The notes below the pieces were generated by a model. That model made no database searches. It was not told the origin of the DNA and saw only the letters and a list, made by a program, of their open reading frames with translations. A DNA stretch of 64,000 nt from positions 372,001 to 436,000 of the forward strand of contig NIVC01000175.1 of assembly GCA_002269645.1 (NCBI GenBank), given 5' to 3'. This document shows positions 1-64,000 of the stretch, in pieces. The first letter of the stretch is position 1; every line of letters begins with the position of its first letter. This DNA is from Macrostomum lignano (taxonomy: Eukaryota). Made by a program: the position numbers and the translations under genes.

Positions 1-112
1 TCTCACCCTTTATTCTATTCATCTCACCCTCCACTCTGCCATTCATCTCACCCTCCACTCTGCCGTTCATCTCACCCTTATTCTGCCATTCATCGCACCC
101 TTCACTTCCCTT
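1..112. repeat. Minisatellite, degenerate ~21-24-bp unit, running off the window edge; reverse complement of the 833-1295 array
   Basis: Repeated TCATCTCACCC; TTCTATTCATCTCACCC is the exact reverse complement of part of the GGGTGAGATGAATAGAATGAA unit at 833-1295. Confidence 0.8.
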
Positions 113-832
113 CTGTTAATAATATTACATAAGAATTTTGAACAAACAGTTTAATTTTAACTTGTTGATTAGGACAGACTGCTGCATAAGGCCACGCCAT
201 GTTCTAAGCTTCGTAGATCTCCTTGAGCGACTAATCGCTTTGCCAAAAGAAAATTGAGATTATAAACACAATGAAAACTGAAGCAATAAAGAATAGTATG
301 GTTTTTTGACACGTTTGACAGGGCAAGGAGGTTCTTTGAGGTTGAATGGCTCAAAGAAGTCAATAGTCATTATCGTTGGGTGGGTGGGCAGTCAAAGCTA
401 CAATAATTGATTGGGAATTTCTTTTACTAGTAGGGCGGAGAGTTGGCGCCACTAATCTTCGCTTTTTTAACGATAGCCTGAAAATAATTCACAGGAATAA
501 GCCTTAGACTCCTAATGCTCGTATTCTTGAATTCTAAAAACTATAAAAAATGCTAACAAAAAATAAAAAAGTATACAATTTTATAAAAATAAAAATGTAA
601 ATTCCAACTACAAAAATATGTATATTTGTATTAAAATAATGAGAAAGTTGATCTGCTCTTGACTAGCTAATGACGATCGTCTGATTGCTCCAATGATTCT
701 GAAATGAACGAGATGGGTTTAACACCAATTATTGTAATAATTTCGTACCATACTTTTATCCAACTAAATACTCAAATCGCAATAAGCGGTGATAAGAATA
801 ACTAAATTAAAGGTTGAGATTAATGGCAGAAT

Positions 833-1295
833 AAAGGGTGGGATGAATAGAATGAAGGGTGAGATGAATAGAATGAAGGGTGGGATGAATAGAATGAAGG
901 GTGAGATGAATAAAATAAAGGGTGGGATGGATAGAATGAAGGGTGGGTCGAATAGAATGAAGGGTGGGATGAATAGAATGAAGGGTGAGATGAATAAAAT
1001 AAAGGGTGGGATGAATAGAATGAAGGGTGGGTCGAATAGAATGAAGGGTGGGATGAATAGAATGAAGGGTTGGATGAATAGAATGAAGGGTGAGATGAAT
1101 AGAATGAAGGGTGGGATGAATAGAATGAAGGGTGAGATGAATAGAATGAAGGGTGAGTTGAATAGAATGAAGGGTGAGATGAATAGAATGAAGGGTGAGT
1201 TGAATGGAATAATGGTGAGATGAATGGCATGATAAATGATGAGATAATTAAATAAAACAATGGGATGAATAGAATGAATGGTGAAGGGTGAAATT
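833..1295. repeat. Minisatellite, 21-bp unit GGGTG(A/G)GATGAATAGAATGAA, about 20 copies
   Basis: Direct tandem repetition; produces the 7-residue periodic ORFs 789..1223 and 820..1260. Confidence 0.95.
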
Positions 1296-1854
1296 AATGG
1301 CCAAAATTAAGCGTTTAAATGAATTGAGAATACACAGCTGCAGATATATGTCCAATATGTGTAATCTAACACAATACGAAACACAATCAGTTCACAATAA
1401 AATACTACAAAGAAGTGAAATTCAGACACAAAAGCTTTCAAAATGCATTTTAAAATGAAACTAAGGGGTTAGGAGGACGGACAAAGGAAACAAGGACAGC
1501 AAACACACGCATATCATATAGCAAACACAAAATGGAAAAAAGAGAATCAATAATGCCAGGTGAAACACGATACCCCAAAGTGGCTATAGTGCTGGAATGA
1601 GCAAAGATGAGTCAGTTTTGAAATTGACTAGGCCTAGAAGCTCGTGTCTAGTGCTTAAACCTTTCAGAAGCAGGACGTTGATTCGGCCATATCTTTAATA
1701 ATACCATAGCTAAAATCAACATGTTAATCTAATCCTGAAGTAAAATTTTGCTCTCTTACGTAATCATTGCTTTATCCATAATTAATACGAGGATATAGCT
1801 CGAAGCTCAATGAGCACAAGAAAAGTCAAGTGAATAGCTGCTTTGTCGAATTTT

Positions 1855-2425
<571 letters not shown>

Positions 2426-3154
2426 GAATACTAATCTTTTCCAGATCTTCCAGATTCCTCGAAACCTCCCACAATTGAATCGAAAGTTTGTAAGAATGTT
2501 TTTCAGAAATTTTTTAGCACAAAAAGCTTAGAAACCATTGCCAACAAGAAAATTAGCTTAAAAAATTGCTGGCATCAGAAAAAAACTAAAATTGATTACT
2601 CTTTACGCTATTAATAACCTAATTTAATTTGTAGAATATGACTGTAATCAGCCTCATCCCAGACAGAGAGAGAAAAATCTTTCACACTACAACAAGAAGC
2701 TCCGCAAACAAGAAATGGTTTGGCTAGAAAATGAACCGCGAACACACATTCACCACTACCGAGTACCAGTCGAGTTGCAGCTTACACATTTTGTCACGCG
2801 TCTAAAATCGATTTCTCTAGTTCTCAAGACGAGCACACAAGGAGAGAGAGTGTGTGTTTTAAAGATGAAGAGGAGCTGGTCCGAGTTTTTTTCTCTCGAG
2901 TAAGATAAAAACACGCAGACACACGAGACTGACTGACTGACAGAAACAGCCTTATGTAGAAAATAGGGTAACTCAAGCTAGTATTGATGGCGTTGTAGAT
3001 GTATATACCATATTCGATCGATCGATACTACTGAACAGACTAAAAAACTCGAGTAGCTTGCGTTCGGAAAAAACGCTTGAAGTTACTCTAACTTGCTGTG
3101 CATGCGCCTATGGTTTTTACTTACTCGTAATTATAAACCTGGCTTGCACCCTGT

Positions 3155-3810
3155 TTATCTACCTTAGGCTTAGAGTCAGATCTATCTACCTTGGCGTCAC
3201 TTATAATCAGATTTATCTACCTTGGCGTCACTTATAATCAGATCTATCTACCTTGGCACCACCAGATCTATCTACCTTGGCGCCAGTCAGATCTATCTAC
3301 CTTGGCGCCAGTCAGATCTATCTACCTTGGCGCCACTCAGATCTATCTACCTTGGCGCCACTCAGATCTATCTACCTTGGCACCACCAGATCTATCTACC
3401 TTGGCGCCAGTCAGATCTATCTACCTTGGCGCCACTCAGATCTATCTACCTTTGCGCCACTCAGATCTATCTACCTTGGCGCCACTCAGATCTATCTACC
3501 TTGGCGCCACTCAGATCTACTTTGGCGCCAGTCAGACCTATTTACCTTGGCGTCAGTCAAATCTATTTACCTCGGTGCCATTCAGATCTATCTACCTTGG
3601 CGCCACTTAGATTTATCTATCTACGTTAGCCTCAGTTAGATCTATCTACCTTGCCGCCAACCAAAATCAGATCTATCTACATTGGCGCCACTCAGATCTA
3701 TCTACCTTGCCGTCACTCAGAACCAGATCTATCTACCTTGGCGCCACTCAAAATCAGATTTATCTACCTTGGCGCCACTTTTAGACTACATCTTGGCGCC
3801 GGACTCTACA
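3155..3810. repeat. Minisatellite, 25-bp unit CAGATCTATCTACCTTGGCGCCACT
   Basis: Direct tandem repetition with degenerate ends. Confidence 0.95.
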
Positions 3811-4394
3811 AATATCTATCTTTGTGCTTTTAAGAGCCCATTGTGAACACTTATTTCAATACCCTAACCATTTTACACCTTCTATTATTAATCTGTCTTT
3901 TATTTTCAGCAATGCAGCTACCACCAACACCTTCCCTCCCTACAGCCGCACTTGAAAAATGAGAACGGAACTTCTGGAGCAAATTTTAACTCTCCTGTGC
4001 AGTAAACAGAAGCTGTCAAGGGAAGCGATGCTCAATCGTTCTTAAGCTCAAAAGAATTTAAAGCAAATGTGCCGGCGGTGAAGCAATTGAGAAGGATTCT
4101 TTATAAGCCGAGAGGGAATTGTGTAACCCGTGAAAGACCCTGTCTTCAGCCTCCGACCCTGATTAGCACTCCGACTCTTCCTGAAGGTTTGACACCTGAG
4201 CTTTGAAAACCACTTGATGTCAGTCAGTAATTCAGAAGACGAGAGAAGGATTTCAGCTTTTGATAAATAAGGTCAACTTCTTGCTTGACAATGCATTGCA
4301 GATGGAGTATACTTTGCAGCCTTTTAACTATGGGTTAAATTAACGTTCAGATTTCATTTGGAGCGACTCTACTTGTGATATAGGGTTTTAATTA

Positions 4395-4900
4395 GGGGGG
4401 GGGGGTATAAGTACAAATTGGGGTAGAGGGTTTTGATTAGGAAGTGGTGAGTGTACACTGGGGTAGAGGGTTTGATTAGGAAGTGGTGTGAGTGTACACT
4501 GCGGTAGATGGTTTTGCTTAGGAAGTTGTGCGAGTGTACATTGGGGTAGATGGTTTTGATTAGGAGTGCGATGAGTGTACATTGGGGCAGAGGGTTTTGC
4601 TTATGGAGTGGAGTGAGTGTACATTAGGGTAGAGGGTTTTGATTAGGGGGGTGGGATAAGTACAAATTTGGGTAGAGGGTTTTGATTAGGAAGTGGTGAG
4701 TGTACACCGGGGTACAGGATTTGTTTAGGAAGTGGTGTGAGTGTACACTGCGGTAGATGGTTTTGCTTAGGAAGTGGTGTGAGTGTACATTGGGGCAGAT
4801 GGTTTTGCTTATGGAGTATAGTGAGTGTACATTAGGGTAGAGCCAGAGGGTTTTGATTAGGGAGTGGGGTGAGTGTACATTTGAGTAGTAGGTTTTGGTT
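4395..4900. repeat. Minisatellite, ~39-40-bp unit GAGTGTACA(C/T)TGGGGTAGAGGGTTTTGATTAGGAAGTGGT
   Basis: About 12 degenerate copies. Confidence 0.9.
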
Positions 4901-5597
4901 AAAGAGCGTGAAAGCATGAAAATAACAAACAACAAAGCACATAAAGTATAATCTGGCTTACCTTCTGTTTAATAAAAATCTGCACTAACAACAATTGTCA
5001 CGAACGATGAGGATAGACGATTATGACTAGCACGGATGAAAAAATGCCCTTGATATCTGCAAAAAAATGAAAAATAAGGCAAACAAAATTAGGAATGAAA
5101 ATCTCTAGCTATACTACTTCTACTGGTAAACAAGTAGTATCGCGAAAATATGCTAATCTTTATGTCCTAAAAATCGGCAGAAAAAACAGCTATACTTTTA
5201 TATTCGCCGTTATGGAAGTCTAGCTAACAAAACCATTTAATATGTGAACATATGTTTCATTATACTGTAAATAAACGTTCCGACAACTGTGAAATGCACA
5301 GATGCAACAGCTGGTCACTCTTATATGCCGACAGTCGGATTTTCGGTAAATCCCAACGGTTGCATTAGCAGAAAGGGAGGGAACGCAGCAGTTAAGCATA
5401 AATATCCGGCACTGATATTTTATAAACGTGTGTACTTTTCAAGTAGTCGCAATAACATGAAATATAAAATGGATTCAGCGGCACTGTTATAATCTCTAAA
5501 TTCCCTATGACTTGCAATCTGTTTGGATATATTTTCAATTGATTTTTTACATGATTCTCGTTATACCATTTTTTGCAGCCCAATCCTAGGTCTTGGT

Positions 5598-6380
5598 CCG
5601 CTATGACTGCCTCATTTGATTCTACCGTAGATCATAACTCCCGCTATGACTGCTTCATTTGATTCTACCGTAGATCATAACTCCCGCTATGACTGCTTCA
5701 TTTGATTCTACCGTAGATCATAACTCCCGCTATGACTGCTTCATTTGATTCTACCGTAGATCATAACCCATCATGACTGCCTCATTTGATTCTACCGTAG
5801 ATCATAACCCATCATGACTGCCTCATTTGATTCTACCGTAGATCATAAACCATCATGACTGCCTCATTTGATTCTACCGTAGATCATAACCCATCATGAC
5901 TGCCTCATTTGATTCTACCGTAGATCATAACCCATCATGACTGCCTCATTTGATTCTACCGTACATCATAACCCATCATGACTGCCTCATTTGATTCTAC
6001 CGTACATCATAACCCATCATGACTGCCTCATTTGATTCTACCGTACATCATAACCCATCATGACTGCCTCATTTGATTCTACAGTACATCATAACCCATC
6101 ATGACTGACTCATTTGATTCTACCGTACATCATAACCCATCATGACTGACTCATTTGATTCTACCGTAGATCATAACCCATCATGACTGCCTCATTTGAT
6201 TCTACCGTAGATCATAACCCATCATGACTGCCTCATTTGATTCTACCGTAGATCATAACCCATCATGACTGCCTCATTTGATTCTACCGTAGATCATAAC
6301 CCATCATGACTGCCTCCATTGATCCTACTGTAGTTCATGTTCATCATGAGGTCTTTGTTTGACTCTACCGTAGATCATAA
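5598..6380. repeat. Minisatellite, 41-bp unit CCATCATGACTGCCTCATTTGATTCTACCGTAGATCATAAC
   Basis: Highly homogeneous period of 41 (TCATAACCC at 5761 and 5802); no unique spacers. Confidence 0.97.
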
Positions 6381-9339
6381 CCAACTAGACTATAACTCTA
6401 AGGATCTAAGGGAAGTTTCATTCTTAAACTCAGTTATAACCGCTATAACGTTCAGTATTTGCTATAGCATACTTGGCCAATCAAGATTTCGCTCAGAGTT
6501 TGTTTAATAATCAAAAACTTCCACCCAAGACTTAATCCCGAAAATCTGGGGGTATTCCTTATACAGCGCATAGTAATGTAAAGTAAATACACAGGATTCC
6601 CTGTGTCAGTCCAATGTATAAAATAATATATGTATAAGAATTACGAAAAGCCATCAGTCATGTTGGATCTGCCAACAGTCATCAAAGCCTCGAGACTATC
6701 GAGTATGCGGATAGAGCGCGCGAGCACACAAGGACGGCACGGATCACGGGTAGGGATTGGAGTCAGAGAAGAGAAACAAACTGCTAAACCAGAAAAAGAC
6801 AACTATGAAGCATACGGGATTGCTCAGAAAAGTAGTTCGATCACGCCAAGAGCAGCTTTTCGAGGCAATAAAATACCAGCTATACGACTGAACGTAACAT
6901 AATTTAGAAAAAAAACACACACACGGATAAGCAGCCCACAGGAGAGAGGTCGAGTCACACCTCTCTGTCTCTCTGGCAGTTAGCAAGAGAATTACGACTT
7001 TTCCTGCCAATACATACACGGGAGGTCGCTGCAGTCAGACCATTCTGTTGTCTTGTCATCAAGGATTAATGTGTACACTAATGTGATTGGAGAAACAGAG
7101 TGAAAGATAGAGAGGCTGACGGCAAGTTAAGCGAGGCGTTAGCCGATAACTAACTAACCGGGTTATTAATAATTTAGGCAGGTGGCAGAGAAAGTTTTTC
7201 AAGTGTCTACCAGAAGAGAGGCCAGAAAACTACTATATATAGCTTTCTACTAAAAAGTTAGCTCAAGTAAAAATTCCGTTTATAATTCATTTACCAATAA
7301 GGCCATAAGGTCGTGCTAATGGGCAATTTTTGCAAAAAATCCAATTCCAAAACACTTTTCTCTTTCTCTTAAGCAGCAGTCGATTGAGTTTGGTCGAACG
7401 AAAGGCTTTAAAAAACTGCTAGTCCCCACTGGCTCGCTCAAGCCCGCCCCGCTCTCTCGCTAATGCTCGATTAGGTTAGCCGAAAATCCAATAGGCTCTC
7501 TACACTACCTTTCCTTATACATATTTGTGTAGTCATAGGAAAAAATCTGCTTCCCAACTGGGAATAAGGGAGAAGGAAATGAAGGAAGAGAAGAAACTGG
7601 CAGCTTATCGCTAGTTCTCAGTCGGTGCCTTCAGCGCGGATGCCCACCCAATACGTAACCAATATTACAAAATATTCTACTAACTATTCTCCTCAGTAGC
7701 CTATAACAGCATCTCTATCATTTGAGGCCTTTATCGATTCCTAAAAAACGCTTAAAGGGGGGGGGCGCTTTCATAATTTCCGAAAGCAGCTCGTTCACAA
7801 TTCCGACACTTTATATTCTCGACACGCTTAAACACTAACCCTAACGGAGATATGAAGTTTCGGAGTTATGATATGTTGGAGATTTAAAGTTAAGAACATG
7901 TGGCGTCCATGGCTAAGGTTATCGGAGATATGAAGTTTCGGGGTTGCGAAAGAAGCTGTTTGAAGTAGATATGAAATTTTAGAGATATGACCCCCCAGGG
8001 AGACTTCTTTTAGATAAATGAAAAAAATATAGAGCGAATTAAAATCAACAAAAAAAAGATTAATCGGATCCGAGACAAGCAAATAATGCGCGGCCTAGCG
8101 GCTGACAGATATGAATAATAATGATGGCGCTTGGAGAGACAGCAGCAAAGCTACCATGTCCCATATTTCGCTCTCCCCCGGATGGAAGCCATAATCAAGA
8201 ACGGGAGAAGGATTAGCCTATACAGGCTAGGGATCAAGATGAAAGATAGGGACAGAGAGAAATATAGAGGAGACAAAAAATGGAAGGTGTGACGACTCTA
8301 CGGATCAAGCGCTGAATAATAATGCCGCTGCTGATGCTGCTGCTCACTATGATGATGCGAACCCAATACGAGACGGATGCTACAGGAGCGCTTGAGCAAG
8401 GGGAAAAAGGTATATAGTAGAGCTGAGAATCGACAGACACGAATGGAGAATAAATGGAAGTGTGAGATCCCATGCATCTCAATGCGTGCAGCGTGACCCT
8501 GGTAGGGGAGTGTTTTGAGCTGCGGGCCTTGGAAGCATGTAAGCTATGTAGGGAGTAAGGGACCAAGGGACCGCCATGCGGATCGTTCCGCCTTGAGGAT
8601 TTCCAGGGTGGGGGGAGGTATGGGCAGTATAGAAAATTCCTAGGCTTTTTGGCGAATAGGATGAAACGGAAAACTGGACTTGGGGAGGATGGTGGTGGAA
8701 CATTAGCACAGACTGGAGAAGAGGGAGATGAATTGCAAGAAGACGCTCTCTCCTCCGCCCCTTCCATTCAAGCTAGGCAAGACCGTGTAAATCTTCCCAT
8801 ACTCTCTCCCGTTCCCAATAAGGCCGACCTCCACCCAAAAAACGTCCAACCACGCCTTCCAATCCTCGCCTGTCTCGCGGGGCCTATCCCCAACCCTCAC
8901 CGCCCCAATCCACCCATGGGGCGACCGAGACCCCCCCCCCTTCAAACCGCGTCTCTGCACAACAGCCTCCTCTCACAACAGCGTGCGCCGTCTGCCATTT
9001 CACCCCTCCCCTCCCAACTGTATGCCTTGAGAGTCGTCGACATAGAAGAAGGGGTTGAGAAACAGGGCACAAGACTCCCGCAAGAAGGAGCAGCATTCTC
9101 CACACCCCTGCGCTGCTTTAGCACTGTATTTTTGGCGACTCAAACAAGAGAAGTTTACTTGACAAGAACAATCAATTTTCAGCCGACGGAGTCAACTTTG
9201 TCTACATCACTCTTGGTCTCCATACAGGCACTTTCGCTAGACACAATTTTTTCAAAGAAAAAGCTTCGCATAAAAAAGCAAATGAAATGTCGACACAAAA
9301 CGCTTGACCCGTCTGACCTAATAGCCAAGAAGCAGAAGC

Positions 9340-11748
9340 ATGTTAAGAGCGGAATCGACACTCATATGCGGCATGGCACTGCTGGCACCTCAATTCCTAC
9401 TTCACGCGCCGTTGCAAGCATTCTTTCAACACGGCCTGTGGATTCTAGCGGTGCAGATTGTAGGCGTTGTTATACTGGCACAGCCGTTGATATTTTGCGA
9501 ACTAGCCCTCGGACAAAGAAGCCGTTTTGGCCCGGTAAAATGCTGGTGCTTCGGACCAGCTTGGAAAGGCATTGGCCTGTTAATGCTATTCACCAGTGCA
9601 ATGGATCTGATGTCAATAAACGTAGATCTATTGGACTACTTGACGCAGCAACAGCAGCAGCAGCGAGAAGAAGCAATTATTAATAAAGTACCACTAGTTT
9701 ATATTCAAGTGGGCCTGTGGCTAGCTCTGCTGCCTCTGCTAGTCCTATGGCCAAAGTTCTCTAGCAAAATATGGGTTCTTGGCAGTCTAGTCTGCTTAGG
9801 AGGCATCATCGCCCTATCTGTGAAGTCCCTATGGCTTGGTCACACAGAAGCCAGTTTAAAACGATTATGGAGTTTGTCGATAGCTCTACCGAGAAATCCG
9901 TTGGATCTGCTTCGAACGGCATTGCTACCGTTTTTATCAACAGCGGGTACTGGAATTATGATATCACTAGGCAGCTATCGTTCGGCCGGGGCTAACCCAT
10001 TAGCAGACTCAGTTGTCATAGTAACCCTGACATTCCTGATCGGATCCGTCGTCACCATTTCAACTAGCGGATTAGCCGCAAATTATTGCTTGACTAATTC
10101 GCAATCTGTCGGATTAAATAATCGAACGGTAGTTTGCAATATAGACGAGCCCCAGTGTCCGATGGTGGCGCTCGATGGTGCGCGAAATTCCAGCTGCGAT
10201 TTTCTAGCCTACTACGGAGCCGAGCGAGCCGAGAATGTAATCGAAGGCGCCAATCTTTACGCCCGATTGTTGGAAAGCTTGCCTAAAAATCAAGTATCAC
10301 CAACTGCTTGGCTTTGGTGTCTGCACTGCGTTCTAGCCTGGCTATGCTTAACCTATCTGCTAGTAAGAGCGGACACGTGGATTCGCGGCATTGGCGATAA
10401 GCTACAAGGCTGTAAAGCATTGCGCAATTGTCCGTGGACTTGCCGATTCGTAGCCGCTATAATCGTTTGTCCAGCAATGGCCTCTCTTGCCTATTTAATG
10501 CAGCACTATCGTCGCACGATAAGCATCCGCGATGTCTATCAGTTGTCGACTGTACGCTGGCTTCCGCTACTCCTGGCCTCTTTAGCTTGTTTAGCAATAA
10601 GCCACGGTTACGGCGGAGTTCGCTTTGTGAAAGAAATCGGCGGAGGTGCAGTGATGCGTCCTTGGTTTTTCGGCCTGATTGGCTTTGTCACTCCGGCCCT
10701 GACCATAGCGGTTGCCGGGCTGAGAATGCACGTGTCAATAGCGGCGCTGCTTTGGCCGAACGGTGGCAGAGATGGCTACTATTATTACGTTAGCAACAAA
10801 TTGATTAGCAAGACTATGCACATACCAAACTACGCCAATCTAATACTAGCCGTGTCGGCATTTCTATTCTTATTAGCCGGCCTATTTACTCCGCTAATCT
10901 GGCAGGGAATGTGCCGCAGGCGTCGATGCATCGATCTAGTACAGCCAACTAAGAGTTGGCATCGAAGTCAACAGCTTAACAATCAGAATCATCAATCGCC
11001 AGAGCAGCAGCAGCATCAACAATCTGGTCAACAGTTTCATCCGCGTCGTAGTCGGCACAACTCCGACGATTCTAGCGCAAACGGCGCCGACGTAGTTCGC
11101 GATCTGGGCGCCACCACCATCGAAGAGTCGCCGATGCTTCACAGCATGCGACCTCAGCAGCATCAGCACTACACTCTAGGCTACGGTAAGGCTGGAAATT
11201 CTGGTTCCGCCAGCGCAACGACGGCATCATCGGCTACGATGGACTATAGCATCCGGCATCATAATTATCCAGCGCATCAGCAGCAGTCAAGCGATCCGAC
11301 CTCGGCTACAATGTCTTGGCCGCAGAGGCCACCAGTTGCGTCGGCAATGCCCGATGGAGGAGGAGGAGGAAGCGGTAGCAGCTACGGCACCGTCAGATTT
11401 CAAGGCGGTTCTCGAGCTCAAGAGCTACAGAGGACGCCTCCGGTGCAACAGTACTCAACTGCCACTCTGCCGAGCAACAACAGCAACGCGTCGTCGTCGG
11501 CTGCGGCGGCGGCGGCGGCGGCGGCTGCGGCAGCTAGCGGCGTGATTCGGTTCAACCTCAGCGAAGAGAATCCGACCATGACAAAGACGCTCAATAGAGG
11601 CATATTAAAGAACAAGCACGAAGCCTCGTTTAGACAGCAGCAGCAGCAGCAGCAGCCCGAAATGGTTCCGCTGACAGCTACTAACCACAGCGTAGCACGA
11701 ACCAATGCAGAGCGTCCGCAGCACAGAGGCAGCACAGAGATTTTGTGA
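9340..11748 (+). CDS. Divergent SLC6 / neurotransmitter:sodium symporter-like multipass membrane protein, 802 aa, intronless, with a long Q/S/A-rich C-terminal tail
   Basis: AQPLIFCELALGQRSRFGPVKCWCFGPAWKGIG matches the SLC6 TM2-TM3 pattern (GIPLFxLELALGQ...GP..W..CP.FKGIG). Many hydrophobic segments lie within about the first 520 aa. In-frame stop at 9322 upstream of the ATG at 9340. Confidence 0.8.
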   Translation: MLRAESTLICGMALLAPQFLLHAPLQAFFQHGLWILAVQIVGVVILAQPLIFCELALGQRSRFGPVKCWCFGPAWKGIGLLMLFTSAMDLMSINVDLLDYLTQQQQQQREEAIINKVPLVYIQVGLWLALLPLLVLWPKFSSKIWVLGSLVCLGGIIALSVKSLWLGHTEASLKRLWSLSIALPRNPLDLLRTALLPFLSTAGTGIMISLGSYRSAGANPLADSVVIVTLTFLIGSVVTISTSGLAANYCLTNSQSVGLNNRTVVCNIDEPQCPMVALDGARNSSCDFLAYYGAERAENVIEGANLYARLLESLPKNQVSPTAWLWCLHCVLAWLCLTYLLVRADTWIRGIGDKLQGCKALRNCPWTCRFVAAIIVCPAMASLAYLMQHYRRTISIRDVYQLSTVRWLPLLLASLACLAISHGYGGVRFVKEIGGGAVMRPWFFGLIGFVTPALTIAVAGLRMHVSIAALLWPNGGRDGYYYYVSNKLISKTMHIPNYANLILAVSAFLFLLAGLFTPLIWQGMCRRRRCIDLVQPTKSWHRSQQLNNQNHQSPEQQQHQQSGQQFHPRRSRHNSDDSSANGADVVRDLGATTIEESPMLHSMRPQQHQHYTLGYGKAGNSGSASATTASSATMDYSIRHHNYPAHQQQSSDPTSATMSWPQRPPVASAMPDGGGGGSGSSYGTVRFQGGSRAQELQRTPPVQQYSTATLPSNNSNASSSAAAAAAAAAAAASGVIRFNLSEENPTMTKTLNRGILKNKHEASFRQQQQQQQPEMVPLTATNHSVARTNAERPQHRGSTEIL

Positions 11749-12899
11749 TCCCGTCAGTTACTCGTACAATATTAGCAGCATAATTGTGTTTCTTTGCGCG
11801 CCTGTCTTTTGCGCGCCGAACAATTAGAATCGAATAGATAAATAATTCGAGTTACAATTCATTCTGATGCATGCTAGTTTTAACATGTTTCATTTTTAAA
11901 GAAACGCTAAGATACACCGCAGCCCGTTGTGTTATTAATTATTTTAAAACTTCAATGGCTTAGTCAATAAATGTTGTAAATTTGTTTGATTTTATATGTG
12001 CATGTAGGCAAGTACACAAAGGATTTTCAATAACTAAATTCTATTTTAACAATCATAGCTTCATTTTTAGCTTGAGTTTTAGTCATATTCAATGATTTTA
12101 TCTGTTAATTTATGTCATGTAATATACGTCCGAACATTACTATTGGATTTATGGTATTTGCAAACAACAGACGAGACGAGACGAAAACAATATTTGTATA
12201 AGACAATTTTATTACATTCTATTGCTTGAATATATCGTTTACACGCGAGCATACATAATCTAAATGTATCTTAAGTAAATAAAACTAATAGGAAATATAC
12301 TTTGTTTTTTTAAACAAACAAGATGATTTGTACGGATTTTTATTGCAATAATTTATTGCAAAAATAAAAGAAATATTTGCTATACTTTAATTCAGTAACA
12401 GTGACAAAAAATCTAACCATTTCACTTACCCCAGTTGGAAATGAAATTAACGCAAAACTTCGATTATAGTCTCTTGGCCTCAGACCAGTGGAATAACCGC
12501 CCCTGGGCAGAGCCACTACTTCAAAACTGTCAATCATGCCTGGGAGAAAAATTGAATTGTAAAAATGAATATATACGATATGCTCACTCACAGAGATACT
12601 CCGCGAAAGGGTCATTGAATTAAAATACAGAGTTAATGCGATACGACAGGGCAGTTTCTAGCGTATAGTTCTGCATTCAGGACAAAAGCTAAACTGCGCC
12701 TCTTAGCCAGCATCGCACTTAAAGCCTGATCCACTTATCATGATTATGATTATAATACGGTAGTAACTGAAATATATGTATTACAGAACGATTAATCAGA
12801 ATAACTTTCTCTAGAAGTATCTATTGGAGTTAAGTCTGGCCTTTTTAACAATATCTATTCTTTCTCTCTCCAATCATAGTTTATCTCTCTCATCTCACC

Positions 12900-12932
<33 letters not shown>
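12900..12932. repeat. (TC)n microsatellite
   Basis: Pure TC run inside a pyrimidine-rich tract. Confidence 0.85.
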
Positions 12933-12934
<2 letters not shown>

Positions 12935-13904
12935 ATTTCATCATTTCTCTCTAATCGCATTCAGTATCTCTCTACTATTTTTGTTACTTGCTCATTTTAT
13001 TCAGCTTATCTCAAATCTCCTATCTCAAATAGGAGTAGTTTCTTTTTCCTGTCTCTCCAATATTATCCAATATGTTTCTATCAATCAATCAATCTTAGTT
13101 GAACCAGAAGTCAGATTTTATTCCCTAATTACCGATTTAGAAATTCCCATCAACCAATTCGTACATGCAGAATCAGTCGAACAGAATCAAGCGAACACAA
13201 GCGAAAGGTAAATAAGAACTTTCTTCAGCGGGAGTCAAGGAGCCGTGCGAAAACGCGTCTTGGAAATAAAGTCCTACATCACACTTCGAAAAAAACTTCC
13301 CGAAAGTCCCCTTCCTGTGTCTTGTCTTGCTTCGCTGCTGCGCATCTACCTCTCCCCTCTGTCCCTTCAAGCCGTCTTCACTTTGAATCGCCCGCCCATT
13401 TCAGGGTGAACAACGGCCGTTTACGACCATTGCGATTGCAGCCAGTAATAAGTGCCATCCAACCTCTCTACCGAAAAGTTCTGGGTGATAGAAATTTTCT
13501 GACAAAGAAATTTATTAATATAATTATTAGACGGAAATGCCTTTCAATTAAGCCAATTACGTACAGATCCAATTGGCAGATTGGAATTACCTATTAGAGC
13601 AGAAATAATTGGCTATTGGAGGCCGTCAGATGCTAGCTGACTACAAAAAATCGCTGTGTATTACATATAATTACTTTGCTGGATTGGATCGCTCAGTGAA
13701 ACGAAAAAAACTACGTGTGTGACAATTTGACGAATCTACACAGGCACAAAGTACAAGTGCAGCACATTGTAAGCCTCTGAGTTCATTAAAACTATCTGTT
13801 TGAAAATCACAGTAGAATTTTTTTTACCTTTTTACTGAAAAAGGGAACCTCGTGATTATATTTTAAAAAATATAGGGCGTGACATCTCATGAGGATCTTA
13901 CTTT

Positions 13905-14630
13905 GAAATTTCAACAGAAAATCTTTCTCTCAAATTACACCAAAAGAATTGAAACAAGAGACTCTCACCAAGAGAATCTCATCCTCAAATCTCACTAAAA
14001 GAATCTCATCCTCAAATCTCACCAAGAGAATCTTACCTTCAAATCTCACCAAGAAAATCTCACCCTCAAATCTCACTAAGAGAATCTCACCCTCAAATCT
14101 CACCAAGAGAATATTGACCTCAAATCTCACAAAGAGAATCTCACCCTCAAATCTCATCAAGAGAATCTCACCCTCAAATCTCACCAAGAGAATATTGACC
14201 TCAAATCTCACAAAGAGAATCTCATCCTCAAATCTCACCAAGAGAATCTTACCTTCAATTTTAACCAAGAGAATCTCACCCTCAAATCTCACCACGAGAA
14301 TCTCACCCTCAAATCTCACCCTCAAATCTCACCCTCAAATCTCACCACGAAAATCTCACCCTCAAATTTCACCAAGAGAATCTCACCCTCAAATCTCACC
14401 AGGAGAATATTGAACTCAAATCTCACCAAGAGAATCGCACCCTCAAATCTCACCAAGAGAATCTCACCCTCAAAGCTCACCAAGAGAATCTCATCCTTAA
14501 ATCTCACCAAGAGAATCTCACCCTCAAATCTCACCAAGAGAATCTCACCCTCAAATCTCACAAAGAAAATCTCACCCTCAAATCTCGCCCCTAAATCTCA
14601 CCGAATCGTACCAAGAGAATATTGCCTTAA
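13905..14630. repeat. Minisatellite, 27-bp unit CAAATCTCACCAAGAGAATCTCACCCT
   Basis: Tandem repetition; 9-residue periodic ORFs (SNLTKRISP). Confidence 0.95.
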
Positions 14631-15123
14631 AATGTCACTTTAAAGCAGTGCCACTAGAGAATCTAATCAAATCTCAGCAGGCATATCTCCGTCATGAGAG
14701 AATCAGAGCGGAATCCCCTACCCTAAGCGCATACCAGCCGCAAGCAGGAGAGAGATTATTCGGGAAGGCAGATTTTTTGAGCCCATCTAATTTATCACGT
14801 TCATTTTCTTCTAGCAGCAGCAGCATCAGCAACAGCAGCACACCCCCCGGGCAACACAAACGACGTCCTTGACTTAATATTACTCGACGTTATGGATAAA
14901 TTTACCAACCCCGGAGGCAAGATTGATCGCTAATGCTAAGAAACACTCATGCAGCAAAGTAAACACGACTCAAAAGTGTCACGTGACACGTGCAAATTTT
15001 ATATACTATAAGTATAGTACATACTTTTATTAAATAAGTCAATCAATTTTAAAGTTCAAGAAGAAAAAATGGAACAATGGAAAAAAGACGTTTTTTTAAA
15101 GACCTAACCATAGAAAATCAATG

Positions 15124-15318
15124 GTTAGCGAAATGCAAGACGCTTGAAAAAGGTTTGTGTGGCAAGTCGATAATTTTGAGCTCAGGTGCTTCTTTGCATG
15201 GTCACATCAGTAAAAATAGACGCTACATGTATTAGTTAGTTAGTCAGTTAGTTAGTTAGCTAGCTAGTTAGCTAGTTAGTTAGTTAGTTAGTTAGTTACT
15301 TATTCAGTTAGTTAGTTA
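15124..15318 (+). repeat. Dispersed ~75-bp repeat, copy 1, followed by a (TAGT)n tail
   Basis: GTTAGCGAAATGCAAGAC...ATAATTTTGA.CTCAGGT.CTTCTTTGCATG recurs at 16357-16431, also followed by (TAGT)n. Confidence 0.8.
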
Positions 15319-16356
15319 CTTATAGAAAGATGATAGATAGAAAGATAGACAGCTACAAAAAGTGAAAGGGCAGTTAGCAGCATGCGCGTGACCAAGAGCA
15401 CACAGCTTACCGGGGTGAAAAGGGGGCAGCAAAGGCAAGTGACTGCCCCCAAACAGCTCCAGTAACTGCAAAGTCCCGAGCCCTTGACTTTAAGCTCCGA
15501 AACTCCCCCCCTCCTCTCATCTGGTAAGCGCGCGAACTGTTCAAGGCGGGCAGTAGTTAAGTGGAGCTTCGATTTCAAACTCCTAATTATGCCGGTATCT
15601 TGGGACAAGGCGGACAGACAGACAGGCGGACAGTCTGTGAGAGGCAGGACAAGAGTGAGAGATCCTCAGAGGGCACGGAGGGACGCTGTAGGCAATTTGC
15701 ATGAGAATGAGAAATGTGGAGAGAGACCATTGGCATCTCCCTTCAACTGATTCCCTCTGACTCTCAGAAATCCCCAGGGAGACACTAGACTTAACTATAA
15801 GCGGGGTTTAGAAGATTCAGGCGTAATCGTAACGTACAGTAGTAGCACACATCTGTATATACATACACACAGATCTTGACAGACGAAAACGAAAAGTAGC
15901 CAATTGACGAACTGTGGAGTGCATGGCAAGGCACTTACGTGTAGTAACTAACTGGTAGATTGTAGATAACATGTGGACTGATTGCAAACAAACCATGGAC
16001 TACTAGAAAACTATTAATATAGATTGGCGACTTTCTACAACTGAGGATTTACCATAGACAGTCTTAGCAAGCGTGAAGCGCGTCTTGTGCCTGCCAGCTA
16101 AGAATGTCTATGGCCAAAAGACCAACAACTCAGTGCAATGTCAGCGGGTGGGCACGAGACGCCTTACTATAATTTGCCAATAATAACCATGCGAAATTGA
16201 GTATAGTTTAAAACTGTAGTAGGTATGACTGAGTGCTTGAGTTCCAAAGAAAAAAACAATTATGTACATGTACTTTTTTATTAAAACGGTCTATCAATTG
16301 TAGAGTATAAACAGAATAACCATAATACTAAGAAGTTATTAAAAAGAAACTTGACA

Positions 16357-16528
16357 GTTAGCGAAATGCAAGACACTTGCAAAAAGTTTGTAGCAAGTTG
16401 ATAATTTTGATCTCAGGTACTTCTTTGCATGTGTTAGTTAGTTAGTTAGTTAGTTGGTTAGTTTGTTAATTTGTTAGTTAGGTGGTTAGTTGGTTAGTTA
16501 GTTGGTTAGTTGGTTGGTTAGTTGGTTG

Positions 16529-16626
<98 letters not shown>

Positions 16627-16631
16627 AAGTA

Positions 16632-16672
<41 letters not shown>
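16357..16672 (+). repeat. Dispersed ~75-bp repeat, copy 2, followed by ~240 bp of (TAGT)n
   Basis: Similar to 15124-15200 with a few substitutions and small indels. Confidence 0.8.
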
Positions 16673-17364
16673 TATAGATAGATAGTTAGATTATATTCAA
16701 TTTTCTCTAATTGTCTATGGTAATTGACTGAGCTTTTAATACATAGAAAGAACCTCGTAGCCAACTCGGACCAGACGACATACCTCATGTTCATCCCCTT
16801 GCCCTATGCCCTGTTTATTATCCTAACAAAAAACGATTCTCAAGGGGCAAGTGTATTCAAAGAGCATTCAGAGAACTAGCAAATTGATTAACTAACATAA
16901 ATTTCGGCGACGAAATTTGCACACATCGCTAAACTAATAACTATAGCAGATAGATTGAATAGGGAAGAGATGCAGAAGATCTGCGATTGCAATCGTAGTA
17001 CTCCATAGATCATAGTGCATCACTAGAATTGTCCCCTTAGGCAAAAAAGCAAGTAGGCCATAATACTGTATGCTGTATGCTGCAGTAGTGCTAGCACCCC
17101 AATAGGAATAAATAAGTTTATTAACTCCCCAGTGCAGTCACTACGACCCTAATGAGATAAAAAACATGCAGAATTTAAATGCGCAAATTTGCTGTACAAA
17201 CAAACTTCGTAAATTCGTACAGTCATAGAAATCAAATTGACTAGCAATCATACCTTATTTAAATTTTCTTAATACTGACCCGAATCACTTCTCATCTGAA
17301 GAGACATTTGTCTAAATAAGTTTACATTTCTTGTAGTATCAAGAACATTGACAAAGAGCCAGAC

Positions 17365-17700
17365 AGAAAGACAAGACACTAAGACAGTTACTATGGCAGA
17401 CAGACACTAAGACAGACACTAAGACAGACACTAAGACAAACAATAAGACAGACAATAAGACAGACACTAAAACAGACACTAAGACAGTTACTAAGACAGA
17501 CAATAAAACAGTTACTAAGACGGACACTAAGACAGACACTAAGACAGTTACTAAGACAGACAATAAGACAGTTACCAAGACAGACACTAAGACAGTTACT
17601 AAGATGGACACTAAGACAGTTACTATGGCAGCCAGACACTAAGACAGACCCAAAGACGGACACTAAGACAGTTACTAAGGCAGTAACTAAAATAGATACT
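17365..17700. repeat. Minisatellite, 12-bp unit (AGACAGACACTA / AGACAGTTACTA)
   Basis: Tandem repetition; resumes briefly after 17821. Confidence 0.9.
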
Positions 17701-17702
17701 AA

Positions 17703-17818
17703 GGGGCCGTACTATAAAGCTGTCGTAGCGTAAGTTCGATTGTACGTTGGAACTTTCACACTGCGGATATAGGAGCTAAGAACGATCTTATCTTACGATG
17801 GCTTTATAAAACGGGTTT
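17703..17818. mobile_element. Candidate 116-bp PIF/Harbinger-type MITE inserted in the 12-bp minisatellite
   Basis: TAA on both sides (17700-17702 and 17819-17821). Subterminal inverted repeat CCGTACTATAAAGCTGTCGTA versus reverse complement CCGTTTTATAAAGCCATCGTA (17/21). The outermost 4 bp do not match. Confidence 0.45.
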
Positions 17819-18849
17819 TAAGACAGTTACTAAAGGCAGACTCTAATGCAGACATTAAAATAAAACACGAAGCCACTAAAAAGATACAGAAAGTACTTGA
17901 AATCGTAGTTGACCCTCACAGAAGACAAATGAATTGCACAAACAAACCAACTAGCATTTTTCTGCGGTGGACTATTTTGCAGACACTTCGAATCCAATAC
18001 ATCCCTATGCACTGTAGCCAAGTATTAATAAAAAGTGCACGGTTGGAATCGCCATAATCTAATATCTCTCTCTCTCCATCGGTATTGAAAGACCAGACCA
18101 CTTTGCGACTATACTAGGCTGCTTGACGACAAAAAAGTCAAAGCTGATGTACACCCTTGTGTGAGCGTGTCGCATTGGATTTGCTCCCGCCACAGCGGAC
18201 TAACAAGTAACTAACCAACAAATCTACGTGTCAAACATTGCGATGCAACGTTTAAATATGTCATGCCGGTACGTCCCAATTATGGAAAGATTTTTATAGC
18301 CAGCCAAGTTAACAACGGTCGGTCCGACTTCATTTTAGGCTTGGTTTTCTCAGGCGTTCGGTTAACCAGCAAAACTGGATTCATTGCACTCTGCGCCATG
18401 TGTGTCTCTCTCCAATCTCTTCTCCCATTTTTCCTTCAGTCTCTCTCTCTCTTTCTCTTCCCTCCCCAAACCATCGCTTGAGTGAAAAGCCAGATCGATT
18501 TTGGTGCCATCAAAGCTCTCTCTCTCTCTGTCCTTCTCTCCCTCTTATTTTACTTTCGTTCTACTTCAAGGACTATGCAGTGAGGGGAGACATCCAAAGG
18601 TTCGGAGAGACACTTCTCATTCGCCATTTGCATTCACACACTGAGGCGCTGTCTCTCTCCCTCTGCCTAATGATTACTGCTCAGAAAGAGCCAAAAAGGT
18701 AGACTAAATATATAGAGACTAGAGATGGTGTTCTAAGGATCGATTGATTAGATAATATAGCTCAATGTACAAGAATATATATGAGATCTAATCTACTGTC
18801 GAAACTATAGGCTTAAAAAAGATCAGCAGTGATCTCTAATAGTCGAAAT

Positions 18850-19240
18850 TTAGTCACGCTTCCACATCCTCATAGTGGGGCTTCAGTCTCACTTCCACAT
18901 CCTCGTATTCGAGCTTCAGTCTCACTTTCACATCCTCGTAGTGGACCTTCAGTCACACTTCCACATCCACATCCTCAAAGTTGGGCTTCAGTCCCACTTC
19001 CACATCTTCATAGTGGGGCTTCAGTCTCACTTTCACATCCTCATAGTGGAGCTTCAGTCCCACTTCCACATCCTTGTAGTGAAGCTTCAGTCTCACTTCC
19101 ACATCCTCATAGTGGGGCTTCAGTCTCACTTCCACATCCTCATAGTGGGGCTTCAGTCACACTTCCACATCCTCATAGTGGGGCTTCAGTCTCACTTCCA
19201 CATCCTCATAGTGGGGCTTCAGCCACTCTTCAAGATCCTC
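18850..19240. repeat. Minisatellite, 33-bp unit CTTCAGTCTCACTTCCACATCCTCATAGTGGGG
   Basis: About 11 copies; the last unit grades into the family at 19869. Confidence 0.95.
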
Positions 19241-19868
19241 GGATTAAACAGTAGTCACCCCCACCAGATCGTCAGGCTGAGCTAACCACTCCCAAGCTGA
19301 TTAGTAATAATTTGTTTGCATGTTACAGCTTGCTGTCCGGCCCAGTGTTTTGCTTACTAATGACAGGCCAATCTGTATAAGCGTGTTGACATGGCATGAG
19401 TCATCGAGCATGGCATAAAATATTTCAGTGTGTCACTCTAGCCGAGAAAATGAGGAATATAATCTTGTCAAAGGAAGAGAAGTGCCACTGACCCAAATAA
19501 AGGATTACCAGATTCGTGCGTTATAAAGAGGCCTCACTGCTAGATACATATCTGTCTTATCTATCTGTCTAAACATAATCCTTCATCACAGCTAGGGGTA
19601 TTAGAAACACTGACAGGCTATGCTTAGAGCCAATCCATGGTTATTGGTACTGACTGGAAACATATGGTGAATGTTATGCCAGCTAAAACGAATCTAATGC
19701 AGTACTAAAACAAAACGAGTTATCTTTCTCAACACAGAATTCTGCATTTTTGGCAGGACAGTTCTTACTGCGAGTACTTAAAATTTATAGGAATTTTCAA
19801 TACAATTTATCTATCAGATTCAAATGCCTTATGAGAATTGAATCAATCGCTACGCTCCGAAATATTCA

Positions 19869-20527
19869 GTCTGGGTCTTCAGCCACTCTCCTAGATCCTC
19901 CTCAGTTGCTGGGTCTTCAGTCACCCTCCCAGATCCTCAGTTGCTGGGTCTTCAGCCACCCTCCCACATCATCAGTTGCTGGGTCTTCAGCCACCCTCCC
20001 ACATCATCAGTTGCTGGGTCTTCAGCCACCCTCCCAGATCCTCAGTTGCTGGGTCTTCAGCCACCCTCCCACATCATCAGTTGTTGGGTCTTCAGCCACC
20101 CTCCAAGTTCTTCAGTTGCTGGGTCTTCAGCCACCCTCCCAGATCCTCAGTTGCTGGGTCTTCAGCCACCCTCCGAGATCCTCAGTTGCTGGGTCTTCAG
20201 CCACCCTCCCACATCATCAGTTGTTGGGTCTTCAGCCACCCTCCAAGTTCTTCAGTTGCTGGGTCTTCAGCCACCCTCCGAGATCCTCAGTTGCTGGGTC
20301 TTCAGCCACCCTCCGAGATCCTCAGTTGCTGGGTCTTCAGTCACCCTCCCAGATACTCAGTTTGCTGTGCCAGCCTCCCAGATCCTCAATTGCTTGGCTT
20401 CCCAGATTCTCAGTTGCTGTGCCAGCCTCCCAGATCCTCAGTTGCTGTGCCAGCCTCCCAGATCCTCAGTTGCTGTGCCAGCCTCCCAGATCCTCAGTTG
20501 CTGTGCCAGCCTCCCAGATCTGCAGTT
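19869..20527. repeat. Minisatellite, 35-bp unit CTCAGTTGCTGGGTCTTCAGCCACCCTCCCAGATC switching to a 28-bp variant
   Basis: Tandem repetition; reverse-complement relative at 27883-28690. Confidence 0.95.
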
Positions 20528-21274
20528 GATAGGCAAGCAGACTCCATTCCAGATCCATAGGTTATTTCACTTTCCACCGAAGTCTAGCTTGCTTAGCTAT
20601 ATAGCAACAGAAAAGTTTCTTCAAAGTTCACGCAAGTTTTCATAAGACTCAGTATAGATATGGTGCAGTTTGTATTCTTACACTAATATACATACTACTC
20701 AATCAACTCTCTCTCCCCTAAGGTATCAAATTCTCAATCGAGATTTTCTATACTAAAATCAACTTGTCTACTTTAGCTGAGCCGGGGGGGGTGAGGAAGG
20801 CGGGTTAGAGAGAGGAGAGAGGAAAGGCAGAAGGGGGGGGGGACCATCTGACTTGACTAGCCAAACTGAGAAGCCAGCAGCAGTAGGAAGGAAAAACCAA
20901 TTTTTGCTTCAAATTGAAGAGATCGGGCCTGCGGGATGGCCCCAGCAGTCTGGCTCTCCCTCTCTGCCCTTCTCTTCTTCGACTCGATTTGACTCAATCA
21001 GTTTAGCTGGCCTGAGTTCAGCAACGGACATGGCAACTGCCTCTGGCTAGTATATTTGCCAGTCTAAAAGCCTATGCCAATTAATGAAATTAGGCTTAAT
21101 ACATTGCTGCTTGTTTAGTTAAGTGCATTCGCTGCGTGAAATGCGCAGTGTGCGCAATTTGTTTGAGTCTGCTTAGGCATAGGCTGAATTTTTAATCCAA
21201 TTCACACTTCTGAAGAAAATTGACTGATAAAAATATTCTGTAAGAAAAAGTACTATCTTAGATAGAAATAGGAC

Positions 21275-21930
21275 ACAGAAGGGCGCCAAAATAGGAGACC
21301 GAAATGCGCCAAAATAGGAGACAGAGAGGCGCTAAAATAGGAGACCGAAATGCGCCAAAATAGGAGACAGAGAGGCGCTAAAATAGGAGACAGAGAGGCG
21401 CTAAAATAGGAGACAGAAAGGCGCTAAAATATTAGACAGAAAGGCGCCAAAACAGGAGACAGAGAGGCGCTAAAATAGGAGACAGAGAGGCGCTAAAATA
21501 GGAGACAGAGAGGCGCTAAAAAGGAGACAGAGAGGCGCTAAAATATTAGACAGAAAGGCGCCAAAACAGGAGACAGAAGCGCTAAAATATTAGACAGAAA
21601 GGCGACAAAACAGGAGACAGAAGCGCTAAAATATTAGACAGAAAGGCGACAAAATAGGAGACAGAAAACCGCCAAAATAGGACACAGAGAGGCGCCAAAA
21701 TAGGAGACAGAGAGGCGCCAAAATAGGAGACAGAAGGGCGCCAAAATAGGAGACAGGGGGCCAAAATAGGAGACAGAGAAGCGTCAAAAAAGACAGAAGA
21801 AAGGCAGCCAAAAAAGGAGACAGAAAGCGCAAAATAGGACACAGAAAGGCGCCAAAAAAGGACACAGAAAGGCGCCAAAACAGGAGACAGAAGGGCGCCG
21901 AAATAGGCGACAGAGGGGCGCCAAAATAGG
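21275..21930. repeat. Minisatellite, ~23-bp unit GCGCCAAAATAGGAGACAGAGAG
   Basis: About 28 degenerate copies. Confidence 0.93.
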
Positions 21931-22554
21931 AAAAATGGATTCATTATTTTCAAACCCTAGTAACTGCGAACCCGCGTGTGGCGAACCAACCCAAACCCTC
22001 TCTTTTATCCTTAATCCTTTAAGACATCGAACCGCATCAATCAACTGTGTGCCCCCTGCCCCAGAGGGAACGGGTGAGAAGCTGGCAGGATGGTGCGAAA
22101 GGAAAAAAACAGCTAGCTTCAAGGGAATCGAAAATCTCAACTCGATCCTCTACTCAGGGATTTTCTCTCCGACCCTCCCCCCCCTCGCGACTCTTAAGGG
22201 GACAATTCTGCATCAATTTTCTTAACTAATTCTCAGCCTCTGACGGGGATTTAACACATCGCACACCTTTTAGCTAAAACGGTTGAAGCCATTAAAATAT
22301 TATCGCTATATTACTAATGTTAATACCGACTTAGATTAAGTCCCAAATATCTAGAATATAAACCCTACATATGCTTAACGCTTTAGCCTTTACATTACTA
22401 CATTTCCTTGTACTACCTTCCTAGGCTGAATAGCTATACTTGCGGGTAGGAATCAGTGAACTAACGATATGTAGAGAGTGCAGCGCAAAGCAAGTCTTAT
22501 TAAGGCGAAATTCTTTGTTTAAATCATGTAAATTTTATATGATTTTTTCTGCTA

Positions 22555-22865
22555 TCGGGAGTTTCCGGTTTCGGGAAGTTTCCGGGTTTGGGGAAGTTTC
22601 CGGGTCTGGGGAAGTTTTCGGATTTGCGGAAGTTTCCGGGCTTGGGGAAGTTTCCGGGTCTGGGGAAGTTTCCGGGTTTTGGGAAGTTTCCGGGTTTGGG
22701 AAGTTTCCGGGTCTGGGGAAGTTTCCGGGTTTGGGGAAGTTTCCGAGCTTGGGGAAGTTTTCGGATTTGCGGAAGTTTCCGGGTTTTGGGAAGTTTCCGG
22801 GTTTGGGGAAGTTTCCGGGTCTGGGGAAGTTTCCGGGTTTGGAGAAGTTTCCGAGCTTGTGGAAA
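22555..22865. repeat. Minisatellite, 17-18-bp unit GGGAAGTTTCCGGGT(T/C)TG
   Basis: About 17 copies. Confidence 0.93.
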
Positions 22866-24471
22866 CATTTCGAGTTTAGGGAGGCTTCCTGCTTCCATAG
22901 CTTCAGCTTCTTCAGCAAGAAAGATGAACTAACTAGTTACGAGTAAACTTGTAGCTAAAATTCCAATCCACATATTGAAGAGAAAAAAACTCAGCCGACC
23001 GTTGAAATCCCAAAGAATCCGAGAGATAATTCCCAGAGAAAAAAAACACAACACAAAAATACTAAGTTAGAAACAAGAAAATGGAGTGTACAAGAAGGAC
23101 ACTAGGAGCGTTGCCAAAAAAGATTCTTTGCATTCCTGGAATCATTTTACATGCACACGCATACATAGTCGAAGTTTTCAGATTTTTAAGAAACGCGCTC
23201 TGTGTTAGTGTCCCTCTTGACTGATTCGTCTACCTTATTCTTACTTTTTTGCTGCGCTAGTCTTTCAAGCATTGCATCATCACCCCGACGCCGTCGGGAC
23301 CTTCAACAGATGGCAACAGGCGATTATTAACACCATGTCGCGAATTTCTCTGATGTCGCTGACCAAGCTTCAATTCCGGGAAATGGCTTGGCATTTCTAC
23401 CGGTAAACAGATACTGTTTTCCCCCGAATCCAAAACGGAAAACTCTCTCTTTCTATATAAAAGGACACTGAGAAAAAAATTAATCTACCTGGTAAAAATA
23501 TGACATATCATTTTTGAAGCAGAAATTCATTTCTCCTCCTTTACTGGCTGAAATAATTGATCCCTCCGTATTTCCCCTTCGCAATCCAGATTGTCAAACT
23601 AATCTCAATACAGGCTGAGGCCTTTGGCCAAGCCAGCAGCAGGCCTTACCCCGATTTCATTGGATTTTTGACTCGCTTCTTTCATTCTTCCCTCCTTCCT
23701 TCCTTCCCTTCTGGCCGGAGTCGCTGATGAAGCCTAAGAAAGATATCTCCTCGCTATCAAAGCAGAATCCCTACAATGCATTTCCCCGTATCAGATATCC
23801 CATCCTATTCACAGTCAGCATTATCCCGTGTACCTGCTTCCTGCCATTAAAAAATTCTACATCATAGCTATCTAGAATTTTCATTTAGTATTTTAATACA
23901 ATTTTTAGTATTAGTGGATACAACATATTACACAACTATAAGGTAAATTGACTCACCAATTACTCGATAGGTAACTTCGAGATTTTCTGTGAAAATATTA
24001 TCTGATACAAATGCCTAAAATTTAAGGAATGAAAAAGTGACTATTAATATACACGATATATATACATTACTATAAGTAGCTACGTAACGAAAATCTAATC
24101 CGAAAAAAAAGTCGTGAATCATTCGAGATAACGGCAAATAAAGAAAGTTGAGACGAGATTAAACACCCATGCACAGCGAAGAGTACAAATGAAATGGTAT
24201 GAATCAAACGAAAAAACAGATAAAAACTGTTTCGAACTTCGAATTGACTTTACTTTCTCCTTTTAATTTTAGCCTAGCTAAAATTACTTTTTACTGACGT
24301 AATTAACGCTTGAATTCAAGCATTGAACATTAAAATACGCTACGAAAACTGACGAAAAAGCAGCTGTAAAATTTTATTTCGTAAATGATTCTCGATACGA
24401 GTCGAATCGGATGTAATTATGTTAGTCTTGGCTTGAGCTAGTAGCCCAAATTAGTTTTCTCTCCCTGGCCA

Positions 24472-24540
24472 TGACGTCAGGTCCCAATCTGGGCTGCTCG
24501 GGCTATAAGCCCTGGTAGATGTGCCCTCTATATTCAGCGG
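24472..24540 (+). promoter_or_regulatory. Candidate Pol II core promoter (CRE, CCAAT, TATA-like, initiator) upstream of the UPF0658-like gene
   Basis: TGACGTCA 24472-24479, CCAAT 24484-24488, TATAAG 24504-24509, and TTCAG about 30 nt further; order and spacing fit a core promoter. Confidence 0.45.
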
Positions 24541-25275
24541 CAGTTTAACAACAGCAATTACGTTAGTCGATGTATTGCAGTTAAAGGAAACTAATCTTAT
24601 ATTTGGATTTTTTCAGATAAGTTATAGCTTTATCACTATATGAGTGTACGTACATAAGAAATGTTATCTGTGAGATAATCCATCTTTGATTATTTATTCT
24701 ACAATATTTTTAATTGTACAACCTCCTAACCTTTTAATTTATTAATTGCTGTTATTCGTTACTGCTATGCTAGTACTAGCTTTCGATTTGCAAAGATAAC
24801 ATTGACGAATTTTATCGGTTACACCATAAAAGTCGTAAACTTTGAACCTAAATATAGGCTTAGTTTAGTTTTATTGAGATAAATAAACGTTTAGCTTTGG
24901 CTCAGCCACAAGAATCTAATAATAACAGACTGAACTTGCGTGGCGGTGCTTAGTGTTTGGACTTGGCAAAAAGGGGGGTGGCCGGGTGGGTCACGTGCGT
25001 GGCGAGCGCGTATGGAGAGAAAATTTTGGCGACCCACTATATGGACGATGGGGTGGTGGGTGGCAGGGGGGGAGGCATGTACACTCCACAAGAGTGTACA
25101 CTGGCCAGAGTGAGGAGGGGTTGGACAAAACTGTACACTTGCGAGTTTATATTTGCCACTGGCCTGTCCTTTTTATTTATTGTGTGGCTAAAACGCGAGA
25201 AAGCGAAGCTAGGCTAGTTAATAGGGAGAAGGCAAGAAGGCAGAAACTGGCGCAGACGATTCTAAGAATCGAAGA

Positions 25276-27454
25276 ATGCAACGCCCATTTGCGGACAGTT
25301 TCGAGTCAAGTTCGGAAGATTCGCGTAAAGGCGGCCGAGGAGGAGCCGTTGCCGGCGGCATCATACCGGGAGAATTAGCGCCGGGAGGTGGTACGCCAGC
25401 AATTTCGGAGACTCAGCTAGGCTCACGTCGAACAATTGCCAATATAACAGCTAAAGAATGGGCATTTCTAGCCATCACTGGAGCAGGCGTACTAGCCGGA
25501 GCAGCATTCGCTATCTATTTTCTGGCAACGAATGCGGCAGATATGAATTCGGACTTCACGCTGGCACTATTGCTATTGATGAATGCGGGATTTGCCGCGT
25601 ATTACCTACTCGATGGCGTATTTACTGAACGAGCCTACGAACTATTAGCCTTAGTAGGTACAGAAATCATGCTACTAGTTTATTTAGTGGCAAATTTTGT
25701 CTACATGAAAGGCTGGGAATCGCCGGTGAAAATTGCCCGACTAACAACTGCCGGAGTATTGGCGCCGCCGTCTGTAGCGCTTGGCATCATGATTATTTAC
25801 GAGTACTTTTCGTCCGGAAATTTCATTTTTAGAAAGGTAAAAATACAAAAGTGAATCTTGACACTAGACAGGAAATGGATAGTAAAAGCAGACTATGAGA
25901 TAAAAGTAGACAGGCTGGGAAATAGAAGACAGGTAGGTAGAAGTAGGCAGATGGAGGAACAGAAGTAGACATCGGAATAGAAGTGGGAGATAGAAGTAGA
26001 CACAGGTGGGATAGAAGTAGGCACCAGTGGGATAGAAGTAAGTAGATATGGGGATAGAAGTAGACACAGGTGGGATAGTAGACATGAGGATAGACGTAGA
26101 CACAGGTGGGATAGAAGTAGACATGGGGATAGACACAGGTGGGATAGAAGTAGGCACCGGTTGGATAGAAGTAGACAGGTGGGATAGAAGTAGACATGGG
26201 GATAGAAGTAGACACAGGTGGGATAGAAGTAGACATGGGGATAGAAGTAGACACAGGTGGGATAGTAGACATGTGGATAGAAGTAGACACAGGTGGGATA
26301 GTAGACATGTGGATAGAAGTAGACACAGGTGGGATAGAAGTAGACATGGGGATAGAAGTAGACACAGGTGGGATAAAAGTAGACATGGGGATAGAAGTAG
26401 ACATGGGGATAGAAGTAGACACAGGTGGGATAGAAGTAGCCACATGGGTGAAATAGAAGTAGACACGTGGGTGGGATAGAAGTAGACACATGGGCGGGAT
26501 AGAAGTAGACACGTGGGGGGGATAGAAGTAGACACGTGGGTAGAATAGAAGTAGACACGTGAGGGGATAGAAGTAGACACGTGAGGGGATAGAAGTAGAC
26601 ACGTGAGGGGATAGAAGTAGACACGTGGGAGGAATAGAAGTAGACACGTGAGGGGATAGAAGTAGACACGAATGGATTAGAAGTACCCATGGGGATAGAA
26701 GTAAACACATAGATGGAATAGAAGTAGACAGAGGGGGCTAGAAGTAGACATATGGGTGGGATAGAAGTAGATATGGGAGGATAGAAGTAGACACAAGGGG
26801 AGTGAAGTAGACACATGGGAGATAGAAGTAAACTTGGGGGAGTTAGTAGACCCTTGGTGGTTATGAGCTAAACAAAAGATGAATTTTATAAAGTTACTAA
26901 TAATTTATTAACAAATAACAATTTACTAATTAAAACAGGTGGGCGCGGACGCCAGCCTGCAGCGCCTGTGTCGCCGACTATTCGCCACCGAGAGTGTGAT
27001 AAAATTCGACTTGCAAAGCACTCTATCAGTTGTACTACTAATAGTAAAGAGTGGCGCATTCAGTCTGGCTGAAGAGTTGGCTCTAGGCCTGGGCATCGGA
27101 TTATCGTTGCTGTGGAACGGATTCGCAATAGTAGCTATCAGATTAGAGAACTATAGCCTAACCATAATCCTACTAATCACTGGATTAATCCAGCCGGCCT
27201 ACATGACTTTTGTAGTAGTGGCCAATGTTGATTTGTTAGTAGACACTAATAATACTTTTATACCGGCTAACGCGGATTTCTCCAACGCCTCGCCGAATGT
27301 GTCCTTGGCAACCTCACTATTCGCGTTGGTATTAAGATTTGGCCTATTAGCTCTAATGCTGCTGGCTATGCGTAACTATGGCAACGGATTGCGAAGGAAA
27401 CTAGTGCCGCCAATATTGAGAAGATTAACTAGAAGCGAGTATGAAAGCGTTTGA
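25276..27454 (+). CDS. UPF0658-like multipass (about 7-8 TM) membrane protein, 358 aa; exons 25276-25836 and 26939-27454
   Basis: Donor AAG|GTAAAA at 25836/7 and acceptor TACTAAT..ACAG|GTG at 26938/9 (both phase 0) join IFRK|VGAD. Motifs IFRKVGAD..LQ..., KFDL, AIRLEN and NYGNGLR recall fungal UPF0658 Golgi proteins (IxKxIGAD, LLKFDF, AVRREN, NFGKGLK); family recognised from memory. Confidence 0.75.
25880..26830. repeat. Intronic minisatellite, ~19-21-bp unit GGGATAGAAGTAGACAC(AGGT)
   Basis: Fills most of the 1,102-nt intron of the UPF0658-like gene. Confidence 0.95.
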
Positions 27455-27882
27455 CTTCAATAATTGAATTACTTATTAAACTCGAACTGACAATTTTATT
27501 CACTTACATCACACTATATTGTTGTAAATTTATTAATAATCAGATTTGATTTTTTAAGAAACCTTCATCATCATTGAAAGTCTTATAATACGTGTAATTT
27601 CATTCCACTTCTATTTTCTAATTATTGTTTATAAATTATTTTAGAGTACAAAGTTTTGCGTCTTTTTTAAGCGGTTTTTTTAATAGCCGGTGTTACAGAG
27701 TAAAGTATTAAATGACATAACAGGAACTACAATAAAAATACCAGAATGTCAATCGATCCCATACTGATCTCATTGCACTATTTTACTACAATTATGAAAT
27801 TTTCTAAAATTCCAATACATTGTTCATTTTCACTCTTTTTCGTTCAATACGTAAAAATACTACGGTGCAATCTGAGTAAACG

Positions 27883-28690
27883 GATCTGGGAGGGGGACTG
27901 AAGATCCAGCAACTGAGCATCTGGGAGGCTGGTGGTCCAGAAACTGAGGATCTGGGAGGCTGGTGGTCCAGAAACTGAGGATCTGGGAGGCTGGTCCAGC
28001 AACTGAGGATCTGGAAGGCTGGTCCAGCAACTGAGGATCTGGGAGGCTGGCCCAGCAACTGAGGATCTGGAAGGCTGGTCCAGCAACTGAGGATCTGGGA
28101 GGCTGGCCCAGCAACTGATGATCTGGAAGGCTGGTCCAGCAACTGAGCATCTGGGAGGCTGGTGGTCCAGAAACTGAGGATCTGGGAGGCTGGTGGTCCA
28201 GCAACTGAGCATCTGGGAGGCTGGTGGTCCAGCAACTGAGGATCTGGGAGGCTGGCCCAGCAACTGACACTCTGGGAGGCTGGCCCATCAACTGACACTC
28301 TGGGAGGCTGGCCCATCAACTGACACTCTGGGAGGCTCAACCAGCAACTGAGGATCTGGGAAGGTGCTGGCTCAGCAACTAAGGATCTGGGAGGCTGGCC
28401 CAGCAACTGAGCACCTGGGAGGCTGGCCCAGCAACTGAGCATCTGGGAGGCTGGCCCAGCAACTGACACTCTGGGAGGCTGGCCCATCAACTGAAACTCT
28501 GGGAGGCTGGCCCATCAACTGACACTCTGGGAGGCTCAACCAGCAACTGAGGATCTGGGAAGGTGCTGGCTCAGCAACTGAGGATCTGGGAAGGTGCTGG
28601 CTCAGCAACTGAGGATCTGGGAAGGTGCTGGCTCAGCAACTGAGGATCTGGGAAGGTGTTGGCTCAGCAACTGAGGATCAGGGAAGCTGC
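27883..28690. repeat. Minisatellite, 28-32-bp unit CAGCAACTGAGGATCTGGGAGGCTGGCC; inverted relative of 19869-20527
   Basis: Reverse complement GGCCAGCCTCCCAGATCCTCAGTTGCTG differs at one base from the 28-bp unit at 20340-20520. Confidence 0.95.
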
Positions 28691-29219
28691 GACCCAAGTG
28701 TAGAGAAAATTTTAGTATAAAACACATTTAGGCGTACCGAAAGTCTACGATAAAAATAATGAAGCTGTCTTAAATAAACAGCTGGATGCCACGCGTAACA
28801 TTACGAGAAATATTCAAGACTCAAAACAAAAAATTATTTATGTTTGGAAAAATCCTTGCACGACGTGAGTCGCAAACGATTAGTAAGATTAAACAAAAGA
28901 AATGGAAATTCGCTGGAAGAAATCTATGGGACCCATTGAATAAAAAAATTCCATTCACTGACCTTTCTTAGCTTAGTTTCCAGTGCTCAGGCAGATAGAC
29001 TGGCAATCATTGCTTCATATAAGCCTGCCGCACGTTGTAAACCAAAAAATGAAGCTGAAATTATAACAAAAATAATGTTCATATAAATAGACTCCTAATA
29101 AAATAGAATTTTAATCTATCCAGTAACTTTGCATTCATACTTCAAATAGTTCACATGAGAATTCGTTTCTGCATGATCTGAACAGATCGTGAAGTTTTTA
29201 CTTGAGCTAACCTAATTCG

Positions 29220-29480
29220 ATCTTAACTGACCTTTCTATTTGACCTCAACTGATATTTCTATTTGACCTCAACTGATCTTTATATTTGACCTTAACTGAC
29301 CTTTCTATTTGACCTCAACTGATCTTTATATTTGACCTCAACTGATCTTTCTATTTGACTTAACTGACCTTTCTATTTGACCTCAACTGACCTTTCTATT
29401 TGACTTAAACTGACCTTTCTATTTGACCTCAACTGATCTTTCTTTTTGATCTGAACTGATCTTTCTATTCAACTTAAACT
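29220..29480. repeat. Minisatellite, ~23-bp unit CTATTTGACCTCAACTGATCTTT
   Basis: About 11 copies. Confidence 0.9.
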
Positions 29481-29929
29481 AACTCTGCATTCTGGCCTAA
29501 ACTGAATTAGTCTTTCAACTTTAAAAATTCCTTCAGAAGTATTGTTAATAGCATAAATAATTGACCCAATATCTCACCTTTTCCAGTTTCAGATCCCGGC
29601 GAATAATCGTTTTGCTATGCGATTCTCATTAAAATAGTACAGCGCCAGTGATATAATCTCAACTCAGCTTTAGAGTCGATTAGAGTTGAGCATAATCACT
29701 AACTGATTCTTGTATCAAATTTGTACGCAAAAAACTTCCTCGTTTTAGTTGAAAAGTACCACAGTTTGAAGACATTGGCAGTCTTGTTTCTGCAGTGTAT
29801 TGTTGGGTTTTGAGGCATTAGTAGACTGTTAATGATCAGTAGGTAAAAACAAGTCTTGACTGCAAATCTATTGAATTTAGTACACCGTAAACGGTAGAAG
29901 TGGGGAAAATTCCTAGAATCAGAGAAAAT

Positions 29930-30320
29930 GCGCTTTCATAGTCTGAAGATCTGTGAAAGGTGCTTGCATAGCCTGAGGATCTGTGAAGGGTTCTTGCATA
30001 GTCTGAGGATCTGTGAAGGGTGCTTGCATAGTCTGAAGATTTGTGAAGGGTGCTTGCATAGCCTGAGGATCTGTGAAGGGTTCTTGCATAGTCTGAGGAT
30101 CTGTGAAGGGTGCTTGCATAGCCTGAGGATCTGTGAAGGGTTCTTGCATAGTCTGAAGATCTGTGAAGGGTGCTTGCATAGTCTGAGGAGGGTGCTTGCA
30201 TAGTCTGAAGATCTGTGAAGGGTGCTTGCATAGTCTGAGGATCTGTGAAGGGTGCTTGCATAGTCTGAGGATCTGTGAAGGGTGCTTGCATAGTCTGAGG
30301 ATCTGTGAAGGGAGCTTGCA
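29930..30320. repeat. Minisatellite, 30-bp unit GCATAGTCTGAGGATCTGTGAAGGGTGCTT
   Basis: About 13 copies; 10-residue periodic ORFs. Confidence 0.95.
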
Positions 30321-31149
30321 GAATGCCGATCTTTGAGGTTATATAGTGTTTTTTGCCATACATACTACTTACAGTAGAGTAGCAATGTGTCTTACTAAGC
30401 AACCAGCTAAATAATGTAAAAAGTTGGAAAAGCAAGTATTGGAAACTCGTTAGGTGATTAAACATCAAAGTTATGGGCTATGATAATTTAGCGGTTATAC
30501 GTAAGGTCGGCTATATTTTATTTAGGCATGCTGACATCGAAGCAGCTAAGAACTGATAAACAGAAAAAGGTTGGATCGTTACAAAAAGCGATTAGGTGCG
30601 TTACAAAATTTATCAGAAAATATAAACTATTAGAAAAATTATTATCATGTCGCTTACATACTACTTATATACGCAAGAAAAATATTATGAGAAAGATTGT
30701 GTTTGTTAAACTTTTCGAATAAAAATGCATTGTTTTATAACTTTTATTAAATATTATTGCACTAATTATTACACATAAATTATGACTCCATATTGGAAGG
30801 TTGGAAAGTTTACTGGTAAAAACATAAGATAATTTAAACGAAAAATCGCAAGCACCTTACTAAGAAATATTTCAGCTAATAAATGCCTTACAAACTAAAT
30901 ACATTTTGACTCCTAAAAAGTAGGATTATTAAATTATAGAAAAATAAAATTAATTTGACACACTTCATTGAATAACTACGAAACAATGACTATTAATAAT
31001 AGCACAACAACAGATTTAATGAAAAAAGCAAAAAATATGCGAAATATAAAAGACTAACCTTAAGTCCTCGATTTGTAGCAGGTGTTTAAAAAATAACCAA
31101 TGACCTGTCTGCTTCACTTTAGATTTTAATAACATAGACTCATTACATA

Positions 31150-31800
31150 GTCCTCAGATAACCTTGACCCACTGACCTGCTTGACCTCAGATAACTTTGA
31201 CCTACCAACCTGCTTGACCTCAGATAACCTTGACCTACCAACCTGCTTGACCTCAGATAACCTTGACCTACCAACTTGCTTGACCTCAGATAACCTTGAC
31301 CCACTGACCTGCTTGACCTCAGATAACCTTGACCTTCCAACCTGCTTGACCTTAGATAACCTTGACCTTCCAACCTGCTTGACCTTAGATAACCTTGACC
31401 TTCCAACCTGCTTGACCTTAGATAACCTTGACCTTCCAACCTGCTTGACCTTAGATAACCTTGACCTTTCAACCTGCTTGACCTTAGATAACCTTGACCT
31501 TCCAACCTGCTTGACCTTAGATAACCTTGACCTTCCAACCTGCTTGACCTTAGATAACCTTGACCTTTCAACCTGCTTGACCTTAGATAACCTTGACCTT
31601 CCAACCTGCTTGACCTTAGATAACCTTGACCTTTCAACCTGCTTGACCTTAGATAACCTTGACCTTCCAACCTGCTTGACCTTAGATAACCTTGACCTTC
31701 CAACCTGCTTGACCTTAGATAACCTTGACCTTCCAACCTGCTTGACCTTAGATAACCTTGACCTTTCAACCTGCTTGACCTCAGATAACCTTGTCCTATT
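31150..31800. repeat. Minisatellite, 33-bp unit CCTTGACCTTCCAACCTGCTTGACCTTAGATAA
   Basis: About 20 homogeneous copies; 11-residue periodic ORFs. Confidence 0.97.
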
Positions 31801-31990
31801 TGACCCTGTTGACCCTGACATGAGAATCGACATAAAAAACAAAAATAGGTCAAATCGACAAAGGTAAATTAACTCGTATTGCAGAAAAACAGATTTTGAA
31901 ATTGTTTAGCAGTCGAGAGAAAAAATACGAATAAGAAATCAAGCGCTCAAGTCGTCTAATTGTCGCAATGGAGTTGATAAAGTACAATCA

Positions 31991-34900
31991 CTACTTGGCT
32001 GTCGGGATCAGAGCGTCCGGGGCTTTCACCCGGCCATTGCCGCACAGCTCAGCCCGTAGCATCCGATCCAGCATCTCCTTAGCAAAATTGAGCCGCTCGG
32101 TGAGCGCCGCTGTCATGCCGTGAATGGCCAGCAGCCGGAATCGATAAGTGGTGAACACTCGCTTCTCGTCAATGTAGGAGACGGCCTCCATGTTTGGGCA
32201 CAAGATGATCTTGGTGTGGTCTTTGAAGAAGTTCAGCTGGGAAGAATAGTTGAGGGTAGCGTTGCTTTGAGCCGGGTTTTTTAGATATTAGTGAGCATAG
32301 TTAATAAAAATTTGTCATGCAGTAAGTCACGAAATACTTTACTAACTGAGTCACTGAATGTGTCACTAACTGAGTCACTGAATGTGTCACTAACTGAGTC
32401 ACTGAATGTGTCACTAACCGAGTCACTGAATGTGTCACTAACTGAGTCACTGAATGTGTCACTAACCGAGTCACTGAATGTGTCACTGAATGTGTCACTA
32501 ACTGAGTCACTGAATGTGTCACTAACCGAGTCACTGAATGTGTCACTAACCGAGTCACTGAATGTGTCACTAACCGAGTCACTGAATATGTCACAAAGGA
32601 CACTAAATGTATCACTAATTGAGTCACTCAATATGTTACTCAATGAGTCTCACTAAATTTTTCACTAAATGATTCGCTAAATGTGTCACTAAGTGAGTCA
32701 TTAAATGTGTGACTAAGTGTGTCACTAAGTGAGTCATTAAATGTGTGACTAAGTGAGTCACTAAATGATTCGCTAAATGTGTCACTAAATGATTCGCTAA
32801 ATGTGTCATTAAAGTGAGTAATTAAATGTGTGACTAAGTGAGTCACTAAATGATTCGCTAAATGTGTCACTAAAGTGAGTCATTAAATGTGTCACTAAGT
32901 GAGTCACTAAATGATTCGCTAAATGTGTCATTAAAGTGAGTCATTAAATGTGTGACTAAGTGAGTCACTAAATGATTCGCTATCGCTAAATGTGTCACTA
33001 AGTGAGTCATTAAATGTGTGACTAAGTGAGTCACTAAATGATTCGCTAAATGTGTCACTAAAGTGAGTCATTAAATGTGTCACTAAGTGAGTCACTAAAT
33101 GATTCGCTAAATGTGTCATTAAAGTGAGTCATTAAATGTGTCACTAAGTGAGTCACTAAATGATTCGCTATCGCTAAATGTGTCACTAAGTGAGTCATTA
33201 AATGTGTGACTAAGTGAGTCACTAAATGATTCGCTAAATGTGTCACTAAAGTGAGTCATTAAATGTGTCACTAAGTGAGTCACTAAATGATTCGCTAAAT
33301 GTGTCATTAAAGTGAGTCATTAAATGTGTCACTAAGTGAGTCACTAAAGTGAGTCACTAAAGTGAGTCACTAAAGTGAGTCATTAAATGTGTCACTAAGT
33401 GAGTCACTAAAGGGAGTTATTAAATGTGTCATTAAGTGGGTCACCTTTTGGGTCACCAAACGGTCACTAAACACCTCCTACAAAAAATGCTCACCTGCAG
33501 AATTCCGTTATTCAAATACATAACCATAGCGTGCTTGGTTCGAAACCAGGCTGACAGCACTGGCAATCTGGCAAACTTGTCAGACTCCTTCGGCGCCATA
33601 TCTTGACCAGTAGTGAGCAGATGCTCCATCATGTAGGTGCGAAAATATTCCAACAGAAGCATTTTCTTCTGCAGCTCGGCTGGCGGAGCTTCATTCTTGT
33701 TAAAGAATAATTCACGATTGTCTCTCTTATAGTACTGGATGTTCTGCTGATTGGCTGACAGAATCAGCTTCGTACAGTCGTTGAATAGCACGCCAACAGA
33801 ATTGTCGCACAGCTGATAGCCCAGACCGTATTTGTCGGAATAGTCGACCCACTTGCCAACCCAATAGATTGGGGTGCTGGCTGGGTCCTCAGCGTCCGAC
33901 ATCTGCTCCTTGCTTACCTGGCGAATGCGTTTAGATATGGGGATGCAACGGGTTTCAGTCTTGAAGAGAGTTGGTCCCCCATCTTCACAAATCCTTTATC
34001 TACAAGCAGGCCCCTAATCTTCACAAATCCCTAATCTTGACAAATCCCCTATCTTCACAAATCCCTAATCTTGACAAATCCCCTCCCTATCTGCACAAAT
34101 CCCCTATCTTCACAAATCTCCCGACCCCCATATCTTCACAAATCCCCCACATCTTCACAAATCCCCCATATCTTCACAAATCCCCCATATCTTCACAAAT
34201 CCCACACATCTTCACAAATCCCTCCATATCTTCAAAAATCCCCCACATCTTCACAAATCCCTCCATATCTTCACAAATCCCCCACATCTTCACAAATCCC
34301 TCCATATCTTCACAAATCCCTCCATATCTTCACAAATCCCCCACATCTTCACAAATCCCTCCATATCTTCACAAATCCCACACATCTTCACAAATCCCTC
34401 CATATCTTCACAAATCCCCCCAGATCTTCACAAATCCCCCCAGATCTTCACAAATCCCCCATATCTTCACAAAGCCCCCCAGATCTTCACAAATCCCCCC
34501 AGATCTTCACAAATCCCCCCAGATCTTCACAAATCCCCCATATCTTCACAAATCCCCCTCAGATCTTCAAAAATTCCCCCCATATCTTCACAAATTCCCC
34601 AGATCTTCACAAAGCCCCCTCATATCTTCACAAATCCCTCTAGATCTTCACAAATCCAAATTAAAAAAACACTCCTGAATGAGTAAAAGCATATCGTCTA
34701 AAATCACAAAAATCTCAAATAGGCCTTCAATAAACCAGACAAGTACTCACGGGCCCAGCTTGAGCAGTAGGACTAGCCAACAGAGTAGCCAACTGTTCGA
34801 ATAGCATCTGCTGATTAACTTTATCAGTCTGCCTGCTAGGCAATAACTGGCCATTGCTATTCTCTCGCGGTTGCAGCACTACAGCCGGCGGATTGTTGCT

Positions 34901-35459
34901 AGCCGCCTCGGAGAGACCAGCTTTACCCGCAGCATTAGTAGGCCGCACCTGGTCCTTCTTCTCCTGTTGCTCCTGCGGTCGCATCTCCTCGTCTTCGGCG
35001 GCGATAGCGCTAGTATTGCGAATATTACGCAAAGCCTGCCTAGCCGGATCGTCTAATCTTGGCGTTACGGTGAGCACAGACTCCGGTAGAGAGGGCAGAA
35101 TTGGCTGCAAACTGAAGAACGGATCGTGCGGCATAGCGAAGACGCTTGGACGGAGCTGAGGCTGCGATTGCAGCATGGAACGGATGAAGGCGGCCACGAC
35201 CGGGTTCAAGCTGCTGGGAATCTGCGGCCGGATTGGAAGAAGGAGTGAAATTTTTAATTATTTTACACCGATATGTATCGAAAAAAAATGTAACAATTAA
35301 AATTTGTCAACTTGATAATAGCATGTACGCAATTTATGACGACGATGAATTCACTCAATGCCGTTGTACATCATGTGTAGTCTGGAAGTCTGGGTGTTTC
35401 TGTGTGTCCCTGTCTGTCTGTCTGTCTGACGGTCTGTCTGTCTGTCTGTCTGTCTGACG

Positions 35460-35491
<32 letters not shown>

Positions 35492-35510
35492 GCCTGCCTG
35501 CCTGCCTGCC

Positions 35511-35556
<46 letters not shown>

Positions 35557-35572
35557 GCTGTCTGTCTGCCTC

Positions 35573-35608
<36 letters not shown>

Positions 35609-35672
35609 GCTGTCTGTCTGTCTGTCTAGCTGTCTGTCTGCCTGTCTGTCTGTCTGCCTGTCTGTCTGCCTC

Positions 35673-35711
<39 letters not shown>

Positions 35712-35717
35712 GCCCGT

Positions 35718-35754
<37 letters not shown>

Positions 35755-35758
35755 CGAC

Positions 35759-35795
<37 letters not shown>

Positions 35796-37437
35796 GCCTA
35801 TCTGTATGTTTGTCTGTCTGTCTGTCTGTCTGCCTGCCTGCCTGTCTGTCTGTCTGGGAGCTCCCTGTCAGTATGTAAAATATAGAAAACTCATAATATA
35901 TTAGTCTCACCTTAAAATTATTATTCTTAATCCGAACGTAGGTCTCCTTGAGCGAAGGCGATTCAAATGGCGGCCTACCTACAACTAGGGTGTAGAGAAT
36001 GCAGCCCAGAGACCAGACGTCCACCTCAAAGCTGTGACCCTGCTTGTTAAGCACCTCCGGGGCCAGGTAATTAGGCGTGCCGCACATTGTCTTCTTCTGT
36101 TCGCCGTCTCTGTTGACCTGCGTAGCCAGGCCAAAGTCGCCGATTTTCACCTGGATTGGGATATTTTTAACAGGTTAGCGACTGCCGAAAAAAACTGTTT
36201 TCAGACGCCAGTAAATCTCTCCAACCTATTTCTAATCCTATTTTTCTAACACTGGTTCCACTACGGCAACCTTATTCCCCTTCACAATCAATCCATCATT
36301 AACTTATTACGTAATCAAAAAATACTTCTTTAACACCGACTCTACCTCTCAACCTACTTTCCCAACACCGACTCTACCTCTTAACCTACTTCCCGAACAG
36401 ACTCTACCTCAACCTACTTTTTAAACGGACTCTACCTTTCAACCTACTTTTTCAACACTGACTCTACCTCCTCAAACTACTTTTCCTAACACTTACTCTA
36501 TCTCTCAACCTACTTTCCCAACACTAAAAATCTACCTGTCAACCTTCTTCCCTAACACTTACTCCCTTCTTCTCCAACACTGGCCCTACTACTCAACCTT
36601 CTTCCCATAACACATACTTTACCTCTCAACCTACTTTCCCAACAAAAAGTCTACCTCTTAACCTACTTTTTAACACTGACAACACTGACCCTACTTCTCA
36701 ACCTACTTTTTAAACACTGATCCTACTACTCAACCTACTTCCCCTAACACTTACTTTACCTCTTAACCTACTTCTCTAAAATATAAAACCTACAACATAA
36801 CCTACTTTTCTCAAGCAACAGCACTGCATCACAATTTACTTTTCTACCATCTGAATATATACTCCTAACGCAACTTTCAATATTTCAACTTACTCACCCA
36901 TAGTTTAGAATTGAGAAACACGTTTCCCAGTTTGAGATCGCGGTGAATAATCTTGTTGCTATGCAGATACTGGCAGCCGCTGACAATCTGTCTCATAAAG
37001 TACTGAGCCTCAGGCACAGTGACCAGCTTTCGCCTACGATGCAGCTCCATCAGGGAACGCCTTGAGCACAGCTCCAACAAGATGTACATGTTTTCCTGAT
37101 CGGCAAAACTATCGTAGAATTTCACCAAATGTTCGTGCGACAATTTCCGATGAATCTCGATCTCCTGAATCATCTTCTCTTTCTGCGAGTCTTTAACTAG
37201 AAGCTTTTTGGACACGATCTTGCAAGCCAGGGTGCGGCAGTCGCTAGCATCTGAGCTAGTCACCTCGTAGCAGAAAGCGAAACCGCCTTTGCCAAGAAAT
37301 TTGCCGCAATTGTAAGAAATTCTACTTTGTGAGTTCACAATCACGGCCGGAATTGTGGGATTCTTAGCCCGCTGTGCTGCTGCGGCATCCGCATTAGCCG
37401 GTACTGCCTTTGATGTGATTGGCATTGCTGCTTTCAT
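31991..37437 (-). CDS. plk1: Polo-like kinase 1 (polo), 639 aa; exons 37437-36898, 36150-35911, 35221-34751, 33917-33495, 32236-31991
   Basis: Kinase motifs [41 protein letters not shown]; polo boxes [18 protein letters not shown] and [13 protein letters not shown]. All four GT-AG junctions are phase 0 and restore contiguous PLK1 sequence. The first acceptor base of exon 4 could be 33902 instead. Confidence 0.95.
32335..33440. repeat. Complex minisatellite in plk1 intron 4, rich in TGAGTCA, with a 188-bp higher-order period
   Basis: 24-bp units AATGTGTCACTAACTGAGTCACTG, then blocks recurring at 32870/33058/33246. Confidence 0.93.
33985..34655. repeat. Minisatellite in plk1 intron 3, ~18-19-bp unit ATCTTCACAAATCCCCC
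   Basis: Tandem repetition. Confidence 0.95.
35410..35856. repeat. (CTGT)n microsatellite in plk1 intron 2
   Basis: About 450 bp of CTGT with variants. Confidence 0.97.
36330..36820. repeat. Degenerate ~32-bp minisatellite in plk1 intron 1 (AACACTGACTCTACCTCTCAACCTACTTTTCC)
   Basis: Recurring CAACCTACTT and ACTCTACCT motifs. Confidence 0.85.
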
Positions 37438-37444
37438 TTTACTG

Positions 37445-40400
37445 CTTTTAGTAGGATAATATCAGCTTGAACTTTGGATTACTTGTTGGAAATTTAAATC
37501 TGTGCCAGAGGGCTGCAATGTATCAGGATTTTTTTATAAATTGGATTTTAGTTGAAACGCTTGGGCTGTACAACCCAGCACTTGTGCACACAAAACATTG
37601 GCTAGGGGTGAGAGGGGCTTGTTGTGCATGGTCCATATGAATGAGAATCAATCCTTTAAGACAGAATGTACATGCCTGAATATTAGAAAGTCAGGGCCAC
37701 TGTAGACTTAGTACATGTCTATTCAGTATTAGCACACTTGTAGTGTGCTTAGTAATCAGTAGAATGGGCAGAACTACCTCAGCACTAGTAAAACTTAAAG
37801 TTTAGAGTAGGATCCACACTGAGGTTTGTTTAGGGTTTAGGTTCTGGCCAAGATTTTGGTATTCAATTTATATAGACAGTCTAATTGTGACAATTAAATT
37901 TTACAGACATTTAATCAGGTATTCCTACCCCAGAAGAAAGTAAATAAATGGACTTAACCCATTAGTAGGAAAATAAATAAAATAAATATTTAATAAATTT
38001 TGGAACACAATAAATAGATACTTTAGATACATAGACAAGGATATATGGCTAACTTTGACCCTAGGAACACAGCTACATAGGATCATAGAAATGCAATTCT
38101 ATAGTTCATTTAAGTTTCTTTTCTTAATTTCTTTTTGAAATTGACAACTTCTCAGTTTGACATATCACTAATATCATTAATGTAGCAATAGATTTTTCAA
38201 AATAAAGACATTTTATTTGACTATTGATTAAGCTTTTAGAATTAACCTTTCTGCTAACCCTAAAGTAAGTATTTGGGCTTGTTATAATAGCTGGTAAAAT
38301 CTAATTAAAAATGATTAGATTTTTGTTATTTTTGAATATTAATCATGAATACTACTTAGGAAATCCTTGTATTCTTGGGAATCCCGAATCCCTGGGGGAT
38401 TCCCAACATAAGTATGAGGGGCACCAATTTTTTTTAAGCTAGATGGCACAAAAAAGTGTGTATGGGCAAAAAACCAAGCTTAGAGGCATAAAAATGCATG
38501 TAAGGAGGGAGAAATCAAGGTTAGGGGTGAAAACTTAAGTTTTTAGGAAGTGCGATTTTGATTGCAATATGTTTCATTAAGCTATTTTGAAGGGAGAGGG
38601 AATAGCTACTTTTTGGGAACTTGACTATTATCATTTTTGCCATTTTATTTTTTATAGTACCATAGGATATAACACTTGTAATTTAGATATATAGAATATT
38701 AGAAGATAAAGAGCATACCATCTTCAAATAAAAGCTATTTTATATTGATTGTTTTTAATATTGCATAAATAGACTAAAGAAAAAATATAAAAATATAAAA
38801 GTTGCACAATGGCATTATACTTTATAATATATTATATGAAATTTGGATATCTGCTTTTAAAGCCCCAAATGTCATGATTTTTATCACCCACAAGAAACAG
38901 ACTTGAAAAAAAATGACAGCTATAGATCAAAATGATTTTTTTCTGATTTGCAAAAAATGACATTTGTATCTCCATAGTGTATTAGATTGATATTCAATTT
39001 TTAGTACTTTTGCTTGCTCTCTATTGTTGGATATTGACATGCAATACTTCACCTAAGCACTAAGTGATTATCATAACTGAAACCAAACTCAAAGCTCTGT
39101 TGCAAGCATTTTTTCATTTTAAGGAAGTCGGTTTGATTTTGGTTCCATGTTTACAAGAATCCATTTTTATCTAGTAGCAATTAATGTATCAACTAGAAAT
39201 GTTTATCTTTTCAACTCCTCTACTAGTAATATCCATTAGCAGAATGTGTTGCCCCAAATTATAGAAAATGGAAATATGAAGCTTTTCCTTTTAACCTATG
39301 ACTTTAGATAAGACAATTATGAATATAAGAATACACATCTATATAAGCTTTTCTGAATACCAATTGTAGTGCTTTTCTATATCTGGTACCAAAAACATCT
39401 ATAAGCATTTGTTACTTGAAGAATTTAAGGAAATACTACTTTTTGCAGTGGCAGTGCTCTATATATTAAGAAACACAATTCTTTTAAATGTGGTACTTTT
39501 GTCTACTTATATGCCAAAGGCATAATTCTTTCTAGGGAGCTACACTATAAGCAGGCAAGCAAAGACTTTTGAATAAGTGCACTGTTATATATAATATAGA
39601 AAATAATCAGCAACAACTCTATTCATAGTAATCAAGGTTTTTGTGCTATTTGCCAAGTAGAAAAGCTACCAAAAGCAGACAGTATAGTAATGTTCAATTG
39701 ATTGGGTGAGTTGTAAAATTTGTTTATATGCTTGTACATATAAATACCTCTCTGCCAAATAACTATCCATATATACTCACTTTTATTTTTATCTTTAATA
39801 TATGCACTACTAGTAGATCAAGTGTTTATCTTGTCTGGACTAGATCTACTACATCTATGTATCTATAATGAAGAAAAGGCAAACTTTTGCTGTTTAATCT
39901 GCATTAATTTACTCAATTGATTGACAACTAGCATATAATTCCATGGCTTAACTTTGTGTAGCAAGATGCATGACATATGCAATTTCGATGTAATTATTTA
40001 TTTTAAGGATTAACACTAAGAGTTAATATACATGCGCAGCAGTTGGCCAAGTTGGCCAATCAGGCTGACTGATTTGGCAGCCAACCAAGGTAAGTCGCAA
40101 AAATGCTCACTAGAAGGAATACAGACATAGTACTAGTTAGATGATGAGGCATTTAGGCTTAATAGGACAGTAACAGTTACTCCTGCCATTTACCCCAAAT
40201 TGCATTAAGTTTGCTTTAGTTTCTTTTTGGGGTAAGTTGCATTTTTAGCCAAAAACTATGTCACATTTTTTGTTAAAACTATGTTGCACAGGCAGCACAG
40301 CCAACTGAATTTTGGAGGTTGCACATGTATGAGAGTTAATTTAGGTTTATCTAAATAATTATTTATTTAGTGCAAATAAACTTTCAACACAATCAATATC

Positions 40401-41920
40401 AAATGTTACAATATTATAATAAGACTATAAGGTTTTCTTCAAATAGTTTTTTAGCATAAAGCTTGCTTTCAATTATGGTAATTACTTAGTGTCTAGGTTA
40501 AATACTGCATGTCAATTTTTAGCAATAGAGAGTAAGCAATAAGTACTTTAAATAAAAATAATTGAATACATTGTGGAGATAGAAATATTAGTTTTTCTTG
40601 AATAGATCTAGAGCATGAAGCTTTGATTTCAGTTTTAGTTATGATAATTGCTTAGTGTTGGGATGAGGCAAAATACTACATGTCAATTTTCAATTATAAA
40701 GAGCAAGCAGAAGTATTTGAAATCTAATATCAATTTAATATACTATGGAAATAAGAATATTAGTTTTTTTGCAAATTGTAAAAACTTCTTTTGATCTATA
40801 TGATAGGCATAATTTTTAAAGTCTGTTTATCTTGTAAGTGATATATTTTATAAAAATTTTAATATTTAATACATTAAAAGCAGAAATTTTTATTATTTTT
40901 AAATATTAATCTAGAATATTGTTTAGGAAATCCTTGCATTTGGGGGGAGGGGGTCAAGGTCCAAGTTTGGGGCATTAACATAAATATGAAAGGCACTAAT
41001 CTTTAAGCTTAAGGGCACAAAAACTATGTATAAAGGACGAAAGGCAAAATATCAAGTTTAAAGAAGGTGCAAACTTAGGTTTTTGTTTTTAGGCAGCAAT
41101 ATTTTTTGTTTTTATCAAGCTATTTTGGGAAAGGGTAGCTGTCCCCCTTTATTTTTGAATTAATTTTAAAGAAATAATAAGAATTAATATATAATTTTTA
41201 ATTAACTTTTTGTATTAACAATTATGCCTAGATTAATTTAAAATTTAACTTTGTTTAGACAAAATTCCTTAGCCTAACTAGGCCTATCTTAAATATTTTC
41301 TAAAAAAAGTTAAAACTTTTGCCTTTGTTAGACCTAACCTTAGGAAAAAAATTCTTTATAGTATAGACCTACAAAGCTACATGCTTAAAATAAAGAAAGT
41401 AAACTTAAAGACATTGGCTATAGCAAAAAAGTATTCTTATATAGACTTAAATTACAACCTCTTTATGCATTTTATTAGGTTAGGCTAACTTCTATAAGTA
41501 GGCCTATTATATTTACAAAGGTTCTGACTATTTTAGATTTGTTTTATGATATACCATGTCTATAGTTTAGATCATATATTAGGCCTAGAGTATGCTGGGT
41601 TTAGGCCTAATGCTAGAAAATTTGACAAGACCTCATTTGTATACTTGGTCTGGGTTTGTGCATCAATATAAAAAAATTGTCATTTGACACTAATGTATTT
41701 GCTATGTCATATATATACTAGGATATAGGGCCTATCCTAATGTATGCTAAAAATGGTAAGACTCTTATTGTATACCAGGAAATCTTAATGTACATGTCAA
41801 CTTCCAAACTATGGTTGACCTAGGCCTATAGGATCTAGGACTAAAGGATATAAAAAGCTATGGATGAAATGTTTTTGGGTCCCAGAGAAGAGTCCCAAGT
41901 TTTAGGCATTACACCCAAGT
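37445..41920. other. AT-rich, strongly CpG-depleted non-coding block upstream of the plk1 start codon
   Basis: About 8 CpG in ~4.5 kb by eye; no ORF of 60 aa or more in the track; internal degenerate duplications (38350-38600 with 40915-41150; 40480-40610 with 40650-40780). Confidence 0.75.
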
Positions 41921-44193
41921 CTGTTTACTTTACGCAAGGCGTAAGGCTAAGCCTAAGCCTAGGGCTTCCAGTAGCCCATTATGATGTTTTAATAAGAAAA
42001 TTACGCGAAATTTGTGCAAAATACAAAATTTAACGATACAATAGTTATCGTTTGTATAGTGCAATCATGATGCGATCTTGAAATCAACAACTCACGAACT
42101 CAGAGGGCTCCCCGTGCTTAATTTATGTAGTTTAAAAATCGCGACAGTACGTTAAAACAAGTCACTGAGTAGTAGTTAATATTCCGCTAACCTCACTACC
42201 TTGAAACCCAGAAAAAAGTTTCCCAGGGACTTCTCCAAGTAAATATGACATTAGAGGTACTTGTTAAGTTTATGGATTAAATACTACCGTACAATGTTTC
42301 AAAACCCTTAGTGCATTCTTATGGCGGCCTGCTGGAAGTCCTTTAAATGGTATTCGTGTTACAGAATTGAGTTTAATGATCAAAGAAATGTAAGCTAAAT
42401 GTAAGGTTAAATAAACTTCAATTTCCATGGGATGGTCGTGCATCCAGTCTGCATAGCCGCAGAGACATCTGAGAAGATCGAATTGTTGCCATCTGGGCCA
42501 TCCAGTCCGTGGCAGTCTGTGGCCGGTCATCGAACTACAATTGAATCACTTTAAATGGGACGCGGATTGAATGACCACCAAAAAACAAGTCATCTGTAGT
42601 GTTATGAATGTGTTATTTAACTTGAGTTGAGTTCACTATTCTACGCCGGGCCAGTCTGGCCGGCCTCTCCCCCCCTCCTCAGATATTTTCTGACTCACCC
42701 CCCTTCACTTCTGCGCGTGCGTACCCCCCTCTCTGCCTAGGCCTTGTCTGTTATTCCACCCCATTCTCTACGTGCGACCCCCCCCATTCTTTGCGTGCGA
42801 CCCCGCCCCATTATTTTGTTAGCATTGCTGCCCCGCCCCTGTAAATCGTGATTGGCTGCCAGTCCCAGTCTGCCGTGCTGCGCCCCAGCGATTGGCTGGT
42901 ACGGCTCATGTGTGTCCCATGCTGTTGTCTAATTAAGCCCCCTTTTCTTCCTTATCCCGCGCCCTCAACCCCTAGTTTGCTGCCTATTTATTCGGACCCC
43001 CGTGAGACCCCATTCCTGTCGTCTTCGTGGCTCTCCGGTGATTTTGCCAGCGTTGATTGCTATTAAGTGTCCGAATTGTCCTACAAATACAATTCAAGAA
43101 TATCGATACTCCCACTGCTCTGTCGGCGCTGTTCCCGAGTTGTACGACCGAAATCCCAGCTGGTAAGCCTTCCAATTTGCAAGTCATTTGGGTCTGCATC
43201 TGTACTAGGCACCTTAGAGGGATTAAGTGCGTCGTACGCCGGTCCCAACCCAAGCAGCTCTGTGTCGTACGCTCGAGCAGCCTGGTCCCGACGGACACCG
43301 CGTCGTACGCGTGTCAGTGGAGGACCGCAGCCAGGGTCAGTGCACGAACCCGGGTCTGGGAAAGGGGCACGAAAGGACCGAGCCCTTGAGCCCCATCACA
43401 ACAGTAGCTTTCTGAAAAGTCAGATCGGGCGTCCAGTGCCCTAAGTCCGGTGCCATATTCGATATCAGTCGTCGTTGGCTGAAAAACTCAAAAAATTACC
43501 GCAGGAAAATTGTTTTACACAGCCGAGAAACTAGGATTGCCGACATTTTATCTATTTTAGGTGACTGGACTTGAGATTTCATTAATTTATAGAGATGAGG
43601 ACGCACTTTTTTCAAAACTTCACGCTCGCACGTGGGCTCCAAACTTACTAGCCTACTAACAACAGGCTATACTATGGGCATCTTTTCTTCTCTTTATGTA
43701 ATTTTCCTAGAATTCATACTAGTTACATGATTTTGCCATACTTGTAGTTATAATAACATATGTGCGGCTTTTGGGCCATAAATCATTGCTTTCGAGCTGG
43801 CCTGACAGCCGGCCACCTGCGCCTCACTCAATGCTGAGATCACTGGCGCCAGATGGTCTGAGAGGATGCGGGCTGTAGCTTTTTTCTCATCATTTTGACA
43901 GGCCATCAAGATTTATGAGGTCAGGGCCTATTGTTCGTGTTCACTCAAGCATGTGACAGCTTTGACAGCGATGCGTTTTACCCTTAAAAGTACGTTGGGA
44001 TTAGCGGTCACATGGGATTAGATTTCTCTTCATTATCTTCACTTTCTACTTAATAAGAGCATCCTAAGGTATATTTTTTCATTAATTTTTGTCATTCCTA
44101 CGCAAAAGGTCATAAATCATTATGTAGCGATTTGAGTGATATGACCGCACCTGCGTATTTTTACGGCCCCGAGGGAACTGATAGGATCTTCTG

Positions 44194-44326
44194 GTCACGT
44201 GACTTTGGGTGGCAACAAGCTCAGCCAATCAGAAAATTCGACGTGCGTTATAACAAATCGGCTCAGCCAATCAGCGTCGAGGTGTTCCATTATAACAAAT
44301 TGCGGTCCAATTGGCGGCTATTTAAA
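44194..44326 (+). promoter_or_regulatory. Promoter-like island: palindromic E-box, three phased CCAAT boxes and a TATA-like element
   Basis: GTCACGTGAC 44194-44203; CCAAT at 44225, 44267 and 44307 (40-42 bp apart); TATTTAAA 44319-44326. Confidence 0.55.
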
Positions 44327-45699
44327 CCGGTGTTTTTGGCCCGCTCGGACTCAACCTCCTGCTCCACCTCCTGGGACCTTGGCCTAACTTAGACCTCCCG
44401 GAGCTCGACTGTCGTCTCTTGATCCCCGGATCGCAACTTCCCCCGTCACCATCAAGGACGAATTCCCCCGGTCGTCAGCAGCGAACAACAAGGTTAAGAT
44501 CATCACCTCCTAGCTATCTACGAAGGTTGTGACATCAGCATCATCCCGGGTCTACAGCTGCGAAGCACTAAGTCGATTCGGTCACTGTGGATTACCTGGT
44601 CTCCGGCTGTGTGAGTTTCTGATTGGTTGGGTGAGAGGCTACCTAGACTTGCTTGATTGGGTGATTCCTTACCAGTCTCCTATTTCAGTAGCTGTATTCG
44701 GCGCACACTTTTGTTAATTTTGTTCAGCGGTGCTGTTATTGAGGCAGAAATCACTTTAATATTAATACTAATAATAGTCTGATACTCCGATCCAATCTGA
44801 AGTGTGAAGGGATTTAGTGAGAAGGTTAAATCTGACACTTATTTTTATCGGTTTTATTTCTTTTTTCGCCGATGGCTCGGATGAGTAGCTATAAGCTAGT
44901 AGGCGCCGGTCGCAGTGGACGAATGGCAAGGCAGTCCTCAGTCGATCAATCTATCAAATCAGTGAGCAAAACTGCCAGAAGTGCAGAATCGGCGCCAGAG
45001 ATGTACTTTGTGCACTCTAGGTTCGCCAAGCGGCTCGGGTAATGAATCATGCGGCCTCCGAAGTTCGAGTGAGTCTATCATCAGCGCTACGAGAGGCTGG
45101 TTGGCGCGTTGAAGGCCAAAAGTACAATTCCTCGTATTTAGCAATGTAATAGTACATGTAACTACCCCATAGTCTCGCCACTGCAAGAATCCCCTACACA
45201 AGTCCCCTCTGTACCTGCATGGCCAATGCGATCGAGTCCCAGCAGTGTCCCTTAACATCGGCTATGACTTCGAGATTGACAGCAAAAAGACACTAGTTGT
45301 GGCAGGTAAGCTCCCTTTGGTCGGAAGCCCGATTTCGAAAGTTCCGGTTGGGTGAGCCAGAACGCACGGGCTGGTGGCAGCGGGTTAGTTAATCTGCGGA
45401 TTAGGTGATCTCTACTTTCAAAATTCTCCCTGCTCGTCTCTCGCTGTCCCTCTCTTTGCTATAGGACCTAGACTGCTCGCCACACGATCAAGCTACCATG
45501 GGGCTGACCATCTGACTGGAGTGGGGGCCCAGGACTCTAATGGATTCATTTCTGAGACCTGAGGCCCGAAGGCTTCCACAAAGGAGCCGAAAGGCCGAAA
45601 CCCATCAATAGTTAATATAAATCATCGGTCGGCAAAGTCCGGCCCGCAGGCCACATCCGCAGGCGCAATCTGACCCGCTCTTATGTTTATATCTCTTCT

Positions 45700-45925
45700 C
45701 AGAGCTCTGCTCTCTTATCTGCTCTCTACTTTCTTCTTCTCTCCTCTCCTCTTCCCTTTTTTCTCTTCTCTATCATCCTCATCTCCTCTCTCCTCTCCCC
45801 TCATCTCCTCTCTCCTCTCTTTTTTTCTCTCCACTCCTCTCTCCTCCTTTATTCCCTCGCAGCTCTCTTTCCTCTTATCTCCCTTCTCACTTCTTTATTC
45901 CCTCTCCTCTTTTCCTTCCTCCGGT
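45700..45925. repeat. Pyrimidine-rich low-complexity tract
   Basis: Almost entirely C/T on the + strand. Confidence 0.8.
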
Positions 45926-46280
45926 CGATAGTCATGCTCTAGGTCCACTATCTGGCCTTTGAGGTAGAAAGTTTGCAGACCCTTGCCTTAAATGGTTGCC
46001 TTAACTGATTTAAAAAACCAAAATCGCACAAAGATTTTCACAGGTCTCATTACATATTGTAAATCTATACCTCAGCACAGTCATTTGCATGATGGAAAAT
46101 GGAATTATAATGTGTTATTCAACGTACTGTCGGATATGGAGATATACGCTTTTTGTAGCTAACAATTTCTCCCAGTGTTTAAACTTACAAATTACACAAC
46201 ACTCGCGGCAACATGCGTATACTATAACATGTACACTTTAGTCGTTCATTAAAATGTTTAATGCTGTTAAATTATTAATA

Positions 46281-46521
46281 CAGGGGCCAATGTTTGTCAC
46301 TCCCACCCCACCTTTCTTGCCCTGTTATGAAAATCAATAATTTTGCTTCAGGGCAACAAAGTAGCGCCTTCAGCACCAAAATGGTGCCTGTACGGCGCCA
46401 ACACGATCGCTGACAACACCGTTTCTGAGAATAATGTACATGTAGGAATTTAATCATGTACACGTACATGTTGAATTCTTGGCTTTGTCCCCCCACCATA
46501 AAATCCATGGCGACGCCCCTG
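46281..46521. mobile_element. Possible degenerate MITE with CAGGGGC termini; its right end recurs at 61567-61620
   Basis: Starts CAGGGGC and ends GCCCCTG. AATTCTT..TTGTCCCC..CATGGCGACGCCCCTG is shared with 61567-61620. No TSD found. Confidence 0.35.
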
Positions 46522-47348
46522 CATGAATGTAAGGGAACTGCTCTCGCTATTTAAAAAGATCTTTTGGTTTGAATCACTCTACGCAACTCTTGTAACAACC
46601 TCTTCTGAGCCGAATCCATCCGAATCGAGTGACAGCGGGCATTTGGTGTTGAAGTGAAATCTTGCTACAGTGAGTTTCAGGAGCGTCGAACCAATTGAAA
46701 GTGTTTACTCCTTCAGCCCAAAGCCTAAAATCGATGGCCATGCCCTCGAATGGCGCAATTGTCAAGTACATGTGACACAAGTCATCTGTACATATACGAG
46801 TACGCTCGTACTTACAATAAAATCCGTACATTTTCAGGAGCACCAGAGGCTCAAAACTTCACCGGATGGTACATACATGTACGAGCGTACATTCATAATT
46901 TTCCAATCTTAGGTGCGATAAGTTCACGTGAGAGTGGGCCGTAATTTGTAAATTAAAATATTTACTTGATGAGATAAATAAAGAGGTATTAGTCTTTACA
47001 AATATTTCCATTTTTAATCCAACGTCCTGCTAGAGATCTTCGTCATATGAACAAAATTAGACAGGAAAGCAGCGAAAAAGCGCGCTGGCATGAGAAGAGC
47101 AAGAAAAAAGGTAAACCTATAAGTTTAATGGACAAAAAATTAATTCTGGGGACAAAAACTCTGATTTAAAAAAAAAGGTGAGCTTTTAGGAAGGATGTTT
47201 GGAAATACGCTCGTAATAAAGGATTTAAAGCATATGAAACTATAAGAGGAATTAATTTGGTTAAAAGTGGCCAACGTACAGATGCAGACTTCGAATAAAC
47301 AGGTAGAAAACTCAGGGATATTGTTACGTTAAATTTTACGCTCTGGGT

Positions 47349-49473
47349 TCATTTAGGATTTAGGAATTTGTGCTTGAGCAGCTCCGACGTGTCTGCTCGC
47401 TTCTTCGGATCCCTCACAATGCACCTTAGATAAAACTCCTTGAGGCCAACCGAGAAATTCCCTTCAATTTGAGGCATCTCCCTTTTCTTGTCGACCATCA
47501 CTAAGGGAATTCGAAAACCGGGCACGCTCGAATTCGGAGGCTTCATGTGCGTCATCTCGAACACAGTGCAGCCGAACGCCCACACGTCAGTCTTGATGGA
47601 GTAAGGGATCGATGTTCCGTCTTCGTCCATGAACAGCTCGGGAGCCATGAAGTGCCAGGTGCCTTTTGCCTGATTTCCGGTCGTAAGGCCGCAGGTGCCC
47701 ATAAATTCCTTGGCTAGACCGAAGTCAATTAGCTTGATGACGCCATCGTGGGTGAGCATGATGTTGGAACACTTTATGTCCCTGTGCAGGATAGGTCCCT
47801 GCGGCTGACAATGCAAGAAATTAAGACCGCTGCAAATCTGCAATGTTAACATGAGCATCGAATGATCAATTGGAGTAGCGAATTTTAAGTTCACATTCAG
47901 CGAATTTGAAATTTACCTGTCTTGAGAAATCCATCACGCCTGACTCTTCAATTGGTTTCTCGTTCTGTTTCATCAGATCAAGGAGGCTGAGGCCGGAGAT
48001 GAGCTCAGTGAATATGCAGAAACCGTCGGATGTGACTTCACACTTGAGGAACAGTACAATGTTGGGATGCTTGACTGTCTTGAGTATCTCGATGCCTCTC
48101 TGCTCCAGCTTTAATTCGTTCTTCTCTCTCCAGGCGTCGCCGCTAACTGGAATAACCTTGACGGCCACGGTCTGGTACCGGTCAGTGAGGGCTTTGAAGA
48201 CTTTGCTGAAACCGCCCGCGCCTAAGAGCTGCGGTTTGTCGTCCTGTTTCACGAAGCTCCAGGAAGTGAATCCCGGATCCAGCGGTTTTGAGACTCTGTG
48301 AATTATCAATAAAATTTTATACTTAAGAGACTAAAGAGAATTATGCAACAGTGTTAGGCTGATTCCTTTGGTTCCTGAGCACGGCACATTTGCACAAAGG
48401 GTATACGGAAGTTCTTACTGTGCATCGTATCTCATGTACAAGCCCTGGACCCTACTTGGAGATTGTTTATTAACCTAACAACGAGTAGCATCAAATTAAA
48501 CTCACAAGCTTAGCGAGCTTTCAAATGTGCTGGTATCACCTAGCGTTTGGGAAGCTGGTGGCTCCGGCTTCGGTTTAACGACAGGTTGCGGAGGCGTCGG
48601 TTGAGCAGCTGGTAGCTCAAACCTTGGTTTAACAGCTGGTTTTGGAGGCGTCGGTTGAGTAGCTGATGACTCAAACCTTGGTTGAACGGCTGGTTGCGGA
48701 GGCAATGTTTGAGCAGCTGGTGGCTCAAACCTTGGTTTCACGGCTGGTTGCGGAGGCAACGTTTGAGCAGCTGGTGGCTGGTCAGCAGGTGGCGGCGTGG
48801 GCAACGGACGGGCAGCGAGCTGCGGAGGCTGAAGCAGAGGAGCTCCCGGCTGCCACTTTTGGCTGGCAATCCACTCCCGCTTACTGCTCTTCCATGGATT
48901 ATTGCTGCCCTTCTCCACCCAGTCAATCAGTGTTTCACCTTTGTTATTTCTTAAGCTGAACATCTCGGAGCCGAGGTGACTAGCAAGAAACTGAAGCGAC
49001 TCCACCGGCTGCAGCATCGCGGCCCAATGGACGGCTGTGTTACCTTCATCGTCAGGAATTGTGAGGCAGTCAGTGCCAAGCCTCTCAACTAGCCACCGGA
49101 GCGATGCATTCGTTTTGGTATTCTTAGCAGCAAAATGAGCCGCTTTATTTCCCAACACTTCAAAGAAATTGAGGCCGAGAAATTCTCTGGAGAACTCCAA
49201 CCACGAGTCGTCTTTGAACCATGCCATCAGATGAATGGGAGTCCAACCGTTGCTGTTCCTGCAGGTCAGACAGCTCTCTCCAAGTTTTTCTGTCAGCGCC
49301 TTGAGGCACTCCAGGCTAACTGACCATCTAGCTACGTGATGGCTCACTGACTGCTTCAATCCGCGATACTTGAACTCAATGTTGCTTTCGAGTCGAGCGC
49401 ACAGGCGCTCCAGTTCCCTGCTGTTTTCAACTTCAAACGCTGCTCTTATCTTTCGTTTGGTAAAGTAGCTCAT
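47349..49473 (-). CDS. Ankyrin-repeat + proline-rich linker + STE11/MAP3K-like Ser/Thr kinase (gene A), 611 aa; exons 49473-48506, 48295-47917, 47837-47349
   Basis: Ankyrin motifs GWTPIHLMA and GNTAVHWAA; kinase motifs [38 protein letters not shown]. Intron 1 is phase 2 (TT|GTGAGT ... CACAG|A) and intron 2 is phase 0 (79 nt), giving one open frame. Confidence 0.88.
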
Positions 49474-50209
49474 TGCGTTGACTCCACTGTTAACGGCTAG
49501 TTGGTTTAGTTTGGGGCTTTAGCGTTACTTGAAGAACTCGGAATTATGTAGATATAAGCTTCTTCTGCAGGAATACGGATGCTATACACCGAGACTGATG
49601 CTGTAAATGTCTCTCCTACTGCACTGAGCACTGTACACTTGTGAGCAAGTGAGGCAGACAATGTGAGCGCTTCTGTGCGTCGTTTCCGAGGTTCTATTCA
49701 ATTTGAGGTGAAAAAAACAGAGACGAAATTTCGGTAAAGAGAGACAAAACTAGCTCGTAAAAAATGCATTCCGTTGTTTTTCTTCGAGACAGAGACTGTG
49801 CAACCTTCTTGTGCTTTTGTTGCTTTACGTAAACATAGCTTGCTCGACAAGAGTTTTATATTTAGCTTTTTTGAGCTACAAATGTGTTTAGAAAAACTGA
49901 AGGCATTATAGAAAGAGCGAATGGTTTTCATATCAGAGTTTGCCTTTAAAAATATCTTTGATAGCTGCAGCTACATGTATCTGCAGTTATATAGAGTCTG
50001 TTACAGAGCCTACTACAGAAACTGCTACAGAGTATTTTAACAGTCTGAAAGAGCGCCTTCAGCTGTGACTATTTCTGTATCTGGCTTAATCAGAGGATAA
50101 TCGAACATAGTTTTAACATAATCAAAGACACTTCTACTTAAAAATAAGGATGTGATTTTGGTTTTAAGGTTATAACTTAAATTTACGTTTTCTCGCCAGA
50201 GGAAATTTC

Positions 50210-50370
50210 CCTGTCCCCATGACGTTTACCTCCTTGACCTCTGTCCTCATGACCCCCTTCCCCATGACCTCTGTCCCCATGACCCCTGTCTCTATGACCC
50301 CTTTCACATGACTTCTACCCCGATGATCTCTGTCCTCGTGACCCCTTTCCTTATGACCTCTGTCCCGGTA
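50210..50370. repeat. Short degenerate ~15-bp minisatellite (ATGACCTCTGTCCCC)
   Basis: About 10 copies. Confidence 0.8.
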
Positions 50371-52088
50371 ACAATAGATTTCAAATAATAAAAATTCTTA
50401 ATTATCTGAGCTGCTGCAGATGCAGTTCTCGAGACGACAGCACAGCTCTGAAACAATCAGCACTGGCATGAGCGCATCCGATTGTTCACACGCAGCCCAT
50501 TCTCACCATTTCTCCAGCAAGAATTTTCATTCATTTCACAATGTCTCAAAAAGCACTCCCAGTTCTCCATCGGCAGCTCAACCCACACAATCTCACTACA
50601 CACTGAGGCCATTCTCAACTGAGATCAACCGGCACCCCATTGGATAGGAGACAGCCAGCCAATCACAGCTCAGCCAGAGACAAGCACAGCTGACTTGACT
50701 CTGATTGGCTGGTCTGAGACTGCAGCTCTCAGGCCACCAGCATAAAGACGGTCTAACGAGCTGCCTCAACACTGGTGACGTAATAAGCCTGGCCTAAGCC
50801 TCACCTTGGATGACGTGCTGGGCGAGAGTCTGGAGTGAAAGGCTGCTGAGTCTCTCCGACGCTTGTCCGATTGTTGTGGTCGGGCCGAATGAATTCCTGC
50901 AACTGCAATTGAGACACTCAAGCTTTTTGTTCGCAACATACTACTGTTGCGCTTAAATGCAGCAGTAGCACCTGCAAAAATTATTCAAGTAGCAAAAGGT
51001 ATTAAGTAAAGAAATTGATCGTTGTTCAGCAGTAGACGATTTTGAAACGTCAATATGAGCCCTCGAGATAAGTTTGCCGACACAGACATGCTTACCCAAG
51101 CTGCACTGCCCTAAGAATGAGTACACTCCTATGCCTTCTTAAGAAGCTTCCTGGGGAGCCGTGAAACTGAAACACCCTGCAAGAAGTTTATCACAATAAA
51201 TAACTACTTGATCCAACCCAAACGCAGACTTCTGAGCATTGTTCTCTAGCTGCTCAGGTGTAATCATGTGCGCCCTCGATTAAATTTAGGAGTATCCTTT
51301 GGTAAGGAAAGCTTAAATATAGCTGGACTCTTTTTTATGGCTTGTGGCCACATGCCGGTATGTTGATGTGTCAGCAGCATATAGTACTCAGTGTCCCCAT
51401 GCAAATCACAAGATGTGATCTGTCAGCAGCATTAACGTCCGTGATTTTCTAACCCCACTGGACAAGCAGGTTATTATACAAATGCTGGCAATAGAAAATT
51501 GCTTCGAGTTGAATTTAACTCTACACGATGCTAATTGAACACACCATAGTGCTTAGGATGCATCCACGCCAACCAAACTCGAACAGAGCTCCATCAGGTG
51601 CACACTGATATTTCGATCCGCCACGCTCTGAAGGCCTCGTCCACCGAAATCTGAATTCTATACGGGATTTTTCGGGAAGTTTCTGTAATTCTCAGGATCT
51701 CTCTACTCCATTCAGTCTCGTATCTTTGAGTCCTGTAACAGCGTGTCGAAATCTGTGATTGTTTCTATTGATTTTCAAACTCGCGCGCACTCGTCATTCA
51801 TTGAAGGTTTCGACCGTAGAAGTTAATAATTGAATTTCCAAAGTCATGTATATAGGGGAGTTTGTTTTTATTGAAAGTTCCGCAAGTTTTAAGATTTTTC
51901 GGTGCATAGAAAGTGTTTGTTTGTTTAAATCAAGGACTTCTTAAAACGCAGGACGTTACAATCGCGAATTTTTTAAAGTTGGAGGTAAAATGGCGTAGTA
52001 AATCAGGCTTGTAGTTTTACGAGCTATTATTCAGCAATAAACAAAAATGTTCACCCTCTTTTTGGAAGAATTTCCTCCCTCAGTTGAG

Positions 52089-52150
52089 TGACGACAAATC
52101 AATTCAACAGTTCGACCTCAGACTAATGGTCAATGGGTAGTTGAAGGGTG
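52089..52150 (+). repeat. 62-bp direct repeat, copy 1 (copy 2 at 54857-54918)
   Basis: 58/62 identical to 54857-54918. Confidence 0.9.
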
Positions 52151-53534
52151 GGACGCTTGCTGAGAACAAGTCCATTTAACAAGAGAGTCCATGTTTGAGG
52201 AAGAAGCGATTTTAGAACAGTCTATTCACATGTTAGTTCACAAAATTCTGCCGAGAATAGAGTAGACATTTTGTCTGTTGCTGAGTATATACACATTTCC
52301 CTTGTTCCTTGTATATGTCTGTCTAGTCTTACTATGGTCATAATGGAACTCTATGGTCATAATAGCTCGTAGGCAAAAAATTATGAGCAAACAACCAAGC
52401 CTATAGTTTCCATGACAACAAGGAAAAAAATTGCAAACAGTACAAAACTATTATTGAGTTGATCAGAACATTCTCAGCTGAAACTTTGTTAAATCATCAG
52501 GGCTGTCAAATCTGCCCCTGAAAACTTGGTCATCTATGAAGCTGCAGCGAATTAGTGTACGAGCTAAAGCTAAGCTAAGTCTGGACAATTGCGGGCACCG
52601 AAAAGCGACCTGAAAAATCCCAGCTGCACTAGCCTCCCGCTCATCAGAAACTCGTTGTTTCAACAAGTGATTTTCAGTTCGAAAAGAAAGATGAATAAAA
52701 ACATTTTATTAAAAACTTAGATCAAAGAGCACTTCTATAAAGAGAGCAACAATATAACAATACGAGCGTAAACTGAACTTCAACAAAAGATTTTTACGAG
52801 CTACATAGGATATCGGATGGGATAAGAAACGCTCGTAGTGTTGTGCTACAGGCCGGATCGCAATTCTAGCTGTCCCAGAGGACGAGCCGTAGATGGCGTC
52901 AGTCAACTGGCCGGACTGACTTCGGACTCTGAGCAGGGGATCGCGTCAGGAGACTTAATCAGCCCGTCCCTATTGCACGGATTAATTCCCGCCAGTCCCT
53001 CAAATAAGAAAGACACGCGACTCACTCTGTTTCTTCGGGCAACAGCGGTGGCGGCAGCAGGTGTGACTTCTGTCAATTTCTGGCGAACGTTCAAGCACAG
53101 TCTGGCTTCTGAGTAAGTTCAGTTCAGTAAGTTTAGCATTGAAATAGCGTCTTGCACAACTCAACCAAGAAGATGCCTCCCCTACTGCCGCTCCTGCATT
53201 TATTTATATTTGTGCTAGCTGATTAAGCCCTGGGTATCGCCACCCCAGGCCCAGCTAGGCAAAATTACGAGTCTTATAAAAGTCTTACAAGGTCGTACAA
53301 AACCGGGGTCGCGATTGGAGGAGAAAAACACAAACCGATTGGCTGGACCGCCAACCAATCGCAGGGCAAGGGAGGGGCGCACTGGGGCCGCAGCCAGCCA
53401 AAACCGGCTGGCTCAACAGACAGTGGGGTTGGGTGCAGCTGGGGGGGGGGTCTGACGCAGACAGAATGGGTGGTTTGACGCGAGCAGAATGGGGGGCGGG
53501 TTTGCGCAGGAGGGCGGCTGGGAGGGGTGGGAGT

Positions 53535-54813
53535 CATGGATGAATAATATAACTGGATCGCCAGAAGCTCGATTTTTTGGTCCTAGCCATAGACAAGCAC
53601 CAGCATCACAAGAAGCTCAGAATGCCGTACTTTCACACATAGACAAATAGCCGCTGCAGAAGCTGCAAACCTTTATTTATGAAGCATTCTATTTTATGTC
53701 CAAGCACATGCTCGCAATATATGCAGGGCGGCAAAAGATGGCTTCGCGAGATGAATAAGGACGTCAGAATTTGTGCTGCAATCGGATGCCTATCCAAAAG
53801 TGGACAAGGCACGAAACCTGTCACCCTTTTTTCTTATCCAATCGGTGATCCGTATCGACTAGCGCAGTGGAACAGCAATGTGCAAGCAAAGTCACATTTC
53901 AAATTCGGAGCTCGTAAGTTCCTTTGTGAGCTGCACTTCGAACAACGAGACATGCAGGCTCATGGGAGGAGCAAGCGACTGATGACTGGCGCAGTTCCGA
54001 AGCTTGAGTGGACTAAGCTTGAACCGCAAGAGCTCACTGATTTCCACGATCCAAACTCTTATGCAAACGAAGCTACTGGAGACTGTGAGTTTGAGATGCC
54101 GATGCCTGTCAGTTGCAGCGCGGCAACCACACGCACATCAGTTGACCCACCACCAAACACCCGACAGCGCCTGTTGATGCGGCTAAAGCACAAGAAGCGC
54201 ACGATTAAGACTTTTGGTCCACGCGTTGCAAAATGGAAAAGTACCGAAGCGACCTTAAAACATCAATATTTTCTAGTGCAGGCGATTTCTAAGAAATATC
54301 TTTGCATTAGGTTGCGGCATGTACTTCGGAGGCTTAATGCTGTGAACACAACAACTGTGCGTCAGATGCTAACAAAAAAAATTATTTTCATGGGTCAGTG
54401 ACTTCAAATTAGCATTGTGCGGGTGACGCCTTGAATTTATTGTCTTTACTTGACTCTCATTTGTCTTGCGCGGTTTGCTTGCAACTCATTTGGCTGTTTG
54501 TTTTCGCCTTTTATTGTTTGTTTGTTTGCTGTCTGTCTACGTGCTTACTTGCCTACTTTCGTGTCTGTTATGTATTAATTCCTTTACATATTCGTTTTCT
54601 TCTTTGCTTGCCTTCACATTTGCAATATTTTCACTTATCCTACTAAATATACCTTATAAGGTACTTATAAATAAAAATTTGCAGCTTCTGCAGCGGCTAT
54701 TTGTCTACGTGTGAAAGTACGGCATTCTGAGCTTCTTGTGATGCTGGTGCTTGTCTATGGCAAGGACCAAAAAAATCGAGCTTCTGGCGATCCAGTTATA
54801 TTATTCATCCATG
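53535..54813 (+). mobile_element. Non-autonomous P-element-superfamily DNA transposon, 1,279 bp, with ~146-bp TIRs and an 8-bp TSD
   Basis: TSD GTGGGAGT at 53527-53534 and 54814-54821. TIRs 53535-53680 and 54667-54813 differ by 4 substitutions and 1 indel. The terminus CATGGATGAATAATATAA resembles the Drosophila P terminus CATGATGAAATAACATAA. Internal THAP ORF. Confidence 0.93.
53751..54401 (+). CDS. THAP zinc-finger protein, 216 aa from the ATG at 53751 (ORF open from 53679); truncated P-transposase N-terminus with no catalytic domain
   Basis: C2CH THAP signature CAAIGC...LFSYP...W...LCELHF...AVP at the N-terminus, then a basic helical segment; ends well short of a transposase core. Confidence 0.85.
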   Translation: MNKDVRICAAIGCLSKSGQGTKPVTLFSYPIGDPYRLAQWNSNVQAKSHFKFGARKFLCELHFEQRDMQAHGRSKRLMTGAVPKLEWTKLEPQELTDFHDPNSYANEATGDCEFEMPMPVSCSAATTRTSVDPPPNTRQRLLMRLKHKKRTIKTFGPRVAKWKSTEATLKHQYFLVQAISKKYLCIRLRHVLRRLNAVNTTTVRQMLTKKIIFMGQ

Positions 54814-54856
54814 GTGGGAGTGCAATGCCGGGCACACTTGACCGAGAGCCAGAGAT

Positions 54857-54918
54857 TGACGACAAATCAATTCAACAGTTCGACCATAGACAAATGGTCA
54901 ATGGGTGGTTGAAGGGTG
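54857..54918 (+). repeat. 62-bp direct repeat, copy 2
   Basis: 58/62 identical to 52089-52150. Confidence 0.9.
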
Positions 54919-55074
54919 CAAATGTACCCGGGCACAACAATAGAAAGAAACAGTAACTGAAAAAATTATCATAAGCCTCTTAGTCTGCTTCTTAGTCGCA
55001 TTTAGAATTTAAATAAATATTAAAAATTTGAAGAGATCGAAAAGAGGGAAGCTCCCGGCTGCATGCTTCTTTCG

Positions 55075-55931
55075 TCATCCACCCGTTAGGAACTCGTGCT
55101 GAAGCAGTTCCTGTGCTAAGTTTCTCTCCTTGCGGTCCTTGGTGGTGCAGCGGCTGTAGAAATCCCTCAGCTGTGCGGACCGGCCGTCCGGCAGGGCGGG
55201 GGCGCCATTGTTTGCGAGGCTCCAAGCAACTTGAAAAATGTTTTGAGCGTCTCTGAACGGCCTCGCGCCAGACACCATCTGGAAGACCGAGCAGCCGAAC
55301 GCCCAGATGTCCGACTCTCTGCTGTACTGCATGCTGTCCGACTCTCCCGCTCCAAGCAGCTCTGGCGCCATGAAGTTCAGAGTGCCTTTGGGGGCTGCTT
55401 TGGAGTCCGAGATGTGGCTGACTGACTGCTCCAGCTTGATTGATAGGCCGAAGTCGATCAGCTTGATTCGCGAGTTGTCAGCACAAACAATTATGTTCGA
55501 GCAGTTGATGTCTCTGTGGATCACGGGCGGCTGCCGGCTGTGCAGGTAGAGCAGCGCGCGGCAGATCTGCGAGCGGTCGGTCAGTGAGCAGTCATCATTC
55601 ATGGGAACATGGAACAGGAGCATCGATAAACCTCTCCAAGCTTCGGCCGTCCAGCAGCTCCATGAACACAACAACTGTGGCGGGCTCCGGCTGAGCGATG
55701 TACAAGAACCTGACGATGTTGGGATGCAGCAGTCGGCACAGGTTTCTCTCGCTCTCAATAGCTCTGTGGATCTCTGTCCTCACAGAGGGCAGCTCATCAC
55801 CGAGCTGCACAGTCAGTTTGAGTGTCTTAGCAGCGCACCTGACGCCTGTGTCAGTGAGCACCTCGTAAACTTCGCCGAAGCCTCCCCTTCCGATGAGGCG
55901 AACTGCATCCCATCGCTCCAGATATGGGCAT
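55075..55931 (-). pseudogene. STE11/MAP3K-like kinase module (B); N-lobe from 55931 and C-lobe 55566-55075, with the alpha-E junction and donor apparently deleted; probably the last exons of the gene continuing at 56154-57998
   Basis: GRGGFGEV, CAAK, HPNIV, HRDINCSN, DFG, APE, DIWAFGC; close paralog of 58944-59918. The N-lobe frame stops at 55595 and is out of frame with the C-lobe. Confidence 0.75.
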
Positions 55932-56153
55932 CTACGAGCGTATGATGGGGTTCCGGACAACTTTTAAATTATAAAGAAACGCTAGATCGATCAGATTATC
56001 TTTTAAAAAGTTTTAGGAAGCCCCTCATTTAATAGATTTACACTACAAAACTTTAGTAGCTAGCCGCTTGTTTTAAAACATAGCTACTCGTAGTATAGCT
56101 AGAAGCAAACCAACTACCAGTATTTCGTCAATACTCCAAGCAGATCAACTTAC

Positions 56154-57998
56154 CCTTCTGTCGAGCGGTCCAGCAGCTGCACCAACTCTAAATTTTGATG
56201 TTGCTCCGCTAGCTGCGTACAAGTCAGACCTCGACCGTCTCGATGACTCGGATCTGCTCCTTTGAGTAACAAAATCTTTGCAGCAGTCAAATGACCCGCT
56301 TCGCACGCTCGTGACAGAGCGGTCCGACTCTGACTATCTACGGAATTCACTGATGCACCGAGATCCAACAGTTTCTCAATAAGTTCATGATAATTTCCAT
56401 CTGCTGCCAGCATGAGAGCAGTGGCTCCCGTGTTGTCTGGCAAATCGACATGCTCTCGGCTGAATGTCTCGTCATTGGTCAGTCTTACGGAAAGAGTGAT
56501 ATGCCGCTCAGAGATACAGAGACGGAGCATCTGCGTGATCTGAGCTGGCTGCATTCTAGACTGTACTGGAGACAGAGTGTCAGTTAAAAAAGAGTTCATG
56601 CCCTCAGTAGCCAGCGAGGCAAGGAAGCTCAGGATGGGGCCAGATTCTAAGAGCCAGTCAGGCTCGAGACCAAGAAAAGCAACGATGTTTTCTTGATGGA
56701 GACGAGAGCAGGCCATGACTGCGCATCTGCGACGAAAAAGTAGTTTTGATTCCGGGCTTTGAATGCACTTTAGAACCTTTTTGATAACATGCAACTTTTG
56801 AGACTCTTCAGAAGATTCCACTGTCTCCATGCAGAACTTGACGGTAAGATCTTGGTCTGAAACTTTTTGTACCAGAAATTCAACATCTTTCCATCGAATT
56901 TTGCCGGCAGCAGCTTTTGCTGCTCTAATACAGCAGTAGTCTTTCGTAACTTGGTCAGCGACTTCCTGCACAAGCAACATAGCAACTTCGAAATGACACT
57001 TTTTTGCCGCAAACTTCACTACTTTTTTGCAGCACTGATCTTTCACGGTTTGGTCCGGGATTTTCTCCAACAGAATTTTAACTACTTCCAGCTCATCTTT
57101 ACTTTCGTTTTGAGCAGGATTTGCTACCGCCGTGGACTGAGCACCTCCGGTTTTTTTAGCTATTGTATCTATCAAAAATGACACCACCTCCCACTGATTT
57201 GATTGGTCGCCAATAGCATCAGAGACTGCATCAGGCATATGTTGTGCAGTTAAAGGGTCATTTGATATCTTCAATTGAGTCAGTTGTTGTTCAGTATCGT
57301 CTGTCTTCTGTAAATAATCCAGTGTCTGCTGTCTCTGCTGCTGCATTGCACGGACATCGCACTGATTCCAGACTTGGCTCACTTGAGTAAATGTAGCCCG
57401 GTTTTCCGGGTTGACTTGAGCAGTCATGCGCATAATTTCTATGGCTTTGTCCCGCTCTTGAGATGGCTCAGGATTGCAACCAATGATCCTTCCTTGAAAG
57501 CTGTCAAAGTGTTTCCCCTCCAACACCATCCTTTTATAATCATCCTTGGCACCTTCATCACTGAAGCATTCTCTGACAGAAAACTCAGCAAGAACCTCAA
57601 CTATTAGGATTCCGTAGAGATATCGATCTCCATATTTATCGGGCTGTTTGCAAGTGTCAGCATATAATTCAGGCAATAGACGTTCGAGTCCTCTCTTCTT
57701 TTCGAATTCCCAGGTGTCAGCTGTCATCACGGAATGAGGAAGACTCTTTGCCAGTCCAAAATCAGCTATCTAAAAGAAGCAAAGAGCAGGCTGTTTAACT
57801 TGAAATATCAAATTACCTGTAAATCAATTTTCAAAGCTAAATTACCTTAGCATTTAAATGAAAATCAATTAGAACATTATCGGCCGACAAGTCTCTGTGA
57901 AGGATAATCTTCTCTTGGTTCTGTCCTTCTTGAAGGTACTGGAAACCATAGGAAACTTGAAGCATCCATAGGCTTTTGAGGCAAAGACGAGGCCTTTC
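56154..57998 (-). CDS. TKL-like (probably degenerate) kinase C-lobe + helical Cys-containing repeats + canonical ankyrin repeats (D); exons 57998-57846 and 57769-56154; 5' end unresolved
   Basis: HRDLSADN, NAK|IADFGLAK across a 76-nt phase-0 intron, and ankyrin repeats TGATALMLAA and QSRTALSRAC. Ends in the consensus donor GAAGG|GTAAGT (phase 2), which overlaps the apparent stop codon. Confidence 0.8.
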
Positions 57999-58943
57999 CT
58001 GTAAATTTTTGTGCAAACATGGTGACAGCATGATTCTAATACCCAATAAGCATAAGCAAGTGACGTATTTAAGTTTTGCTAATTTTTCGCAGAGAATACG
58101 AGCAAAGCGCACGCATACGCCTTATAAAACGATGAGAGCGTTCAGATAGTTTGGACAGCAGAATCTTGCGCACACTGCTGCACAATAGCAAACCAAACTG
58201 AAACAATTTCAATCTCAGCTACACCTTTCGTGCATTCTTCGAATGTTCAGACTCGTAGAGTATTATCTTTCCAGCCGCGAGCACAACTCACAGAAAGTAC
58301 AGTCCACAAGTAAAGTTGCTTGTAAGCTTCATCTGCAGCGAATACGAGATTATGACTTCGTTATTTCTTGTTCAAGCGATCTGTTGCTGTTGCTCACACT
58401 GCAGGCACTTTTACCGGCGTAGACAGGCGCGCAGTCCGCGTTTCGTGCATGCTGCATGTATGCTCGCGCCAGAGTCTTGAGCTATGCGCTCTGGGTTGAC
58501 GCTGATGTCCTTTTCTTTAGGAACTTTCAACAGCGTCAATTTTACTGGATCATACTGTACTCTGAAGATGATTGCCATGGCAATGAGGATATGAAACTTG
58601 CATGGTCTAACCACATTGTAAAAAAGAGCAAATACAGTTTAGAAGGATGGATGTGATATTAGACTCGTGGATAAATGATGGTTTGTGAATTCTACGCTTG
58701 GAGTTCCGTCCGTAGAAAGGAATTTTTTAAGAATTTGTTTAGAAAAACTTATCATGGCCATTCGGAAACAAAATGTTATTGACAAAATTTGTATTTTTAG
58801 GAGATTATCAGATGTTTTAATCACAACTGGTGTCATACTCGCGTTGTACGTTTGTAATACTCTTAAAATGTTTATGCAATAAAACTGTAAAATATGGTTC
58901 TTCCACAGCAGGAAACCAATCAAAATCAATCAACCAATCAAAG

Positions 58944-60664
58944 TCATTTTCTGTCGCCAAATAGTCCACCAAACTTTCTCTTTGAACTTTGCAACCTCTG
59001 ATTAGTCAGAAACTCGTGCTTCATCAGCTCCTGGGCTGGCAATCTCTTCTTGCATTTGTTGGCGGTGCATCGGCGGTAGAAATCCTTGAGCTCAGCTGAG
59101 CAGCCGTCAGGCAGAGTGGGTGCTCCACTGCTTCTCAGTCGCTCCGGCAGAGTCCAGCTGTTCTTGTGCTCAGCAAAAGGCCGCCCACCAGTGGCCATCT
59201 GGAAGACTGAGCAGCCGAACGCCCAGATGTCCGACTCTCGACTGTACTTTGGAGTGTCGGAATCGTTTGGAGCGAGCAACTCCGGTGCCATGAAACTCAA
59301 AGTGCCTTTTGGCGAAGCAGAGGACGCTGAGATGTGACTGACTGACTGCTCCAATGTGACTGACAAGCCAAAGTCGATTAGTTTAATGAGCATTGTGTTC
59401 GTCAGTACAATGATGTTGGCACAGTTGAGATCTCTGTGGATTACAGATGGATCTCGGCTGTGCATGTAGTGCAGAGCGTTGCAGATCTGCAATCATAGAA
59501 ATTACAGATTATTTAAGTTTATTGCAGTAATCAGATTGTGTCAGAAGTACTTTTTAGAAGTACCTGCTTGCTGAAATCTCGTATTTTGTTTTCATCCAGC
59601 GCTGTCTTATCGATAAAAGCTTCCAAGGTTTTTCCGTCCAGCAGCTCCATGAACACAACGACTGTGGCGGGCTCCGTCTGAGCGATGTACAAGAACTTGA
59701 CAATGTTGTCATGTTGCAGTTGACACAGGTTCTTCTCTCTTGAAACCACTCTTTCGATCTCATTGCTCACCAAGCCCTGTTCTGCACCGAGCTGCACAGG
59801 CAGTCTGAGTATCTTAGCAGCGCACGTGACGCCTCTGTCAGTGCGCACTTCGTGAACTTCGCCGAAGCCTCCCCTTCCGATGAGGCGAGCTGGATCCCAG
59901 CGCTCCCGAAATGGGCATCTATGATGGGGTTGAGACAATAAATTACGAATGAATGGGTATAAAACATGAACAAAAGGCAGCGCTTACTCGATAGCGACAG
60001 CTGTAGACAGTTGGGCAGCGAGCGACTGAGCTCCCTGCGGCTGCTGACGCCCGGCAATCTAGGCCTGCTTGCTCTCTCTTCTGTTTGTGTTGGTGTCTTT
60101 CTCAATCCAGTCAATAACTGTTTCGTCCTCGCAGTTCTTTAACTCAAAAAACTCCCATCCAAATTTGGCCAACAAGAACTTTAACGTATTTAGTGACTGA
60201 TACCTGGCAGAATAATGAATGGCCGAGTTTCCGAGTCTGTCAGTGGCGACAAAGTACTCCTTGCCAAGCTCCTTTGCTATCCACCTTAGCGACGAGCTGC
60301 TCGATTCGTTTGTAGCGGCATAGTGAACCACTGTCCCGCCCGAGTTCGCTGGCACCAAAAAGCACTCGCTGCCCAAAAAGTTTCGACAAAGCTCCATCCA
60401 AGTTTCGTCCTTATACCTCGCCGCCAAGTGCACAGGAGTTTCTCCTGTAACGTTTCTGCAAGCCAGACATTCATCTCCGAATTTGTCTACCAGCTTTCTG
60501 AGGCAGAGCAGATCAACAGGATGACTGGCCACGTGATGCGCTAATAAGGCATTCAGCGAGTATACCTGGAATTCGACGTTGCTATCGAGTGAATCGTATA
60601 AACTTAGCAATTCGTCGCTATCTTTCGCCACCAACGCCGATCGGAGCTTTGACTCAATCTGCAT
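58944..60664 (-). pseudogene. Ankyrin-repeat + STE11/MAP3K-like kinase (gene C) with one in-frame TAG at 60061-60059; exons 60664-59988, 59918-59564, 59486-58944
   Basis: Ankyrin domain is paralogous to gene A. Donor GA|GTAAGC and acceptor CATAG|A are phase 2; intron 2 is 77 nt, phase 0, at Q|IC as in gene A. Kinase motifs GRGGFG, HRDLNCAN, DFG, APE. The TAG aligns with a Trp of gene A. Confidence 0.8.
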
Positions 60665-61990
60665 ATTTGATTGTCCAATTTATGAAATCTTTCGCTGCAG
60701 CGAATGCTCTTGGCTTTTTAATATTTTTTGTCAAAGATAAATTTATGCTCTTTCTATACCTGTCGCTTCGTTGACAAGCTGACAAAAAGTACCGTGTGGA
60801 GCGTACAAGACTTAAAAGCGCACGTTTTATGTGTCCAGCTGTCTAAACCCTTACAGCGTGAGATTGGATAGAGTACTAGCAATATAGCAGTATAAGATAG
60901 TTAATGACGAAAATGCTAGAAATATCCGACGACCCTTTATAACACGGACCTAGCAAAGCGATAAAGCGATAAAATGATGTCATGATGCTATCAAGCAGTG
61001 CAGAGTAGTTTGTTTTATTTTTAAAGTAAGCATTCTTTTTTCTTACACAACATAGGGTTAAACATGGGGGTAGAAATATTCGTGGAGTAGACAGAAGAAT
61101 TAGCAGAGAAAAATGAAAAGCTCCATATAGGTTAAGACTGGCTCATATCAATTTCGTACAGTTGTATATTGTCTACAAAAGAAACTATTTTAGCAACTAT
61201 GCAACAACAGAGAAATGTAATCAATATGCATAAGTGTGTGCATAAAATCAACTCTAACTATCAGCCACAACGAGTGCATATTATTTCTGTTAATAAAAAT
61301 TTACTTCTTTAAATGTAACTCTTCCGTCAAAAAACACAGAAATTTAATGAAGGAATCTCGCTGTTAGTAGTATGCCAAGTAAACATCATCGTTGTAGTCG
61401 CTTTTGCGTATCTTTCTTTCAAGGAAAAGTCGTTCGGAGCTTCTTGTGGACACTTCTTTGATTTTTATTAGGATTTTGTGCCAGAGAAGTAGACTGAAAG
61501 GTTGTGAGAGGAATATGTGGATATAAAAAGATAATGACCAAAAAATAAAAAAATACCCATCTCGAAATTCTTGCTTTTTTGGTTTTGTCCCCTATCCTGA
61601 AGTACATGGCGACGCCCCTGATGTACGTATACTATACACGTCGTTTGTATTCCACAATACGAACGTATTGAATTTAAGCCTCCGCAATACCAGGTAGACA
61701 ATAGGATGGTGAAATAAATTTACAATTCAGCAACAAACAGTTGCTTCTGTCACGTCGCATCTCCAGACGCTTCATTTAATAGACCAACTAAGCGCGTGAG
61801 GGGTGGAATGCCTCTTCAATCTTTTTTTTCTCTCTCTCTTCCCCTGTTCCGAATCTGGGTCAGTCTGAGTCTCAACTTTTTCTACCAAATATAGGGACGT
61901 CGTTGCGCGGACATCCGAGGGGCAAGAAAAATCGCGTGGTTTTCGTACTTGAACGAACGTTACTGGCACGCAATCGAGTGCTACTAGGAT

Positions 61991-63400
61991 CTAATGTAAT
62001 ACTCGTACGCTCGAGGTACGTCCCAATACGTGACTTACCGCTGGAAATGTGCACGTAGGCATTTCGCTGTCCGAATGGTAGCCAGCTTCTTCATTTCTGT
62101 CAGCTGGAGCCTCGACGCCAGCGCTCGTTCCGTTGATGGCAGGATTAACTGCTACGGCCGCCGCTGTAGCCATCCTGACTGGACGACGGGTAGCATATAC
62201 GGCTCTCCCATCCCTTCGGTTGTTGCCAAGCAGGCGGAGACTCAAATGCTGGGCAGAGACACGAGTTCGACGCTGCAGGTCGGACAGGGTTCGCGTCGAA
62301 TTGCGTCTGACCGCCCTGAGCCGACAGGCGTAGAGCAGTGGGTTCAACAGTGTGTACGCGACCATGAGCAGCTCCAGGTAGTGGTCCAGCCTCTCGTGCT
62401 TCATCAAACTGTCCAATAGACTCTCGAGTTGGCGCCTGTTTTGAGCATGCAAGAAGTTGGTGGCAAACTGGGCGATGAAGAACGGCAGGAAGAGAGCGTA
62501 GAACTGTAGCAGGATGGCGATTGCAGTGAGCACTCCTCGTTGATTATGCCGCTGCAGGCTCAGCGCTCGGTTGCTCCTGTTAAGCCGCATCACCCGGTAG
62601 ATGGTGGCGATGATGCGGCTGTAGCAGAAGGTCACCGTGGCGCAGGAGGCAACGAACACGCAAAGGACAATCTGCAGGCTGTTGAAATTCACGGCGCTTC
62701 TACCGACACAGCAGAAGGCGGTGCTGAAACCGGCGTCAATCTCTTTACGGCAAATTCTGCGCAAGCTGAACAACTCTTCGTCATCTTGAATAGTTAAGTT
62801 GGTACTGTTGACCCTCGTCAGGCGCAATGTCAGGTAGCTGTGGTAAAGGACAGGCAGAAGACCAAACACGGCGGAGACAGCACAGCTGCCAACTAACAAT
62901 CCACGCATGTACCGAACAATAAAAGCAGTTCGATAGGACAGAGCTCGATTAACGAATAGGTATAGATCGACAGCAATCAGGGTCAGAGTGAACAGAGTGA
63001 CACTATGCGAAGATCGAAGGCTTTCTTGAGTCAGGTAGCTCAGACAGAAACCTTGAGGTTGCTGCGACACTTCAGAGGTTGCATTGAGGGACAGTTCCTG
63101 TGGGCTGGAAATGTTACTAGACAGTCGAATTTTTATCGGGATGTACTTTAAATCAACTCCTAGGCGGCTGCTTTCCATGTGCTGCTTGAAGCTTAGGTCC
63201 GATATGACCAGGAGAGCGGTAACAGCGTCCGTCAGAAGCAGGTGTCTTATCAACAGAAGATTGTAGATGGAGGCGCTGCTGACACAGCGAATGCCGCGCA
63301 ACACGTAGAAGATCCAGGCGTTCAACAGGACGCTCAGGCTGCACACTGCGAAAGAAGCGTGGCCTAGGATCTCGGGTTCCGAAGCAGTTGAAGCAGACAT
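61991..63400 (-). CDS. Orphan class A (rhodopsin-like) GPCR, 469 aa, coding region intronless
   Basis: Seven hydrophobic segments; TM1 Asn (LLNAW), TM2 Asp (LLLTD), TM3 AVDLY, TM5 Tyr (FCYSRI), TM6 Pro (LFLP), TM7 NPLLY. A 5'-UTR intron 63507-63405 has consensus sites and an in-frame TAA just upstream. Confidence 0.9.
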   Translation of the reverse strand: MSASTASEPEILGHASFAVCSLSVLLNAWIFYVLRGIRCVSSASIYNLLLIRHLLLTDAVTALLVISDLSFKQHMESSRLGVDLKYIPIKIRLSSNISSPQELSLNATSEVSQQPQGFCLSYLTQESLRSSHSVTLFTLTLIAVDLYLFVNRALSYRTAFIVRYMRGLLVGSCAVSAVFGLLPVLYHSYLTLRLTRVNSTNLTIQDDEELFSLRRICRKEIDAGFSTAFCCVGRSAVNFNSLQIVLCVFVASCATVTFCYSRIIATIYRVMRLNRSNRALSLQRHNQRGVLTAIAILLQFYALFLPFFIAQFATNFLHAQNRRQLESLLDSLMKHERLDHYLELLMVAYTLLNPLLYACRLRAVRRNSTRTLSDLQRRTRVSAQHLSLRLLGNNRRDGRAVYATRRPVRMATAAAVAVNPAINGTSAGVEAPADRNEEAGYHSDSEMPTCTFPAVSHVLGRTSSVRVLH

Positions 63401-64000
63401 GGATCTGGGGATACTAATTAATGGGGAAGATTGGTCAGATAATTAGGTTGGCTTGTATGAGCACTGAAAAAGCATAAATACGACCCATCACCCACTAGTA
63501 TACTTACCCTTATTGCTGTAGCAGTAACTGCAGTAACTCACAAGGCTTGAAGGAGAAATGGGAAGAATCGTCACGAATCGAGCTAGCGACTATGGAAGGT
63601 TTGAGGCTTCTTTGCGTCCCTCTCTGGTCTCTCTTTCTTATTCGAAATGAGCTGGCTAGCTAAACCAAGTAATCCCGTCTTTCAGCCAATGAGGAAGCTC
63701 TAGAAGCTGATGTAGGAGAGAACCAGATCCCTGTTTCCAATTAAATGTAAGCCCCCGTGGATTTTCGGCAGAGATTTTACTTCAAGATTAGGGCTTTTCC
63801 TTAAAGTCAGGAAGCCGCTGATGAGAAAGGTACAAGGCGCCACTTTAATGAACTTGAGAATAAAGAAACATCTTTTCTGCAACACAAAAAATCGAAGCTC
63901 CTGATTCAGTTGTCATGTGGCAAACTGATAAATCTAAATAGCCTACCAAAATGCAAGCTTCAAAGTTCTTCTGATTATTGCCTGGGTACACTTGCACCGA

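What the first reader, a model, noticed from the sequence alone, without database searches (positions are those of the whole stretch)
47349..60664. Tandem cluster of ankyrin-MAP3K-like kinases built by exon shuffling onto a shared two-exon kinase cassette
Three same-strand kinase modules each enter through a phase-2 intron just before the Gly-rich loop and share a split at Q|IC in helix E (a 77-79-nt phase-0 intron in A and C; only the acceptor survives in B). Their upstream parts differ: ANK + Pro repeats (A), ANK + short linker (C), and TKL kinase + helical repeats + ANK (D/B) (seen). Canonical STE11/MEKK kinases do not carry N-terminal ankyrin arrays (established). Variable repeat sensors on a constant signalling kinase, with birth-and-death lesions and a TE insertion, resemble a lineage-specific innate-immune or stress receptor family (inference). 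This is the best candidate here for an undescribed system.
Basis: partly seen in the sequence, partly recalled or inferred. Interest (0 to 1): 0.75.

Follow-up and report, generated by a model that had tools for sequence, protein, structure and literature searches.

The report
Flatworm ankyrin-kinase genes built from exon modules
This stretch of the flatworm Macrostomum lignano holds three neighbouring genes of a large flatworm-only family in which ankyrin-repeat exons and a two-exon kinase unit have been repeatedly duplicated and recombined; one gene is intact here, two are damaged, and what the family does is still unknown.

Summary
Window 47349-60664 (minus strand) is Macrostomum lignano DNA with three genes, C, D/B and A. 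Each ends in a two-exon kinase unit entered through a phase-2 intron and split by a phase-0 intron at Q|IC.

- **State of the three genes:** A is intact. C has an in-frame TAG. D/B has lost a kinase exon and a 15-codon-plus-donor segment. Both lesions are absent from a 90-96% identical duplicate locus.
- **Exon shuffling is supported family-wide:**
  - The same two introns occur in all six paralogs mapped.
  - 17 of 23 other introns are phase 2.
  - The kinases form two 100%-supported clades, and each clade sits behind both atypical and canonical ANK arrays.
  - D's ANK exon also precedes Mab-21-like nucleotidyltransferase genes, ending at the same place and phase.
  - A caspase-like exon is attached through another phase-2 intron.
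  - Kinase units and ANK exons also duplicate on their own.
- **Not supported:** the label "STE11/MAP3K". The kinases are STE-group-like but unassignable, and the B/C clade has HRDxN in place of HRDxK.
- **Still inference:** an immune or stress role rests only on domain associations.

The family is annotated as hypothetical proteins. I rate it a new variant of known kinds.

The parts
48506..49473 (-). Gene A exon 1: start codon, N-terminal header, atypical ANK module and Pro-rich linker. The exon ends in phase 2.
   Evidence: The ORF has Ank_2/Ank_4 hits. The gene model is intact at 611 aa. It is 99% identical to the transcript-based GenBank protein BOX15_Mlig015280g2. AF2 gives pLDDT about 90 for residues 1-206.
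48553..48779 (-). In-frame minisatellite in the A linker: 54-nt (18-aa) unit, 4.2 copies.
   Evidence: Tandem Repeats Finder score 293, 83% matches. AF2 gives pLDDT about 30 over residues 207-324.
48296..48505 (-). Gene A intron 1: 210 nt, phase 2, GTGAGT..CACAG. This is the joint between the ANK module and the kinase unit.
   Evidence: The same intron is present in L001.
47917..48295 (-). Gene A kinase exon 1, from the Gly-rich loop to aE, ending FSRQ.
47838..47916 (-). Gene A intron 2: 79 nt, phase 0, at Q|IC.
47349..47837 (-). Gene A kinase exon 2 ([23 protein letters not shown]..stop).
59988..60664 (-). Gene C exon 1: header, atypical ANK module and short linker, with a premature in-frame TAG at 60059-60061.
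   Evidence: The duplicate locus L001 has TGG (Trp) at that codon and four copies of a 42-nt linker unit.
59919..59987 (-). Gene C intron 1: 69 nt, phase 2, GTAAGC..CATAG.
59564..59918 (-). Gene C kinase exon 1 (type-2 clade).
59487..59563 (-). Gene C intron 2: 77 nt, phase 0, at Q|IC.
58944..59486 (-). Gene C kinase exon 2 (HRDLNCAN, DFG, APE, stop).
57846..57998 (-). Gene D exon with the catalytic loop of a divergent N-terminal kinase-like domain (HRDLSADN). The exon upstream of it, present in L001, is missing here.
56154..57769 (-). Gene D large exon: DFG and C-lobe of the first kinase-like domain, degenerate ANK ('helical') repeats and canonical ANK. It ends ..LLDRSTEG in phase 2, and a TAA overlaps the donor.
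   Evidence: It is 48-54% identical to the N-terminal exon of the Mab-21-like genes P0124, P0126 and P0128.
55932..56153 (-). D->B intron: 222 nt, phase 2, GTAAGT..CGTAG.
   Evidence: The UniProt models P0121 and P0122 use the same join.
55622..55931 (-). B kinase exon 1 (type-2 clade), truncated after ..LERFID.
   Evidence: Homology to L001 breaks at about 55626.
55567..55621 (-). 55-nt remnant of the Q|IC intron of B, ending CTCGCAG. The donor and about 15 codons are deleted.
   Evidence: L001 keeps ..HNRPLDELTIRDFSKQ and an intron of about 444 nt.
55075..55566 (-). B kinase exon 2 (ICRALLYLH..HRDINCSN..stop), mosaic relative to L001.
   Evidence: dS against L001 is 0.37, versus 0.03 for B exon 1.
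53535..54813 (.). Non-autonomous P-superfamily DNA transposon between B and A: 150-bp terminal inverted repeats, 8-bp target duplication GTGGGAGT, THAP ORF at 53679-54401 (+).
   Evidence: It lies inside a 2.7-kb segment (52375-55088) that L001 lacks.

Best explanation
What it is. The region is a tandem cluster (C, D/B, A) of a Macrostomum-restricted, expanded family of cytoplasmic ankyrin-repeat kinases.

Shown: how the genes are built. Each gene is assembled from exon-sized modules joined by phase-2 introns:
- an N-terminal ANK exon whose 3' end is an in-frame minisatellite linker;
- optional mini-exons;
- a two-exon kinase unit split by a phase-0 intron at Q|IC in helix E.

Shown: the modules have been duplicated and recombined independently.
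- There are two kinase clades. Type 1, to which A belongs, has HRDIKxSN. Type 2, to which B and C belong, has HRDxN.
- Each clade occurs behind both an atypical 68-aa double-ANK array with a conserved header and canonical ANK arrays.
- D's ANK exon is also the first exon of Mab-21-like nucleotidyltransferase genes.
- A caspase-like exon can follow the kinase unit.

Shown: state of this copy. A is intact and constrained. C carries a nonsense codon. D/B has lost one exon and part of the B kinase. Both are intact in a 90-96% identical duplicate locus. This is birth-and-death turnover between redundant copies of a recently duplicated genome.

Inferred: how the protein works.
- The ANK array is a folded protein-binding module.
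- It is tethered by a disordered linker of about 118 aa to a STE-group-like Ser/Thr kinase.
- Binding of a partner to the ANK array would recruit or release the kinase.
- Type-1 kinases are predicted to be active.
- Type-2 kinases, which lack the catalytic-loop lysine, may be weak or non-catalytic partners.

Weaker inference. Given the company the modules keep, the pathway may be a cell-death, stress or innate-defence type of signalling.
For: Organism and family
- Gene A is 99% identical to M. lignano BOX15_Mlig015280g2.
- About 44 M. lignano clusters at 90% identity match, at least 20 of them with distinct GenBank locus tags.
- The next-best hits are non-Macrostomum kinases at E 1e-33 or worse.

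Gene structure
- The window introns were read directly.
- The phase-2 entry and the phase-0 Q|IC intron are present in all six transcript-based paralog models mapped: P0001, P0002, P0017, P0035, P0037 and P0044.
- A phase-2 intron links the kinase unit of P0044 to its caspase-like exon.
- P0002 has a 29-aa linker mini-exon flanked by phase-2 introns; P0006 and P0007, which are otherwise near-identical through the linker, go straight from ..TAASAG to AKKQL.. without it (protein sequences; their loci were not mapped).
- Of 23 introns other than Q|IC in 8 genes, 17 are phase 2.

Phylogeny
- The kinase tree has two clades with 100% bootstrap support.
- The atypical-ANK carriers C and P0017 are nested among type-2 genes with canonical ANK arrays, with 84.5% support for excluding P0043 and P0044.
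- Identity between the two types is 38% for the kinase but 42.5% for the ANK module. For deep pairs within type 1 it is 54% and 41.5%.
- Canonical ANK arrays give no detectable match to the ANK exons of A or C.

Module reuse
- D's ANK exon is 48-54% identical to the first exon of Mab-21-like genes. Those exons end 'LLDPSxx' plus a phase-2 intron, as D ends 'LLDRSTEG'.
- Locus L004 has three kinase units in tandem after one ANK region.
- Locus L003 has two ANK exons before one kinase unit.

Duplicate locus L001
- It has the same gene order, with C and B intact.

Constraint (small counts)
- The A kinase has 0 nonsynonymous and 5 synonymous differences.
- omega is 0.37-0.48 for A-ANK, C and D.

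Fold
- AF2 gives pLDDT about 90 for the ANK region, about 30 for the linker, and a confident kinase.

Transcript support
- The GenBank models derive from RNA-seq assemblies.

Motifs
Against: - No reads or cDNA were examined for this copy.
- The transcript-based GenBank annotation calls only gene A in the duplicate locus, not C or D/B.
- The D-to-B join rests on predicted UniProt models. D could also end at the TAA that overlaps the donor.
- The ANK tree does not resolve where the ANK modules of C and P0017 came from: {A,C} has 53% support and {C,P0017} 13%. The shuffling argument therefore rests on character mapping, module reuse and rate decoupling, not on a significant topology test.
- Only neighbour-joining trees were available.
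- Some database models are chimeric (P0123), and P0038 may be too.
- Nothing tested here bears on function. Large lineage-specific expansions are common in this partly duplicated genome.
Confidence: 0.75

Rival explanations
1. Plain tandem whole-gene duplication followed by divergence. On this view no modules were exchanged, and the different N-termini are diverged versions of one ancestral ANK region.
For: - A and C share a homologous header, ANK module and exon structure.
- Over all pairs, ANK and kinase identities correlate (r = 0.90).
- The ANK tree is too poorly resolved to reject congruence.
Against: - The atypical array is scattered across the kinase tree.
- D's ANK exon is closer to Mab-21 genes (48-54%) than to the ANK region of B's nearest kinase relatives (31% to P0035).
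- A caspase-like exon is appended to one member.
- Arrays of kinase units alone and of ANK exons alone exist.
- Canonical ANK arrays do not detectably match the atypical ones.
Confidence: 0.1
2. D and B are two separate units in this copy. D is a kinase-like/ANK gene that ends at its own TAA. B is a 5'-truncated, broken kinase unit, a dead duplicate. The 'dual-kinase' protein would then be an artefact of gene prediction.
For: - The TAA stop overlaps the GG|GTAAGT donor at 56153.
- B is damaged here.
- There is no transcript-based GenBank model for D/B in L001.
- P0123 shows that predictors build chimeras across this cluster.
Against: - In L001 the reading frame stays open and in phase from D's ANK exon into an intact B kinase (P0122).
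- Canonical ANK followed by a type-2 kinase through a phase-2 intron is the transcript-supported layout of P0035 and P0044.
- B has no ANK exon or start codon of its own.
Confidence: 0.25
3. The family has no defence or stress role. It would be a neutral or tissue-specific (for example reproductive) expansion in a recently duplicated, repeat-rich genome, and the caspase-like and Mab-21 associations would be incidental.
For: [quoted passage not shown]
- Kinase-domain and ankyrin-repeat superfamilies are among those recurrently frequent among lineage-specific duplicates across flatworm genomes.
- Two of the three genes here are broken.
- The caspase-like exon of P0044 appears, by eye, to lack the catalytic His and Cys.
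- No expression data were found.
Against: - The intact copies are under purifying selection.
- Motifs and intron structure are conserved across at least 20 loci.
- Association with cell-death and nucleotide-signalling domains recurs.
Confidence: 0.45

Closest known systems
TNNI3K (cardiac ankyrin-repeat kinase) and ILK
   Same: An N-terminal ankyrin array is followed by a C-terminal kinase or pseudokinase domain in a cytoplasmic protein (my knowledge of these families).
   Different: - Those are TKL-group kinases and conserved single-copy genes.
- Here the kinase scores best with STE-group kinases, and TKL members such as BRAF score lower.
- This family is lineage-restricted, expanded and modular at the exon level.
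STE-group kinases: SLK/LOK and GCK-III (MST3, MST4, STK25) of STE20; ASK1/MAP3K5 and MEKK2 of STE11
   Same: These are the nearest kinase domains by sequence and by fold, at about 30% identity, with TM-score 0.83 to ASK1. The subdomain VIII motif GTxxFMAPE is similar.
   Different: - There is no orthology: 131 bits over 265 aa at best. The PLK1 gene in the same window gives 191 bits over 167 aa to human PLK1.
- None of these kinases carries an ANK array.
- Type 2 has Asn in place of the catalytic-loop Lys.
RIPK4/ANKK1 and DAPK1 (kinase followed by ankyrin repeats, in inflammatory and cell-death signalling)
   Same: The first half of D has the same order, a kinase-like domain followed by ANK repeats. 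A relative of that kinase (P0127) has a weak Death-domain hit.
   Different: - D's kinase-like domain is not recognisably RIPK- or DAPK-like. Its best PDB hits are CTR1, JAK2 and MEKK2 at 36-40 bits.
- It appears to lack an N-lobe.
- It is followed by a second kinase.
Platyhelminth ANK-caspases and the M. lignano 'kinase pro-domain' caspase (Genome Biol Evol 2024, PMC11463336)
   Same: The M. lignano caspase with a kinase-like pro-domain described there (no identifier given) has the architecture of P0044, a type-2 family member: ANK, kinase and a caspase-like exon.
   Different: That paper treats it as a single odd caspase. The ANK-kinase family, its exon modules and its clusters are not described there.
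Lineage-specific, domain-shuffled expansions of death-fold, kinase and repeat proteins in invertebrate innate immunity (amphioxus, sea urchin, cnidarians; my knowledge)
   Same: They share tandem clusters, variation in repeat number, new domain combinations and pseudogenes.
   Different: No immune expression or function is known here. No TIR, NACHT or DEATH domain occurs in the window genes themselves.
Clustered variable-exon loci (protocadherins, UGT1A)
   Same: Tandem same-phase modules could in principle be spliced in alternative combinations, for example one ANK region before three kinase units in L004.
   Different: No evidence of alternative use was obtained. Here most ANK exons have their own kinase unit.

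Membership tests
Eukaryotic protein kinase superfamily (active Ser/Thr kinase) | Gly-rich loop, beta3 Lys, aC Glu, HRDxKxxN, DFG and APE. | tested here: met
   A and all type-1 members have GxGGFG, VAVK, HRDIKxSN, DFG and MAPE. Pfam Pkinase E 7e-32.
Eukaryotic protein kinase superfamily (active Ser/Thr kinase), applied to type 2 (B, C) | Catalytic-loop lysine (HRDxK). | tested here: not met
   All 13 type-2 sequences have HRD(I/L)N. The other motifs are kept. Whether they have activity is unknown.
STE11 / MAP3K (MEKK, ASK) | The kinase domain is closest to STE11 members rather than to other STE or non-STE kinases. | tested here: inconclusive
   - Type-1 profile: SLK 187, MST3/LOK/MST4 175, ASK1 and MEKK2 163 bits.
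- Type-2 profile: WNK1 125, MEKK2 124, TNIK 122.5, PAK1 117, ASK1 112 bits.
- Foldseek ties ASK1, MST3 and MAP4K4.
STE11 / MAP3K (MEKK, ASK) | Phosphorylates and activates a MAP2K. | not testable with these tools
   This needs a biochemical assay.
STE20 (GCK/SLK/PAK) | Closest kinase-domain relatives, and the subdomain VIII signature GTPxWMAPE. | tested here: inconclusive
   Type 1 scores best against SLK and GCK-III, by 12-24 bits over STE11. The motif is KGTPYFMAPE in P0002 and [10 protein letters not shown] in A. Type 2 shows no preference.
Ankyrin-repeat proteins | Tandem ANK repeats of about 33 aa forming a helical solenoid. | tested here: met
   Ank_2/Ank_4/Ank hits occur in the upstream exons of A, C and D. 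The AF2 model of A residues 1-206 is all-helical with pLDDT about 90.
TKL ANK-kinases (TNNI3K, ILK) | Kinase domain of the TKL group. | tested here: not met
   TKL structures such as BRAF score 97 bits against 131 for MST3. Neither TNNI3K nor ILK is among the top 60 hits.
Exon shuffling (modular gene assembly) | Module borders coincide with introns of one phase, so modules are symmetric. | tested here: met
   A phase-2 intron precedes every kinase unit examined, and another follows the unit in P0044. There are 2-2 mini-exons in P0002 and P0124. Of 23 non-Q|IC introns, 17 are phase 2.
Exon shuffling (modular gene assembly) | The same module is found in otherwise unrelated gene contexts. | tested here: met
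   D's ANK exon occurs in kinase genes and in Mab-21-like genes, with the same exon end. The type-2 kinase occurs behind three kinds of N-terminus. A caspase-like exon follows the kinase in P0044.
Exon shuffling (modular gene assembly) | Statistically supported incongruence between the trees of the modules. | tested here: inconclusive
   The kinase clades have 100% support, but the ANK tree does not place C and P0017 with support (53%, 46%, 13%). Rate decoupling is suggestive.
P-element superfamily DNA transposon | Terminal inverted repeats, 8-bp target-site duplication and a THAP DNA-binding domain. | tested here: met
   150-bp TIRs that are 96% complementary, a GTGGGAGT duplication on both flanks, and THAP E 5e-11. 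The 240-aa ORF has no hit beyond the THAP domain (residues 32-109), so the element is non-autonomous.
Innate-immune receptor or sensor family | Induced by or required for the response to pathogens, or direct ligand sensing. | not testable with these tools
   Only indirect signs were found: expansion, clusters, pseudogenes and association with caspase-like, Mab-21 and weak Death modules. No expression data were found.

The most novel reading that the evidence does not exclude
The phase-2-compatible tandem modules form a combinatorial system. They comprise ANK exons, kinase units, Mab-21-like nucleotidyltransferase exons and caspase-like exons. By recombination, and possibly by alternative or inter-genic splicing within clusters (for example one ANK region before three kinase units, or two ANK exons before one unit), a flatworm would generate a diversified repertoire of cytoplasmic ANK 'sensors'. 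These would be wired to kinase, cGAS-like or caspase-like outputs, making a lineage-specific innate defence or cell-death network.
Probability: 0.12. Interest if true: 0.85.

Novelty: new variant of a known kind. Interest (0 to 1): 0.55.

Why it matters
If the modular reading is right, this is an unusually clean animal example of exon shuffling still in progress. It has a single intron phase at all joints and module-only tandem arrays. The same ANK exon feeds three different catalytic outputs.

It would also define a large flatworm-specific signalling family of at least 20 loci that is currently annotated only as hypothetical proteins.

M. lignano has transgenesis (PMC5730564), and RNAi is used in it (my knowledge). 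The functional question of stress, cell death or defence versus neutral expansion is therefore directly testable. So is the question of whether the HRDxN clade is catalytically active.

Tried and rejected
- A Biopython bootstrap NJ run timed out. I replaced it with my own numpy NJ.
- ANK-module trees (N-part, C-part and concatenated) did not resolve the origin of the ANK modules of C and P0017. I do not claim significant tree incongruence.
- I looked for an N-lobe exon of D in the window with P0122 and P0127. The aC-to-hinge exon of L001 has no counterpart in the window. A degenerate Gly-loop-like ORF piece at about 58.5 kb remains unproven.
- I tested whether L001's B exon 2 was converted from the neighbouring C. 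The pattern is mosaic, but C is only about 71% identical in the patch, so the donor is unidentified.
- I scanned L002 for a tandem cluster. It holds only one gene with a 14.8-kb intron.
- Literature searches gave nothing on the family itself: by locus tag, for cGLR plus Macrostomum and for kinome plus Macrostomum.
- Foldseek could not separate ASK1-like from STE20-like.
- I considered TE-captured gene fragments as the source of the copies. I rejected this because of intact ORFs, conserved introns and motifs, and omega below 1.
- Close relatives (37% identity or more) of the atypical ANK module are all from M. lignano. The weaker hits are a mosquito protein, a bacterial MAG protein and two unnamed ENA proteins, all long with many matched stretches (5 to 18 in those I looked up), which I read as generic ANK similarity.

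Full report
**What the sequence is**

[quoted passage not shown] The protein I assembled for gene A is 99% identical to GenBank BOX15_Mlig015280g2. A 22-kb stretch of GenBank scaffold NIVC01000251.1 (locus L001) aligns to window 37.5-60.5 kb at 90-96% identity, with the same gene order. The published assembly is known to hold 180 Mb of such duplicated blocks. L001 is therefore a duplicate or allelic copy and serves as an internal control.

**Checking the observation**

All features lie on the minus strand. Pfam finds kinase halves and upstream ANK repeats in three places. Reading the junctions gives the following.

| Gene | Exons | Introns | State |
|---|---|---|---|
| A | 49473-48506, 48295-47917, 47837-47349 | 210 nt, phase 2; 79 nt, phase 0 at FSRQ\|ICSG | Uninterrupted, 611 aa |
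| C | 60664-59988, 59918-59564, 59486-58944 | 69 nt, phase 2; 77 nt, phase 0 | In-frame TAG at 60061-60059 between ANK and kinase |
| D/B | D: 57998-57846, 57769-56154; B: 55931-55622, 55566-55075 | D->B 222 nt, phase 2; only a 55-nt tail of the Q\|IC intron | B kinase and D N-lobe damaged |

- D's large exon ends ..LLDRSTEG with the donor GG|GTAAGT. The acceptor CGTAG|A opens the B kinase.
- In B..LERFID is followed by only 55 nt ending CTCGCAG|ATCTGC. About 15 codons, the donor and most of the intron are gone, and the two halves are out of frame.
- The A linker is an in-frame 54-nt minisatellite.

**What the duplicate locus adds**

- In L001, C has TGG where the window has TAG, and four copies of a 42-nt linker unit instead of one.
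- B is intact in L001 (..ERFIHNRPLDELTIRDFSKQ, then an intron of about 444 nt, then ICSALHYLH..).
- D in L001 has an additional upstream exon (MGELSQHESFVRIL..RLRME) with no counterpart in the window.
- B exon 2 differs between the copies at dS 0.37, against 0.03 for B exon 1, with a mosaic pattern. This suggests gene conversion from an unidentified paralog.
- A 2.7-kb segment (52375-55088) is present only in the window.
- That segment contains a non-autonomous P-superfamily transposon at 53535-54813. It has 150-bp TIRs, the 8-bp duplication GTGGGAGT and a THAP ORF.

In this copy, then, A is intact, C is a nonsense allele and D/B is damaged twice. The lesions are copy-specific.

Differences between the copies are few but point to constraint. 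The A kinase has 0 nonsynonymous and 5 synonymous differences. omega is 0.37-0.48 for A-ANK, C and D.

**The family**

- About 44 M. lignano protein clusters at 90% identity match A. At least 20 have distinct GenBank locus tags. The next-best hits are MST-like or other kinases from unrelated organisms at E 1e-33 and worse.
- A neighbour-joining tree of 45 kinase domains (270 columns, 200 bootstraps) puts all the Macrostomum sequences together. It splits them into two clades, each with 100% support.
- Type 1 contains A. Type 2 contains B and C.
- A and C kinases are 33% identical. C and B are 67% identical. B and P0035 are 80% identical.
- Type 1 keeps every catalytic motif. All 13 type-2 sequences have HRD(I/L)N instead of HRDxK while keeping the Gly-rich loop, beta3 Lys, DFG and APE.

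**Which kinases they resemble**

- A alone matches MST3/STK25/SLK best (131 bits), then ASK1 (109).
- A type-1 profile gives SLK 187, MST3/LOK/MST4 175, and ASK1 and MEKK2 163.
- C alone gives MEKK2 98, ASK1 95 and WNK1 95.
- A type-2 profile ties WNK1, MEKK2, TNIK and PAK1 at 117-125.
- Foldseek with an AlphaFold model of A ties ASK1, MST3, MAP4K4 and MST4.
- By contrast, a PLK1 gene elsewhere in the window matches human PLK1 at 191 bits over 167 residues.

The family is STE-group-like, but it is not an ortholog of any known kinase and is not specifically STE11.

**Evidence for exon-level modularity**

1. *Shared introns.* I mapped six transcript-based GenBank models onto their loci.
   - Every one has the phase-0 Q|IC intron (77-523 nt) and a phase-2 intron directly before the kinase unit.
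   - In P0044 a further phase-2 intron joins the kinase to a caspase-like exon, so the unit is symmetric.
   - P0002 has a 29-aa mini-exon between two phase-2 introns; the proteins P0006 and P0007 go straight from ..TAASAG to AKKQL.. without it (their loci were not mapped).
   - Counting the two Mab-21-like genes as well, 17 of 23 introns other than Q|IC are phase 2. The usual share in animals is about a fifth to a quarter (my knowledge).
2. *Two kinds of ANK module.*
   - The atypical kind has a conserved header (..KLRAALEAGDSEEL..) and 68-aa double repeats (..AHFAA.N..SNS.LKWLV.ELG.DCLTVPD..GNTAVHLAA..). A, C, P0017 and most type-1 genes have it.
   - The other kind is a canonical ANK array.
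   - Both kinds occur with both kinase clades. In type 1 the canonical-array genes P0036 and P0037 are basal. In type 2 the atypical-array genes C and P0017 are nested among canonical-array genes.
   - Canonical arrays do not detectably match the ANK exons of A or C, so the atypical array is a complex shared character.
   - The ANK modules of type-2 carriers are as similar to type-1 ANKs (42.5%) as deep type-1 pairs are to each other (41.5%). Their kinases are much less similar (38% against 54%).
3. *D's ANK exon is reused.* It is 48-54% identical to the first exon of four Mab-21-like nucleotidyltransferase genes. In two of these, which I mapped, the exon ends LLDPSxx followed by a phase-2 intron, just as D ends LLDRSTEG.
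4. *Modules duplicate alone.* L004 has three type-2 kinase units in tandem (period about 1.3 kb) after one ANK region. L003 has two header-bearing ANK exons before one unit.
5. *A junction at the exon borders.* P0038 joins a type-1-style ANK/linker exon to a type-2 kinase exactly at the exon borders (..TAASAG|PEGPPLLERWDAV..). It is a predicted model and may be chimeric.

**Limits of that evidence**

- The ANK tree (186 columns) does not place the C and P0017 modules with support. I do not claim a significant topology conflict.
- Only NJ was available.
- The D-to-B join is supported by an open, in-phase frame in L001 and by two UniProt models. It is not supported by the transcript-based GenBank annotation, which calls only A in that locus.
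- D also has a TAA overlapping the donor, so D alone may be a product.

**How it probably works**

The AlphaFold model of A shows three parts:
- a confident helical ANK domain (residues 1-206, pLDDT about 90);
- a disordered Pro-rich linker (207-324, pLDDT about 30);
- a confident kinase whose activation loop is flexible.

No signal peptide or membrane segment is apparent by eye. The simplest mechanism, which is inference, is a cytoplasmic kinase whose ANK array binds a partner or regulator. This binding would localise or gate the kinase. Repeat number and linker length would be the fast-evolving variables.

Type-1 kinases should be active. Type-2 kinases lack the catalytic-loop lysine and may be weak or non-catalytic. 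D/B would pair a degenerate kinase-like domain with such a kinase.

**Is it an immune or stress family?**

Nothing here tests that. The circumstantial points are these.
- The family shows lineage-restricted expansion, clusters, repeat-number variation and pseudogenes.
- One type-2 member (P0044) carries a caspase-like exon. A published survey notes an M. lignano caspase with a kinase-like pro-domain, sister to the flatworm ANK-caspases. By eye, though, that exon lacks the catalytic His and Cys.
- D's ANK exon is shared with Mab-21-like (cGAS-fold) genes.
- A relative of D's first kinase has a sub-threshold Death-domain hit (E 0.007).

Against this, the genome is partly duplicated and such expansions are common there. 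I found no expression data. I put the defence, stress or cell-death reading at roughly one in four to one in three.

**Novelty**

ANK-repeat kinases (TNNI3K, ILK, RIPK4/ANKK1, DAPK1) are known kinds, and so are domain-shuffled lineage-specific expansions. This family differs from them in three ways:
- the STE-like kinase behind an N-terminal ANK array;
- the HRDxN clade;
- the uniform phase-2 joints that link ANK exons to kinase, Mab-21-like or caspase-like exons.

Its members are annotated only as hypothetical or 'protein kinase domain-containing' proteins. I rate it a new variant of known kinds, of moderate interest. The interest would be higher if the modules prove to be used combinatorially or in defence.

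Noticed in passing
window 53535-54813: A non-autonomous P-superfamily DNA transposon. It has 150-bp terminal inverted repeats that begin CATGGATGAATAATATAAC, the 8-bp target duplication GTGGGAGT, and an internal 240-aa ORF (53679-54401, +) whose only domain hit is THAP. It sits in a 2.7-kb segment that the duplicate locus lacks.
   Followed up: yes
window 35626-37437 (-): Two exons of a Polo-like kinase 1 ortholog (191 bits to human PLK1). This is a conserved housekeeping kinase next to the lineage-specific cluster.
   Followed up: partly
window 61991-63400 (-) and 9340-11748 (+): A single-exon rhodopsin-type GPCR ORF (7tm_1, E 1e-12) lies just upstream of gene C. A sodium:neurotransmitter symporter-like ORF (SNF, E 7e-13) lies further away.
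   Followed up: no
L004 16125-19659 (NIVC01000875.1): Three type-2 kinase units stand in tandem (period about 1306 bp) after a single canonical ANK region. The GenBank model P0035 reads through two of them.
   Followed up: partly
L003 87-4141 (NIVC01004735.1): Two header-bearing atypical ANK exons stand in tandem, joined by a phase-2 intron, before one type-2 kinase unit (P0017). The first has frame breaks.
   Followed up: partly
L007 6001-11335 and L008 6001-9022 (P0124, P0126): Mab-21-like (cGAS-fold) nucleotidyltransferase genes have an N-terminal degenerate-ANK plus ANK exon homologous to D's. A GS..DSDID motif is present. ANK-fused Mab-21 proteins in a flatworm may merit their own study.
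   Followed up: partly
L005 11583-12266 (P0044 last exon): The caspase-like exon attached to a type-2 kinase hits Peptidase_C14 (48 bits). By eye it has LAAKAG where caspases have LSHG, and HTLAN where they have QACRG. It may be a pseudo-caspase.
   Followed up: partly
P0127 C-terminus (relative of D's first kinase-like domain): This protein has two divergent kinase domains and a C-terminal segment with a sub-threshold Death-domain hit (E 0.007, 16.9 bits against a cut-off of 22.6).
   Followed up: partly
window 50209-50366; L001 2207-2885: A 15/30/45-nt tandem repeat (CCCCATGACC-rich) lies in the A-B intergenic region. The duplicate locus has a 680-bp (ATAG)n microsatellite between C and D that is absent from the window.
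   Followed up: no
window 55075-55566 vs L001 6376-6860: B kinase exon 2 is mosaic between the two copies (57-93% identity per 60-nt block, dS 0.37), while the flanks are 95-96% identical. This looks like gene conversion from an unidentified paralog.
   Followed up: partly

What the first reader, a model, noticed from the sequence alone, without database searches (positions are those of the whole stretch)
53527..54821. Young P-element-family transposon with unusually long TIRs and a Drosophila-like terminus
It has a perfect 8-bp TSD (GTGGGAGT), 146/147-bp TIRs about 96% identical, and a terminus CATGGATGAATAATATAA strikingly like the Drosophila P end CATGATGAAATAACATAA (seen; P terminus from established knowledge). 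An 8-bp TSD and a THAP domain define the P superfamily, but canonical P TIRs are only 31 bp, and long TIRs are typical of Galileo. An intact TSD, TIRs and ORF imply recent activity of a P family in a non-insect invertebrate, possibly usable as a transgenesis tool (inference).
Basis: partly seen in the sequence, partly recalled or inferred. Interest (0 to 1): 0.8.

Follow-up and report, generated by a model that had tools for sequence, protein, structure and literature searches.

The report
Internally deleted P-type transposon, THAP-only ORF
This is a real 1.3-kb cut-and-paste transposon of the P-element superfamily in an unidentified animal genome. It has lost the whole catalytic part of its transposase, so it is an ordinary non-autonomous copy and not a ready-made active element or tool.

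Summary
The element spans 53535-54813 (1,279 bp). It is flanked by a perfect 8-bp duplication, GTGGGAGT. Its terminal inverted repeats are 146/147 bp and 96.6% identical. Its ORF carries a complete THAP zinc finger.

The P-superfamily assignment now rests on protein evidence. The last 50 residues of the ORF are homologous to, and end at the same stop as, the C-terminus of a transposase family found in environmental and sequencing-run contigs (E=6e-10). That family carries the Pfam TNP-like RNase H C-terminal domain (E=2e-13).

The ORF is therefore THAP, a linker, and then the transposase tail. The helix-turn-helix, RNase H and GTP-binding domains are deleted. The copy is non-autonomous and resembles the Drosophila KP element in layout.

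Only the outer ~31 bp of the inverted repeats are conserved in three related families; positions 32-146 show no similarity. The functional end therefore has canonical P length, and the long repeat is a lineage-specific extension. The likeness to the Drosophila P terminus is measurable but modest.

Recent activity, copy number, an autonomous partner and the host species could not be tested. This is a new member of a known kind, of modest interest.

The parts
53527..53534 (.). Left copy of the 8-bp target site duplication, GTGGGAGT
   Evidence: Identical to 54814-54821 and directly abuts the 5' end of the element.
53535..53680 (+). 5' terminal inverted repeat, 146 bp
   Evidence: 96.6% identical to the reverse complement of 54667-54813.
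53535..53565 (+). Conserved terminal core of about 31 bp, CATGGATGAATAATATAACTGGATCGCCAGA. Inferred transposase recognition and cleavage end.
   Evidence: Conserved with the ends of L034 and L001 (z about 6, 0 of 2000 shuffles), while positions 32-146 are unrelated (z about 0). Modest likeness to the Drosophila P 31-bp repeat.
53588..53646 (+). Two subterminal CATAGACAA motifs (53588-53596 and 53638-53646), 54 and 104 bp from the 5' end. Candidate THAP-binding sites (inference only).
   Evidence: (repeat D1). Six matches in the window against 0.65 expected. Mirrored in the 3' arm.
53679..54401 (+). ORF of 240 aa including the stop codon. The likely start is the ATG at 53751, giving 216 aa. It is a THAP-linker-transposase-tail fusion.
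   Evidence: A THAP domain normally sits at the extreme N-terminus, which favours M25.
53772..54005 (+). THAP C2CH zinc-finger DNA-binding domain, residues 32-109
   Evidence: Pfam PF05485 E=4.7e-11. PDB THAP2 and THAP1 at E=1.7e-5 and 2.8e-5. All 8 signature residues present.
54006..54248 (+). Linker, residues 110-190: an EW/Pro-rich segment, then a short basic stretch (RQRLLMRLKHKKRTIKTF) that aligns with the start of the coiled coil in relatives. The deletion junction lies near residues 185-190.
   Evidence: Alignment A1; compared with L033 ORF1.
54249..54398 (+). C-terminal tail, residues 191-240. Homologous to the last 50 residues of P/THAP9-type transposases and ends ...KKIIFMGQ*.
   Evidence: BLASTP against L033 ORF2: E=6e-10, 38% identity, same stop position. 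52% identical to P0093/L001. The relatives carry THAP9_C (PF22824) and TNP-like_RNaseH_C (PF21789).
54402..54666 (+). T-rich (48% T) non-coding 3' segment, presumed 3' UTR. An AATAAA lies at 54670, at the inner edge of the 3' repeat.
   Evidence: No similarity to the 3' regions of relatives.
54667..54813 (-). 3' terminal inverted repeat, 147 bp. Carries the mirrored motifs TTGTCTACG (54701-54709) and TTGTCTATG (54751-54759).
54814..54821 (.). Right copy of the 8-bp target site duplication, GTGGGAGT

Best explanation
A 1,279-bp non-autonomous DNA transposon of the P superfamily (P-element/THAP9 type).

It arose from a full-length element by an internal deletion. The deletion removed the helix-turn-helix, split RNase H and GTP-binding domains. 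It joined the N-terminal THAP domain and the start of the coiled coil, in frame, to the last ~50 residues of the transposase.

- **Shown:** the insertion made an 8-bp staggered-cut duplication. Both ends carry the ~31-bp terminal core shared with related families. The ORF cannot catalyse transposition.
- **Inferred:** it was moved in trans by a full-length transposase of the same family. That transposase would recognise the 31-bp ends and bind subterminal sites through its THAP domain.
- **Inferred, less certain (about 35%):** the 216-aa THAP protein acts like the 207-aa Drosophila KP protein, occupying the element's subterminal sites and damping transposition or transcription. Otherwise the ORF is a neutral by-product of an in-frame deletion.
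- **Inferred:** repeat positions 32-146 are a lineage-specific duplication of one end.
For: - **Anatomy.** Perfect 8-bp TSD and 146/147-bp inverted repeats. Complete THAP domain.
- **A colinear relative.** Of 1.84 billion representative proteins, only one is colinear over both ends of the ORF: P0093, on the metagenome contig L001. Tblastn of the L001 ORF against the window gives E=6.6e-25 over 219 aa.
- **Link to a P-type transposase.**
  - The tail, residues 191-240, matches the end of L033 ORF2 at E=6e-10 and shares its stop position.
  - In L035, a less deleted relative of L033, the spliced peptide QDPIEHLFGEIRQKGGFNNNP... matches Pfam TNP-like_RNaseH_C PF21789 at E=2.2e-13, 50.4 bits against a cut-off of 24.
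  - The same peptide also matches THAP9_C at 21 bits against a cut-off of 24.
  - Its best PDB hit is Drosophila P transposase 6p5a_A residues 527-563.
  - L033 ORF2 aligns YIAGFIARRL...GGLLKPS with Drosophila YIAGYVIKKL...GGLIKPS at a pairwise E=4e-4; hhalign gives 0.0018.
- **Independent deletions.** The breakpoints differ in the window copy, L001 and L033. This is the usual fate of P elements (PMC7776569).
- **Conserved ends.** The terminal 31 bp are conserved with L034, whose 5' end lies 233 bp upstream of its THAP start codon (216 bp here). They are also conserved with the L001 3' end.
- **Known precedent.** Small P elements that encode THAP-only repressors are documented, the KP protein being the example (PMC7776569).
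Against: - No autonomous copy, no second copy and no empty site were seen, so mobility and the trans-mobilisation partner are inferred.
- The link from the 50-aa tail to a solved or curated P transposase is transitive. Alone, the tail gives no Pfam or PDB hit, and hhalign against the Drosophila C-terminus gives E=0.29. The THAP9_C hits are just below Pfam's cut-off in my own scans.
- The coiled coil needed for KP-like dimerisation is truncated to about 18 residues.
- The structure model was uninformative (pLDDT 36).
- The candidate THAP-binding motif is a guess.
Confidence: 0.85

Rival explanations
1. The element is a dead, neutrally decaying P-derived relic. The ORF is open and in frame only by chance and has no function.
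For: One in three random deletions is in frame. One of the three related deletion derivatives, L033, is frameshifted. The coiled coil is truncated. The different breakpoints show that no short architecture has been inherited.
Against: All eight THAP signature residues are intact. The 723-bp ORF carries no frameshift, although the repeat arms show one indel in 146 bp. The in-frame THAP-tail layout recurs in L001.
Confidence: 0.5
2. It belongs to a Galileo-like or foldback-like branch of the P superfamily, where long inverted repeats are the ancestral design, not to the P-element/THAP9 branch.
For: The repeats are 146 bp, far longer than the 13-31 bp of P, AgaP and Pdre elements (PMC4168063).
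Against: The TSD is 8 bp, whereas Galileo usually makes 7 bp (PMC4168063). Only the outer 31 bp are conserved among related families. The relatives' transposase has an intron, whereas Galileo and 1360 lack introns (PMC3698922). The terminus resembles the Drosophila P terminus.
Confidence: 0.08
3. It is a non-autonomous hAT element, or a member of another superfamily that also makes 8-bp TSDs, and has captured a THAP exon.
For: hAT elements also make 8-bp TSDs (established knowledge). THAP domains occur in many host genes.
Against: The terminus CATGG does not fit the hAT YARNG end (established knowledge). Pfam finds no BED or hAT dimerisation domain. The ORF tail is the end of a P-type transposase. 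The same terminus lies upstream of THAP ORFs in the unrelated contig L034.
Confidence: 0.03
4. It is a host THAP gene, possibly domesticated, that happens to lie between inverted repeats and is not a mobile element.
For: It is single-copy in the window and has an intact short ORF.
Against: The perfect TSD abuts the repeat ends. The terminal core is shared with other loci. There are no introns, and the layout matches a deletion derivative.
Confidence: 0.02

Closest known systems
Drosophila melanogaster P element, and specifically its internally deleted KP derivative (207-aa THAP repressor)
   Same: - 8-bp TSD.
- A terminal core of about 31 bp that begins CATG and has a similar sequence.
- N-terminal THAP domain.
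- An internal deletion that keeps the DNA-binding N-terminus in a protein of about 210 aa (PMC7776569).
   Different: - The inverted repeats extend to 146 bp, against 31 bp.
- The deletion fuses THAP in frame to the last 50 residues of the C-terminal domain.
- The leucine zipper is mostly lost.
- No nucleotide similarity to the P element beyond the terminus.
- The host is an unidentified metazoan.
- Repressor activity has not been tested.
Zebrafish Pdre/THAP9 elements and other non-insect P-like elements (Ciona, Trichomonas)
   Same: - P-type transposase relatives outside insects.
- 8-bp TSD.
- Internally deleted copies occur alongside full-length ones (PMC10983969, PMC3698922).
   Different: - Pdre2 has 13-bp terminal repeats (CATACCTGTCAAC) and 12-bp subterminal repeats about 400 bp inside.
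- The ends share no sequence with this element beyond CAT.
Environmental relatives found here: L001 (JGI metagenome 3300040778), L034 (Tara Oceans run ERR1726684), L033/L035 (SRR7599113, ERZ27295729)
   Same: - The same THAP subtype, with ...GAVP..EW after the domain.
- The same C-terminal ending, KK[IV]IF[LM]GQ*.
- L001 and L034 share the terminal core CAWGGATGA-N9-(C/G)(T/C)GGATNGC.
- The 5' leader length is similar.
   Different: - Protein identity is only 33-38%.
- The DNA is unrelated outside the terminal 31 bp.
- The deletion breakpoints differ.
- L035 keeps part of the RNase H domain and an intron.
Galileo (P superfamily, Drosophila)
   Same: - Long inverted repeats.
- THAP-bearing transposase.
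   Different: - Galileo repeats run from hundreds of bp to more than 1 kb.
- Its TSD is typically 7 bp.
- It has no introns (PMC4168063, PMC3698922).

Membership tests
P superfamily (P element / THAP9 type) | Target site duplication of 8 bp (7-9 bp across the superfamily) | tested here: met
   GTGGGAGT on both sides, 8 of 8 bases identical. Only one copy was available.
P superfamily (P element / THAP9 type) | Terminal inverted repeats with a conserved terminal segment of about 31 bp | tested here: met
   146/147-bp repeats. Only positions 1-31 are conserved with L034 and L001. The likeness to the Drosophila P repeat gives p about 7e-4 by shuffling.
P superfamily (P element / THAP9 type) | N-terminal THAP C2CH domain in the encoded protein | tested here: met
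   PF05485 at E=4.7e-11. C32, C37, P54, W64, C83, H86, F87 and P107 are all present.
P superfamily (P element / THAP9 type) | Coding remnants homologous to a P-type transposase (C-terminal domain) | tested here: met
   The link is transitive. The tail matches L033 ORF2 at E=6e-10 with the same stop position. That family carries PF21789 at E=2.2e-13 and PF22824 at 21-22 bits. Its best PDB hit is the Drosophila P transposase. The tail alone gives no direct hit.
P superfamily (P element / THAP9 type) | Catalytic split RNase H domain with a GTP-binding insertion domain and an HTH (needed for an autonomous element) | tested here: not met
   Pfam finds only THAP in the 240-aa ORF, and there is no room for these domains. 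This copy is therefore non-autonomous. That does not exclude it from the superfamily.
P superfamily (P element / THAP9 type) | A full-length autonomous partner with the same ends in the same genome | not testable with these tools
   Only 64 kb of the host genome is available. There is no other copy in the window. The metagenome, viral and prokaryote-genome collections gave only chance matches.
KP-type repressor-encoding deletion derivative | An internal deletion that keeps the THAP DNA-binding domain in a short ORF | tested here: met
KP-type repressor-encoding deletion derivative | A retained dimerisation (leucine zipper) region | tested here: inconclusive
   Only about 18 basic residues align with the start of the coiled coil in relatives. 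The structure model was too poor to judge.
KP-type repressor-encoding deletion derivative | Binds the element's subterminal sites and represses transposition | not testable with these tools
   The candidate CATAGACAA sites are only a hypothesis.
Galileo | 7-bp TSD and repeats of several hundred bp or more | tested here: not met
   The TSD is 8 bp and the repeats are 146 bp. Reference values are from PMC4168063.
hAT superfamily | 8-bp TSD together with a YARNG terminus and a BED or hAT-dimerisation transposase | tested here: not met
   The TSD length fits. The terminus is CATGG, Pfam finds no hAT or BED domain, and the ORF tail is P-type.

The most novel reading that the evidence does not exclude
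P-type transposons in several unrelated, probably marine, animal lineages may repeatedly give rise to short elements that keep an in-frame THAP-plus-C-terminal-tail protein. Such a protein could act as a self-encoded, KP-like regulator. Their ~31-bp end may be conserved deeply enough, back to the Drosophila P terminus, that heterologous P or THAP9 transposases could recognise it. There is a precedent: Drosophila transposase excises zebrafish Pdre2.
Probability: 0.15. Interest if true: 0.5.

Novelty: new member of a known kind. Interest (0 to 1): 0.3.

Why it matters
It adds a clearly delimited P-superfamily element from an unidentified non-model animal, with a few environmental relatives. It shows that the ~31-bp P-type end persists across families whose remaining DNA has diverged beyond recognition.

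If a full-length partner exists in the host genome, the family could be tested for activity. The short THAP protein would then be a natural candidate for a transposon-encoded repressor outside Drosophila.

By itself, this copy is routine transposon annotation.

Tried and rejected
**Searches that found nothing useful**
- The word-indexed protein search with the ORF found nothing.
- Exact-product look-ups of the ORF and of a neighbouring GPCR gene found nothing on record.
- The protein-pattern scan and the terminus-pattern scan of the metagenome contigs gave nothing or 3 hits. The terminus-pattern scan gave 28 hits in viral contigs and 2 in prokaryote genomes.
- None of the metagenome or viral hits has extended similarity to the element. 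The two prokaryote-genome hits were not examined further; their number is about what chance predicts, and I counted them as chance matches.

**Direct tests of the 52-aa tail alone**
- Pfam and PDB gave no hit.
- hhalign against the Drosophila C-terminus picked the expected register (YLCIRLRHVLRRLN with YFKIRIYFRIKYFN), but at E=0.29.
- The precomputed THAP9_C label on P0093 could not be reproduced on P0093 itself. It was reproduced only near threshold on L033 and L035.

**Other dead ends**
- The single-sequence AlphaFold2 model of the ORF had pLDDT 36 and was unusable, so no fold search was run.
- Intron hypothesis: GTCAGT at the stop codon and TTTGCAG at 54677-54683 look like splice sites. 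I rejected this because three related proteins end at the same ...GQ*.
- A candidate 3' end in L035 (rc CATGATGAGAAAAAGTC, position 1423) could not be verified against the L033 5' region.
- No paralogous empty site was found among the tandem kinase genes.
- No tRNA or Rfam family was found in the window.
- Host identification failed. The best named hits to the polo-like kinase exon reach only 50-58% identity and come from rotifer, nematode, tick and ostracod proteins.
Full report
**1.

The sequence at 53527-54821 is as described. An 8-bp direct repeat, GTGGGAGT, lies at 53527-53534 and 54814-54821. It flanks a 1,279-bp element whose ends are inverted repeats of 146 and 147 bp. The outer 44 bp of the arms are perfect. 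Overall the arms differ by one 1-bp indel and two substitutions, plus two mismatches at the inner edge, which is 96.6% identity by BLAST.

The terminal 28-mer occurs only at these two places in the window, and shuffles expect no match. A looser terminus pattern also finds nothing else. The element is single-copy in the 64 kb.

**2. The ORF**

The ORF at 53679-54401 (+) is 240 aa. It matches Pfam THAP at E=4.7e-11 over residues 32-109, and the solved THAP2 and THAP1 domains. The C2CH ligands and the four further invariant residues are all present: C32, C37, P54, W64, C83, H86, F87, P107. That signature is as defined in PMC4168063.

THAP domains sit at the extreme N-terminus, so the ATG at 53751 (MNKDVRICAAIGC..., 216 aa) is the more likely start. 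The first ATG, at 53679, lies on the inner edge of the 5' repeat.

**3. What the rest of the ORF is**

A full HMMER scan of 1.84 billion representative proteins gave only 27 hits, all through the THAP domain. One of them, P0093, also matches residues 192-240.

P0093 lies on a 1,089-bp JGI metagenome contig, L001. The L001 ORF is colinear with the window ORF at 33% identity over 219 aa (tblastn E=6.6e-25). Both proteins end ...KKIIF[ML]GQ*.

A second relative, L033 (Logan assembly of SRR7599113), has a THAP ORF followed by a second ORF. The last 50 residues of that second ORF match the window tail at E=6e-10 and share its stop position.

A less deleted copy of the same family is L035 (ENA ERZ27295729). 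It still carries an upstream exon, QDPIEHLFGEIRQKGGFNNNPNAAQFQ, followed by an intron.
- The spliced peptide matches Pfam TNP-like_RNaseH_C (PF21789) at E=2.2e-13, 50.4 bits against a cut-off of 24.
- It also matches THAP9_C (PF22824) at 21 bits against a cut-off of 24.
- Its best PDB match is Drosophila P transposase 6p5a_A residues 527-563, QDIVEHFFGSMRSRGGQFDHPTPLQF.
- The YIAGF...GGLLKPS block of L033 ORF2 aligns with the Drosophila C-terminal domain at a pairwise E=4e-4. The Drosophila sequence was verified. hhalign gives 0.0018.

So the window ORF is the N-terminus of a P/THAP9-type transposase (THAP plus the first turns of the coiled coil) joined in frame to that transposase's last ~50 residues. 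The helix-turn-helix, RNase H and GTP-binding domains are absent. The six-domain layout is described in PMC7776569.

One caveat applies. The tail by itself gives no Pfam or PDB hit, and hhalign against the Drosophila tail gives only E=0.29. The link to curated P transposases is therefore transitive.

**4. Independent deletions**

The three short relatives have different breakpoints.
- P0093 (L001) jumps from just after the THAP domain to ...QIKDRGGLLAPS..., and keeps about 110 residues of the C-terminal domain.
- The window copy keeps more of the N-terminal part, but only 50 C-terminal residues.
- L033 has a large deletion and also a 50-bp deletion relative to L035 that shifts the frame.

These are separate deletion derivatives of separate parents, which is the usual fate of P elements (PMC7776569). 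The shared short layout is therefore not inherited. The protein conservation between them mostly reflects selection on the full-length parents.

**5. The ends**

L034 is a Tara Oceans contig. Its THAP ORF, P0103, is 36% identical to the window ORF in the THAP region. It carries CATGGATGAAGGAAATAAGCGGATAGC 233 bp upstream of its start codon. In the window, the 5' end lies 216 bp upstream of the ATG at 53751.

L001 ends ...CTAGCAATCCAGTGTATTCTATCATCCTTG about 380 bp after its stop codon, and the sequence beyond that point is an unrelated tandem repeat.

Positions 1-31 of these ends are significantly alike in all three pairwise comparisons (z = 4.7-6.1, 0 of 2000 shuffles). Positions 32-146 show no similarity (z about 0). 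The constrained end is therefore about 31 bp, the same length as the canonical P repeat. The extra 115 bp of inverted repeat in the window copy is a lineage-specific extension, most simply a duplication of one end.

The likeness to the Drosophila terminus (CATG-ATGAAATAACATAA against CATGGATGA-ATAATATAA) is reached by 0.065% of shuffles, and by 4 other window 31-mers out of 127,938. The L001 end is less similar to the Drosophila end (p=0.07). I read this as a probable but weak trace of common ancestry of P termini.

**6. Subterminal motif**

Each arm carries two C(A/G)TAGACAA motifs, 54-55 and 104-105 bp from the tip. In Drosophila the THAP-binding sites lie just inside the 31-bp repeats (PMC7776569). 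By position, these motifs are candidates for THAP binding. This is a hypothesis only, and the relatives do not share the motif.

**7. Mechanism**

- **Shown:** cut-and-paste anatomy with an 8-bp staggered target cut, and no catalytic capacity in this copy.
- **Inferred:** mobilisation in trans by a full-length family member.
- **Possible (about 35%):** the 216-aa THAP protein acts like the 207-aa KP repressor (PMC7776569).
- **The alternative:** the ORF is a neutral in-frame accident. This is at least as likely. The coiled coil is truncated, and one of the three relatives is frameshifted.

**8. Age**

Nothing here demonstrates youth. If the 3.4% difference between the arms arose in place, 0.27 changes are expected in the TSD pair, so a perfect TSD is unsurprising. 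On the other hand, one indel per 146 bp in the arms would predict frameshifts in a 723-bp ORF. The open ORF therefore hints either that the arm differences predate the insertion or that the ORF is under selection. With one copy, this cannot be resolved.

**9. Context**

The element lies 253 bp downstream of the stop codon of the middle gene of three tandem ankyrin-repeat/protein-kinase genes on the minus strand. It is about 4 kb upstream of the next of these genes.

The window is metazoan. It carries a rhodopsin-type GPCR, an SLC6 transporter and a polo-like kinase, and it is rich in minisatellites. The host could not be identified.

**10. Comparison and novelty**

P-like elements are already known from protozoa, dipterans, Ciona and vertebrates (PMC3698922, PMC10983969). 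Terminal repeat length varies widely in the superfamily:
- 3 bp plus sub-repeats in the repleta-group Drosophila;
- 13 bp in zebrafish;
- 27-31 bp in Drosophila and Anopheles;
- more than 1 kb in Galileo.

THAP-only deletion derivatives are classic.

This is a new member of a known kind. The useful additions are the protein-level proof of P ancestry, the finding that only a 31-bp core of the long repeat is conserved, and a small set of environmental relatives.

Noticed in passing
window 52086-52150 and 54854-54918: A 65-bp segment 33 bp to the right of the element has a 92%-identical copy 1.4 kb to its left. It is a short dispersed repeat or a conserved intergenic element, and it is unrelated to the transposon. 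The CATAGACAA inside the right-hand copy is not shared by the left-hand copy.
   Followed up: partly
window 47349-49473, 55075-57730, 58944-60664 (minus strand): Three tandem paralogous genes, each encoding ankyrin repeats followed by a protein kinase domain (Pfam). Their kinase exons are about 71% identical at the DNA level.
   Followed up: partly
window 800-37000: An unusually dense set of minisatellites and microsatellites, with 39 TRF rows scoring at least 200. Examples are (ACAG)n at 1864-2424, (CTGT)n at 35410-35856 inside the polo-like kinase gene region, and arrays with periods of 21-41 bp. Several of them create long spurious ORFs.
   Followed up: partly
window 53672-53682 and 54665-54675: The innermost part of the inverted repeat reads TTTATTTAT at the 5' arm, just upstream of the coding region. 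Its mirror, ATAAATAAA, at the 3' arm contains an AATAAA signal at 54670. The same palindromic stretch could serve as an A/T-rich promoter element at one end and a poly(A) signal at the other. This is speculative.
   Followed up: no
L035 1378-1423 (ENA ERZ27295729): About 330 bp after the transposase stop codon, the sequence ...TTTTTCTCATCATG reads, on the other strand, CATGATGAGAAAAAGTC. It shares its first 8 bases with the Drosophila P terminus and may be the 3' end of that family. This could not be verified.
   Followed up: partly
L035 1-28: The public contig begins with a sequencing adapter-like sequence (TGGGCTCGGAGATGTGTATAAGAGACAG), so its first bases are not biological.
   Followed up: no
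window 53400-53534: The left flank of the insertion is a G-rich tract (GGGGGGGGGTCTGACGCAGACAGAATGGGTGG... with a 23-bp tandem duplication at 53445-53490). The target octamer GTGGGAGT is part of it.
   Followed up: no
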